Positions 1 through 64,000 of a stretch of DNA of 64,000 nt are shown in pieces. Under the pieces are notes generated by a model that did no database searches, had not been told where the DNA came from, and was given only the letters and a program-made list of their open reading frames with translations. The stretch comes from Macrostomum lignano (Eukaryota), in the NCBI GenBank assembly GCA_002269645.1, contig NIVC01000952.1, positions 400,967 to 464,966 on the forward strand, written 5' to 3'. Within the stretch, counting starts at the first letter, position 1; each line of letters opens with the position of its first letter. Position numbers and translations under genes: made by a program.

Positions 1-158
1 TTTTAGTATATGGAATGAAGCAAAGCTAGAAACAAACTAAAACGTTATTCTCAGTTAACGATAAAATGCTAATCTTAAATAGCCTTTAGGCTTTAGGCTT
101 ACTTTTACGATGCCAGTATGTCCTGTATGCATGCAGTTTCTAGAGCATCTCTACTTAC

Positions 159-1400
159 CTCATTGAGTTTGTAACGACTATCGATACTCGGTCCTTTATC
201 CAAATGAGATTTCCAGGTGTTGCCAGATCCTGTCTGACATTCCAGAAACAACAAATGTCAGTAACGAGCTGGGGTTCGGTGGTGAGACTAACCACTACCA
301 ATGACTGCAAGCAAGTTACTGTTTTTGAATCCTTCACAGTTTCCGTTTTCAGTTTTTCGTTTTCGAGTTTCTTTGAGGCATGCGCGTTCTGGAAGATGTA
401 TCATAACGGTTTGTGGTCACTTCCAACAGTCACTTTGTGCCCTCGGCTCCAACAGCTACAGAGGAGGCACCAACTACAGAGGTCCCCACGACTGCTGTGA
501 GAAGCGGGTTCCAACGAGCGCTTACCATGACTAGATGACTAAGCTTTTCGGCAATCTTCTTTTGGACGATTTTCAGACGGGAAAACTGTCCGCGTTAAAA
601 ATTCGTGATCCTAATTTCCTCGCATCCTAACAAATTGATTGATGCCAGTTACATTTATCTACATGTGCAAAATGGAAACGTACATGTCTATGTAATGGAG
701 GGTATCAAATCTACTGTACTGATGAATGATAACTGGAATGATGCCTACATCAATGGCGGCGAAAACGAGTGTCAGTGTCAGTGTCAGCCGCGTTTTGAGC
801 GCACGTAACTTCTAACTATTCTCAAGTAGAAGGCAGCCAATGAAAAGAGCGCACTCAACGACATTCTGTGCTCAACGATGCGTACGTGTACATGTGCTTG
901 TGTACTTTTGTACGCTTGGCGACCTTCGCTGGCTAGACTGGCTGAAAATTTACCTATAATATTTTTTATGATACTTTAAATCTTGAAACCGAGAACGAAT
1001 AAAAGCGTACGAGGACTTAAGCCTTACTGCCAATTTTAATGGGGGCAAGGTGTTCTTGTTCTACAGTAAGTAGCATTCACTCCAATTTATATTTCACGTA
1101 GTTGTTGTCATCTTTAGATAGATTTTAATTACCATCGCTGTGGCTCTCTTCTACTTGGAGACCGTACTCACTGACCATCACAGTCTCCGGCAGAACAGCA
1201 CCCCTCTTCCTCGGCTCTCTCTCTCTCTGTCTCTCTCTTCCTCACGCATTCGGGGAAGAGAGGAAATTTTGGGCGCTGAGCAGGGATGAGATACGAGAAT
1301 CGGATCCGGCCCCTGTTGGCGGTGCGCGCTGTCCCCTGTAAAATGAGCCAGAGACACAGACAGGTTTCCTGCGCACACCCACCTCTACCCAACATACACT
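159..1400 (-). other. Possible 5' part of a spliced minus-strand gene running off the left edge; product unknown
   Basis: Consensus donors on the minus strand: AG|GTAAGT (exon end 159), ATG|GTAAG (526) and CA|GTGAGT (1172). Short open segments precede them (e.g. SGNTWKSHLDKGPSIDSRYKLNE). No consistent full model could be built. Confidence 0.25.
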
Positions 1401-1708
1401 GACTATAGCGTACGCGAAGATAAGAACAAAAAAGAACTGGCTAGCTTTACATTCACTAATGTCAGGAAACTAACACGCGCGCGCACTAGCACAGCCCTAT
1501 TTCTAGCTATATGTTATATCAAAGCCTGCCATTGCCAATTTAACACGGTAATAGCAGCACACACTTCGCACGCTCCTGCAAGAAGCACAACTTCGTCAAG
1601 AAAAAAAGGCGTTCATCTCAAACTTTTATACAAACCAGAAACCGGATCGAACTCAGTTGGAGTTACGCAAGCAATATTGTTTGAAAGCGCAATTGATGCT
1701 GCGTCCGA

Positions 1709-3115
1709 ATGCAGCACCTCCTGTGCAACTGGATTTTTCAGACATCTAACCGCAGATGCGTGGCCGCGCTCGCTGTGCTGCTCAGTCTAAGCCTCTTTTA
1801 CATCGGAATCGAACCCTGGATACGAACTCAAACTGTATTATTTGATACAGAGGTAGTCGATGCGCCAAGCAGAAACACTGAGGTCTCAGACGAGCCAGCT
1901 CGCATGACTTCACAGAGCGCGCAGACTCCGAAGACAGGCCACAAGACGGACTCGCAGACTCCGAAGACAGGCCACAAGACGGACTCGCAGACTCCGAAGA
2001 CAGGCCACAAGACGGACTCGCAGACTCCGAAGACAGGCCACAAGACGGACTCGCAGACTCCGAAGCCGTTGCAGAAGTCCAGCGCAATGGAGGAATCAAA
2101 AGAAAAACAAAAAGGCTTCAGCTCCTTGCCTGTTGACTCGAGAGCTCTAAAGAAAAACTTCCCGAAGCTGAAAGAGGCTGCTAAGAAGCACAGCGGCAGG
2201 TACCACAGCCGACTGGACCAGATGATGGCCACCTACCTGCCAGCTGTCGACACCAGCGCATGGTCTCCGCACAGTCCCAGCGGCAAGAAGCTCACCATTG
2301 AGGAGGTCCATTCCGTGGCGAAGTCGACCATTCAGCCTGGATTCCAGGTGCCAAACATTGCTCACTTTGTCATGCCGTTCGGCGAAACCAACCTGCAGTT
2401 CCACCAGATGGTCAGCCTTCTCAGCTGTCTGCACATAATGAAGCCTCACCGTCTGCTGCTGTGGTACGCTCCTGGCAAGCTGCCAAGCGGACATTGGTGG
2501 GACAGAGTCAGGAAGAATCTGACCGAGTCGGAGTGGGAAGAGAAGATCATATTCGTGCAGAGACCGATTCCCACATCCGTGTACTCGGTTCCAGTTCACG
2601 GAAAAGAGCACCAGTCAGATGTGATGAGGCTTGAAGCTGTGCTCGTATTCGGAGGACTGTACATGGACATCGATGTCCTGGTTCTGAAACCGCTGGAGCC
2701 TCTTCGGAAATTCGTTTGCACCATTGGCAGGGAGGTTCCATACGGTCTGTGCAACGGCGTCTTCTTGTCCGCTCCTAGCGGGACGTTTCTGGCGATGTGG
2801 CACACGGCGTACCAGGTGTTCAACGATGAGGCTTGGGGCGAGCACTCAGTGAAGCTTCCGCACTCGATGCAAGCCGCCTTCCCGGACCTGTGCCACGTGG
2901 AAGAGGAAAGCATGGACCGGCCGAACTGGACTCCGAAGGAGAGGACCTGGATCTACAATATCGGACAGCAGAGCAGGTGGGATTGGAGGACTAAGAACTA
3001 CGTCATGCACCTGTGGTTTCGCCTGTACAATAAGCAGCACAGCATGGACAGCATACGAACGCTGGACTCAATGTACGGTGAGATGTGCCGTCGCATCTTG
3101 TACGGGAGCGGTTAG
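1709..3115 (+). CDS. Glycosyltransferase family 32 (DXD sugar-binding; alpha-1,4-GlcNAc/Gb3-synthase-like), type II Golgi membrane protein, single exon, 468 aa
   Basis: N-terminal anchor (CVAALAVLLSLSLFYIGI), low-complexity stem, VPNIAHFV, SDVMRLEAVLVFGGLYMDIDV (DXD), LCNGVFLS and YVMHLW motifs typical of GT32. Confidence 0.9.
   Translation: MQHLLCNWIFQTSNRRCVAALAVLLSLSLFYIGIEPWIRTQTVLFDTEVVDAPSRNTEVSDEPARMTSQSAQTPKTGHKTDSQTPKTGHKTDSQTPKTGHKTDSQTPKTGHKTDSQTPKPLQKSSAMEESKEKQKGFSSLPVDSRALKKNFPKLKEAAKKHSGRYHSRLDQMMATYLPAVDTSAWSPHSPSGKKLTIEEVHSVAKSTIQPGFQVPNIAHFVMPFGETNLQFHQMVSLLSCLHIMKPHRLLLWYAPGKLPSGHWWDRVRKNLTESEWEEKIIFVQRPIPTSVYSVPVHGKEHQSDVMRLEAVLVFGGLYMDIDVLVLKPLEPLRKFVCTIGREVPYGLCNGVFLSAPSGTFLAMWHTAYQVFNDEAWGEHSVKLPHSMQAAFPDLCHVEEESMDRPNWTPKERTWIYNIGQQSRWDWRTKNYVMHLWFRLYNKQHSMDSIRTLDSMYGEMCRRILYGSG
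1921..2065 (+). repeat. 33-bp coding tandem repeat (SQTPKTGHKTD) x4 plus partial, in the glycosyltransferase stem
   Basis: gcagactccgaagacaggccacaagacggactc repeated perfectly and in frame. Confidence 0.95.
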
Positions 3116-4229
3116 CCCTAATTAACTTGAACTTAACTTTAGTTTGTCATTATAGCACAATATGAAAGTCCAAGAGCTTTCAGAGTGTTCGCTAGCTTTT
3201 TCTTCTGTAATGTTCTTTACCTGACCTTACCTGACTAGCCTCATTATTTGTATTCCGATTCCTGACTTACATTGCCTTTACCAGCACTTTCACAAATCTG
3301 AAGCATCAGCAAAAATACTGTGCGAGACACAGCGAAGAATCACAAAAAAATCCACGGTAAGGTTATCAATTACTTTAGTTTCAAAAAGCGAGCATTGCAA
3401 ATTCAGTAAGAAACGGCTGTGCTACGAGTAATATCCTCCATGGCTGTAAATATTCTTTAATTTTAACATTTATTTTGACATTAACGCCGTTTAGCAGAGC
3501 TTACTCACTCAAAAATATACAAGCCAAAAATCAATGACATCCATTCTGGAATAAAAACTGACTTTTCTGACTTTTTTTGGTCGCGACTCTGCTTCTATTG
3601 CCTGTCTCCATGTCGAGTGTTATCTTATCCAGCAATGGCACGAACACCTCCTTCTCCTCCTTGCGTAGCATGAATTAATTCAATGAGCTTGCCTGAAGAG
3701 TTGCATTTGCATTTGCCTTAGGTACCAAGAGAGCGAATTTTGGATAGTGAATCGCATTTGTTTCATTTGAAATTCTCGCCAAAGGTTACATCGATAAACA
3801 ACCTCTCAGCATGATTAAGAATGCCTTCGAGCATCGTAAACTGTTTTAGTTTAACTTAAAAACGTACTTTAAAGAACCTTAAACTCGGATCTCTGATTGA
3901 TTTTTTAAAGGTTTTGTTTAACAATTGTTTAGAAGTCTCCCCGCCTCGGTCCGTCGTGACGTCTTTGGATGGCTGAATGGTGTCTGTGAAACCTGTTTTG
4001 TTTCCTGCGTGTGCGGGTATTTGATATGCATCAGGCCACACGGAAACCCTTGCTACCATATATTTATAGCATTACTGAGAAGTCAATTTAGCAATGAAAA
4101 TTCACACACAAAATAATAGAGGAGTCACTGAAGCTGTAGCTCTTTATTTTTATGCAAAGCACAAATGTTTTTTATTAAAGCTGATTTTCAGGAAATTACA
4201 GAGTGCGGTCTATTTTCTTTGTGATTTGG

Positions 4230-4502
4230 AGAGGGAGAGCAGCGGTGGGAGGCAGGAAGAGGGAGGCAGGGCAGCGGTGGGAGGCGGGGAGAGGGAGGCA
4301 GGGCAGCGGTGGGAGGCGGGGAGAGGGAGGCAGGGCAGCGGTGGGAGGCGGGGAGAGGGAGGCAGGGCAGCGGTGGGAGGCGGGAAGAGGGAGGCAGGGC
4401 AGCGGTGGGAGGCGGGGAGAGGGAGGCAGGGCAGCGGTGGGAGGCGGGGAGAGGGAGGCAGGGCAGCGGTGGGAGGCGGGGAGAGGGAGGCAGGGCAGCG
4501 GA
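4230..4502. repeat. 32-bp purine-rich minisatellite, ~8 copies, intergenic
   Basis: gagagggaggcagggcagcggtgggaggcggg units. Confidence 0.9.
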
Positions 4503-4799
4503 AAAGGATATACATATACAACACAAACGCATAAATAAGAGTACAAAAAAGGGTAGTACAGGATAAAAGATGCACTAGCAACTATTTGTGCTGTCAAGCT
4601 AGACGCAAAACGCCAGCAAGATCCTTTGAGAAGCCAAAGTACCAGCAATACTAAACCGCATCAGCTGTGTGCGCTAATTGTCTAAGTGCTTCAGAGCGTT
4701 TGCACACATTTCAGTTCTGATATCGTCGGTTTGAGAATTCATATTTTATAACTTCTCTCTTTGCTTATGAGTCTCACCGTCGGAGAGACGACTTGACAA

Positions 4800-5405
4800 T
4801 AGAAACGCAGGTAATCGGGGCAGATTGACAAGAGAAACGCAGGTGATCGGGGCAAATAGAAACGCAGGTGATCGGGGCAGATTGACAAGAGAAACGCAGG
4901 TGATCGGGGCAAATAGAAACGCAGGTGATCGGGGCAAATAGAAACGCAGGTAATCGGGGCAGATTGACAAGAGAAACGCAGGTAATCGGGGCAAATAGAA
5001 ACGCAGGTGATCGGGGCAGATTGACAAGAGAAACGCAGGTGATCGGGGCAAATAGAAACGCAGGTGATCGGGGCAGATTGACAAGAGAAACGCAGGTGAT
5101 CGGGGCAAATAGAAACGCAGGTGATCGGGGCAGATTGACAAGAGAAACGCAGGTGATCGGGGCAAATAGAAACGCAGGTGATCGGGGCAAATAGAAACGC
5201 AGGTGATCGGGGCAGATTGACAAGAGAAACGCAGGTGATCGGGGCAAATAGAAACGCAGGTGATCGGGGCAGATTGACAAGAGAAACGCAGGTGATCGGG
5301 GCAAATAGAAACGCAGGTGATCGGGGCAAATAGAAACGCAGGTGATCGGGGCAAATTGAAACGCAGGTGATCGGGGCAAATAGAAACGCAGGTGATCGGG
5401 GCAGA
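4800..5405. repeat. Composite 25/32-bp minisatellite just 3' of the GPCR stop codon
   Basis: gaaacgcaggtgatcggggc followed by either aaata (25-mer) or agattgacaaga (32-mer), often alternating. Confidence 0.9.
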
Positions 5406-5510
5406 TTTGACAAAAACAAGAGAAGAAAAATTGAGTATAGAGATGGAGAAGACAGGATGAGACAGACAGCGAGCATTGCGATTCTCCGCACTGCCGCACA
5501 CCTTGCAGAG

Positions 5511-15117
<9,607 letters not shown>

Positions 15118-15576
15118 CGCTGCTGGTGTTGCAGGTGACGGCGGGCGGGCTGGGAGCGGCCGCCGTTCCGATTAAATAGCCCGGCTCGAGCTCTCTCTGG
15201 TCCGAACCGGTCCTCTTCTCAAACGGCCCTTTGATTTGTCCAACTGACTGCTTTGTCACCGGGGTGTCGGGTTGGTCAATCAGCGCCTGTGTTTCAGCTG
15301 CTGAAATCCCTTTGTAGTCGACAAAAGTCAAAGGTCTCAAAAAAGAGTTCTTGTCAGCAGCCGGTTGCAAGAGGAAAATAACTGAAAAAACTTTCGCACC
15401 TTCAAATTTCAGCACCGGAAGGGCTCAAAGTCAAAGTCAAAAACAAAGAAGTTGTGCCTCTTTCTTAAGAGCTGTCTTGCATCGCGTCCTTTTCAATTTC
15501 TGTTTTGCAAAACCAGCTGGGACTCGTTTTAATTATCTGAGCGAGCTCTCCAGTTTTACTTGCTCAAATTATCTCA

Positions 15577-15715
15577 GATGAGAATTGGCTCAATGGGGAA
15601 CTTCTTGGATGAGAATTGACTCAATGGGGAATTTCTTGGATGAGAATTGGCTCAATGGGGAATTGCTCAGAGGGGAATTGACTCAATATGAAATTGTTCA
15701 GATGAGAATTGGCAC
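15577..15715. repeat. Degenerate 31-bp repeat upstream of the GPCR
   Basis: gatgagaattg(g/a)ctcaatggggaa starting at 15577, 15608 and 15639, then decaying. Confidence 0.7.
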
Positions 15716-16194
15716 AGTTAGCTGCAAATTGAATCGCATGAATCCAGTTGGAACAATTGCAGTTAGACCAATATACACCGGTCCTGTTCTATCGAAAGAA
15801 AATTCGATAAGTTTAACGGCTTGCAAGCAGGACCTAGCTACCCCTAGCATGCTGGAGACAGTTGAAGGTTTAAGAGGCATTCTCAGTCGGGAAGCCGTAG
15901 TCTATGCTCCAATAAACAAATTTTTAAACAAAGAACTTTAACAAAGACACGATTTAATTAAATAGAAATATTAATTTGCTAAGACTTCGAGCTAGCATTA
16001 ATGAAAGCGAATACTACACTTAGTAGTATTTTCATATGCAAATTTATTTCAATTATAACGAAGAAATAAGCTATTATAAAAAATTACTGCTATAGCCAGC
16101 ATTGTAGGGCCATTCAGTCATGGAGTGCATCGAATTCGAACTGATTCCAGTAACAGACGGAACGAACTCCCTTAGAGAGCGAGCGTCCGACGGA

Positions 16195-16528
16195 TCACAG
16201 ACCGGCCTTGTACATCAGGATGGCGTAGGGGCCGTACTGGTAGTAGCCGAAGGTGCCCTTCTCGTGCGTCACGTGACTGCGGGATGATCATGGGGGAGGG
16301 GTGTCAGGACTCACCGAGCACAGCGGGAACAGCCAGACTCAGCCGGACTCACCTAGCAAAGTTGCGGCCGACCGTCACCTGCCAGGTGGGGCTGAGCTGG
16401 GCGTCCAGCTTCTTCTTCAAGTTGCTGGCGATGCTGTCGTCGTCCTTGGACTCGGAGCAGATCTCGTTGACGATTTCCACCACGGCCTGGCGGAGCTCGT
16501 CGCTCATGTCGCCCTTCTGCCAAGACAT
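16195..16528 (-). CDS. Dynein light chain type 1 (LC8/DYNLL family), 2 exons (16353-16528, 16195-16276), 85 aa
   Basis: Spliced product MSWQKGDMSDELRQAVVEIVNEICSESKDDDSIASNLKKKLDAQLSPTWQVTVGRNFASHVTHEKGTFGYYQYGPYAILMYKAGL carries the PTW..VGRNF.S.VTHE motif. Intron has GTGAGT/CAG ends. Confidence 0.92.
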
Positions 16529-16620
16529 TCTGCAGGCTGTTGGAGTTGGCTGAGCTGGAGATGGCTGGTTGGGTGCTGCGGTGGCTGCGGCCAGGGGGCG
16601 CGGAGGCCGCAGGGCAGTCC

Positions 16621-16729
16621 ATTTATAGCCAGCGGCTGCCCCAGAGTTTCCAGTCTCTGCGCTCCATCTTTGGGTGCGGAGCGGGCCGGTCAGCTTTAGC
16701 TGCAGCCAAGCCCGCCTGGAGCAGCCAAT
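16621..16729 (-). promoter_or_regulatory. Likely core promoter of the dynein light chain gene
   Basis: TATAAAT on the minus strand at 16627-16621, ~93 nt before the ATG, and an AGCCAATC box around 16725-16729. Confidence 0.55.
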
Positions 16730-17464
16730 CAGAGCGGGCGGCTGCAGCTCGGAGATGAAGCTAAGAACCCTGCCCGCGGGTGGCGGTCGCTCTATTGTCA
16801 GAGTTGTGCGAGCTGGTGGGCAAACAGACCGCTATAGCCACGCTAGCCTGACTCACTCGACTCATTCCTAGGACAATTTACATGCAGAGCAGCCCCATTG
16901 TCAATGAGAGCGCAGTGTGCACGGCCTCGCGAGGGGCTTGAAGAGGCGCAGCAGTGAATGTTGCACAAATAAACTTCTTTTGATGGTTGTTTGCAGTCTC
17001 GGGAAGGCAGGGGCAGGCGCTAGGGAAGGTACGCAGAGTTCGGAATAAGCAACTGGAATTCAAACACAGCGCATGCGCAGGGGCAGAGCAAAGTTAGTTA
17101 CGGACAAAGGTAAGATTTGTCAGGAATTGATAATTGAGAAAGGAACGAAAATATGCGGTCTGGCCTGAAATCAAACACGCACGCAAGCTCAGTTCTTGCA
17201 TGCAAATAAATGCTAAACTCTGCCCAGCTTTGCATGACTCCAGAGGCGCCGTGACGGAAAAGTAGAAAATTTTGCTTTAAAAATAATGACACAAGCTCGC
17301 GACAGCTCAACGGGCTTCCCATCGGAGCGTCAGTCAGCTTTGACGCGATTCGAAAGCAATGTGCTCACAGATGTGCTCACAGAATAGACTGTGCTGGATA
17401 GGACTGGGAGATGCTTGCCGAGGCGCGTGCTCTCATAGATGGATTCTCATGGAGCGGTTGCTTC

Positions 17465-18846
17465 TCATAGATTCTTGTGTAATAATGGGTTCTCATAGAT
17501 AGATTCTTATGTGTAGTAATGGGTTCTCATAGATAGATTCTTATGTGTAGTAATGGGTTCTCATAGATAGATTCTTATGTGTAGTAATGTGTTCTCATAG
17601 ATTCTTATGTGTAGTAATGGGTTCTCATAGATAGATTCTTATGTGTAGTAATGGGTTCTCATAGATTATCATGTGTAGTAATGGGTTCTCATAGATAGAT
17701 TCTTATGTGTAGTAATGGGTTCTCATAGATAGATTCTTATGTGTAGTAATGGGTTCTCATAGATAGATTCTTATGTGTAGTAATGGGTTCTCATAGATAG
17801 ATTCTTATGTGTAGTAATGGGTTCTCATAGATTATCATGTGTAGTAATGGGTTCTCATAGATAGATTCTCATGTGTAGTAATGGGTTCTCATAGATAGAT
17901 TATTATGTGTAGTAATGGGTTCTCATAGATAGATTCTTATGTGTAGTAATGGGTTCTCATAGATTATCATGTGTAGTAATGGGTTCTCATAGATAGATTC
18001 TCATGTGTAGTAATGGGTTCTCATAGATAGATTCTTATGTGTAGTAATGGGTTCTCATAGATAGATTCTTATGTGTAGTAATGGGTTCTCATAGATTATC
18101 ATGTGTAGTAATGGGTTCTCATAGATAGATTCTCATGTGTAGTAATGGGTTCTCATAGATAGATTCTCATGTGTACTAATGGGTTCTCATAGATAGATTC
18201 TTATGTGTAGTAATGGGTTCTCATAGATTATCATGTGTAGTAATGGGTTCTCATAGATAGATTCTCATGTGTAGTAATGGGTTCTCATAGATAGATTCTT
18301 ATGTGTAGTAATGGGTTCTCATAGATTATCATGTGTAGTAATGGGTTCTCATAGATTATCATGTGTAGTAATGGGTTCTCATAGATTATTATGTGTAGTA
18401 ATGGGTTCTCATAGATTATCATGTGTAGTAATGGGTTCTCATAGATTATCATGTGTAGTAATGGGTTCTCATAGATTATTATGTGTAGTAATGGGTTCTC
18501 ATAGATTATCATGTGTAGTAATGGGTTCTCATAGATTATCATGTGTAGTAATGGGTTCTCATAGATAGATTCTTATGTGTAGTAATGGGTTCTCATAGAT
18601 TCTTATGTGTAGTAATGGGTTCTCATAGATTCTTATGTGTAGTAATGGGTTCTCATAGATTCTTATGTGTAGTAATGGGTTCTCATAGATAGATTCTTAT
18701 GTGTAGTAATGGGTTCTCATAGATTCTTATGTGTAGTAATGGGTTCTCATAGATTCTTATGTGTAGTAATGGGTTCTCATAGATTCTTATGTGTAGTAAT
18801 GGGTTCTCATAGATAGATTCTCATGTGCAGTAATGGGTTCTCATAG
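17465..18846. repeat. 30/34-bp AT-rich minisatellite, intergenic
   Basis: atgtgtagtaatgggttctcatagat(agat)t(c/a)t(t/c) units. Confidence 0.95.
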
Positions 18847-19129
18847 GACATTCCTTTGAAACTAAGAAAGTTTTAAATAGTATTGGCGAGTTTTCTTTAT
18901 CTTTTTAATGATTTCAGAAATCGACCTTATGCTACTACTTGAAGCAGCAGTAAGCGGAAAATGAGCAAAGCACAAAAGCTACAAAGACATTTTCTTCCAA
19001 CAGTGAATTCACACTGGAATTCACTCGGCCCAATCTCAGAGACCTGCTTTTGCCAAATTTATTCTCAATCAGCATGCAGTCAACTCAGAGAGTCAAACAG
19101 AGAGCTGAGAGTCAGCTCAGTCAGACATG

Positions 19130-19702
19130 TCAATCATCGCTGGCTAGCACTGTGGATTTCTCGCTAACATAGACGCCGTCCAGGAATTTTCGGATGTCCT
19201 TGTTCTTCACACAGCAGCACTGCTGGATCAGAGCGGCCGAGTGGCTGACCGCCTCGATGTCGTTGCCATCGAGCTGGATCTCGTCCTTCACGCCAGTCTG
19301 GGAGACGGTCACCCCGCGCAGCATGTTCACCGTCCGGTTGTTCTTCTCGCCGAGGAAGTTGCGAATCTCGATGGAGTCGCCGGCCTTGCTGATGACCATG
19401 TTGATGGGGAAGTGGGCGTACACGGACTTCATCTTGTAGCGGAAGCCGTACGTGACGCCCTTGATCATGTTGCGCACGTGGGTGATGACGGTGCGCACCG
19501 CGGCCAGCTCCTTGTGCACGCCGAACCACTTCTCCACCGTGAGGGTGCGGCCGTTGGGGGACACCTTGATGTCCAGGGACAGGTGACGGAACGAGCGCGA
19601 CAGGGCGCCGCGCTTGCCTTTGACGCGGAGGACGCGGGAGCGGCTCTCCACGGTGACTCCCTCGGGGATCTTCATGCTGAGCGAGGACTTGATCACCTTC
19701 AT
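19130..19702 (-). CDS. RPL9: 60S ribosomal protein L9 (uL6), intronless, 190 aa
   Basis: [44 protein letters not shown] and [17 protein letters not shown] motifs. Confidence 0.97.
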
Positions 19703-19889
19703 GGCGCGGAGGGTTGCCGGGCAAGCTGCAATTGTTGTCGGGGGTTCGGCAGCTGCTTGGCGAGTTGAATCCGAGAAACCGGAACCAATTTCCTAGAGAT
19801 AAGCATCTAATTGTTTAGAAAAATAATTGCTTCTACTTTGGAGTAAAATGAATTCTTATTTTCATTTTTGAATTTTCATTTTTCATTTG

Positions 19890-20515
19890 TGCAGTGTACA
19901 TTGGGGGATAGGTGGGGTTGGGCAGTGTACATTATGGGATGGGTGGGGTTGGGCAGTGTACATTATGGGATGGGTGGGGTTGGGCAGTGTACATTGGGGG
20001 ATGCGTGGGGTCTGCAGTGTACATTGTGGATGAGTGGGGTTGGGCAGTGTACATTGGGGGATGGGTGGGGTTGGGCAGTGTACATTGGAGATGGGTTGGG
20101 CTTGGCAGTGTACATTGGGGGATGGGTGGGGTTGGGCAGTGTACATTGGGGGATGGGTGGGGTTGGGCAGTGTACATTGTGGATGGGTGGGGTTGGGCAG
20201 TGTACATTATGGGATGGGTGGGGTTGGGCAGTGTACATTGGGGGATGGGTGGGGTTGGGCAGTGTACATTGGGGGATGCGTGGGGTGGGGCAGTGTACAT
20301 TGTGGATGAGTGGGGTTGGGCAGTGTACATTGGGGGATGGGTGGGGTTGGGCAGTGTACATTGGGGATGGGTGGGGTTGGGCAGTGTACATTGGGGGATG
20401 GGTGGGGTTGGGCAGTGTACATTATGGGATGGGTGGGGTTGGGAAGTGTACATTGGGGGATGGGTGGGGTTGGGCAGTGTACATTGTGGATGGGTGGGGT
20501 TGGCACATTGTACAT
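19890..20515. repeat. ~31-bp G-rich minisatellite, locus 1
   Basis: ggggttgggcagtgtacattgggggatgggt units. Confidence 0.95.
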
Positions 20516-21421
20516 TGTACATATATCAGAGCACGAATTCGATAAGAAATTGACCTCCGTTTCCTAGAAAAGGTCACCTGATAAATTGGTTAAAAGCAGA
20601 GAGCGATCGCTTAGTCAATGCTCATTAGATTTCTTAGAAACAGACTAATATTCAATAAATACACATAGAATTTTATATAAAAGGACCTAATTTTCCTAGA
20701 AATGTGCATAAGACCTGTTAGAAACAGACAACCAGTTCCAAGATCTCATTAAGAGTTGCATTTAAATCTCGTGAACTATTCATTATGAGAAAACGAGCCC
20801 TAGTTTCAAAATAAAATACCTGCGACGTAATCGATGTGCAACCGAAAAAAAAACACAAACAAACGCAGCATCAGGATGGAGCTGCGCAGTTACAATCTGC
20901 ATTTATTTGAGCATAACACGCAAAAATCATTATCTAATAAACTTGAAATCCAAGCTGCAGACTGAATTGGCCGCGTGATCGGCGCCCAATGCACTCATGC
21001 GCTGAATAAATTCTGCATTAAATATACACTGCGCCAAGGACCACCGGCACTGCGCACTGGACTGAAACGCCATCCAGACAAGAACAGTTTTAGAAGTCCC
21101 TGACTGCCCTGTGATAAATATTATTAATATACTCCAGCATATACAGTAAGATAAACATAATAAATATAAAATGAACAATTTAGCTATTCATAATCTCCAC
21201 TAACCGCATGATAAGCTCGCTCCCTATACAAAGTCGCACACACAGAAGCGACGAGCACGCAGTGTTGAGCATTGCAGTTGCTAATTATAATATTATAATG
21301 AAGTTAAGGTCTCCTCTTACCACTGGGGAGCTCATAAAGTAGCAGAACCATATTTATATAAAGCTTTCCCTACAAAAATTATACCAGCACTTTCAGTATG
21401 CCGATAGAAAAGGCTCAGGCA

Positions 21422-21822
21422 GAGTGTACATTGTGGGATGGGTGGGGTTGGGCAGTGTACATTAGAGATGGGTTGGGCTTGGCAGTGATCATTGTGGGTG
21501 GGTGGGGTTGGGCAGTGTACATTGGAGATGGGTTGGGCTTGGCAGTGTTCATTGTGGGTGGGTGGGGTTGGGCAGTGTACATTGGAGATGGGTTGGGCTT
21601 GGCAGTGTACATTGTGGGATGGGTGGGGTTGGGCAGTATACGTTGTGGATGGGTGGGGTTGGGCAGTGCACATTGTGGATGGGTGGGGTTGGGCAGTGAA
21701 TATTGTAGGTGGGTTGGGTTTGGCAGTGTACATTGGAGATGGGTTGGGCTTGGCAGTGTACATTGGAGATGGGTTGGACTGGGCAGTGTACATTGGAGAT
21801 GGGTTGGACTGGGCAGTGTACA
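21422..21822. repeat. ~31-bp G-rich minisatellite, locus 2 (same family and orientation as 19.9-20.5 kb)
   Basis: gggttgggcagtgtacattg(g/t)(a/g)gatgggt units. Confidence 0.9.
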
Positions 21823-21961
21823 TAGATAGCGCATTCACTACAGGTAGGTATCTAGTTTGTTACACAAAACTGAGTTGCACTTCAAGGATAGAAATCTCGC
21901 TTTCAGAAAAATAAAGCAAAATCTGCTCTTCGGCCATTAGGAACTGTACACGGGAATCCCA

Positions 21962-24900
21962 TCACAGCGGTGCGGGCAGCAGACAGTGGCGCAGCAGCAG
22001 GCAGGCCAGCAGGCTAGCGCTGTCGGTACCGCCGCCGACTGTCATCGGGGAGGCGCCGCCGCTGAGCCAGACGCAGCCGGATTCGGCGAAGGCGCGGGCA
22101 GCGTGGCGCAGAAGGAGCCGCGTCAAGCTGGGCTGGAGGCGCCGGCCGTTCAGGCTGATGCTGAGCATGCCGGGGTAGCGGGCGCTCGCCTCCACCTGCC
22201 AGGTTGGAAAGACAAGAAAATTCGATTGAAGCAAAACAGCAAATACAGGGGTTTCCCTAGTTGGGATAGGGGATTTCCCTAGTTGGGATAGGGGGTTTCC
22301 CTTGTTGGAATAGGGGGTTTCCCTAGTTGGGATAGGGGGTTTCCCTAGTTGGGATAGGGGGTTTCCCTAGTTGGGATAGGGGGTTTCCCTAGTTGGGATA
22401 GGGGGTTTCCCTAGTTGGGATAGGGGGTTTCCCTAGTTGGAATAGGGGATTTCCATAGTTGAGATAGGGGATTTCCATAGTTGAGATAGGGGACTTCCAT
22501 AGCTGAGATAGGGGGTTTCCCTAGTTAGGATAGGGGGTTCCCTAGTTGAGATAGGGGGTTTCCATAGTCGAGATACGGGGTTTCCCTAGTTGGGATAGGG
22601 GATTTCTATAGTTGGGATGGGGGATTTCCATAGTTGAGATAGGAGATTTCCATAGTTAGGATAAAAGATTTCCATAGTTGGGATGGGGGATTTCCATAGT
22701 TGGGATAGGAGATTTCCATAGTTGGGATAAGGGATTTCCATAGTTGGGATAGGAGATTTCCATAGTTGGGATAAGGGATTTCCATAGTTGGGATAGGAGA
22801 TTTCCATAGTTGGGATAAGGGATTTCCATAGTTGGGATAGGAGATTTCCATAGTTGGGATAGGGGGTTTCCCTAGTTGGAATAGGGAGTTTCCCTAGTTG
22901 GGATAGGGGATTTCCATAGTTGAGATAGGGGATTTCCAAAGTTGAGATAGGGGGTTTCCATAGTCGAGATAGGAGGTTTCCATAGTCGAGATAGGGGATT
23001 TCCATAGTTGAGATAGGAGATTTCCATAGTTGAGATAGGGGATTTCCATAGTCGAGATAGGGGGTTTCCCTAGTTGGGATAGGGGGTTTCCCTAGTTGGG
23101 ATAGGGGATTTCTATAGTTGGGATGGGGGATTTCCATAGTTGAGATAGGAGATTTCCATAGTTGGGATAGGAGATTTCCATAGTTGGGATAGGAGATTTC
23201 CATAGTCGAGATAGGGGGTTTCCATAGTCGAGATAGGGGATTTCCATAGTTGAGATAGGGGATTTTCATAGTTGAGATAGGAGATTTCCATAGTTGAGAT
23301 AGGGGGTTTCCATAGTCGAGATACGGGGTTTCCCTAGTTGGGATAGGGGATTTCTATAGTTGGGATGGGGGATTTCCATAGTTGAGATAGGAGATTTCTA
23401 TAGTTAGGATAAGGGATTTCCATAGTTGGGATAGGAGATTTCCATAGTTGGGATAGGAGATTTCCATAGTTGGGATAGGGGATTTCCATAGTCGAGATAG
23501 GAGATTTCCATAGTTGAGATAGGGGGTTTCCATAGTCGAGATAGGGGATTTCCATAGTCGAGATAGGAGATTTCCATAGTTGAGATAGGGGGTTTCCATA
23601 ATCGAGATAGGGGGTTTCTATAGTTGGGATGGGGGATTTCCATAGTTGAGATAGGGGGTTTCCCTAGTTGGGATAGGGGGTTTCTATAGTTGGGATGGGG
23701 GATTTCCATAGTTGAGATAGGAGATTTCCATAGTTGGGATAGGAGATTTCCATAGTTGGGATAAGGGATTTCCATAGTTATTAGTTGGGATAGGGGATTT
23801 CCAAAGTATAGGGGGATTTCCATAGGATAGAGGGATTTCAATAGGATAGAGGGATTTCCATAGGATAGGGGATTTCCATAGAATAGGGGGATTTCCATAG
23901 AATAGGGGGATTTCCATAGGATAAGGGATTTCCATAGTTTAGAAGGTGATTTCCATAGTTGGGATAGGGGATTTCCATAGTTATTAGTTGGGATAGGGGA
24001 TTTCCATAGGATAGGGGGATTTCCATAGTTGGGTTAGTGTTGGATAGAATTCTTGTTTTTATTGTCGAATAGGGAGGGGACTTATTAGAAGAGTTTTAAT
24101 TGCCACGGGGATTTATATTATCCCACCTGCAGCAGCTGCACCGACCGCATGCCACCGCCGCGCAGTCGAACAACGACAGGTGCCGAGCTGCGAGCCACCA
24201 CCGTCAGGGAGCGTCGGGAGGCCGCCGCGGCGGCTGCGGCAGTCGAAGCGGCCACAGCGGCCGGGTCGGGCCGGCGCCGCCGATACCGCTGGATGCCACG
24301 GCTTTGGATTGCTGGGTAGCCGGGCAGCAGCCGGGGCAGCTGGTAGAGACCGGCCTGCAATGGCGGCAAATTAAAGTGGCGATGGCGTTGCTATGAACTT
24401 GTGCAAATTGACGGTGGTCCAGGGTGTGCAGAGTCAGGAAGTGATGATTCAGGGAGTGCAGAGTCAGGAAGTGATGATTCAGAGAGTGCAGAGTCAGGGA
24501 GTGCAGAGTCAGGAAGTGCAGAGTCAGGGAGTGCAGAGTCAGGGGGTGCAGAGTCAGGGAGTGCAGAGTCAGGGGGTGCAGAGTCAGGGGGTGCAGAGTC
24601 AGGGGGTGCAGAGTCAGGGAGTGCAGAGTCAGGGGGTGCAGAGTCAGGGGGTGCAGAGTCAGGGGGTGCAGAGTCAGGGAGTGCAGAGTCAGGGGGTGCA
24701 GAGTCAGGGAGTGCAGATTCAGGGAGTGCAGAGTCAGGGGGTGCAGAGTCAGGGGGTGCAGAGTCAGGGAGTGCAGAGTCAGGGGGTGCAGAGTCAGGGG
24801 GTGCAGAGTCAGGGAGTGCAGATTCAGGGAGTGCAGAGTCAGGGGGTGCAGAGTCAGGGGGTGCAGAGTCAGGGGGTGCAGAGTCAGGGAGTGCAGAGTC

Positions 24901-27094
24901 AGGGAGTGCAGAGTCAGGGATTGCAGAGTCAGGGAGTGCAGATTAAATATGCTGAGTTCCCCACTGACCTCAACGCTGGCCACCAGGCCTCCAGCGCTAA
25001 CATCCTCATCGTCCACCTCATCATCGATGACGTCATCATCGTCCTCATCTTCATCGGAGCTCAGGTCCTCGCTGAGTTCCTCCTCGTCTTCGTCCTCATC
25101 GTCATCCTCGTCGCTGGTGTCGGGGGCCGCCCGGAACCGGCGGCAGACGAAGTCCAGAGGCGAGTCAGCAGCGGAGGCAACCAGATCGCCGCCCGAGCCG
25201 TCCAGAGCTGCCGCCTCTTCGAGCTGGGCGAGCAGGTCCTGCAGGCAGCAGTCCGAAGCCAGGCTGAGCGAGTCCGGCGACTCCGGCCTGCCGCTGTCCA
25301 CCAAAGCGGTGGAAGCGCCGGCTGCTGTCGCCGTCGCGTCGACCTCCTCGACATCCTCCGACAAGTCGGTGGCGGGCATGGCGGTGCCGTCCAGCAGCAG
25401 CCGGGGATAATCCACATCCGGGTGCGCGGCCCCATCAGCAGTCTGTGGCAGCAGCGGGTCGAACTCCGCCGGCTTCGCCGCATCCTCAGCTGCCGCCTGA
25501 TCGCTGGAAGTCGTACAGAAGTCTGCTGTTGCTGAAGCATCTCCGTTCTCTTTGGGTGTCGCCTCGGAGTTCGTTGAAGCAGCGGCAGCAGTAGTATCTA
25601 GCGAGTTTTCCTCCATTTTAGTAGCCATTTTGCAGTCGCCAAGAGAGGCGGTCAGAATGTCCGCAGTGGAGGCTGGGGCAGTGGAATACGCGGCGGCGGA
25701 CTCGTCCGTTTTCGGATCGGCCGCCAAGCGGTCCAAAGCGGCCAGGGCGGACACAGCGGCCGCCCCAGAGCCAGCGGCCTCGTCACTGCTCGGGTTCGAA
25801 TCCGATGTAGCGGTGGCCCCGTCAGCCGACCCGGAGGCAGCCAGCGAAGGCGAGGGCTCGAAGCCGAGCGCCAGGGCGGCCTCGTGCTCCGCCCAGCCGT
25901 GATTCTTCTGAAAGGTGAACCCGTCAACTTCTTCGCCGCGCAGAGACCTGCCGACATTCCTGATGAAGGTGGCCTGGTCAAGGCCGGACTCGAAGTAGCT
26001 GGACACCGGGTCGGAGATGTTGGGGTGGTACAGTAGAAACAGCAGGCCCTGCAGGCAGTCCTCGATGCCGAAGGTTCGATTCCATTCATCGAATAGGTTG
26101 AGGCAGATGTTGTGCTCCAAGGTGAGGTCGGCATCGATGTTGGGGTGGTAAATGTCCGTCAGGCAGACCACGTCAGGCGCAGAGTCGGGATACTGCTCCG
26201 AGGCGTGAATCTGCGGGCGGGCAGCGGCAGGGCTTGGGCGTCACTTCTTGCGGGGTTCGGGGCGCACCGAAATGGGGCTTCAGCGTGCCGATGTGGGATC
26301 TCAGGGGGTTTTCAAGGTGCCGATGTGGGATCTCAGGAGGTGTTCAAGGTGCCGATGTGGGATCTCAGGGGAGTCTTTAGGGTTCCGATGTGGGATCTCA
26401 GGGGAGTCTTTAGGGTCCCGATGTGGGATCTCAGGGGGTCTTCAGGGTTCCAATGTGGGATCTCTGAGTGTCTTCAAGGTGCCGATGTGGGATCTCAGAG
26501 TATCTTCAGGGTACCAATGTGGGATCTCAGGGTGTATTCAGGGGCCGATGTGAGATCTCAGGGTGTCTTCAGGGTTCCGATGTGGGATCTCAGGGGGGGG
26601 GGCTTCAGGGTGCCGATGTGGGATCTCAGAGTGTCTTCAGGGTGCAGATATGGGATCTCAGAGTGTCTTCAGATTGCCGATATGGGATCTCAGGGTGTCT
26701 TCAGGGTGCTGATGTGGGATCTCAGGGTGTCAACAGGGCTAAGCTTTTAAGCTTAAATTAAGATATGTGCCACACTGGGTCTTCAGTAATGCCCAGAAAT
26801 CATAAGGTATTATTTGGACGTCAAGAAAAAAGGGGCCGCTGCACATGAAACTCATCGCTAAAAATCTTATTGTGGGCAGTTCAAAATACCACATGCCATT
26901 AACAGTGAATGCGGCTTTACCCATACCTGGAATAAGAATTTGCCATGCTTGTAGGGCCCATTGTTAGGCGCCAGTTCAACAATAAAGCAGTTCAGGTTGT
27001 CGGCATCATAGTCCCGGATGCTGGCCTGTCCACTGAATTTCTTGTCTATTGACTTGATCAGCCTGTTGAATTCTTTCACAAACCTGGAGGACAT
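21962..27094 (-). CDS. Ubiquitin-conjugating (E2) family protein, Ubc12/UBE2M-like core plus long acidic low-complexity tail. 4 exons (26927-27094, 24969-26210, 24127-24354, 21962-22195), ~623 aa
   Basis: GPYKHGKFLFQI, YPDSAPDV, YHPNID...NICLNLFDEW (catalytic Cys), LYHPNISDP and FIRNVGRSLRG. All introns are phase 0 with GT/AG ends. The last two exons are assigned by splice sites and phase only. Confidence 0.85.
22250..24030. repeat. ~22-bp minisatellite, ~1.8 kb, last intron of the E2 gene
   Basis: ggggatttccatagttgggata units, decaying at the right end. Confidence 0.95.
24420..24942. repeat. 15-bp minisatellite, E2 intron 2
   Basis: ggg(a/g)gtgcagagtca units. Confidence 0.95.
26275..26730. 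repeat. ~31-bp degenerate minisatellite, E2 intron 1
   Basis: ccgatgtgggatctcagggg(t)gtcttcagggt units. Confidence 0.9.
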
Positions 27095-27750
27095 GGCTGC
27101 AGGCTAGTCAGGGACTATTATCAGCAATATTTATCGAACTGCTTGAGCCTCTTTTGCCCATGCAAAAGCAGAGCCAAACTGTTGCAACTAAGCAGTGCCT
27201 GAATTAAAAATCAGTGGTCAGTAAGGAGATTTGCTCAAACTGATGCTGAAATAATAATGAATTGTGAGCAGATTAATTGCAAAAACCAGGGCAGACTTTA
27301 AACTATGACCTTGATTCAAAGTTCAGTATTGCTTATTATAAATAATTATAGCATGTACAGACTTATTAGACTAATAATAACTTACTGGTAGTTTTGCAAC
27401 TTAACTATAAACTACCACAATTTACATTAACTACAATGGTTAGGTTAGCTAGCAGTTGCACTATATAGACATATATAATCTATGTATTTTAGAATTTAGT
27501 ATTTACTTATAACAACATTCTTTGTTAGTTTGAATTTTTATTTAAATACACAATCCTTAGGCCAAATCATAAGTTTAATTTATATTAAAATATACTATAC
27601 AATAAGCTATATTAGACTTAGAGATCATATCACATTCTAGAAGATATCATTTATGCTAGAATTTTCTGATGTATATTTGGTTTAGCATGCATTATATACA
27701 TTTAGTTCTAGCATGAATTCTAGTATGTAATTAACTTAATATTAAGTTTT

Positions 27751-27900
27751 TAGTGTAGTGGTCAGAATGTCGGACTTACAACTTGAAACTTGAGGGTTAA
27801 ATTCTCAATCCCACTAGAACAGTTTGTGTCCTTGAGCAAGACATTTAACTCTGCATTGCTTTAGTTCACCCAGCTATAAAATGGGTAACAACATTAGCTG
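27751..27900 (+). mobile_element. Degenerate tRNA-derived CORE-type SINE
   Basis: A-box-like TAGTGTAGTGGT, decayed B-box GGGTTAAATTC, then TGTGTCCTTGAGCAAGACATTTAAC...CCCAGCTATAAAATGGG, resembling the CORE domain as recalled from MIR. Confidence 0.6.
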
Positions 27901-28299
27901 GGATAATTGAGGGTATATGTATATGTGAATAGCTATATATAGCCTTTAGATACACTATGCAATAGCTGGTAATTAATTGGTATAAGTACAATTATTATTA
28001 TTATTAGTATTATAATTGATATAATTTAAATATTAATAATAATAACTGGTATATAGTTGTTATTATATTTTTATTCATATTATTCATATTAGCCATAAAA
28101 AAGCCTACAAATATTTATTATAAAGGCATCTAGATAAGTGACTTGATCTAAAATGTGACCATTATTGGCTAGGGTCTAAAATATTCATATAATAAAACAA
28201 ATATAATTAAACTATGATCCATAGGCCTAGTCAAGAAGGTGCACTGTGTTTGCTGGAATAAACTTCCCATATTTATTTATTATATGCCATGCATTAAAG

Positions 28300-28502
28300 C
28301 AGCAGTTTTCAACCTTTTTAGGCAACCCTAATTTATTAACTTGCATCATTTTAAAATGTTTGCAACCCCTTTTATAATCAATATAATGCATCATTAAATA
28401 TGATTTACTCACACATTTCTCATTGCTGCAACCCCCAGAAAATGGTCACATAATCCCACTGGAGGTTGCATGACATCTCAACCCACAAGTTAAGAACCAC
28501 TA
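28300..28502. mobile_element. Old ~200-bp hAT (Charlie-like) MITE
   Basis: Left end CAGCAGTTTTCAACC and right end AGTTAAGAACCACTA both resemble the CAGTGGTT.TCAA type TIR. Internal GCAACCC repeats. 8-bp flanks cattaaag/tgctaaat share TAAA. Confidence 0.5.
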
Positions 28503-29787
28503 TGCTAAATAATAATTTTTTTGTGCCATGTGCCAATACTTAGGGTTGTCATAGCCCAAAAATGAAGTAAAAGATAAACATGTTTATATGAATTTGAGCA
28601 AAGTATAGTGAATTTTAACTTTGACCAATCTTTTGTATTTATATTAAAATTAACAATTGTTGTAAAATACTATTATAACACTCTTCTATAAAATACAAAG
28701 AATGATAAATCACAACACAAAAACAATTCTTGTATTAAACTATTCAAAGGAATAACTAAAAGCCAGGCCATTGTTCCAAGTACACTAAGTTGCATGCCCT
28801 TATCTTATTTTTTTATTTTGCACCATGAGCCAAATACACCAAGAATTCTAAAGAAATGGATAATTAGTGCCAGAATATTTCATGAAATCTATAGCGCATG
28901 ACCAAGATGGCCACAGCTCTGAATGGCTGCTTGGATAGGAATAGGTCTATATATTTCCTCATTTCCTATTGGCTGTGATTGGGGTGGGGTATGACCTATC
29001 TTCAAGTCTCAGAGAAGACAGATTTCATTAGTGAAATTAGATTAGTATAAAACAAAAAACTTCCTTTATAGCAGGTATTACTACCTACTAAAGCTAGTAA
29101 CACTACTAGCACAAGACATTTGATTTTTGTATCAAGGATAATAGTTTCAAACCTATCTCAATATACTAAAACTGAAGTGTTGTTTGTATATATATTAAAA
29201 GTTAAAGGTAAAGGGTAAAGGTCTAAGGATATGCACCTGCCATTTTGTATCTAAGTGCTTAGACTGTTTTCAGTGAATGAAACAGATGAATTTTGAACAG
29301 GGCATGAAATTTACCCAGTTTTTATCCCTTTAAACAAGTAAATTAGTCTTGACCAATAAGAGAAATTCAAAAAAGCTACATGAAGAAGAGATTTATCTAA
29401 TACGAAATATGTCTACACCTCTTAGGGACCTACTATAAGTAGGAAATTATGACTCATTTTTGCCTTTAACCCAATATACTCAAGATTTTTTGACTGCCTG
29501 TCTAAACCCTCCCCCATTTCAACCCCACATCTCCCCCAAAGCTATCCAATAGTAAACCAGTTGTCATTTTCTGTGACCCCCATCCTAGCTGTGGCCATCT
29601 TAGTATATGGCCATCTTGGTCTTATACCAAATCTACTACCTTCTTGACTATGAACTAGGGCCTATAATAGAAGATATAATTAATATTGCCATTGGCACTA
29701 GGCCTATGATTAATTTTTTACTTTTTTTATTTAGTCAAAATGTCTTAATTTGATAAGTTTTAATGCAAATAAAATATTTTATATCAA

Positions 29788-30503
29788 CAGTGTTGGGCGC
29801 AATACTTTAAAAAACAAAGTATTGTTTTAAAGCAATACTCCAATACTGATACTCTAAAAGGTATCAGCAATATCTGTTGGTCCAATACCAAAATTTGAGT
29901 ATTGCGCAATACTTTATTCCAATACTTGGTCCAATACATCATTTTTTGCGTTTTCTTACTTTTCTACATCTATCAAGCCAAAAATGAAGAAAAAGCTTTT
30001 AGCTACTTAATTTTTAGAAACTAAAGACTCTAGTGAGATGTAAAAACTAACTCAATAATTAGAAATTAGATGTTAATTGACTTTTACTAAATTAAATTTA
30101 TGAACAATTTAACAGGAACCTACTCACTTAATAGCTAATATCATTTAAAATTAAGAATTCAATTCAGAGCAGCTCAAGTAGGATATGGTGGTTGCCCCAG
30201 AGAAGTATCAGCCTCATGAAGGTCAAAGTCAAATTGGCCAGTGGAGCGCGCTTTGCATGGAGAACATCCTTTCTTTACTTCATGTTACTTTCTTTAATAC
30301 TTTCTAGGCCTTTTAGTCAAATTTATTACTATTAGTATTAGTTTGCTTAAATATATATATCGGATTTTTGGACTTAAGAAAATATATTGGCGATACCAAA
30401 GTCTAATACTGAGAAAAAAGTAACAAGGTCTGATACTCCGATACTCAAATGGTATTGGCAATACTATCGGAGTATCAGAGTATTGGACCTGTGCACAACA
30501 CTG
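29788..30503. mobile_element. ~716-bp non-autonomous TIR element (hAT-like)
   Basis: TIRs CAGTGTTG...CAACACTG with many subterminal CAATAC/GTATTG/GATAC motifs at both ends; no ORF. Confidence 0.6.
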
Positions 30504-32755
30504 TATCTGTATATCAAGCAAAATATGCTAAATGAAATAGTAATACATAGGCCTATGCATTTAGGCAAAATGCCTTCAAAACATTGTTCTTTTTTATTTA
30601 TTTATCCTTTTAGAATCAGAATTCTCTTTGCTAATGTAATGCAATGATGGATTTGGATTAGGCCTATAATTCTTATAGATGGGCCTAGACCAAAAATAAA
30701 ATAAATGCCAAAAAATAAAAATCAGCCCAAGTAGCCCAAATATATGACTAGTAGCAATTTGCCAACTAGTATAGGCCTAGTGGTAACTGGTAGGCATAGC
30801 CCTAAGCCTAGTAGTAGACTGCGCCTAGAACCTATGAGTCTATGACTGTGACTGGTTCTCTGGTTGTTAGAACTAAGTTTTACTTACTTAGAACCTAGAA
30901 AAAAAGCAGCATATTTGTAATTGTATGCTCAATAGCTCAACAGCATGGAAAAAATTAGGGGGCTATAGGTAGGCAATATAGATGGCGTAGCTTATTTTGA
31001 AATAAGTAGGATAGGAAGCTTTGATTGTAAACTAGGCCTCCCCTCACTTTGGCATGATTAAGTACCAAAATTAACTGCAAGATTTTAATATAGGCGCAAA
31101 TGCTAAAAACTGAACGAATTTCTCAAAATTTCAAATCCGACATCGGTTAGAGTTTAGGACTAGGACTAATAAGTCAGGTTAGTGGACCCCCTCCCGACCT
31201 CAAGAAAGATTACACAAGAGATTTTTTGGGACTATATAGAGTCTGCTACTTTCTAATATTTAATTTCGAACTCTTTTAAATCTTATATAAAGTAAAACTA
31301 ACTGTTGCTGATTTCTAAAGTAAGAAAAAAATGATTACTTTAGTAATATAAAAATCACGATAATTAATTTGTTCAGTTACTCATTTTTTTAATTTAGGCT
31401 TTTCTTGAATATTAAAAGTTAGCTTCAACGGAAAATTTAACTTTCAAGAAGCTGCCTAATATTTTTCGTATCCTAATATGTTTGATACAATGCTTGACCC
31501 GGATGGTAAGTAAGTACTTCGTACGTACATGGCATAAGATATATGGTATCTATTAAGCACAGAGCTATGGTAATTAGCTAATAAGAAAATCGGTTGAGCC
31601 GTTTTTTTAATCTATCGCATAGCTGCATACATACAGACAACTCGTTTTAGTATATAGGATATGTCAAAGCTAGGATAGAGAAGAAATAATTTATTTTTAA
31701 GAAAGTCATAGTCAGGATAGATGATATTAGGTAGGGAATATTGCATGAGCCGGTTTTGGGCGCAGAGGACACACAGCACAGGGTGTAAAATAGGTGAACC
31801 ATCTCTTGTCGCAGACGAATGAGACGATGCATCATCTTGACAGGGAATTACTGGCAAAATAATATTTTTGCAGCACAATTTTTAAGTAGCACATTCCAGC
31901 ATAACATAATCTTATTTATCTCATCTTTCAATTGTAAAAAATGACTGCATATTAGCTTTGTATTGGTTATAAATTATTTTATTAATGTTGCAGCTGTTTC
32001 GACACTTTCAGCCAGCAAGATATTTCCAGAAAAAGCTATTATTATTAGTAATTATTGCTCTCACTTCTTAGTACGTCAAATTGCATTACTTTGAAATAGC
32101 AACAGTCTTAAGAATTCTCGCCAGCAATGACTCAAAATGGCCAATGAACCATTTTGCAGTTGTTTAATTCTTTTATGCTTACTTTTACCTTATAGTCTGT
32201 ATTACCTTATCAGAAGTAAAAATACCAGTAACAATTATAGTCTGCTCTTAAGGATATTATGTTTTAATATACAAGTAAGGGATACGAGTATAGTGTACCT
32301 GTAACTATTTCAATTGGGTAGAGAATAATATGATTCTGTGTAATTCAGAAACGACATATGATCATTATTGAGTACTTTGGATAGTATATGCATAAAAAGG
32401 TAGAATTCAGTACATTATGTGATCAAGTTAGCTGTCATATTGGATTGGCTACGCCGCTACATAGATATTGAAAATTAACAAATTGATAGCTTTAAGTAGT
32501 CGATGCATTTTTTACTTGAAGTGTGAACTTTGTTTCCATTGAATAAATGTTTGTGGGGCGATATTGCTGCCAAAATAGTGCTTGATCGACACTTTGATCT
32601 TGAATAACTTTTAATGCCTGCTTTGCTTCAACACCGCTTTTCAGAGCGTCGGAGGCCGTAGTTACTGTCAAGGGCAAATTCAGTTAGTCAACAACAAGCC
32701 AAGTACAGAGAGGCATTAGCAGTCTGCTCACTGCGGGGCTCATCTGGCCGCAGCC

Positions 32756-35700
32756 ATGCAGGCCCAACGCTACAGGCCGGCCTCCGCGTCGCCCTACCGA
32801 AGCCCCGGCGCCGCATTCTACGGCTCAACTGGCCGGCTCAGCTCGCTGGACAGGCGCGGCTATCGCAGCCCCGACAGAGGCGGCCTCATCGACCGCGGCA
32901 TCAGGTTGGCTTGGCTGTGCAATTGGGGCTGAACTAGGGACAGGCTGGGAGAAGTAGAGAGAGACTGTGAGGAGTAGAGAGCGAGACTGTGAGAAGTAGA
33001 GAGAGACTGGAAGAAGTAGAGAGCGAGACTGTGAGAAGTAGAGAGAGACTGGAAGAAGTAGAGAGAGACTGTGAGAAGTAGAGAGCGACTGGGAGAGGTA
33101 GGGAGAGACTGGCAGAAGTAGAGAGAGACTGGGAGAAGTAGAGAGAGACTGGGAGAAGTAGAGAGAGACTGTGAGAAGTAGAGAGAGACTGGGAGAGGTA
33201 GGGAGAGACTGGCAGAAGTAGAGAGAGACTGGGAGACGTAGAGAAGACCGGGAAAAGTAGGGACAGGCTGGGAGAAGTAGGGAGAGACTGAGAGAAATAG
33301 GGAGAGACTGGGAGAGGTAGGGAGAGACTGGCAGAAGTAGAGAGAGGGACTGGGAGAAGTAGAGAGAGACTGGGAGACGTAGGGATAGACCGGGAAAAGT
33401 AGGGACAGGCTGGGAGAAGTAGGGAGAGACAGAGAAATAGGGAGGGACTGGGAGAAGTAGAGAGTGACTGAGAGAGGCAGAGAAGCAGTGTGAATGAAAG
33501 TCGGCAGAAAATTCCCTCATTCACGGAACGGCTATGCATCACCGAATCAAACTTGGCAGTTCTACAACCCAATTTATCTCAGTTCGTGATAATTTCCTCG
33601 ATTCCAACTTTTACTTTTCTACAAATTGCATATTTTTGCTTTTCCTGTCAGCCGCCCCTGTTTACCGGTGCGCCCGCGTTGCCTGTCGCATCAGTTGAGT
33701 ACTCGTGTTTGAGCACTCGAATCTGCAGCGGAGCGTGCGGTGGGCTGCTGAGCGCTTCTGAGAGCTGCACCCGCCTGCCTACCACGCATGTTGCGGCAGT
33801 TTCTCGGCAAGCAGAGAGACTGGGGGGGGGGGGAGAAGCCTCAGCTGCATCAATTTCTTTCCGTCTTTCCGTCGCCCTAAATGTAGAAAATCTCTGTACC
33901 CTCACTGTGCTCAGCCCTGTCGCTTTGCAGTTTCTCTCTGGCCTGAGAGCTGCTCGCTGCTGCCATTCTTGGCTTTTATGTGCTCACCGGGTTTTTATCT
34001 GGCATTCTTGTGCGCAGTTGAAAGCAGCCGAGCTCTTCAGCAGCGAGTAGTCACGAAATAGTTAACACCGGGGCTTGTGAGGCCTCATCCACTTGCGACT
34101 CTGACAGATTCCTGTTTAGCATAAAGTTTTATTTTATTTCCCGGCACTTTTCAATGAACCTCAGTCTCTGCTCCTTTTATTCTAAATGATTGCTGGTTTA
34201 TGTTGCAGTTTTTTATTTGTTGCAGAGAAAACACCTGGGCAGTGCGCATTGGTCTGTTGGTCCCTTTGGCGTGTAGGGCTTAGGAAGTTCAGGCTGACTT
34301 CCGTCTCAACGGGTGACCCCTGTCCTACAGGTGACTCCCCCTGTCCTACAGGTGACTTCCCCTGTCCTACAAGTGACTTCCCCCTGTCCTACAAGTGACT
34401 CCCCCTGTCCTACAGGTGACTTCCCCCTGTCCTACAGGTGACTTCCCCCTGTCCTACAAGTGACTCCCCCTGTCCTACAGGTGACTTCCCCCTGTCCTAC
34501 AAGTGACTTCCCCTGTCCTACAAGTGACTTCCCCTGTCCTACAAGTGACTTCCCCTGTCCTACAAGTGACTTCCCCCTGTCCTACAAGTGACTTCCCCTG
34601 TCCTACAAGTGACTTCCCCCTGTCCTACAAGTGACTTCCCCTGTCCTACAAGTGACTTCCCCCTGTCCTACAAGTGACTTCCCCTGTCCTACAGGTGACT
34701 TCCCCCTGTCCTACAAGTGACTTCCCCTGTCCTACAAGTGACTTCCCCTGTCCTACAGGTGACTTCCCCTGTCCTACAGGTGACTTCCCCTGTCCTACAG
34801 GTGACTTCCCCCTGTCCTACAGGTGACTTCCCCTGTCCTACAAGTGACTTCCCCCTGTCCTACAAGTGACTTCCCCTGTCCTACAAGTGACTTCCCCCTG
34901 TCCTACAAGTGACTTCCCCTGTCCTACAAGTGACTTCCCCTGTCCTACAGGTGACTTCCCCTGTCCTACAGGTGACTTCCCCCTGTCCTACAGGTGACTT
35001 CCCCTGTCCTACAAGTGACTTCCCCCTGTCCTACAAGTGACTTCCCCCTGTCCTACAAGTGACTTCCCCTGTCCCACTAGTGACCCATTTTTACAGGTGA
35101 CCTTCCTTCCTGCGTTACAAGAAAAAAATAGGGTCTGACATAAATTAAGAAAACTTGATTCTAAAATGTGCAAAACAGCCTTCCTTAGACTTCCTCATCC
35201 GCATCGCCTCATCTGTGCCACCCAGCTTCACAGTGAACAGCCTGCGGGAGTCGCGGCAGGAGCTGGCCTCCATAGCCAACGATATTGATGAATATCTCGA
35301 CGAGAAGGAGGCTGCGGCGGATGAGGCCACTTCCGAGAAGCTCCGCTACCGGCAGCAGCGGCTGTCGCGCTCGCCTTCGCCCTCGCCGTCGGCGAAGCAG
35401 CGGCGCACGTCGCCGAGATTCGCTCCCGCCTCCGCCGACTGGAATTACGGGGACACGGCGCCGCAGGTGAGGCTGCGATTGAGAAGATGGGGATAAGGGG
35501 CTCCATGAGGGGACAAGAAGCGTCATGAGGGGATAAGGGGCGCCATGAGGGAATAAGGGGCGCCATGAGGGAATAAGGGGCGCCATGAGGCGATAAGGGG
35601 CGCCATGAAGGGATAAAGGGGCGCCATGAAGGAATAAGGGGCGCCATGAGGGAATAAGGGGCGCCATGAGGCGATAAGGGGCGCCATGAAGGGATAAAGG

Positions 35701-38700
35701 GGCGCCATGAGGGAATAAGGGGCGCCATGAGGGAATAAGGGGCGCCATGAGGCGATAAGGGGCGCCATGAAGGGATAAGGGGCGCCATGAAAGGGATAAG
35801 GGGCGCCAGAAGGGGATAAGGGGCGCCATGAAGGGGATAAATGGCGCAATGAGGGGATATGGGGCGCCATCAGGGGACAAGAAGCGCCATGAGGGGATAA
35901 GGAGCGCCATGAGGGGATAAGGGGCGCCATGAGGGGATAAGGGGCGCCATGAGGGGATAAGGGGCGCCATGAAGGGGATAAGGGGCGCCATGAAGGGGAT
36001 AAGGGGCGCCATGAGGGGATAAGGGGCGCCATGAGGGGATAAGGGGCGCCATGATGGGATAAGGGGCACCATGATGGGATAAGGGGCACCATGATGGGAT
36101 AAGGGGCACCATGATGGGATAAGGGGCGCCATGAAGGGGATAAGGGGCGCCATGAGGGGATAAGGGGCGCCATGATGGGATAAGGGGCGCCATGATGGGA
36201 TAAGGGGCACCATGATGGGATAAGGGGCGCCATGAGCTGCTTATCGAGTCAAGAAGCTCACAGCAGTTCTGCTTATAAAAATTTGAATTCATTTTCAAGC
36301 AAGTTTTGGTTTCAAACCTTCAGCCCAGCTCTCATCACCCCGGCTACGGCAGCCAGCCGGCGTACCTGCCTCCGTCGGCCCCGCCGCCTCCGCCTCCTCC
36401 GCCGCTGCCGCCGCAACCGACGCCGCGAGCGGAACCTTTGAAAAATGAAAATGAACGACTTCGACTGGAGATCAAGGAGCTCAACGACTCGTGAGTGACC
36501 GCCATGGTGTGACTTTTGCCTCGCATCGGCTGATGCACAAGGGTTCCTCCGACAAGGGGATAGATAGCATTATAGCATTATAGCATTATAGCATTATAGC
36601 AATAGAATGGATTGCTAATCTACTCCTCATACATGGGGAATAGAATGGATTGCTAATCTATTCCTCAGACATGGGGAATAGAATGGATTGCTAATCTATT
36701 CCTCAGACATGGGGAATAGAATGGATTGCTAATCTATTCCTCAGACATTGGGATAGAATGGATTGCTAATCTATTCCTCAGACATGGGGATAGAATGGAT
36801 TGCTAATCTATTCCTCATACATGGGGAATAGAATGGATTGCTAATCTATTCCTCATACATGGGGAATAGAATGGATTGCTAATCTATTCCTCAGACATGG
36901 GGAATAGAATGGATTGCTAATCTACTCCTCAGACATGGGGAATAGAATGGATTGCTAATCTATTCCTCAGACATGGGGAATAGAATGGATTGCTAATCTA
37001 TTCCTCAGACATGGGGAATAGAATGGATTGCTAATCTACTCCTCAGACATGGGGAATAGAATGGATTGCTAATCTATTCCTCAGACATGGGGATAGAATG
37101 GATTGCTAATCTATTCCTCAGACATGGGGATAGAATGGATTGCTAATCTATTCCTCAGACATGGGGAATAGAATGGATTGCTAATCTACTCCTCAGACAT
37201 GGGGAATAGAATGGATTGCTAATCTACTCCTCAGACATGGGGAATAGAATGGATTGCTAATCTATTCCTCAGACATGGGGATAGAATGGATTGCTAATCT
37301 ATTCCTCAGACATGGGGATAGAATGGATTGCTAATCTATTCCTCAGACATGGGGAATATAATGGATTGCTAATCTACTCCACTCGAACTACCACTCCAGG
37401 CTGAACAACCAGACCAAGAAGCTGGACCAGCTGGCACCGCTGGCCAAGAGTCTGGAGCAGGAGCTGGCGGACAGTCAGGATCAGACAGACCGGCTCGGTG
37501 ACGCCCTGGCTGAGAGGGACCAGCAGAACAAGCAGCTGGGCAATGTGAGCTGGTGATGGTGCAGTGTGAGCTGGTGATGGGGCAGTGTGAGCTGGTGATG
37601 GTGCAGTGTGAGCTGGTGGTGGGGCAGTGTGAGCTGGTGATGGTGCAGTGTGAGCTGGTGATGGGGCAGTGTGAGCTGGTGATGGGGCAGTGTGAGCTGG
37701 TGATGGTGCAGTGTGAGCTGGTGATGGTGCAGTGTGAGCTGGTGATGGTGCAGTGTGAACCGGTGATAAAGAGCATATTTAATATTTCAAGAACCGATGG
37801 CTTCCAGGAGCTGCAGCTGGCGAAGCGCCAGACGGAGGAGTACCGCAGGCAGATGGAATCGCTGACCCGCGCCCTGAAGGAGAAAGATGCTGCGCTGGGC
37901 GCGAAGCAATCGGAGCTTGACTGTGCCAAAAATGTGAGCTCATTTCATCATAAACATCTCAAATAAGTTGTTGCTTAATTCGACATCTAGATATCCCCAA
38001 TTCGACACCTTGATATCCCCAATTCGACATCTAGATATCCCCAATTCGACACCTTGATATCCCCAATTCGACATCTAGATATCCCCAATTCGACACCTTG
38101 ATATCCCCAATTCGACATCTAGACATCCCCAATTCGACATCTAGACATCCCCAATTCAACATCTAGATATCCCCAGTTCAACATCTAGACATCCCCAATT
38201 CGACATCTAGACATCCCCAATTCGACATCTAGACATCCCCAATTCGACATCTAGACATCCCCAATTCAACATCTAGACATCCCCAATTCGACATCTAGAC
38301 ATCCCCAATTCGACATCTAGACATTCCCAATTCGCCAGTAGCCACACTCAGCCGCGTCTCCAGCTTCCCCGCTCGTCGAAAATCCCCAGGAGGCAGCCCA
38401 GCAGCAGTCCGAGGCTGATTCGGCCAGGGACGAGGCCGCTCACCTGAAGAGCCTCAACGCTGTGCTCTGCAAGGAGTGCCAGGAGCTCATCGGCCACATG
38501 GCCAGGCAGCAGGAGGTGGGTTATTGGTTGGATTTGTTGGCAGTGTACATTGTGTTAGACAGGTGTTAGATGCCTGTTAGACAAAATCTAGAACTGTTAG
38601 ACCAAATCTAGATCTGTTTAGACATGTTAGACATGCATATTAGATACCTGTTAGACAGATTCAGATCTGTTAGACATACTGGACAGCTGTTAGACAGAAT

Positions 38701-41700
38701 ATAGAACTGTTAGACATGCCGGACACCTGTTAGACACAGCCTGGTCCCGTCGAACATCCGCAGGAAACTGCAGGCCTCCGCGCCCAGCTGCAGGCGCTCC
38801 GCCGCGAGCGTGATCACGTGACCTCGGAGCTGGCAACCGCGGCGGCCGAGCGCGACCGGATGAAGGCCTCGCTGCTGGGCATCGACAGCTCCGATTCGCG
38901 CAGTCCAGCCGAGGTCATGGCCGACGACCTTCGACAGGAGCTGCTGCTGGCCCGCCAGGAGGCCGACCGGCTGCAGGCGCGGTGCGCCGGCCTTGACGAG
39001 GAGCGTGCCGGGCTGCAGGAGGCGCACGACAGCCTGCTGGGCGAGCTGGGGGCGCTGCGCCGCGCCCTGGCCACCTTCCAGGAGACCGTGGCTGGCGAGA
39101 ACCGCGCCATCGAAGAGGAGAACCGGCGGCTTGCGCGCGAAAACGAGGAACTGAAGCGGGGGAAAAGCCGGCCAGCAGGCAGGTCGAGGAGCGGCGAGGA
39201 CGGCCTGGGAGAAAGCGATGAGGAGTGAGTTCGGGTCGGATGGGGTCAGACTGGCTCGAAGTAGGCTAGATTGGGTGAAGGAAGTGAGTCAGAATAGGTA
39301 ACGGCGAGTCGGGAAATATTAGAGTGAGTCATGCGCTTCACAGAATGTGTTAGACTATGATCAAAGTGAGTCAGAGTGCGTCAGAATGGGTCAGAGTGAG
39401 TCAGACTGGGTCAGAGTGAGTCAGACTGGGTCAGAGTGAGTCAGAATGGGTCATAGTGAGTCAGAATGGGTCATAGTGAGTCAGAATGGGTCATAGTGAG
39501 TCAGACTGGGTCAGAGTGAGTCAGGCTGGGTTAGAGTAAGTCAGCCTGGGTTAGAGTGAGTCAGAATGGGTCAGAGTGAGTCAGACTGGGTCAGAGTGAG
39601 TCAGACTGGTCATAGTGAACCGGACAATTCTTTCGCAGACTGGACAACCGCTTGCAAAGCCAGTTAGACGAGCTCCGACATCAGAACCGGCAGCTGGCCC
39701 AGGAGAATGAGCAGCTGAGCCGACCTGCTGCATCCGGCTACCGGCTGCCAAGTGAGTGCTGACCGCACCTTGTCAACCCCCTTGTGCACCTCCTGATATC
39801 CCGTTACATTCACTTTGCTTATTGAAGACTTGGGAGCTGCAGCCTCAGCCCCGGGCCTCAGCCGCGATCTGCAGGACGTCCAGACCAGGCTTGCGGAATC
39901 GCGCGACCTCCTGGGTCGTCAGCAGTCGCTCATCGACCAGCTGGAGGCCGGGTTCGATTCGCCTCCGCAGCAGCGGAAGCGACCATCGACAGCAGCCGGA
40001 ATCGGGACGGCGGCAGCGGCAGCCTCATCGGCGACGTCTCCGGAGGTAGCAGCGCTGCGGCAGGAGATCGGCCGCCTGCGCCAGCTGGCCACTGAGAGCC
40101 AGCAGCGACGGCCGGAGGTTGACGATCTTCTAAGGCGGCTGTTAGAGGACAGGTAAAAGTCACTTTAACTCATATTTTCCTCAAACGAGATCCCAATAAA
40201 GACTCCCAACTCTGCTCTCACCGACAGCCGCGGCAAAGACGAGGCGATTCGCGCCCTGTCCGCTCAAGTCGATGCTCTCAAAGCGTCAAGACACTCGCAG
40301 CAGCCGTCCGGTGCTGACGATGGGGTCAGCCAGGACGATGGTCTGAGGAATCGAGTCCGAGACCTGCTGACCGACTGGGGCCGCTTTCAAGGCGACCTGT
40401 CCGGCCAGTTGCGCGTCGAGTCGGATGACCGACGGCAGGCCATCCGCGAGCTGGACAGCCGCTTCCAGGCGCTCGCCAATGAGCTGGAGGCGCTGCGCCG
40501 GGGCCGCGGAAGCGCCAGAAACGCCCAGTCCCAGACCCAGACGCCTTGGTTGAGACGACCGCCCGATCCGCAGCAGCAGCAACAACAACAGCAACAACAA
40601 CAGCAACAACAACAGCAACAACAACAGCAACAACAACAGGCTTCGTCCAACGCGGTCTCTTCAGACGACGGCCTGCACGAACGGCGGCCGTCGTCAAAGA
40701 AGCCGACGCACCTTGGCGAGGCCAAAGCTCGCTCGGATTCTTTAAACTTGCATCGCCCGCCAGCTGAGCAGCCGCACGGCACGGCTGGCGGGCCAAGCGT
40801 TGCCAATAGCAACGCAAACACCGCAGCCGCAGCAGCTGCCAGCGACAGCACTAAAAATATCCACACGCAGACGTCTCCACCGCCCCAAGCCTGCCCCGAG
40901 CATTTTTTCAATAGTTTGCCTTACTTCGAAGGCCCCCGACTCTACGATGAGGTCTCCGATGCCGAGGGCCTGCTGAGCGACGGCAAAGGACGCCACACAA
41001 CGGTTGAAAGCGGCGCCTTTCATCAGCAGCCGCACCTGCAGGGGGAGCCGTCTGGCACATCGGAATCCGCTAATTTGAACCTGCGCTCAGGCCCGCAAGA
41101 CCAAGGCCGAGCTGATGGGCAGTGCAGCAGCATGTGGGCCAGGCTCAGGTCGGCGAATGCAGGAAACGAAGGCCCCACAGCGCAGTCGCAGCGACAGCGA
41201 GCCAAGAGACAGTCCAGACGGAGCTTCGCCAGCTCAGCCAGCCCATCGCTGCCGGGAAGTCCGCGCCAGTCCGGCCTTCGAGACTCAGCCGGGTTGCACA
41301 GTGAGCGGTCCTTGAGTGGCAGCCCAGCGCGGAGACCGTCGTCTCGTAGCAAAGCACCATGGGACCGTCACGAAGAACGCAACGATTCCGACGAGACTCT
41401 GTCTGGTTCACCGCGACGATCTCGACGCGACAGCGGAACTCGGCGGCGCAAAGTTCCAAAGCTGAACCTGGGCAGCGAGGTCGGGAGCCACGGGCGGCCT
41501 CTCAGCGCAGAAGAAGCAGAAAGTCGAAGCCGAGCAGAGCAGAGCCGGTTGGAGGCTTCAAAGGCTCCAGTTGACAACCTTGGCTTCCGCGTGCCCAGAG
41601 GCGAGGCTAGACATCCCAGCTTCGAATCCGACAGCGGCAAGAGCGCCCGGTTCTCGTCAGACAGACAGGCGCGCGAAAAGCAGCCACGCTCAAGTCTTCG

Positions 41701-44700
41701 AACCTACAGTCAGTCGGAAGCCAGCGTTGGCGAGTCCACCGGCACGGTGAGGCCCACAGAGGCCAATCGACAAGGCGAGTTGTCTAATGAGCCAGCCCCA
41801 GGACGCGGTGTGCGGAGACGCGAAGGTTCTGGATCCGACAGTGAGGAATCGAGAAGCTCCCGGAGACCGAGCGAACTTGGATACAATAGACGCCCTGATG
41901 ATGATGTTTTCAGTGACAGAGACAAAACCGGGAGCCCAGACAGGCATCCTGACAAACCTAGCCATGCGAATTCCAGCGACAGGACTCTAGATGCGCGGGA
42001 TTCCCAGTCAGCAAGTGCCAGGGACAAGACTCTGTATAAGCAGCGCAACGATTCTCATTCTCCCAGTAACAGGGATCAAAGTCAAGGTGAAAGATTTGTC
42101 GATTCTCAGCCAACGAGTGCCAGAGACAGAAGTTGGTATCAGCAATTCGACCAGCTTGGCAGGACCAATTCTCAGGCCGGCAGCAAAGATGGACGCCGCA
42201 CAGGGGAATTCGAAAATAAATCAAATGCTGCGATTAGTAGAGATGGATACCCGGATCAACGATATGACGGTATAGCAGTGAGTAACAGGGACAGAAGTCC
42301 AGACGGACGGTATGACGGCTCTCAGCCTCCCAGCACTAGAGACAGAAGCCGAGACAGACGATATGACGGGTCTCAACCTCCCAGCGCGAGAGACAGAAGC
42401 CGAGACAGACGGTATGGCGGCTCTCAGCCTCCCAGCACTAGAGACAGAAGCCGAGACAGACGATATGACGGGTCTCAGCCTCCCAGCGCGAGAGACAGAA
42501 GCCGAGACAGACGATATGACGGGTCTCAGCCTCCCAGCGCGAGAGACAGAAGCCGAGACAGACGGTATGGCGGCTCTCAGCCTCCCAGCACTAGAGACAG
42601 AAGCCGAGACAGACGATATGACGGGTCTCAGCCTCCCAGCGCGAGAGACAGAAGCCGAGACAGACGATATGACGGGTCTCAGCCTCCCAGCACTACAGAC
42701 AGAAGCCGAGACAGACGGTATGACGGCTCTCAGCATCCTTATGCGAGAGACGGAAGTCGAGACAGAAGCCGAGACAGACGTTATGACGGCTCTCAGCCTC
42801 CCAGTGCGAGAGACAGAAGCCGAGAGAGACACAAAGACGACTCTCATCCACCCAGTGCGAGAGACAGAAGCCGAGACAGACGTTATGACGGCTCTCAGCC
42901 TCCCAGTGCGAGAGACAAAAGCCGAGAGAGACGTTATGACGGCTCTCAGCCTCCCAGCGCGAGAGACAAAAGCCGAGAGAGACGTTATGACGGCTCTCAG
43001 CCTCCCAGCGCGAGAGACAGAAGCCGAGAGAGACACAAAGACGACTCTCATCCACCCAGTGCGAGAGACAGAAGCCGAGACAGACGTTATGACGGGTCTC
43101 AGCCTCCCAGCGCGAGAGACAGAAGCCGAGACAGACGGTATGGCGGGTCTCAGCCTCCCAGCACTACAGACAGAAGCCGAGACAGACGGTATGACGGCTC
43201 TCAGCATCCTTATGCGAGAGACGGAAGTCGAGACAGAAGCCGAGACAGACGATATGACGGCTCTCAACCTCCCAGTGCGAGAGACAGAAGCCGAGAGAGA
43301 CACAAAGACGACTCTCATCTACCCAGTGCGAGAGACAGAAGCCGAGACAGACGTTATGACGGCTCTCAGCCTCCCAGCGCGAGAGACAGAAGCCGAGACA
43401 GACGTTATGACGGCTCTCAGCCTCCCAGTGCGAGAGACAAAAGCCGAGAGAGACGTTATGACGGCTCTCAGCCTCCCAGCGCGAGAGACAAAAGCCGAGA
43501 GAGACGTTATGACGGCTCTCAGCCTCCCAGCGCAAGAGACAGAAGCCGAGACAGACGTTATGACGGCTCTCAGCCTCCCAGCGCGAGAGACAGAAGCCAA
43601 GAGAGACACAAAGACGACTCTCATCCACCCAGCGCGAGAGACAGAAGCCGAGACAGACGTTATGACGGCTCTCAGCCTCCCAGCGTGAGAGACAGAAGCC
43701 AAGAGAGAGACAAAGACGACTCTCATTCATTCAATAAGAGACACAAAAGCCAAGACAGAAGGTATGACGGCTCTCAGCCTTACAGCGTGAGAGACAGAAG
43801 CCTAGAAAGAGACAAAGACGACTCTCATCCATCCAATAAGAGAGATAGCAGCCGAGACAAACGGTATGACGCCTCTCAGCCTCCCAGCGCGAGAGACAGA
43901 AGCCGAGAGAGACAAAAAGACGCCTCTCAGCCTCCCAGCGCGAGAGACAGAAGCCGAGACAGACGATATGACGGGTCTCAGCCTCCCAGCGCAAGAGACA
44001 GAAGCCGAGAGAGACACAAAGACGACTCTCATCCACCCAGTGCGAGAGACAGAAGCCGAGAGAGACACAAAGACGACTCTCATCCACCCAGTGCGAGAGA
44101 CAGAAGTCGAGACAGACGATATGACGGGTCTCAGCCTCCCAGCCCGAGAGACAGAAGCCGAGACAGACGGTATGACGAGTCTCAGCCTCCCAGCACTACA
44201 GATAGAAGCCGAGACAGACGGTATGACGACTCTCATCCACCCAATAAGAGAGACAGAAGCCGAGACAGACTGTATGACGATTCTCAGCCTGTAAGTCTGA
44301 AAGACCGACCCCAAAATAAGCAACACAGTGAACTGAATTTTGCCAGCACAAAGGAGAAAAATAAAGACAGGCGGTACGACAGCCATCAGCCTCCCAGTGC
44401 GAGAGACAGAAGCCGAGAGAGAGACAAAGACGACTCTCATTCATCCAATAAGAGAGACAGAAGCCGAGACAGACGGTATGATGATGCTCAACCTCCCAAT
44501 GCGAGAGACAGAAGCCGAGACAGACGGTATGATGATGCTCAACCTCCCAATGCGAGAGACAGAAGCCGAGACACACGGTATGACGGCTCCCAGCCTCCCA
44601 GTGCGAGAGACAGAAAACGAGAGAAGCAGAAAGATGACTCTCATCCAACCAGTGTGAGAGACAGAAGTAAAGACGGACAGAAAGACGACTCTCATCCTCC

Positions 44701-47700
44701 CAATGCAAGAGACAAACGGTACAACGGTTCTGAGGATGAAAACAAAGGAGGTCGAGATGGACGATTAGACAAAAATAGAAAAAGCGATTTTCATGATGCG
44801 AGTTTCACGCACAGATCGAAAGACAAACATGATAGCGAATCTTGCAATGCTGGCGCCAAAGACAGAAGGTACGATGACTCACAGCTAACGAATTCTGGAG
44901 TCAAAGAAAGTCTCGACGGTGAATCTCATCCTACCAGTGCCAGAGACAAAAGTCGAAACAGACGGCACGGTGATACTCATGCTGTACTTGACAGTGACGG
45001 AGATGTAGACAATCCTTTTAACAGAACTGGCAGGCACGATTCACAGGATTTGAGTACGAGAGAAAGACCCTGTGTTGGACTCAATGCCGAATTTTATTCC
45101 CAAAGCACAAACGACGGCGACGAACGGTACAACGATTCTCAGCGTGTGCGTGGGAAACACAGGTTTAAGCCGGAATCGGAAGGTGAATCTCAGAGTAAAA
45201 GTGCAAAAGACGGAAGTGAAGATCTGCGAAATGACGACTCTCTCGCGGTCAGTGCCAGAGATCAAAGCCGCGACCGATGGTGCGACGACTCTCATCCTGC
45301 CAGTGCGAGAGACAGAAGTGAAGAAAGACGATACGACCCTCGACCTGTGGGCGAAATAGACGGACAGAGGGAAAAACTGGACGGATCTTTTGATTCGAGT
45401 GACAGAGACAGAAGTCAAGACAAACGGAACGAAGACTCTCATTCTTCCAGTTCCAGAGACAGGCGCCAGAGACAGGAGACAGGAGAAACGTCCGTACCTC
45501 GCTATACAAACGATGCTAAACAGCCTGCTGAGATGAGCCCAGGCGATTGGCGCAAAGGACAAGTTAAGCTTGACGCAAAGCCTGAAGCCGGCCATCAACC
45601 CAAGGACCAGTCAGTATCAGTGAGTCCTCGGCACCAGAGCAAGCCAAGTGGACAGAGTCTAAACGAAGCCGATAAGCCAGCTGCCGAAGTGGAATTCAAG
45701 TCTGGTGAAACGAATTCTCGGCTAGAAAGTCCCATTGCGCGACGTGACTCTACGAGGCAAGTCGACGCAAAGTCGCCAAGCCGCAGACGAGACACCAGTC
45801 GAGACAGTGATGGTCGGAGAAGCAGAAATGAAAAAATATCTGGAAAGTACTCTGGGCCTGTCAGCGCTAGCAGGCAGTTTGAAGGTGGGCATGAGAGTGA
45901 CATTGATAGAAGCGCCAGATACAGAGATGGAAGATCCACTCCAGATCTTGGCTTGCAAAGAACACCTCGAGGCAAACAACCTGGCAGTTCGGTAACAGAA
46001 GCTGGTGAACGGAAACCTCCGGGTGAACAGCCAAGTGCAGACAACAGAAGCGGGCAGAGCGGAACCGATTCGGACATTGATGCTGGCCAGAAACAAAAAT
46101 CTAGGCGCTCTTCGACAGCTTCTCCAGCAGGTTCTCACCCCGACAAACAGGGACAATTACAAAGCAGTGATCCATCAAGGAGCCGAACACGCGACTCTGA
46201 CGGAGATCGCTCCGAAAAGTCATCGAAGACAGCCAGAGCGGACAGTTTTGCGACGAAAGCAGCATCCACTAGCGACGGACAGCAAAGGAAGGGAAATTTG
46301 AAGTCCACGTCTGGTAAATTATCTAATGAAAGTTCCGCGAAGGATGATGGCCCAAGTATGGCAACTGCGTCCTTGAGTGCCGAAGTCGATCCCAGCAGTT
46401 CAACGTCGAAGCCGGCGCGAAGTCGGTCCGGCGGTTCCGTCAGTCCAGCCCGAAGAACTCGCTGGGAGGACGAGGAGCAGCTGAAAGCAGAGCGAGGCGA
46501 AGTGCCTGAAGACGCAGTTATCGCAGCGAGTCGAGACGATCTCAACGTCGGTGCTAGTGAACATCGACCTGATTTCACTCATCGATCTGACGCTGTTGAC
46601 TCGAGAAAACGTCCAGATTCAGGTGGAAAGACTGGTCTACGCAGCTTAGCTGACAGTGATCAGAGAGATTTTAGTAGCGATGCGGATGGTGATGCAGTCC
46701 ACGGTCAAGACCGTCCAAGTAGTAGAGGACGCGAAACAATGGCGAACTCAGAGAAGCTCAAAACATCCACAGAGGAATTGAACGACGCAATTCAACACGC
46801 GGATGCCATGGTTCGCAGGCATGGAGGTCGTGATGGAGGGACTGACAATTCATTGACGAAAGCAGATTTGAACCAATTAGGATCGAACTCAACTACATTC
46901 TCTGACGCTGAGACGTCCCCGAGAAGCAGTGCAGCCGACTCTGAGATGGCCAGCAAAATTTTAGGCAAAAGCATTGCTGGCGAGAACTCAGAAAAGCCCC
47001 AAAGTGATCCAAAAAAGCATAACAAAGGCCTAAGTGATCAAGACCCCGAAAGTCCCAGCGAGGCGTCCACTGTGCGTGGGGAACAAGCGCAACTCAGTGC
47101 TTTTGATTCGCCTTTGCAAGCCGTTTCGAACACGGGAAGAACCAGGAGGGACACGCAATTGGAGGACGATGATTCGAATTCACCAAGCATAAAAGGTCAA
47201 ACCGTGGATCGAGACCGCACAAGTGCTGGAGAAAGTTCAGCTGGGCTACGAAGTGACTCACCTGATCAGTCTGAAAGATCTGACAGCGCTGTTGAGAGGA
47301 GATTGAGCCCGACAGAAAGCTGGCAGAAATCTGCCAGATTGTCAACGGCAAGCGGAAAATCTCTTGATGACGCTGAAGTCTGCGATGGAGGTCAACAAAA
47401 TAAAGCCGAAAAGACAATGCTTGATGACGAGCTCGGAGTGTTGAAGTTAGTTGATTCAAAACCCGGATTTGATGGCCAACTGGATCCAACAAAGCGGGCG
47501 CAAATCCATGGCCAGAATGCGGGAACTGCGGGTTCTGAACCGGATACACTATTGGGGAAAACTGGTAAAGACGGGGCTCAACTACCAGGTGATAAGCAAC
47601 GAGTTGAAAGTACCACGGAATCGCATGCGCGAGATGAACGAAGATCAAGTGAATCAAGCGCATCGGATGCTGAAGTTGCTCGTCACGCTGCTGAAGACTC

Positions 47701-50700
47701 CAAGCAGAAGCCGCTGATTCGCTTGGAAGAGCCAACGGATTCCGCATCGTCGGGCGGTGATGCGCATCGCGGGAAGCCGAGTGGCGTTGGAGAAGGCTCA
47801 TCGAAGCAGCACGAGAACCGGCGCACACCTGAGCATGGCTGGAAAGAAGGCAGGAAGTCAGAGATGGAGCCTGACAATTATAAAAACGATTCTAATAAAG
47901 AAGAGAAAGACACCCGAGGCGGCGGCGAAAAGGGTAAATTTTCAGCGCAAGGAAAAATCAGTTCAAACGAAGAAACTTCCAGTGAGTCGATGCCGGATGC
48001 AGACACTAGCAGAGAGGGCAGGCCAGTGCGATCTCAGCCAGACTCCAAGGCTGCTCTGAACTCAGACAACCTCGCGACCTTTGCGAATAAACTCGACCAG
48101 ACGACCATCAAAGAGGCTCAACAGAGTCTGGAGCACCGGGTGCCAGTGACAGCGGTCAGTTGCGTCAGACAGCCCGACTTGGCGACAGCAGGCTCAATCA
48201 GCCAGGTGGAATTGACAGCAATAGAAGTCTAGACGATCAAATAGCACTATAATACCAGAGAGTAGAGTCGAAAGTTTACAGCAGATGGCTGCTGTTTTAG
48301 ATAAGGCAGCTTCTGGGCGAGCAAACCTGAAGCAAAGTGGTCCAACAGGACTGATGCCTCAAGAAGACAGATCTCCAGAGCTGCCAATTAGAGATAGCGG
48401 TGCTATTCGCGTTGAAGGAGAAACTTATTTTACTGATCAGTCCAGAACCGTCGTATCGCCAAGATCTCCATCCGGGCAGTCGGTTGGCGGGGAGTTCGGC
48501 ACTCATGCAGGATCGGGCATTCCCGTGCCGGTGAGGCGCCTGCAGCCTCGGTCTTCTAGCGCAGGACGAACCGAGCAGGAGCAGCCGCCCCCACAGCAGC
48601 CCGTCTCGCTAGCGTCTCCTCCAGTTCGCGGAACAAGTCCGTTTTCGACTGGCTCTGAACAATTTTTCTCTGGCTCAAAGATTCCAACGCGACTGAAATT
48701 CGAGCAAAAGAGCTCTTCAAAAGACAGTTACAGCAAAGACGCAACTGACGGAGTAGACCATTCCCAGAATAAAGCGGGAGATGATGCAGTAAATTCAGTC
48801 ACGACGGTAAGCTCAGCTGCAACTGTTCAAGGAGAGTTCGTTCAGGAAGATACTTGCATTAAAACCCGGATAAGCCAGCCTCCTGAAGAGTCGCTTAACT
48901 TTAGCATCGAGTTGGCGCCAGAGCAACGAGTTCGCACAGAGGTCCTGGGAGCCCAGGGCGATGCAAAGTCGTCAGAGAACACGCAAATACAATCGGCAAG
49001 ACAACAAGCGCTTGAACTTGGGCTTCGGGGCCAACAAAAACTCCTGCAAGGAACCGATGCGAGCGACAGTGCCAACAGGCCCCAAAGTCAATCTGCTGAT
49101 AATTCTTCCTCAGAAAATACATCCGAAGATAAATTCGACCGCCCACCTTCCTGGACTATAAAAGATCCCAGTGGAACATCATCCGGCAGGTCGGACGACT
49201 CTCCCAATGCCGATAGGAGCGACAGTCGAAGGCTACCCGGAGCTGGCAGGGACCAAATGAGCCAGAAGTTGGCCCAAGCAGACACCGATGCGATAGGTCA
49301 TGCAACACAACAGGAAATGTCAAAGAATTTTGATTCGCAACCTGTTGAAAGCAAGCAGAAAATTCCAAGCTCGGCTCATGGATCACAGCAAAAAAGCCCG
49401 AGCGAGAGTTACTTGCATCCGGACAATGCAGGAAATTTGGAAGAACCCGAGTACTCGGACAGCTTCACTGAGGACGTCTCCAATGACCGGACCGCCTCGG
49501 GGACTCACGACTCGGGCAAGAAGTCCAGCGAGTCCGGCCCGGATTCGATTCGGCACCGCCAGGAGTCCGCGGCAGAGAACACATTCCAACCGGCTGTGGC
49601 CGGCCAGAAGCCTGCAAATTTTTCCAGGAATCTCGACGCTGATGGAGAGCTAAGCCAGGCAGGCGGACGATCGGAGAGCAGCTTCGAGGCTGATGTGGAG
49701 CTATCGGATCCCAGCGCAGCCGGAGAGCACGCGGGTTCGTCGCTGTCTAGGCAGGAGCTGAAGGGCTCCCAGGGCTCCGGCAGGCAACCGCAGCAGCAGA
49801 GGACGCAGCAGCAGCATCCGGTTTACAGCAGCAGCCTCAGCAGCTCGGGCACTGTTAGTCCTAATGAAGTACTCAATGTGAAGCGCTCAACAGGTGAGAA
49901 ATTTATTAATGCGTGAAATGAAAAGGCATGCACTACCTACGCGTGCTTTCAAGCTCAGGCTGTCTCGTAAACGCAGCTGAAAAGTTTAAACTGTTCGGGC
50001 ACGACGGACCCATGGGTAGGACCCATAATCATATAAACCCTCAAGGCGTCGTCAGGAAGTATATGTGGGTTGGGGTTGAACGAACTGTCTCTGAGCTGAC
50101 AGCCACCCTCCTTTATGCAAAGACGATAAATATTTTATTTCTTATTTCAATGTTTTAAGAACGACCAACACAGCCGGGCAGCGCGTCGGCCGCAAGAGGG
50201 CCGGGCAAGGTGCGCGCTCGCAGCAGCTCCGAGTCGGAGATTTCCCAGCAGCACGAGCCGATCTTTGTTCGCATCGCAGTCAACGATCGGCGCAAACGCG
50301 ATGGCGTCCAGCTGTGTCGCAGCGTACCGAACCTCAGCAGCGTCAGCGGAGGCGGCGAAGACCTCGGCAGCCGGCAGCTGGAGCAGCTTGCACCACAACC
50401 GATGTCGCCTCCGACAGGAAGTCGCGACGCTTCCGATGCAACTTCCATGCTGACGCAGTCGGCGCCTCCAATCATGAACCCGGACATGCAGCAGCAGCGT
50501 CTGCTCCAGCAGGACCTGCGGAACACGCTGTCCGATTTGGACGACGAAGAGTTTGAAGCTTTTGTCACCGGCGTGGATCAGATCGTCAGCCAGATTCGAG
50601 CCGAGGCTGAGGAACCTAACGAGCAGCTGGAGCTGCCCGCGATCGATACTCGACTCCCTGATCCGGGCAGCAACCGCCTGTACTCCTCCGACTCCGAGGC

Positions 50701-52074
50701 CAACGACGTCTGCGGCACGCCTTCGCGGGCCAAGATCCTGAGCTCTTTGCGGGCGACTCGGCAGAATCGAAAAGCCGCGGCCGCAGCAGCCGGCACTGAA
50801 GGTTCCTCGACTGGTGCCTCAGCAAGCGATGCTGAAGGCTCCGGCGAAGGTGACCGACAGCGACCGCCTCGCCGCCGCCCGCCACAGCGCCGCTCCCAGT
50901 CCGCCACGAGTCGCTCTAGCGAAGCCCTTGGTGACAGCCGTCGCTCTAATCCGCTGCGTCGGAGGACGCCACAACCGTCGCCGATGAAGCCACCGGCTCC
51001 ACTGCCGTCGCAGCTGCCGCGGTTCAGCGTCCGAGTTAGGCCCGAAAACGGAGGCGAGACGGCCGAGGCCGAGTCGCATCGCCCACAACCGGTCACCGAC
51101 CCGACGCACGACGCGCTGATCGAGGCGGCCAAGCAGAAAGTTGCAAGGATCAGAGGTGAAGGCCGTCGAGCCGCATCAGGAGGGACCTCCTCTGAAGATG
51201 ACGACACTCTGAAGGACGAAACAGATGACAGCGAAGCAAAGGAAAGAGCAAAATCAAACGGAGGCAATCAAACTGACACGGAAATCTCGTCAAGTGTTCT
51301 ATCGGACGAAGCTGACAAACGTGCGGAGGCACCAAAGCCGACGGAAGCTGTCAAATCTCCCAAGGTCGAGGCCCGATCCACAGCCTCGGTGCTGCTCCCC
51401 GACATGCCGCGCATGGTCAGCGGGAAGTCAGTCGCGAGGGCGACTGTAACCCAGATGTCAGCCGCGGCTCAACCGTCGGAGTCTCGACAGCTGCGCCTGC
51501 CGCGGCGCGTCGGGCCCGACGGCTTCCTGAGCGACGGCAGCATCTTCTCGGACGATGACAATCTGCAGCGCCGTCGGCTAGCTGCCCGCGCGGGCCGGAT
51601 TCACCTGCTGGCGCTCGAGTCCTCCTTCGAGACGCTGTACGATCCGAGCCTGCAGCGCTCGGACGGTCTGTCAGTTGGCCGGGACTCGAGCCAGGACATC
51701 CGCCTGAGCAGCAGCTCGGCTTCGGAGAATGACGCGGCGGGAGAGCGTCGTTTGGGTCGGCAGCCGCTGGTGGATCTGCTCGAGGCCGCTGAGGCTCCAT
51801 CCAGTGGCGGCGACAACGGCGCCTCATCGTCGCCCAGCGCATCCGACGCAGAGGTTCTACGGGAGATGGAGCTTAGGTGAGGCTGGGTACGAGCGTAGCA
51901 CACTTGGGGCTTCAATTCGTTAATTTTTGCTTCCTGTAAAAGAGCGGATAAGAATCCCTTTAAGCCTCATGTGATTATTAATATTTTCGAAGAATGGACA
52001 CTCCTTTCTGCCTTAGGAAAGAAATTGAAGGCTCAAGGATTCCCGTAGAGTACTGTTATTTTCGAGCTCCATGA
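32756..52074 (+). CDS. Giant uncharacterised protein, ~4,380 aa: N-terminal coiled coil, polyQ, then a huge S/R/D-rich disordered region. 13 exons: 32756-32904, 35226-35466, 36324-36490, 37400-37544, 37808-37933, 38390-38515, 38764-39224, 39639-39751, ~39843-40152, 40228-~48154, 48282-49893, 50160-51876, 52017-52074
   Basis: Every junction has GT/AG and matching phase (13,152 nt in total). Heptad-like exons such as LKNENERLRLEIKELNDSLNNQTKKLDQL. The model joins supplied ORFs 40409-48232, 48285-49916 and 50210-51880. No catalytic domain recognised. The acceptor at 39843 and the donor at 48155 have in-phase alternatives. Confidence 0.8.
32930..33470. repeat. ~20-bp purine-rich degenerate minisatellite, intron 1
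   Basis: gggagaagtagagagagact units. Confidence 0.9.
34310..35075 (+). repeat. 21/22-bp minisatellite, intron 1, with AG|GT-containing units
   Basis: ttcccc(c)tgtcctaca(g/a)gtgac units. Confidence 0.95.
35495..36235. repeat. 20/21-bp minisatellite, intron 2
   Basis: ggggataaggggcgccatga units. Confidence 0.95.
36600..37380 (+). repeat. 37/38-bp minisatellite, ~20 copies, intron 3, preceded by (agcattat)n
   Basis: aatagaatggattgctaatctattcctcagacatgggg units. Confidence 0.95.
37538..37765 (+). repeat. 21-bp repeat x10 starting at the exon 4 donor
   Basis: gtgagctggtgatgg(t/g)gcagt every 21 bp from 37545 to 37734, with a decayed copy at 37755. Confidence 0.95.
37975..38335. repeat. 22-bp minisatellite, intron 5
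   Basis: ccccaattcgacatctagacat units. Confidence 0.95.
38545..38735. repeat. Decayed repeat with a tgttagac core, intron 6
   Basis: About ten ctgttagac(a) motifs with variable spacing. Confidence 0.7.
39360..39615 (+). repeat. 20-bp minisatellite containing GTGAGT, intron 7
   Basis: gtgagtcaga(c/a)tgggtca(g/t)a units. Confidence 0.9.
40571..40639 (+). repeat. PolyQ tract (23 Q) in the giant protein
   Basis: (CAG)3 followed by [(CAA)3 CAG]x5. Confidence 0.95.
42280..44700 (+). repeat. 51-bp coding repeat (17 aa, RDRSRDRRYDGSQPPSA and RDRSRERHKDDSHPPSA variants), ~45 units
   Basis: agagacagaagccgagacagacg.tatgacgg.tctcagcctcccagcgcg units, in frame within the giant exon. Confidence 0.95.
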
Positions 52075-52994
52075 CGCGTCTTCATTAAAAATCTCCTTTA
52101 TTAAAATTAAATTATTGTGTAACCACCTATCCCCGGATGATTCCAGAAACTCAAAGCACCAGTTGGAGCTGCTGCAAGAGGACTGAAAGCAACAGGTGTC
52201 ATAAACGGAGACAGGAAATGCATGCCTCGCTAGCCTCATATGCGTTATGCATGTACCTGCGTATCGTATTTGCACCGAGAACCAAACTTTTCCATGAAAA
52301 CTAATTCCAAACTTCAAAACACTCCACGACTTCCACATTTAGCCCGAAATTATTTTTCATCGCTTTTACTTTTGTTGAATTGGTTTCATCGTGAGTCTCG
52401 CGTCGCACAATAACACTTATTTGAACTGGTGCGAATTTGTTTTACCGCACTTTTTGCCAATTAAAAAACGCACTTTCAGCTACTCTTCCGCGCGAACTCT
52501 GCCTGGCTTTTGACAAGCCAGTCCGCATTGCGTACATTCCTATAGCTGGTTGACTTTGCAACTATCATGATACTATTTTTGAAACTTTTAATCAGATCTT
52601 TTCATCTGTAATTTGTTGGCGAAATAATATTTATCTTTGTTAACTTGCTCACTAAAAGTTTTATAAACAAATCTCTATAAATTTTTTACAATATTTTACA
52701 ATGTGTAATTTTTTAAATCGAATTTTACATCAATGCGAGATCAGCTGTTTGTTTAAATCAAAGTACACTCGAATCCGCTCCCGTCTCCGCGCTACGGAAT
52801 TAGGCCAAGTTCATCTGTTAACTGTTTCTAAGAAACAACTGTTTAATTTTACAATTATTAGCAGCTCGACTTGCTTAGAGTTGAAAATAATCAATGATAA
52901 GCATTCAGCATCCTGCGAGTGCATGTTGACTTTTGTTTGTCCAAACTATTGTCTTTTTGGACACAGTCAATATCCATCAAATCAGCGTTACCAT

Positions 52995-53385
52995 GGCTAG
53001 ACTAGGATCAGGACCACCAATACTAATTACTGGACTGGGATCAGGACCACCAATACTAATTACTGGACTGGGATCAGGACCACCAATACTAATGACTGGA
53101 CTGGGATCAGGACCACCAATACTAATGACTGGACTGGGATCAGGACCACCAATACTAATGACTGGACTGGGATCAGGACCACCAATACTAATTACTGGAC
53201 TGGGATCAGGACCACCAATACTAATGACTGGACTGGGATCAGGACTACCAATACTAATGACTGGACTGGGATCAGGACCACCAATACTAATGACTGGACT
53301 GGGATCAGGACTACCAATACTAATTACTGGACTAGGATCAGGACCACCAATACTAATGACTGGACTGGGATCAGGACCACCACGA
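52995..53385. repeat. 33-bp minisatellite, ~12 copies, between convergent gene ends
   Basis: ggactgggatcaggaccaccaatactaat(g/t)act units. Confidence 0.95.
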
Positions 53386-53683
53386 CAAACAGCCATAGGC
53401 TAAGACGGTACTAGCAGAGCAATTCAAAATCTCCACGCAGATGCCGAAAATCGTAGGTCTACAAAAGAAAAATAAACTGAATGGCTGCAAGAATTCGCTT
53501 AAATCACATTAGCGAATTTACAGTATTTTCACCTTATTTACAGTAGTTTATGCGCAAATATTTGCACAAACAGCCAGCACCAATATTTCGACCATGTATA
53601 GTTAATAAAACGAAACTGAATTGACTTTCGCAAAAGTTTAAAAATGTTTGCTAATCCCGAGGATCTTGACATGCGGGACGCTC

Positions 53684-55373
53684 TTAGACAACCACTTCGT
53701 AAATAATTCTTCTGGTCTGCCTCGGCACTGGCGGCGCCTCCTCAGCTGAATAGCATCGGCCATTGTCTGCAAGAAAATAGCAAATTCAAGTGCAGCCTCT
53801 GCTCCGCTCCACAATTCAAAGGATTGTTTGGTTACGCATGGTTACAGGCTAACAGTCACCCCAGTCCTGCCCTGCCCCTCCCCAAACTCTCATACCTCCA
53901 GCCAGTCAGTCACCCCAGTCCTGCCCCTCCCCACCCCTCATTCCTCCAGCCAGTCAGTCACCCCAGTCCTGCCCCTCCCCACCCCTCATTCCTCCAGCCA
54001 GTCAGTCACCCCAGTCCTGCCCCTCCCCAACCTCTCATACCTCCAGCCAGTCAGTCACCCCAGTCCTGCCCCTCCCCACCCCTCATTCCTCCAGTCAATC
54101 AGTCACTCCAGTCCTCTCCAATACCTTGATAGCCGCCCAGTGGAAAGTGACCACTTCGCATAGTGACAAACACGGCTGCGGTCCCAGCTAAAGGCGAAGA
54201 ATCCGATGGCGTGTCGTCGATTCCAGAAAATGAGGCTATATCGACTCCATTGAGACTTGGCGACACGTAAGCACATGGTCGCGACAGAAGCTGCTGTTGC
54301 TGCTGTTGCTGCAGCAAGCGCGAGTCCGAGTTATCTAACGGGCGCTGAGTCTGGGGCGACATGAGCGACGACCTGCGATCGCATATTATAAAAATAAATA
54401 AATCACTTTATTAGTTTTTGCCTCTTTTTCTGTAGTGTCAAAAGTGTTTTAAAGTGCTTCAGTGTTGTAGTTGTTGGCCAGAAGAAGAGTCTGCTGTGGT
54501 TTTTTGCTTATGAGCAAGATAGGAACACTTGCGCGGAAAGTCGCAACTAGTCCACTGGAGAGTCTTGGTGGGAAAAACTCTGCGGTAACAACCCCAGCTG
54601 GAAAAATCGGAAACCTTTTCGGCAGTGTGTAAAAGAGGCTCGGTTGAGGGTGAAGCTCTGTGGAAGAAGCTCGGTAGGAGAAGCTCGGTGGGAGAAGCTC
54701 TGTGGGAGAAGCTCTGTGGGAGAAGCTCGGTGGGAGAAGCTCTGTGGGAGAAGCTCTGTGGGAGAAGCTCTGTGGGAGAAGCTCTGTGGGAGAAGCTCGG
54801 TGGGAGAAGCTCTGTGGGAGAAGCTCTGTGGGAGAAGCTCGGTGGGAGAAGCTCTGTGGGAGAAGCTCTGTGGGAGAAGCTCTGTGGGAGAAGCTCTGTG
54901 GGAGAAGCTCTGTGGGAGAAGCTCGGTGGGAGAAGCTCGGTGGGAGAAGCTCTGTGGGAGAAGCTCTGTGGGAGAAGCTCTGTGGGAGAAGCTCTGTGGG
55001 AGAAGCTCTGTGGGAGAAGCTCGGTGGGAGAAGCTCGGTGGGAGAAGCTCTGTGGGAGAAGCTCTGTGGGAGAAGCTCTGTGGCAGTCAAGAGATGCCAA
55101 TATCAGGTCAAAGGTGTGACATGACAGTTCTAAAACGTATTACATAGTGCGTCATTAGAATCACATATCAGGGCTCTGTGAGAAAGGTGAATCAAACAGC
55201 TCAGCACGCCCTATAGCGCATAGATACTCACAGCTGAGTCACTGGGTCCCGCTCTGAGCCATGCACTTATACAGTCTTCGCTGCCGAAAGCAGAAGTACG
55301 CGAGCACCAGCAGCAGGGCCAGGATGAGGCCGGTACAGCAGCCCGCCACGCCGGCAATGGCCAGGTTGGACAC
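53684..55373 (-). CDS. 3' portion of an uncharacterised single-pass membrane protein (exons 55273-55373, 54125-54372, 53684-53766)
   Basis: TM helix VSNLAIAGVAGCCTGLILALLLVLAYFCF followed by RQRR. Phase-2 and phase-1 junctions join in frame to a tail with Q7, APPVP and the C-terminus RRIIYEVVV*. The 5' end is unresolved. Confidence 0.75.
53860..54115. repeat. ~48-bp minisatellite, ~5 copies, intronic
   Basis: ctccagccagtcagtcaccccagtcctgcccctccccacccctcattc units. Confidence 0.9.
54650..55085. repeat. 14-bp minisatellite, ~30 copies, intronic
   Basis: gggagaagctc(t/g)gt units. Confidence 0.95.
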
Positions 55374-56384
55374 CTGCGGCAGAGAGGCCACTGCCGGGAG
55401 GACAGCAGTTGATGAGAGAACACTCAGCAGGAGTTCTTGAAGTAAAAATAATCTGGTCTCTCAGAGCTCTGAAGAGAATCTGCACCCGGGGTACAAGTAA
55501 TTGATCTCAGCAACCTAATGAGCAGTTTACCAGAACAAGCGCCAAATAATTCGGTGGGAACAACCGAAGTTTCCCATGCAGGATCGTGTTTGGATTGTTT
55601 TCCAGTCTCAAAATTTAACATCTCTAACAAAATGGCTTAATCAACCTCAGGCAAACCACACGGTCACTCAAAGTTTGTCACTAGTTTGTCAATTTACTGG
55701 TAAAAATGCAAAGCTTAATTCCTTCAGTTGTTGAGTTGCAATTTGACACCAGCTAAACAGGCAGGAAGCTGCACTGCCCAAGCCAAGGTGCAAAAAGGCA
55801 GATGATTAGCATGCACTGTGCGCACTGCATCTGTGCCCTGCTGGTCTGACAGCAAGCTCGAAGCTCCACTGTGTTCGGATGTTCGAGGGGCCGGTGGGTC
55901 TCAGTCCTGATCATTAATTCGGTCCCTGAACTCGAGATGGTCGGGAGGGGCAGAGGGAGAAGGATTGGGATCGGGGATCGGGGCCTCACTAAAAACCCCA
56001 TCAATCAGGGATGGGCAGAGCTCAGACATTGAGTCGTGGGAAATGAGAACGGCGTGAGCTGGCAGGGATTTAAAAGCTTGATCACTCCGGCCTGCTTAAT
56101 CTATTGCATTCCCTTCTCCCAAACTCAGCCAAACCCTGCATAAGTGGCTGGGCATTGAATTATGCATGAAGCAGCCCGGGGGCCGGCCCCAGGCTAGCTG
56201 TGTATTATGCAATTGTGGAACAAAATGAGTTGCAAGCAGTCGTAAGTATTATATGAGCATTAATCTGGGAGAGACAAACAAATATGAAATGCTCTGACTG
56301 CCGATGATGCGCCTGCCTTGGCAACTGCTGCCGGAACTACGGATGATCAGCGTAAAGGACGTGGCTTCCAGCGTGTCATCCCGG

Positions 56385-56735
56385 CCGATTTTAGCGCCTC
56401 AATACCGGTTTTAAGGACTCAGCACTCGATTGTATAGCAACTCAGTACCCGATTTTAGCGACTTAATACCCGATTTTAGCGCCTCAATACCAGATTTTAG
56501 CGCTTCAATACCAGATTTTAGCGCTTCAATATCCGATTTTAGCGGCTCAATACCCGATTTTGGCGACTCAATACCAGATTTTAGGGTCTCAATACCCGAT
56601 TTTAGCGGCTCAATACCCGATTTTAGCGCCTCAATACCTGATTTTAGCGCCTCAATACCTGATTTTAGCGCCTCAATACCTAATTTTAGCGCCTCAATAC
56701 CAGATTTCAGCGCCTCAATACCAGATTTCAGCGCC
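56385..56735. repeat. 21-bp minisatellite
   Basis: gattttagcgcctcaatacc(c/a/t) units. Confidence 0.9.
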
Positions 56736-57528
56736 TCGTGTTGCAGAGCTCTCTAGCAATTAACTGGCTTTGAACCCAAAGTTGGAAATCTGATTTAAGC
56801 GCTACGCAAAGAGCAGAACCAACACCCCAGCTCAGGCAATAAAACAGGCCAATTACAAGCAAAAAAGTGAGGCCATGCAGTTCTCTAATGTTCAATCACA
56901 ATTGTGACAAGCTGACCAGCTTCAGCTTACTCAATGGATTCGCGATGCAGCGCGCAGGAGGTCCCACCGCAGCCGGCTGTGATCCGAGGCGAAACGCAAC
57001 GAGAGATCCGACTGAGTTTGCGAGCCGAGTCTGAACTTCACTGGCCCGGAGAAGAAGAGAAGTACCCGGGTTGGGGGGGGGGGGCGGCACAGCCAATTGG
57101 AGACCGACAAAGGGTTTTCGCTTGTCATTTGTTGGGCCCTCCGGGCTAACGTGAATTGAGAGGATTGAGTCTTTTTACTGATATGGGATGTCTTATTTAT
57201 GTCTTCGCTGTAATCATGATAATCAACCCATGATGTCTTTTACTTAACATTCCGCTGTTTTCAATTTTTGGATTCAGTTATTATCTGACACGAAGCTATC
57301 CCCAGTGTAGTGTGAGCATCTTTTGCGATAGCCTTGTATTCTATTAGTTAGGTTTTGCATTATTGTTATTGAATTGTTATTTTGCTTTAGTTTAGTCATA
57401 CGTTTTTGGTGTACTTTTTCCTTGTTAGATAGAATCAATTTTGCGTAAACAGGCTAGAAGTCAGACGCCATCTGTGACTCAGCGGAGGGTTGAGTTTTTG
57501 TCTGCGAACCCCAGCTTTGCGCGGTCAG

Positions 57529-57712
57529 CCAATCAGAACCGGCCTGGACCCTGGCACGCGGCAAGTTCCAATTCTACCCGGCGCCGCGGGCACAGTACAA
57601 TTCGGCTTAAGCAAGCAGCCGGCCAGACGACCACCACCCGGCTTGAGGGGGGTTTTGAGGGGTTGTGACTCTGACTATAAATGAAAGTGTGTTTGGCAGT
57701 CGGATCTCACTT
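57529..57712 (+). promoter_or_regulatory. Pol II promoter-like segment with no assigned gene (possibly LTR-derived)
   Basis: GCCAATCAG at 57528-57536, TATAAA at 57676-57681, CTCACTTT initiator-like motif ~30 nt downstream. Confidence 0.3.
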
Positions 57713-58498
57713 TTTCCCCCTTCTTTTCCCGGTTCTTGGTTTTGTCCAGCTTCCCGGCCGGTGGCCTGTTTCCCTTTGGTTCACGCTTTGAGGCGTTTTG
57801 ATTTCGTCACCCCGGTCCATACTTTGTTCCCGCCCAACCGCTTCAGTCTTGTAGCGTAACGATTCGGCATCCTTGTCTGACGTCGTCGCTATCAAGCGCG
57901 GTTTAGATAGAGACTGTCGGATCTGATCAAGTACGCGGCCTCGATCCCGAGGGCCTCAGTGTCACACTGAAGGGCAGTGCCGATAGAACTTAGTCGGTAC
58001 TCCGTTGAACGGTCGATTCGGCAGGGCTCTCGTTTGAGTGTAGGTTCTGGCTTAGGCCAGGGGTTAGGAGTCTTTCTCCGTGGTCCTGTGTTCGGTGCCT
58101 CCTTCTTCTTCAAGCTGAGATCCGCTTGTCAGTGCGTAATATATTCATTATTATTAATCGTTATTATTCGTTATCATCAGTCTAATTATCTGCGCCGCGA
58201 ATTGCTTGAATCCTGTAGCCTGAATAATCAAATTAAATCGTCTAGCCATTATCAGCTTTATTCATATAGGATTATCACTCTCTAAATCTACATGTATTCG
58301 GTTCGTGTTCACCTGTGTTCCTTCTTTTCTTGTACCGTACTGTGACTATTGGAGAAAAATTGGTAGGACTCGCCGACCGGCGATAGGCAATTAGGGTCAA
58401 TAGCTTTAAAATCTCTGAACGCTCCAAAAAATAGGTTTGTCTAGGGCCTAAGTAATTGCTTATCGTGCATGCAATATATTTATATTGTATTTATCACA

Positions 58499-60900
58499 CC
58501 AGCAACTGAGGATCTGGGAGGCTGGCTCAGCAACTGAGGATCTGGGAGGCTGGCCCGGCAACTGAGGATCTGGGAGGCTGACCCAGCAACTGAGGATCTG
58601 GGAGGCTGGCCCGGCAACTGAGGATCTGGGAGGCTGACCCAGCAACTGAGGATCTGGGAGGCTGGCCCGGCAACTGAGGATCTGGGAGGCTGGCTCAGCA
58701 ACTGAGGATCGGGAGGCTGTAGCAGCAACTGAGGATCTGGGAGGCTGGCCCAGCAACTGAGGATCTGGGAGGCTGGCCCAGCAACTGAGGATCTGGGAGG
58801 CTGGCTCAGCAACTGAGGATCTGGGAGGCTGGCCCAGAAACTGGGGATTGGGAGGCTGTCCAGCAACTGGGGATCTGGGAGGCTGGCTCAGCAACTGAGG
58901 ATCTGGGAGGCTGGCCCAGCAACTGACACTCTGGGAGGCTGGCCCAGCAACTGAGGATCTGGGAGGCTGGTACAGAAACTGAGGATCTGGGAGGGTAGTC
59001 CAACAACAACTGAGGATCTGGGAGGCTGGCCCAGCAACTGTGGATCTGGGAGGCTGGCCCGAGCAACTGAAGATCTGGGAGGCTAGTCCAACAACTGAGG
59101 ATCTGGGAGGCTGGCATAGCAACTGAGGATCTGGGAGACTGGCCCAGAAACTGAGGATCGGGAGGCTGTCCCAGCAACTGGGGATCGGGAGGCTGGCTCA
59201 GCAACTGGGGATTGGGAGGCTGTCCAAGCAACTGGGGATCTGGGAGGCTGGCCTAGCAACTGAGGATCTGGGAGGCTGGCCCAGCAACTGACACTCTGGG
59301 AGGCTGGCCCAGCAACTGAGGATCTGGGAGGCTGGTACAGCAACTGAGGATCTGGGAGGCTGGCCCAGCAACTGACACTCTGGGAGGCTGGCCCAGCAAC
59401 TGACACTCTGGGAGGCTGGCCCAGCAACTGAGGATCTGGGAGGCTGGCCCAGCAACTGAGGATCTGGGAGACTGGCCCAGCAACTGGGGATCTGGGAGGC
59501 TGGCTCAGCAACTGAGGATCTGGGAGACTGGCCCAGAAACTGAGGATCGGGAGGCTGTCCCAGCAACTGGGGATCGGGAGGCTGGCTCAGCAACTGGGGA
59601 TTGGGAGGCTGTCCAAGCAACTGGGGATCTGGGAGGCTGGCCTAGCAACTGAGGATCTGGGAGGCTGGCCCAGCAACTGACACTCTGGGAGGCTGGCCCA
59701 GCAACTGAGGATCTGGGAGGCTGGTACAGCAACTGAGGATCTGGGAGGCTGGCCCAGCAACTGACACTCTGGGAGGCTGGCCCAGCAACTGACACTCTGG
59801 GAGGCTGGCCCAGCAACTGAGGATCTGGGAGGCTGGCCCAGCAACTGAGGATCTGGGAGACTGGCCCAGCAACTGGGGATCTGGGAGGCTGGCCCAGCAA
59901 CGTACTGGGGATCTGGGAGGCTGGCCCAGCAACTGAGGATCTGGGAGGCTGGCCCAGTAACTGAGGATCTGGGAGACTGGCCCAGCAACTGGGGATTGGG
60001 AGGCTGTCCCAGCAACTGGGGATCTGGGAGGCTGGCTCAGCAACTGAGGATCTGGGAGGCTGGCCCAGCAACTGAGGATCTGGGAGGCTGGCCCAGCAAC
60101 TGAGGATCTGGGAGGCTGGCCCAGCCACTGAGGATCTGGGAGGCTGGACCAGCAACTGAGGATCTGGGAGGCTGGCCCAGCAACTGAGGATCTGGGAGGC
60201 TGGCCCAGCAACTGGGGATCTGGGAGGCTGGCCCAGCAACGTACTGGGGATCTGGGAGGCTGGCCCAGCAACGTACTGGGGATCTGGGAGGCTGGCCCAG
60301 CAACGTACTGGGGATCTGGGAGGCTGGCCCAGCAACTCAGGATCTGGGAGGCTGGCTCAGCAACTGGGGATCTGGGAGGCTGGCCCAGCAACGTACTGGG
60401 GATCTGGGAGGCTGGCCCAGCAACTCAGGATCTGGGAGGCTGGCTCAGCAACTGGGGATCTGGGAGGCTGGCCCAGCAACTGACACTCTGGGAGGCTGGC
60501 CCAGCAACTGAGGATCTGGGAGGCTGGCCCAGCAACTGAGGATCTGGGAGACTGGCCCAGCAACTGGGGATCTGGGAGGCTGGCCCAGCAACGTACTGGG
60601 GATCTGGGAGGCTGGCCCAGCAACTGAGGATCTGGGAGGCTGGCTCAGCAACTGAGGATCTGGGAGGCTGGCTCAGCAACTGGGGATCTGGGAGGCTGGC
60701 CCAGCAACTCAGGATCTGGGAGGCTGGCCCAGCAACGTACTGGGGATCTGGGAGGCTGGCCCAGCAACTCAGGATCTGGGAGGCTGGCTCAGCAACTGGG
60801 GATCTGGGAGGCTGGCCCAGCAGCTCAGGATCTGGGAGGCTGGCTCAGCAACTGGGGATCTGGGAGGCTGGCCCAGCAACTGAGGATCTGGGAAGCTGGC
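58499..60900. repeat. 28-bp minisatellite, ~85 copies, with higher-order structure
   Basis: cagcaactgaggatctgggaggctggcc units with diagnostic variants. Confidence 0.97.
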
Positions 60901-60902
60901 AC

Positions 60903-61065
60903 CCAAAAAGAACTGCTTGGCGCATCCAGAAAAGCTCCAAGATTCCTGGACTTGTCCAGTGCAGCCAGGAAGGGCTTGACAACCAGATTCTCTCTCCCCA
61001 TTGCCTGAATGAATTTCAGCACGGTTATCAGAGAATCTTCATCTTGCTGCACAGCAGCGCACGCA
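60903..61065 (-). CDS. Candidate upstream exon of the membrane-protein gene
   Basis: CCATCTTCAG acceptor, open frame ACAAVQQDEDSLITVLKFIQAMGRENLVVKPFLAALDKSRNLGAFLDAPSSSFW, and a phase-0 GT donor compatible with the 55373 exon. Confidence 0.4.
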
Positions 61066-61365
61066 CTGAAGATGGAAAACTGCTAATCTTTTCCGTGCAT
61101 CAGGCAAACTACCGGCCAAGGAACTCGACAAAGCTTGGGACAAGTTCGGACTAATTGGTCTTGACTGATCAGCTTCTGCTGCAAGCAACAAATCCAGCTT
61201 TTCGTTTGGCCTGCTTGTCTGTAGCTACGGGACAAAATGTTGTTTGCCTGTCAATGCTGTCTGACCCTCTGTGTGCCTGTGCGTTGGTTATTGAGCTTCG
61301 GCATGCATTACTTACAGTAATCTCGTCACAGAAACATCTTCTGTCAAGTGATTCTTTTCAAGCCG

Positions 61366-61648
<283 letters not shown>

Positions 61649-61786
61649 TTTGATAATGAATGAACCAGAAAAATCAGTTGGTAATTTCATCAGCTTTGCC
61701 TACTACAGTTTTAAAGCAAGTTAGCTAGGTGAATTGAGGCATTTATTAGTGCAATCTGAGCGGCGAAACTGTCCCCAATCAGTCCG

Positions 61787-63509
61787 TCACTGGCGCAGTC
61801 TGAGGGTGCTGTAGTCGGCATTGAGGGCATCCAGCGGCTCGCTCACTGCCACGGTGTACATCGGCTCGCTGTCGGGAAATTTCAGCGTCTCCAGGACGCC
61901 ACGACAACTCGGCGCGCTGTCGGCCGCGCGAACCGCGAACGGGTACACCGGCGCGAGCTTCTCGCAGCCTATCGTCTCGGGGGCCAACGGGGCTTCCAGC
62001 TGGTGCGAATAGGCGAGGCTCCGGCAGCTGGCCGAGGCCTCTGCGGCGAGGGCCAAAAAGCCCAGCGCGTCCCTGGGCGAGTCCACCCAGCGGCCCATGA
62101 AGGGCCGCTTGTGCGGCGGCAGCGTCAGCTCCAGCGGGTAGAGGCGCACCCCGCTGGTCTCTCCGGCCTGGCTCACCTGCACATGGCCAGCCTGCAGGCT
62201 GTAAAAGGACAGCTCGATGAAGGGCCAGCAGCCGCGCTGGACCCACCGAAAGCAGACAGACTGGCTCCACACTCTCCAGCTGCCTGCCTGAGTCAGGCGC
62301 AGGTCCGCGTGTCTGGTCAAAATTTGAGCAGTCTTTAGATTACATTGTGCAGTGTTCAGGTCTTCCCCAGTGACTCCACTCCACTCACTCTCCAGTGACT
62401 CCACTCACTCTCCAGTGATCCTCCACTCACTCTCCAGTGACTCCACTCACTCTCCAGTGACTCCACTCACTCTCCAGTGAGTCCACTCACTCTCCAGTGA
62501 CTCCACTCACTCTCCAGTGACTCCACTCACTCTCCAGTGACTCCACTCACTCTCCAGTGACTCCACTCACTCTCCAGTGACTCCACTTACTCTCCAGTGA
62601 CTCCACTCACTCTCCAGTGACTCCACTCACTCTACAGTGACTCCACTCACTCTCCAGTGACTCCACTCGCTCCCCAGTGTCTCTCCCTGTGTCTTTTGTC
62701 ATCTTGTCACTCCCAAGTGTCGATTGTCACTCCCGAGTATCTTTTGTCACTCCCGGTGTCTCTTGTCACTCCCCAATGACAAGAGAATTCCACTCACTCC
62801 CCAATGACTCCACTCACTCCCCAGTCTAACCAATTCCCAGTGACTCTTGTCGCTTTCTAGTGTCTCTCTTGTCACCTATTTCTTGTCTCCATTCACTTCT
62901 TGTCACTCGTCAGTGTCTCTTGTCACTTCCCAGTATGTTACATTCCCCAGTCGAGCACGCAATGCGTGTGAAACCAGAGAACACTATCCAGAGTGAGTTC
63001 AATATTTTGACATGCAAAACCGGGCTCCCAGGGCCTTGATCGCAATCCGGAAATTCTTACCCAGCCAGTGCGTCGGCCAGCTTGCCCTGGTCGGCCCCCT
63101 TCATCAGCAGGCTGACGCTGTCGTCCCACGGAACCACACCGTGGTGTCGGTAGGAGCCCAGCAGAGAGTTGCCGTACAGCAGGGCAGGCAGGCCGCGCTG
63201 CTCGCAGAGGTCCAAGAAGGTCCACAGCAGGCGCAGGATGGCCCGCAGCTCAGTTGCGGTGATCTGCGGCCCGAACAAATCGGTGCGGAATGGCGCCCTC
63301 GTGCTGAGCAGCCGGATGTAGAACTCAACGCTTGGCAGCTTCTGCGCTGGCGTTGCATTCAATGCTGCGGCCTTGGGGTACCCGCGACAACTGCCCGGAC
63401 TGCGGAGCCAGAGGAGGCAGATCTTTGCGCTGACTATGCAGAGGGCGGTCAGCAGCACACACCGAGCGATCTTCTTGGGTGTGAAGCGTCGAAGCAAGTA
63501 GGTCAGCAT
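61787..63509 (-). CDS. LicD/fukutin-FKRP family type II membrane protein, 2 exons (63061-63509, 61787-62312), ~324 aa; probably catalytically degenerate
   Basis: TM anchor CVLLTALCIVSAKICLLWL and LicD signature LYGNSLLGSYRHHGVVPWDD. Exon 2 has WPFIELSFY, RPFMG, C.S..YSH.LE and CEKLAPVYPF. Phase-2 GTAAGA/CAG intron and AATAAA on the minus strand at 61747-61742. An alternative ATG lies at 63536. Confidence 0.88.
62365..62680. repeat. 20-bp minisatellite in the LicD intron, followed by decayed tgtcactccc repeats
   Basis: ctccactcactctccagtga units. Confidence 0.95.
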
Positions 63510-64000
63510 TGCAAATCGATCGGGTCCAATCTGCATTCATTTAATAGAATGTGTTTCGAATAGCGTGAGTACTGACGAGTACTATATATTCCCGGTTGGG
63601 AGAGGAATAAAGACCCTGGTGCCCATCTACCATAGACGGGCAAAATTATTTGTTCTTATTATAGTGTATTTATTCTCATCTTGATCGGCTCAATTACCAA
63701 CCGTGATTGATTGACTGACAAAAGCAATACTTACATGTAGTATTGGTTTTTGCATGCTAAGTGAGTCATTTTTCAAGCAATCTGAGACTGAATAGCAAAA
63801 ACAATATTGTCTATGGCCACCCCTCGCTGCAGCCCAGCTTTTTGGGATCGCCTTGCAAGCAAAGTGAGAATTTTTAAAAAGCTAAGTGAGAACCATATTG
63901 AAAACAAAGGCTGGGCTATGGCAAATCAACTGCGTCTAACAAGCAACGAGGATAGAGAGCGCCTGGTCAATGCCGTCGAAGATGGTTACTCATTTTCGAT

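What the first reader, a model, noticed from the sequence alone, without database searches (positions are those of the whole stretch)
40228..48154. Giant coiled-coil/IDR protein with ~45 arginine-rich mixed-charge 17-aa repeats in one ~7.9-kb exon
Seen: RDRSRDRRYDGSQPPSA repeats over ~2.4 kb with very high DNA identity and an internal block duplication (the STTDRS...QHPYARDGS variant at ~42691 and ~43162). They follow a ~600-aa coiled coil and a polyQ tract. Established: RD/RS mixed-charge domains (U1-70K, LUC7L, SRRM2 type) drive condensate or speckle localisation and are SR-kinase substrates. Inference: an undescribed lineage-specific scaffold, e.g. for a granule, centrosome or rootlet, or sperm. 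No signal peptide is seen.
Basis: partly seen in the sequence, partly recalled or inferred. Interest (0 to 1): 0.7.

Follow-up and report, generated by a model that had tools for sequence, protein, structure and literature searches.

The report
Giant flatworm protein with arginine-rich repeats
A real gene of about 4,300 codons, found so far only in the flatworm Macrostomum, has an in-frame array of 47 arginine/aspartate/serine/tyrosine-rich 17-residue repeats inside one 7.9-kb exon; it is a new example of a familiar kind of disordered, repeat-bearing scaffold protein, and its function is untested.

Summary
Exon 40228-48154 (7,927 nt, + strand) has canonical splice sites and no in-frame stop. 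The other five frames have 46-181 stops. It contains a 23-residue polyQ tract and 47 tandem 51-bp (17-aa) units at 42287-44707, consensus RDRSRDRRYDGSQPPSA. A 471-bp higher-order duplication is 93-98% identical between copies.

A neighbouring gene identifies the source as Macrostomum lignano or a very close relative. I assembled an 11-exon, 4,335-aa model whose 5' end is unresolved. It has a discontinuous coiled coil of about 520 aa, then about 3,650 aa of Ser/Arg/Asp-rich disorder.

Variation among units is concentrated at third codon positions (pN/pS about 0.46), so the peptide appears to be under selection.

The last large exon has one relative among 1.84 billion representative proteins: a fragmentary M. 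lignano UniProt model (A0A1I8FYU8). That model splices the whole array out and is named "CAP-Gly domain-containing", which its sequence does not support.

The array fails the published mixed-charge-domain criterion unless every serine is phosphorylated, and it is not an RS domain.

The best reading is a coiled-coil-anchored, multivalent polyampholyte scaffold. A role in a nuclear or RNA-protein condensate is plausible but unproven.

The window is 34% tandem repeats, so a coding minisatellite here is not surprising. Interest is modest.

The parts
35189..35466 (+). Most 5' exon I could place (inferred). [quoted passage not shown]
   Evidence: Acceptor ccttAG|, donor CAG|GTGAGG, in phase with the next exon. 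A phase-0 AG at 35177-35178 would put the ATG that ends the M. lignano spliced leader (PMC8629364) in frame. This is a hypothesis only.
36300..36490 (+). Exon (inferred): poly-Pro tract, then the start of the coiled coil (alternative acceptor at 36324).
   Evidence: Splice sites and phase.
37792..37933 (+). Coiled-coil exon (inferred).
38342..38515 (+). Coiled-coil exon (inferred).
38734..39224 (+). Largest coiled-coil exon (163 aa; alternative acceptor at 38764).
   Evidence: AlphaFold2 gives helices 9-47 and 58-144 with pLDDT mostly above 90; heptad scan.
39639..39751 (+). Leucine-zipper-like mini-exon (LDNRLQSQLDELRHQNRQLAQENEQL).
   Evidence: Needed to restore the reading phase. The public model P0010 starts exactly here, at 95% identity.
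39828..40152 (+). Coiled-coil exon.
   Evidence: 97% identical to P0010 residues 36-145.
40228..48154 (+). The giant exon of the finding: 7,927 nt, about 2,642 codons.
   Evidence: Splice sites; 0 in-frame stops against 46-181 in the other frames.
40571..40639 (+). PolyQ tract, 23 Q (CAG/CAA).
41441..41452 (+). RRRK, a candidate nuclear localisation signal (motif match only).
42050..42286 (+). Decayed repeat relics 5' of the array.
   Evidence: A profile HMM of the unit finds weak matches here (best score 0.7, below the score-5 cut-off used in the shuffle control). Motif remnants are visible by eye.
42287..44707 (+). Array of 47 units of 51 bp (17 aa). About 34 are A-type (RDRSRDRRYDGSQPPSA) and 12 are B-type (RDRSRERHKDDSHPPSA).
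42494..43570 (+). Higher-order repeat: a 471-bp unit (9 units plus a 12-nt RDGS insert) in about 2.3 copies, 93-98% identical.
44708..45466 (+). Decayed repeat relics 3' of the array, for example RDQSRDRWCDDSHPASA.
   Evidence: 2 matches score at least 5, against 0 in each of 20 shuffles.
48282..49893 (+). Exon of 537 codons, Ser/Gln-rich and disordered. The acceptor is a NAGNAG site (48282 or 48285).
   Evidence: P0010 blocks are 85-94% identical.
50160..51876 (+). Last large exon, mostly disordered, with four main isolated helices.
   Evidence: AlphaFold2: 415 of 573 residues have pLDDT below 50; helices at 108-151, 190-211, 315-334 and 465-493, plus two short ones. 94% identical to P0010.
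50480..50611 (+). Confident amphipathic helix (...DLDDEEFEAFVTGVDQIVSQIRAEAEE), a candidate docking motif.
   Evidence: pLDDT 87-94; heptad scan.
51521..51646 (+). They lie in and next to helix 465-493.
   Evidence: Conserved in P0010.
52147..52186 (+). Terminal mini-exon (R)NSKHQLELLQED plus the TGA stop.
   Evidence: 100% match to the last 13 residues of P0010. Donor AG|GTGAGG at 51876/51877.

Best explanation
Shown:
- This is a genuine protein-coding gene of Macrostomum lignano or a very close relative. It has at least 11 exons and 4,335 codons, about 480 kDa.
- Exon 40228-48154 is coding throughout.
- The 47-unit array is a coding minisatellite. It grew by unequal exchange, including a recent 471-bp (nine-unit) higher-order duplication.
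- The array has stayed strictly in frame. Its units differ mainly at synonymous sites.
- Its edges have decayed into unique sequence.

Inferred:
- The N-terminal coiled coil of about 520 aa, which includes a leucine zipper, pairs or bundles the chains.
- The remaining ~3,650 aa form a disordered, Ser/Arg/Asp-rich tail.
- Each repeat is an 8-residue alternating Arg/Asp block (RDRSRDRR, net +3) followed by a 9-residue uncharged spacer with one Tyr, one SQ and a PP (YDGSQPPSA). Forty-seven copies would make a high-valency 'sticker and spacer' polyampholyte, with net charge about +0.09 per residue and pI about 10.8.
- Such a region would bind RNA or acidic partners and self-associate through Arg-Asp and Arg-Tyr contacts. 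Phosphorylation of the RDRS and SQ serines could tune this.
- By analogy with alternating, mildly positive Arg/Asp domains, the most likely location is a nuclear or RNA-protein condensate.

My rough probabilities are 0.9 that this is a real coding gene, 0.75 that the array is translated in the main isoform, and 0.35 that it acts in a nuclear or RNP condensate.
For: Coding:
- There are 0 in-frame stops in 7,926 nt, against 46-181 in the other frames. The introns I inferred have stops in nearly every frame.
- The 11 exons join in phase into 4,335 codons with only the terminal stop.
- An independent public model shares my exon junctions from 39639 onward, and also the terminal mini-exon.

Array under peptide-level constraint:
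- Differences from the consensus by codon position are 49/80/148, and pN/pS is about 0.46.
- Twelve units with the identical peptide are encoded by 8 different DNA sequences.
- The array length is exactly 47x51+24 nt.

Growth and decay:
- The lag-471 duplication is 93-98% identical.
- Decayed relics flank the array.

Architecture:
- Of 11 heptad-like segments, eight lie in residues 12-674 and the other three are short (29-32 residues).
- AlphaFold2 gives long helices for exon 38734-39224 and mostly disorder for the last large exon.
- Overall composition is S 14.8%, R 12.8%, D 9.9% and Cys 0.3%, with no membrane-spanning stretch.

Analogy to function:
- Alternating Arg/Asp repeats enter nuclear speckles in a length-dependent and Arg-dependent way (bioRxiv 10.1101/771592).
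- Alternating patterning with a small positive net charge favours speckles over nucleoli (PMC9324279).
- The array has R 197 against K 30 and a net charge per residue of +0.087. RRRK and RRKR motifs are present elsewhere in the protein.
Against: - I could not examine any transcript, localisation or phenotype data.
- The array fails the published mixed-charge-domain criterion in its unphosphorylated state.
- The only public gene model splices the array out.
- The pN/pS figure counts units rather than independent events, so inherited changes are counted several times.
- The window is 34% tandem repeats, and two other genes in it carry in-frame repeats. Expansion alone is therefore unremarkable here.
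- The coiled coil is equally compatible with a cytoskeletal role.
- The 5' end is unknown, so a targeting sequence cannot be excluded.
Confidence: 0.5

Rival explanations
1. The array is a neutral coding minisatellite. A repeat-prone genome expanded a 51-bp unit inside an already disordered region, and the repeats are tolerated rather than used.
For: - Thirty-two high-scoring tandem arrays cover 34% of the window.
- Simple and tandem repeats make up 15% of the M. lignano genome (PMC5730564).
- The glycosyltransferase gene (33 bp x 4.4, 100% identical, 1920-2065) and the E2-like open frame (15 bp x 35, 24420-24942) also carry in-frame repeats.
- The 97-98% identical higher-order copies indicate recent turnover.
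Against: - Variation is biased to third codon positions and pN/pS is about 0.46.
- Identical peptides are encoded by different DNA sequences.
- The diverged 3' third of the array (1,020 nt) still has 0 in-frame stops, against 6 and 23 in the other frames.
- The motif survives in decayed flanks.
Confidence: 0.25
2. The array, the polyQ segment and other pieces are removed by splicing as exonic introns. The main protein would then lack the repeats, as in UniProt A0A1I8FYU8.
For: - P0010 omits 40415-40768, about 42313-45106 and 46314-46880 (block ends as reported by the alignment: 42311-45106 and 46313-46879).
- Each omitted piece can be bounded by GT...AG, and each is a multiple of 3 in length.
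Against: - Every omitted piece has 0 in-frame stops, against 2-58 in the other frames.
- The proposed donor (CG|GTATGA) and acceptor (ccaaAG|) are weak compared with the gene's GTGAGT/GTGAGG donors.
- The multiple-of-3 lengths follow from how the model was built, so they are not independent evidence.
- Repeat masking, or short-read transcripts that collapse repeats, commonly create such gaps (inference).
Confidence: 0.15
3. It is a cytoskeletal scaffold or microtubule-associated protein (centrosome, ciliary rootlet or sperm). The coiled coil would build the structure and the basic repeats would bind acidic tubulin tails.
For: - A long N-terminal coiled coil.
- A basic array with pI 10.8.
- The source name 'CAP-Gly domain-containing protein' for P0010.
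Against: - No CAP-Gly domain is found in P0010 (Pfam), in the upstream open frames, or as a GKNDG-type motif in any frame of the window.
- No cytoskeletal Pfam family reaches its cut-off.
- Alternating Arg/Asp blocks largely neutralise themselves, unlike typical Lys-rich microtubule-binding repeats (inference).
Confidence: 0.2
4. It is a secreted structural or adhesive protein like the giant, repeat-rich, lineage-specific Mlig-ap1 and Mlig-ap2 of the same species.
For: M. lignano makes 5,407-aa and 14,794-aa adhesive proteins with Lys/Arg-rich regions, 46 tandem repeats and no homologues in NCBI nr (PMC6410801). The 5' end of the present gene is unknown.
Against: - Cys is 0.3%, and no lectin, vWD, EGF or TSP domain is present.
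- The charge is acid-balanced (array pI 10.8, against a reported pI above 14 for Mlig-ap1).
- There is an intracellular-type coiled coil and a polyQ tract.
Confidence: 0.03

Closest known systems
Arginine-enriched mixed-charge domains of nuclear-speckle proteins (U1-70K, CPSF6, NELF-E; Greig et al., bioRxiv 10.1101/771592; Miyagi et al., PMC9324279)
   Same: - Alternating Arg/Asp runs.
- Arg is strongly preferred over Lys (197 against 30).
- A small net positive charge.
- Predicted disorder.
- Serines placed where phosphorylation would add negative charge.
   Different: - The charged blocks are only 8 residues long and alternate with 9-residue uncharged Tyr/Gly/Ser/Gln/Pro spacers.
- The fraction of charged residues is therefore 0.48 (maximum 0.58 in any 60-aa window), below the 0.7 used to define the class.
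- The region is a regular 47-copy array rather than an irregular low-complexity run.
- No RNA-recognition motif accompanies it.
- There is no sequence homology.
Giant-exon tandem-repeat scaffolds such as SON, SRRM2 and Ki-67 (from my own knowledge; not tested here)
   Same: One very large exon encodes a long disordered region with in-frame tandem peptide repeats in a scaffold-sized protein.
   Different: - None of the accompanying domains is present (G-patch and DSRM of SON, cwf21 of SRRM2, FHA of Ki-67), as Pfam finds no family.
- This protein has an N-terminal coiled coil instead.
- There is no detectable homology.
UniProt A0A1I8FYU8 (M. lignano, 'CAP-Gly domain-containing protein', 2,507-aa fragment)
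   Same: It is the same gene or a near-identical duplicate. Most aligned blocks are 91-99% identical (two fall to 81-85%) from exon 39639 to the terminal mini-exon.
   Different: - The public model lacks the upstream exons, the polyQ segment, the entire array and other stop-free pieces.
- It reads some stretches in shifted frames.
- Its name is not supported by its sequence.
Mlig-ap1 and Mlig-ap2 adhesive proteins of M. lignano (PMC6410801)
   Same: They come from the same species, are giant and lineage-specific, and have basic or repeat-rich regions.
   Different: They are secreted, Cys-rich and carry extracellular domains, and their Lys/Arg regions have pI above 14. The present protein is Cys-poor, acid-balanced and begins with a coiled coil.

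Membership tests
Arginine-enriched mixed-charge domain (operational definition of Greig et al., bioRxiv 10.1101/771592) | [quoted passage not shown] | tested here: not met
   The maximum is 0.583 anywhere in the 4,323-aa version of the model that was scanned (it lacks only the 12-residue terminal mini-exon), and the array mean is 0.476. It reaches 0.717 (57 windows) only if every Ser counts as negative.
Arginine-enriched mixed-charge domain | Positive-to-negative charge ratio between 1:0.7 and 1:1.3. | tested here: inconclusive
   The array has 227 positive and 157 negative residues, a ratio of 1:0.69, just outside the range. With all Ser phosphorylated it is 1:1.28.
Arginine-enriched mixed-charge domain | Arg rather than Lys supplies the positive charge. 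| tested here: met
   197 R against 30 K in the array.
Arginine-enriched mixed-charge domain | Drives condensation and incorporation into nuclear speckles. | not testable with these tools
   This needs expression and imaging.
SR-protein RS domain | A region dominated by consecutive RS/SR dipeptides, normally together with an RRM. | tested here: not met
   There are 38 RS and 40 SR dipeptides in 807 aa, about 19% of residues, always as an isolated RSR. No RRM or any other Pfam domain is found.
CAP-Gly domain proteins (the name carried by the UniProt relative) | A CAP-Gly domain (Pfam PF01302, GKNDG motif). | tested here: not met
   Pfam finds none in P0010 at E up to 1 or in upstream open frames. 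No G[KR][NHS]DG motif occurs in a plausible context in any of the six frames of the window.
Coding minisatellite (in-frame tandem repeat) | Head-to-tail copies, unit length a multiple of 3, reading frame kept throughout, higher-order structure. | tested here: met
   Period 51, 47 copies; the only indels are two 12-nt insertions; 0 in-frame stops; a 471-bp higher-order repeat.
Coding minisatellite | Copy number varies between individuals or gene copies. | not testable with these tools
   The matching region of the Mlig_3_7 scaffold NIVC01000506.1 could not be fetched. Only the first ~13 kb of the window is covered by L001.
Coiled-coil protein | Long helices with heptad periodicity. | tested here: met
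   The crude heptad scan places eight of its eleven segments in model residues 12-674. AlphaFold2 gives helices of 39 and 87 residues with pLDDT mostly above 90. No dedicated coiled-coil predictor was available.
SQ/TQ cluster domain (at least 3 SQ/TQ in 100 aa; definition from my own knowledge) | Density of SQ/TQ motifs. | tested here: met
   There are 34 SQ in 807 aa, and 87% of 100-aa windows hold at least 3. This is a count only; whether ATM/ATR-type kinases use these sites is untested.

The most novel reading that the evidence does not exclude
A Macrostomum-specific, coiled-coil-dimerised protein uses a 47-valent Arg/Tyr 'sticker' array, tunable by serine phosphorylation, as the organising scaffold of a flatworm RNA-protein body, such as a speckle-like nuclear body or the chromatoid bodies of stem and germ cells. 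Array copy number would set the properties of that body. This would be a lineage-born scaffold that is functionally analogous to SON and SRRM2 but unrelated to them.
Probability: 0.12. Interest if true: 0.6.

Novelty: new member of a known kind. Interest (0 to 1): 0.3.

Why it matters
If the array is translated and functional, it would be a natural, very regular sticker-and-spacer polyampholyte in an animal that supports RNAi and transgenesis. That makes it a convenient system for testing how valency, charge patterning and phosphorylation set condensate behaviour in vivo.

In practical terms, the result shows that the public gene model for this locus is badly fragmented and misnamed. Repeat-bearing exons in this repeat-rich genome are being annotated away as introns. 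This affects proteomics and any screen that relies on those models.

Tried and rejected
- **Word-indexed homology searches.** I searched the last large exon and a spliced 684-aa N-terminus. Low-complexity words (polyP, polyA, polyS) may have crowded out true relatives, so I treat these nulls as weak.
- **Chimeric query for the exhaustive search.** Only the last large exon was therefore searched exhaustively.
- **Pfam and PDB.** Pfam on every exon, on the joined N-terminus and on P0010 gave only sub-threshold coiled-coil noise (Golgin_A5, SOGA, ATG16, TSC22). PDB sequence searches of five segments gave nothing significant.
- **Rfam.** No RNA family was found in the window.
- **Exact-product look-ups.** Two window ORFs and P0010 are not on record.
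- **First exon.** A search for an ATG-initiated first exon in 30000-35188 gave no convincing candidate.
- **Literature.** Full-text searches for the accession and for the repeat peptide found nothing.
- **Fold search.** I did not run one, because neither AlphaFold2 model contains a globular domain.
- **Adhesive-protein reading.** Rejected on composition and domain content.

Full report
**What is there**

The window is eukaryotic. It has GT-AG introns of 75-1,300 nt, many of them filled with minisatellites.

The exon in the finding is real.
- It is bounded by an AG acceptor at 40227/40228 and a GTCAGT donor at 48155.
- It lies in a reading frame open from 40169 to 48229.
- Across 40229-48154 the coding frame has no stop. 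The other two forward frames have 46 and 181, and the reverse frames have 48-101.

**The repeat array**

- Tandem Repeats Finder reports a 51-bp period with 47.1 copies at 42290-44714.
- Read in frame, this is 47 units of 17 residues at 42287-44707, with consensus RDRSRDRRYDGSQPPSA.
- About 34 units are of this A type. Twelve are a B type, RDRSRERHKDDSHPPSA.
- The only length changes are two identical 12-nt insertions encoding RDGS.
- A 30-nt core of the unit occurs 31 times, all inside the array, against none expected.
The TDRS...QHPYA-RDGS variant lies at 42695 and 43166, and 300-bp blocks are 93-98% identical at a lag of 471 bp over about 42494-43570. This is a nine-unit higher-order repeat in about 2.3 copies.
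- Identity is high in the 5' two thirds (mean 88% for the first 27 units) and lower toward the 3' end.
- A profile of the unit finds decayed relics on both sides, from about 42050 to 45466. The array is therefore old at its edges and recently homogenised in its core.
- A 23-residue polyQ tract lies at 40571-40639.

**The gene**

By following splice sites and reading phase I joined 11 exons into 4,335 codons (about 480 kDa, pI 8.7) with only the terminal stop. The exons are:
- 35189-35466
- 36300-36490
- 37792-37933
- 38342-38515
- 38734-39224
- 39639-39751
- 39828-40152
- 40228-48154
- 48282-49893
- 50160-51876
- 52147-52186

The 5' end is unresolved, because the first exon I can place has no ATG. 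M. lignano trans-splices about a third of its genes to a leader that ends in ATG (PMC8629364). A phase-0 AG at 35177-35178 would put that ATG in frame. This is only a hypothesis.

A crude heptad scan places eight of its eleven coiled-coil-like segments in residues 12-674; the other three are short. AlphaFold2 folds exon 38734-39224 into two long helices with pLDDT mostly above 90.

The other ~3,650 residues are Ser/Arg/Asp-rich. They have 0.3% Cys and no membrane-spanning stretch.

In the last large exon, 415 of 573 residues have pLDDT below 50. It has only isolated helices.

**Organism and relatives**

The neighbouring glycosyltransferase gene (1709-3115) matches Macrostomum lignano proteins at 91-98% identity. 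The Mlig_3_7 scaffold NIVC01000506.1 is collinear with the start of the window at about 96-98% DNA identity. The window is therefore M. lignano or a very close relative. It is a different copy from that scaffold, which fits the known redundancy of this hidden polyploid (PMC5730564).

An exhaustive phmmer search of the last large exon against 1.84 billion representative proteins found exactly one relative. This is UniProt A0A1I8FYU8, a 2,507-aa M. lignano fragment named 'CAP-Gly domain-containing protein'.

Ungapped tblastn shows it is the same gene or a near-identical duplicate.
- Most aligned blocks are 91-99% identical; two fall to 81-85%.
- It starts exactly at my exon 39639.
- It ends with a mini-exon that I had missed.
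- It independently supports my junctions from 39639 onward.

That model treats several pieces as GT-AG introns:
- 40415-40768, the polyQ region
- about 42313-45106, the whole array
- 46314-46880
- other segments

Every one of those pieces has zero in-frame stops against 2-58 in the other frames, while the introns I inferred carry stops in nearly every frame. I therefore regard them as annotation artefacts, probably from repeat masking or collapsed short-read transcripts. Real exonic introns cannot be excluded without RNA data.

The CAP-Gly name is not supported. Pfam finds no such domain in the model or in the upstream frames, and no GKNDG-type motif exists in the window.

No Pfam family reaches its threshold on any exon. 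No PDB sequence matches significantly.

The two word-indexed searches returned nothing but hit their candidate cap. The N-terminus has therefore not been searched exhaustively.

**Is the array translated and constrained?**

- Differences from the unit consensus fall 49/80/148 on codon positions 1/2/3.
- Per-site non-synonymous to synonymous difference is about 0.46.
- Twelve units with the identical peptide are encoded by eight DNA variants that differ only synonymously.
- The diverged 3' third of the array still has no in-frame stop, against 6 and 23 in the other frames.

These counts are not independent events, because units are copied. Even so, they point to selection on the peptide in this frame.

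**How it probably works**

Each unit is an alternating Arg/Asp block followed by an uncharged spacer with one Tyr, one SQ and a PP. The array is 24% Arg, 17% Asp and 17% Ser. Its net charge is +0.087 per residue and its pI is 10.8. It contains 34 SQ motifs.

Alternating Arg/Asp repeats enter nuclear speckles in a length-dependent and Arg-dependent manner (bioRxiv 10.1101/771592). Alternating patterning with a small positive charge favours speckles over nucleoli (PMC9324279).

By analogy, I infer a coiled-coil-paired, high-valency polyampholyte scaffold that binds RNA or acidic partners and is tuned by phosphorylation.

Membership in the known classes fails on test. No 60-aa window reaches the defining charged fraction of 0.7; the maximum is 0.583, or 0.717 only if every Ser is phosphorylated. 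RS/SR dipeptides cover about 19% of residues and no RRM is present. The array may work like a mixed-charge domain, but it is not a member by the published definition.

**Context and verdict**

Thirty-two strong tandem arrays cover 34% of the window. Two other genes in the window carry in-frame repeats. The same species is already known for giant, lineage-specific, repeat-rich proteins (PMC6410801).

The finding is real, and it improves on the public annotation. It belongs, however, to a familiar kind: a lineage-restricted disordered scaffold with a coding minisatellite. There is no functional evidence yet. I give it an interest score of 0.3.

Noticed in passing
window 1709-3115 (+), repeat at 1920-2065: A single-exon type-II glycosyltransferase (Pfam Gly_transf_sug, DXD motif), 91-98% identical to M. 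lignano proteins. Its stem region carries a perfect 33-bp x 4.4 in-frame repeat (TPKTGHKTDSQ).
   Followed up: partly
window 24207-26240 (-), repeat at 24420-24942: A 678-codon open frame on the minus strand begins with the C-terminal half of a ubiquitin-conjugating (UQ_con) domain. It continues into a long acidic tail and then a 15-bp x 35 repeat read as LTLHS/LTLHP. Where the exon really ends was not determined.
   Followed up: no
whole window, for example 6631-7635, 22247-24037, 58499-60900: Tandem-repeat load is extreme. Thirty-two strong arrays cover 34% of the 64 kb, including (CTGT)x251, a 22-bp unit x82 and a 28-bp unit x85. Most introns of the giant gene are filled with 20-38-bp minisatellites.
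   Followed up: partly
P0010 (UniProt A0A1I8FYU8): The public name 'CAP-Gly domain-containing protein' has no support in the sequence. The model also reads some stretches in shifted frames (for example residues 1285-1312 match frame +3 at 47526-47609) and reads through my intron 48155-48281, which suggests indels in that gene copy or modelling errors.
   Followed up: partly
window 35177-35190: The first placeable exon has no ATG. A phase-0 AG at 35177-35178 would let the ATG that ends the M. lignano spliced leader start the reading frame (M-PSLDFLIRIASS...).
   Followed up: no
window 48280-48285: A NAGNAG tandem acceptor (cAGcAG|ATG). Either site keeps the reading frame, and the two differ by one Gln.
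   Followed up: no
window 50480-50611 and 51614-51646: A confident amphipathic helix (EEFEAFVTGVDQIVSQIRAEA) loosely resembles kinase-anchoring docking helices. SSFETL has the form of an LC3-interacting motif. Both are pattern resemblances recalled from memory, not tests.
   Followed up: no
L001 (NIVC01000506.1:195364-216143) against window 1-8700: The published Mlig_3_7 scaffold is collinear with the window at only about 96-98% identity, and its repeat arrays differ in length. The window is therefore another copy, haplotype or assembly of this locus.
   Followed up: partly
window 27000-32500: An AT-rich stretch (31-33% GC) with no long open frame separates the E2-like gene from the giant gene. 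It contrasts with 50-62% GC elsewhere in the window.
   Followed up: no

What the first reader, a model, noticed from the sequence alone, without database searches (positions are those of the whole stretch)
63100..63185. LicD/FKRP-family protein lacking its metal-binding aspartates (candidate pseudo-enzyme)
Seen: the signature reads GNSLLGSYRHHGVVPWDDSVSL (TGG GAC GAC AGC GTC AGC). Established: the family has PWD-x-D-x-D (FKRP WDYDVD, where the last two Asp bind metal). Both positions are Ser here. The later strand reads WPFIELSF where an Asp is expected (alignment inferred). The ORF, anchor and cysteines are intact. Inference: a conserved non-catalytic or rewired Golgi partner in phospho-glycan synthesis.
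Basis: partly seen in the sequence, partly recalled or inferred. Interest (0 to 1): 0.7.

Follow-up and report, generated by a model that had tools for sequence, protein, structure and literature searches.

The report
Flatworm LicD paralog with dead active site
A flatworm (Macrostomum lignano) copy of a phospho-sugar-transferring enzyme family has lost the acidic residues that do the chemistry, yet it is still kept intact by selection, so it is probably a non-catalytic "pseudo-enzyme"; this is a modest, lineage-specific curiosity.

Summary
On the minus strand a two-exon gene (63509..63061 and 62312..61787; 324 aa from M10) encodes a type II membrane LicD/FKTN/FKRP-family protein of Macrostomum lignano (BOX15_Mlig019709g2). 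It reads PWDDSVSL and WPFIELSF. Three M. lignano paralogs and about 98% of 144 other family representatives read PWDDDxD and WP(F/Y)xD. Aligned to FKRP, Ser140 and Ser142 replace Asp362 and Asp364, and Glu192 replaces Asp416; each of these was shown essential by mutagenesis. Asp360's equivalent is kept. An independent genomic copy carries the same codons, so this is not a sequencing error. The ORF, the splice sites (intron position shared with paralogs), the membrane anchor and the conserved Cys, His, Pro and Arg residues are intact. A branch codon model gives omega of 0.2-0.4 and rejects omega = 1. The best reading is a catalytically dead paralog kept for a non-catalytic role. Not shown: expression, orthologs outside M. 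lignano, Golgi location, or any partner. A recently relaxed duplicate and a rewired enzyme remain possible. Interest is modest.

The parts
63061..63509 (-). Coding exon 1, from M10 (ATG 63509-63507) to the donor GG|GTAAGA. An upstream in-frame ATG at 63536 would add 9 residues in this copy only.
   Evidence: In the L001 copy, codon 4 of the longer ORF is TGA, so M10 is the start shared by both copies, as in NCBI model P0001.
62313..63060 (-). Intron of 748 nt (GT..AG, phase 2), containing a 20-bp minisatellite of 15 copies at 62378-62683.
   Evidence: P0004 and P0006 have an intron at the same position and phase.
61787..62312 (-). Coding exon 2, including the TGA stop at 61789-61787.
   Evidence: The C-terminus aligns end to end with P0004.
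63405..63461 (-). Signal-anchor (transmembrane) helix CVLLTALCIVSAKICLLWL, preceded by the basic tail RRFTPKKIAR. This gives a type II topology.
   Evidence: The AlphaFold2 model has a helix at residues 11-35 in M10 numbering; the sequence is.
63165..63173 (-). G122-N123-S124, a degenerate NTase hG[GS] motif. Position 123 is Gly in 99% of the family.
   Evidence: GGT/GGA changed to AAC. It aligns with FKRP G344-G345-S346.
63111..63128 (-). W137-D138-D139-S140-V141-S142, the family's WDDDxD motif with both canonical NTase carboxylates replaced by Ser.
62273..62275 (-). R172 (AGA), where 98% of the family has Lys.
62213..62215 (-). E192 (GAG), in place of the third catalytic Asp (the FKRP Asp416 equivalent).
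61742..61747 (-). AATAAA poly(A) signal, 40 nt after the stop codon.
   Evidence: This is a sequence feature only; its use has not been shown.
63583..63588 (-). TATATA element, about 75-80 nt upstream of M10. It is a possible core promoter.
   Evidence: This is a sequence feature only.

Best explanation
The gene encodes a type II membrane protein with a LicD/FKTN/FKRP nucleotidyltransferase fold. It is one of at least five Macrostomum lignano paralogs, and its two-metal catalytic centre has been dismantled. Both carboxylates of the DxD pair are Ser, the third is Glu, and the Gly of the hG[GS] nucleotide-phosphate motif is Asn. In this family the CDP-donor phosphate is held and activated through those metals. 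The protein therefore most likely can no longer transfer a phospho-alcohol from a CDP-donor.

The rest of the fold is kept under purifying selection, so the protein is probably retained for a non-catalytic job in the secretory pathway. My preferred guess is binding, escorting or regulating an active paralog such as P0004, P0005 or P0006, or binding the same acceptor glycan.

Shown: family membership by descent and fold, the residue changes, the intact gene in two independent copies, and omega below 1. Inferred: loss of activity, from FKRP mutagenesis and the general NTase mechanism. Guessed: the partner or regulator role and the Golgi location.
For: - Motif changes against paralogs and 144 other family representatives.
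- FKRP correspondence. Asp360, Asp362, Asp364 and Asp416 are each essential and organise two Mg2+ ions (PMC6965139). LicD enzymes need Mg or Mn and share DDDxD (PMC11982090).
- Confident AlphaFold2 model (pLDDT 88, pTM 0.81); the best PDB matches are FKRP and then ANT(2'')-Ia.
- An independent copy has the same codons and only one coding difference in 972 nt, against 13 in 746 nt of intron (Fisher p = 1.5e-4).
- The intron position is shared with the paralogs.
- Branch codon model: omega on the window branch is 0.20, 0.27 or 0.41 depending on the codon-frequency model. Omega = 1 is rejected with 2dlnL of 21, 17 or 12.
- 24 of 31 near-invariant family residues are kept. The non-active-site losses are conservative (K>R, F>L, V>A), whereas the active-site ones are radical.
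- The catalytic codons changed by two or three nucleotides each.
- A fully neutral branch would leave the ORF open with probability of only about 0.015.
- Canonical, presumably active paralogs exist in the same genome.
Against: - There is no expression evidence.
- No ortholog was found in another species, so long-term conservation of the dead state is not shown.
- Omega is averaged over the whole branch since duplication, so a recent switch to neutrality would be invisible.
- Omega on this branch is about twice that of P0004, and 7 of 31 invariant residues are lost against 0-4 in the paralogs.
- The two copies are too alike for a dN/dS estimate: 1 non-synonymous and 0 synonymous differences.
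- The enrichment of changes at variable columns is only marginal (p = 0.07).
- The D>S, L>V, D>S cluster (7 of 9 nt) could be one complex mutational event, which weakens the argument that many steps imply a long time.
- D138, D139 and E192 remain and might still hold one metal.
- I had no model coordinates with which to inspect the site.
Confidence: 0.6

Rival explanations
1. A redundant duplicate on its way to becoming a pseudogene. Catalysis was lost fairly recently in a genome rich in duplicates, and the ORF simply has not been hit yet.
For: No ortholog was found outside M. lignano and there is no expression evidence. Seven of 31 family-invariant residues are lost, more than in any paralog. 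Omega is about twice that of P0004. A short neutral period would leave the ORF open with appreciable probability, for example 0.72 after 10 substitutions and 0.52 after 20. UniProt model P0003 may reflect a damaged third copy.
Against: Omega = 1 over the branch is rejected. Two diverged copies both keep the ORF, the splice sites and the same residues, and the coding sequence is far more similar between them than the intron is. Four separate active-site positions changed, mostly by multi-nucleotide steps. Losses outside the active site are conservative. Exon GC (0.64-0.68) is still sharply distinct from the intron (0.50) and the flanks (0.31-0.41).
Confidence: 0.2
2. A rewired but still active enzyme. 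D138, D139 and E192, perhaps with the two Ser, would form an altered metal site or a metal-independent site, giving either the same phosphotransfer or a new reaction such as hydrolysis of a phosphodiester.
For: Three acidic residues remain at or next to the site, including the equivalent of FKRP Asp360, which is itself essential. Asp to Glu at position 192 is conservative. Purifying selection is about as strong as in the paralogs under some models; the one-ratio model is not rejected. Two other family lineages show a different non-canonical motif, WEDxxE, while keeping the third Asp.
Against: FKRP mutants at Asp362 and at Asp364 are each inactive. The two positions are Asp in about 98% of 144 family representatives. 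The hG[GS] Gly is lost as well. From my own knowledge, I know of no NTase-fold transferase that works without the strand-2 carboxylate pair.
Confidence: 0.12
3. A sequencing, assembly or gene-model artefact.
For: The window lies in a repeat-rich region, and one database model (P0003) is clearly chimeric.
Against: The same codons occur in an independent assembly copy that differs elsewhere and in three database models. The changes are multi-nucleotide, in-frame substitutions. No alternative canonical exon exists in the window.
Confidence: 0.01

Closest known systems
M. lignano paralog BOX15_Mlig027643g3 (P0004), together with P0005 and P0006: LicD/FKTN/FKRP nucleotidyltransferase domain proteins
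   Same: 49-52% identity over the full length. Same type II layout, same intron position and phase, and the same conserved Cys, His, Arg and Pro residues and C-terminal tail. They form one clade with 100% bootstrap support.
   Different: The paralogs keep YGG(T)LLG, PWDDDxD, K172 and WPFID. The window gene has N123, S140, S142, R172 and E192.
Human fukutin-related protein FKRP (PDB 6KAJ and related entries), a CDP-ribitol:ribitol-phosphate transferase
   Same: The NTase-fold catalytic domain is the best structural match (E = 5e-8) and the only significant PDB sequence match. The hG[GS], WDxDxD and third-Asp strands align residue for residue.
   Different: Identity is only 22-25%. The structural match covers only the FKRP catalytic domain, not its N-terminal stem domain. 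The catalytic Asp362, Asp364 and Asp416 equivalents are Ser, Ser and Glu. It is not an ortholog.
Bacterial LicD and Mycoplasma mf1 phosphorylcholine transferases (PF04991)
   Same: The Pfam LicD match is above the gathering threshold. The DDDxD region is the family hallmark, and activity depends on a divalent metal.
   Different: Only the first 49 of 227 profile positions match. The last two Asp of DDDxD are missing. The animal subfamily also has a Cys-containing C-terminal module that the Pfam profile does not cover.
Pseudo-enzyme paralogs of glycan-building enzymes and NTase-fold pseudo-enzymes (Cosmc, the T-synthase chaperone; MiD51)
   Same: These are functional analogies recalled from my own knowledge. 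Each is a paralog that kept the fold, lost the metal or catalytic motif, and works by binding. MiD51 appears among the weak NTase-fold matches.
   Different: No homology with Cosmc, and only remote fold similarity to MiD51. No binding or chaperone activity has been tested for the flatworm protein.

Membership tests
LicD/FKTN/FKRP protein family (Pfam PF04991; NTase group XXIII of Kuchta et al. 2009): membership by descent | Significant sequence match to the family profile and to bona fide members | tested here: met
   PF04991 scores 28.2 bits against a cut-off of 22.6. E = 1.8e-91 to P0004. 1885 relatives were found in the representative search. FKRP is the only significant PDB sequence hit.
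LicD/FKTN/FKRP protein family: membership by descent | Nucleotidyltransferase fold | tested here: met
   AlphaFold2 pLDDT 88 and pTM 0.81. Foldseek top hits are FKRP (probability 1.0, E = 5e-8) and then ANT(2'')-Ia.
LicD/FKTN/FKRP as active CDP-alcohol phosphotransferases | Two carboxylates on strand 2 (DxD; FKRP Asp362 and Asp364) | tested here: not met
   Ser140 and Ser142. The FKRP equivalents are essential.
LicD/FKTN/FKRP as active CDP-alcohol phosphotransferases | Third carboxylate on the neighbouring strand (FKRP Asp416) | tested here: inconclusive
   Glu192 is acidic but one methylene longer. 149 of 153 aligned sequences have Asp here.
LicD/FKTN/FKRP as active CDP-alcohol phosphotransferases | hG[GS] motif | tested here: not met
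   G122-N123-S124. Position 123 is Gly in 99% of the family and aligns with FKRP Gly345.
LicD/FKTN/FKRP as active CDP-alcohol phosphotransferases | Metal-dependent transfer from a CDP-donor | not testable with these tools
   This needs a recombinant protein assay.
FKRP or FKTN orthologs (dystroglycan ribitol-phosphate transferases) | Orthology: closest to FKRP or FKTN, with the FKRP stem domain | tested here: not met
   Identity is 22-25% and limited to the catalytic domain. The nearest relatives are uncharacterised lophotrochozoan LicD-domain proteins. The gene sits in a M. lignano-specific clade.
Pseudo-enzyme | Homolog of active enzymes that lacks the catalytic residues | tested here: met
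Pseudo-enzyme | Maintained by selection (not a decaying pseudogene) | tested here: inconclusive
   Omega of 0.2-0.4 rejects omega = 1 over the whole branch, and the ORF is intact in two copies. However, the time of catalytic loss is unknown, and there is no cross-species ortholog or expression evidence.
Pseudo-enzyme | Experimentally inactive, with a demonstrated non-catalytic function | not testable with these tools

The most novel reading that the evidence does not exclude
The Ser-x-Ser plus Glu site is not dead but rewired. In this reading, a LicD-fold protein works without the canonical strand-2 carboxylate pair. It could use D138, D139 and E192 with Ser hydroxyls for a different metal geometry or a new reaction on phospho-glycans, such as removing or editing a phosphodiester rather than adding one. 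That would be a new catalytic solution within the nucleotidyltransferase fold.
Probability: 0.08. Interest if true: 0.75.

Novelty: new variant of a known kind. Interest (0 to 1): 0.33.

Why it matters
The searchable literature describes no inactive member of the LicD/fukutin/FKRP family. The animal non-FKTN/FKRP branch of the family is uncharacterised, although it is the obvious candidate for adding phosphorylcholine-type groups to invertebrate glycans. A naturally dead paralog sitting beside active ones, in a flatworm where RNAi and transgenesis are available, would be a convenient handle. It could show whether these enzymes work in complexes, as FKRP does as an oligomer, and which residues serve binding rather than catalysis. 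Pseudo-enzyme paralogs are common in enzyme families, however, and this one is so far confined to a single species, so the broader significance is limited.

Tried and rejected
1. dN/dS between the window copy and the independent L001 copy was uninformative: 1 non-synonymous and 0 synonymous differences. Synonymous sites are also less diverged than the repeat-rich intron, so the contrast between coding sequence and intron is only weak evidence of protein-level constraint.

2. I first read a strong acceleration of the window lineage from Tajima tests with P0005 or P0006 as outgroup (47-49 against 14-17 unique changes). That reading needs the window gene and P0004 to be sisters, which has only 61% bootstrap support. 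With the undisputed outgroup P0008 the asymmetry is not significant (23 against 16), and the protein is no faster than P0005 or P0006. I dropped the claim of acceleration.

3. The codon-model run using codon frequencies from the window gene alone gave a degenerate, saturated fit and was ignored.

4. The argument that multi-step codon changes imply an ancient loss is weakened, because 7 of 9 adjacent bases changed together (GAT CTG GAC to AGC GTC AGC). This could be one complex event.

5. I looked for an alternative exon encoding a canonical DxD in the window and found none.

6. No orthologs in other species turned up in either large protein search.

7. The gene identifier appears in no searchable paper.

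9. I had no access to the model's coordinates, so I could not check in 3-D whether other acidic residues could rebuild the metal site.

Full report
WHAT IS THERE

The finding lies in the first coding exon of a two-exon gene on the minus strand, near the right end of the window. Translating the minus strand gives an ORF from 63536 (or, better, from M10 at 63509) down to a consensus donor GG|GTAAGA at 63061/63060. A 748-nt intron full of minisatellite follows. The acceptor is TTGACCAG|A at 62313/62312, and a second exon runs to TGA at 61789-61787. The join is in phase and gives 333 aa from the first ATG, or 324 aa from M10. Residue numbers below count from the first ATG; subtract 9 for M10 numbering.

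The protein is 100% identical over its length to NCBI model BOX15_Mlig019709g2 of the free-living flatworm Macrostomum lignano. UniProt names it 'LicD family protein'.

In an independent genomic copy (NIVC01000180.1, locus L001), the fourth codon of the longer ORF is TGA. The start codon shared by both copies is therefore M10. An AATAAA lies 40 nt after the stop, and a TATATA lies about 75-80 nt before M10. These are sequence features only.

Codons 63128..63111 read TGG GAC GAC AGC GTC AGC (W137 D138 D139 S140 V141 S142). The later strand reads WPFIELSF, with E192 = GAG at 62215-62213.

Three M. lignano paralogs (P0004, P0005, P0006; 41-52% identical) read PWDDDLDM, PWDDDLDL and PWDDDFDV at the first site, and CWPFIDLSF, CWPFIDVAF and CWPFIDVAF at the second.

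I aligned the query with 152 proteins from an exhaustive search of 1.84 billion representatives: the best 150 hits plus two further database models of this gene. Positions 140, 142 and 192 are Asp in 147, 147 and 149 sequences. Only this gene's own copies are Ser/Ser/Glu.

The only solved structure with significant sequence similarity is human FKRP. The profile alignment and the direct alignment both place PWDDSVSL on FKRP PWDYDVDL, and the FID/FIE strand on FKRP HVD(416)L.

The FKRP structure paper states the following. Asp362, Asp364 and Asp416 are the three conserved NTase carboxylates. They organise two Mg2+ ions. Each is essential by mutagenesis, and Asp360 is also essential (PMC6965139). 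Its alignment of the later strand, which it marked as inferred, is confirmed.

Two things were missed. First, the first two Asp of the family's WDDDxD, including the Asp360 equivalent, are retained. In addition, K172 (98% Lys) is Arg.

IT IS NOT AN ERROR

The L001 copy differs from the window by 1.7% in the intron (plus 148 gapped columns of repeat) and by 5% in the 5' flank. It carries the same Ser, Ser, Glu and Asn codons. The changes are in-frame, multi-nucleotide substitutions: GAT to AGC, GAC to AGC, GGT/GGA to AAC and GAC to GAG. No alternative exon with a canonical motif exists in the window.

FAMILY AND FOLD

Pfam LicD (PF04991) matches above its gathering score, but only over the first 49 profile positions. 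An AlphaFold2 model built on 42 aligned homologs is confident (pLDDT 88, pTM 0.81). It has an N-terminal transmembrane helix, a disordered stem and a mixed alpha/beta domain. Foldseek against the PDB returns the FKRP catalytic domain (probability 1.0, E = 5e-8) and then the aminoglycoside nucleotidyltransferase ANT(2'')-Ia. This is the same pair of relatives discussed for FKRP itself.

The nearest non-Macrostomum relatives are uncharacterised 'LicD/FKTN/FKRP nucleotidyltransferase domain' proteins of an annelid, molluscs, a nemertean and a fluke, at 39% identity or less. The gene is not an FKRP or FKTN ortholog.

A neighbour-joining tree puts the M. lignano paralogs in one clade. Support is 100% for the four closest and 93% with P0008 added. 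The window gene is sister to P0004 with weak support (61%). This is therefore a lineage-specific expansion. A fluke genome paper reports a mean of 2.3 LicD genes per flatworm species, with lineage-specific expansions, and no functional data. Phosphorylcholine on a cestode glycoprotein is documented in the literature (PMC3316857). Little is known about the enzymes that transfer such groups to glycoconjugates.

IS IT STILL UNDER SELECTION?

Several lines of evidence bear on this.

(a) The ORF, both splice sites, the intron position and phase (shared with P0004 and P0006), the membrane anchor and the family's invariant Cys255 and Cys275 are all intact.

(b) Of 31 columns that are at least 90% conserved in the wider family, the protein keeps 24. 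The paralogs keep 27-31. Of the seven losses, four are in the catalytic motifs (G123N, D140S, D142S, D192E). The others are conservative (K172R, F223L, V285A).

(c) Consider columns where the three canonical paralogs agree. Family-conserved non-active-site columns changed in 3 of 24 cases, against 26 of 81 at variable columns. This is the direction constraint predicts, but it is only marginal (Fisher p = 0.07).

(d) I recovered the coding sequences of P0004 and P0006 from their genomic loci and fitted my own GY94 branch model on the three-taxon tree. Omega on the window branch is 0.20 with pooled F3x4 frequencies, 0.27 with paralog frequencies and 0.41 with equal frequencies. Omega = 1 is rejected each time (2dlnL = 21.2, 17.0 and 12.1). 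Omega is consistently about twice that of the P0004 branch, but a single-omega model is not rejected. Synonymous sites are near saturation, and the window gene has a shifted composition (GC3 0.84 against 0.57-0.64). These numbers are therefore rough, but the rejection of neutrality is robust to the frequency model.

(e) If all 154 lineage-specific nucleotide changes had been neutral, the ORF would remain open with a probability of about 0.015, indels ignored.

(f) Between the two copies, the coding sequence shows 1 difference in 972 nt against 13 in 746 nt in the intron (p = 1.5e-4). Synonymous sites are equally quiet and the intron is repetitive, so I count this as weak evidence.

Together these results say the gene has not been drifting for long. 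They cannot date the catalytic loss within the branch.

HOW IT MOST LIKELY WORKS

In NTase-fold transferases, the strand-2 carboxylate pair and the third carboxylate hold the two metals. Those metals bind the donor phosphates and activate the acceptor. In FKRP the donor's alpha-phosphate contacts the site I metal. With both pair members replaced by Ser and the hG[GS] Gly replaced by Asn, canonical donor activation should fail. This is an inference from FKRP mutagenesis and from family-wide invariance, not a measurement.

The fold is conserved and canonical paralogs exist in the same genome. I therefore favour a non-catalytic role in the secretory pathway: binding or escorting an active paralog, or binding the acceptor. 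This is the pattern seen for other dead paralogs of glycan-building enzymes; the analogy comes from my own knowledge.

Type II topology (basic tail, a single N-terminal helix, a luminal domain with an NAT sequon) fits the ER or Golgi, but localisation is untested.

RIVALS

A recently relaxed duplicate heading for pseudogenisation remains possible (about 0.2). A rewired enzyme that uses D138, D139, E192 and the serines is less likely but not excluded (about 0.1). An artefact is effectively excluded.

COMPARISON AND NOVELTY

By descent and fold the protein belongs to the LicD/FKTN/FKRP family. By catalytic signature it fails two of the defining features (DxD and hG[GS]) and is equivocal on the third. 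It should therefore not be annotated as a transferase.

I found no description of an inactive member of this family in the searchable literature. The NTase superfamily as a whole has known inactive members.

It is a new variant of a known kind. The finding is real and cleanly documented. However, it is confined so far to one species, has no expression or functional data, and is of a type (a dead paralog) that is common in enzyme families. I score interest at about 0.33.

Noticed in passing
window 61367-61648; 62378-62683; 58499-60900: Three large tandem arrays surround the gene. A perfect (AGAT)x70 microsatellite begins about 140 nt after the stop codon. A 20-bp minisatellite of 15 copies lies inside the intron. 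A 28-bp minisatellite of 85 copies lies further downstream. The intron array differs in length between the window and the L001 copy (148 gapped columns).
   Followed up: partly
window 63527 (codon 4 of the long ORF) compared with L001: In the independent copy this codon is TGA. The 9-residue N-terminal extension in the window copy (MQIGPDRFA) is therefore probably 5' UTR or a copy-specific extension, and M10 is the start codon shared by both copies.
   Followed up: yes
window 60915-61064 (-) and 61790-62335 (-); protein P0003: UniProt model A0A1I8F5G7, named 'Gamma-glutamylcyclotransferase', fuses exon 2 of this gene to a downstream ORF. It reads APLREARAPVYPF where the window has APLAPETIGCEKLAPVYPF, which loses the invariant Cys275. 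This is either a gene-model or assembly artefact, or a damaged third copy.
   Followed up: partly
window 61787-63509 (coding exons) compared with the intron and flanks: The exons are strikingly GC-rich (0.64-0.68; GC3 0.84), compared with the intron (0.50), the flanks (0.31-0.41) and the paralogs' GC3 (0.57-0.64). The cause was not examined; candidates are codon bias, biased gene conversion or regional composition.
   Followed up: partly
L004 3001-3933 (P0195, cluster representative P0140) and L005 393-1379 (P0065): Two other full-length family members, from unplaced metagenome contigs, carry a different non-canonical motif: PWEDFVEM or PWEDVVEM, and PWEDGAEL. They keep the third Asp. Departures from DDDxD have therefore arisen more than once in this animal subfamily.
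   Followed up: partly
window 1709-3115 (+): A 468-aa ORF matches Pfam PF04488 (glycosyltransferase sugar-binding region with DXD motif, E = 3e-7). It is another glycan-related gene, about 60 kb from the LicD paralog.
   Followed up: no
window 40409-48232 (+): An uninterrupted 2607-aa ORF has no Pfam match and lies in a region of strong AT skew. It is probably a repetitive or low-complexity coding or non-coding tract.
   Followed up: no
window 24204-26171 (-): A 655-aa ORF has a partial ubiquitin-conjugating enzyme (UQ_con) match at its N-terminus (E = 3e-7).
   Followed up: no
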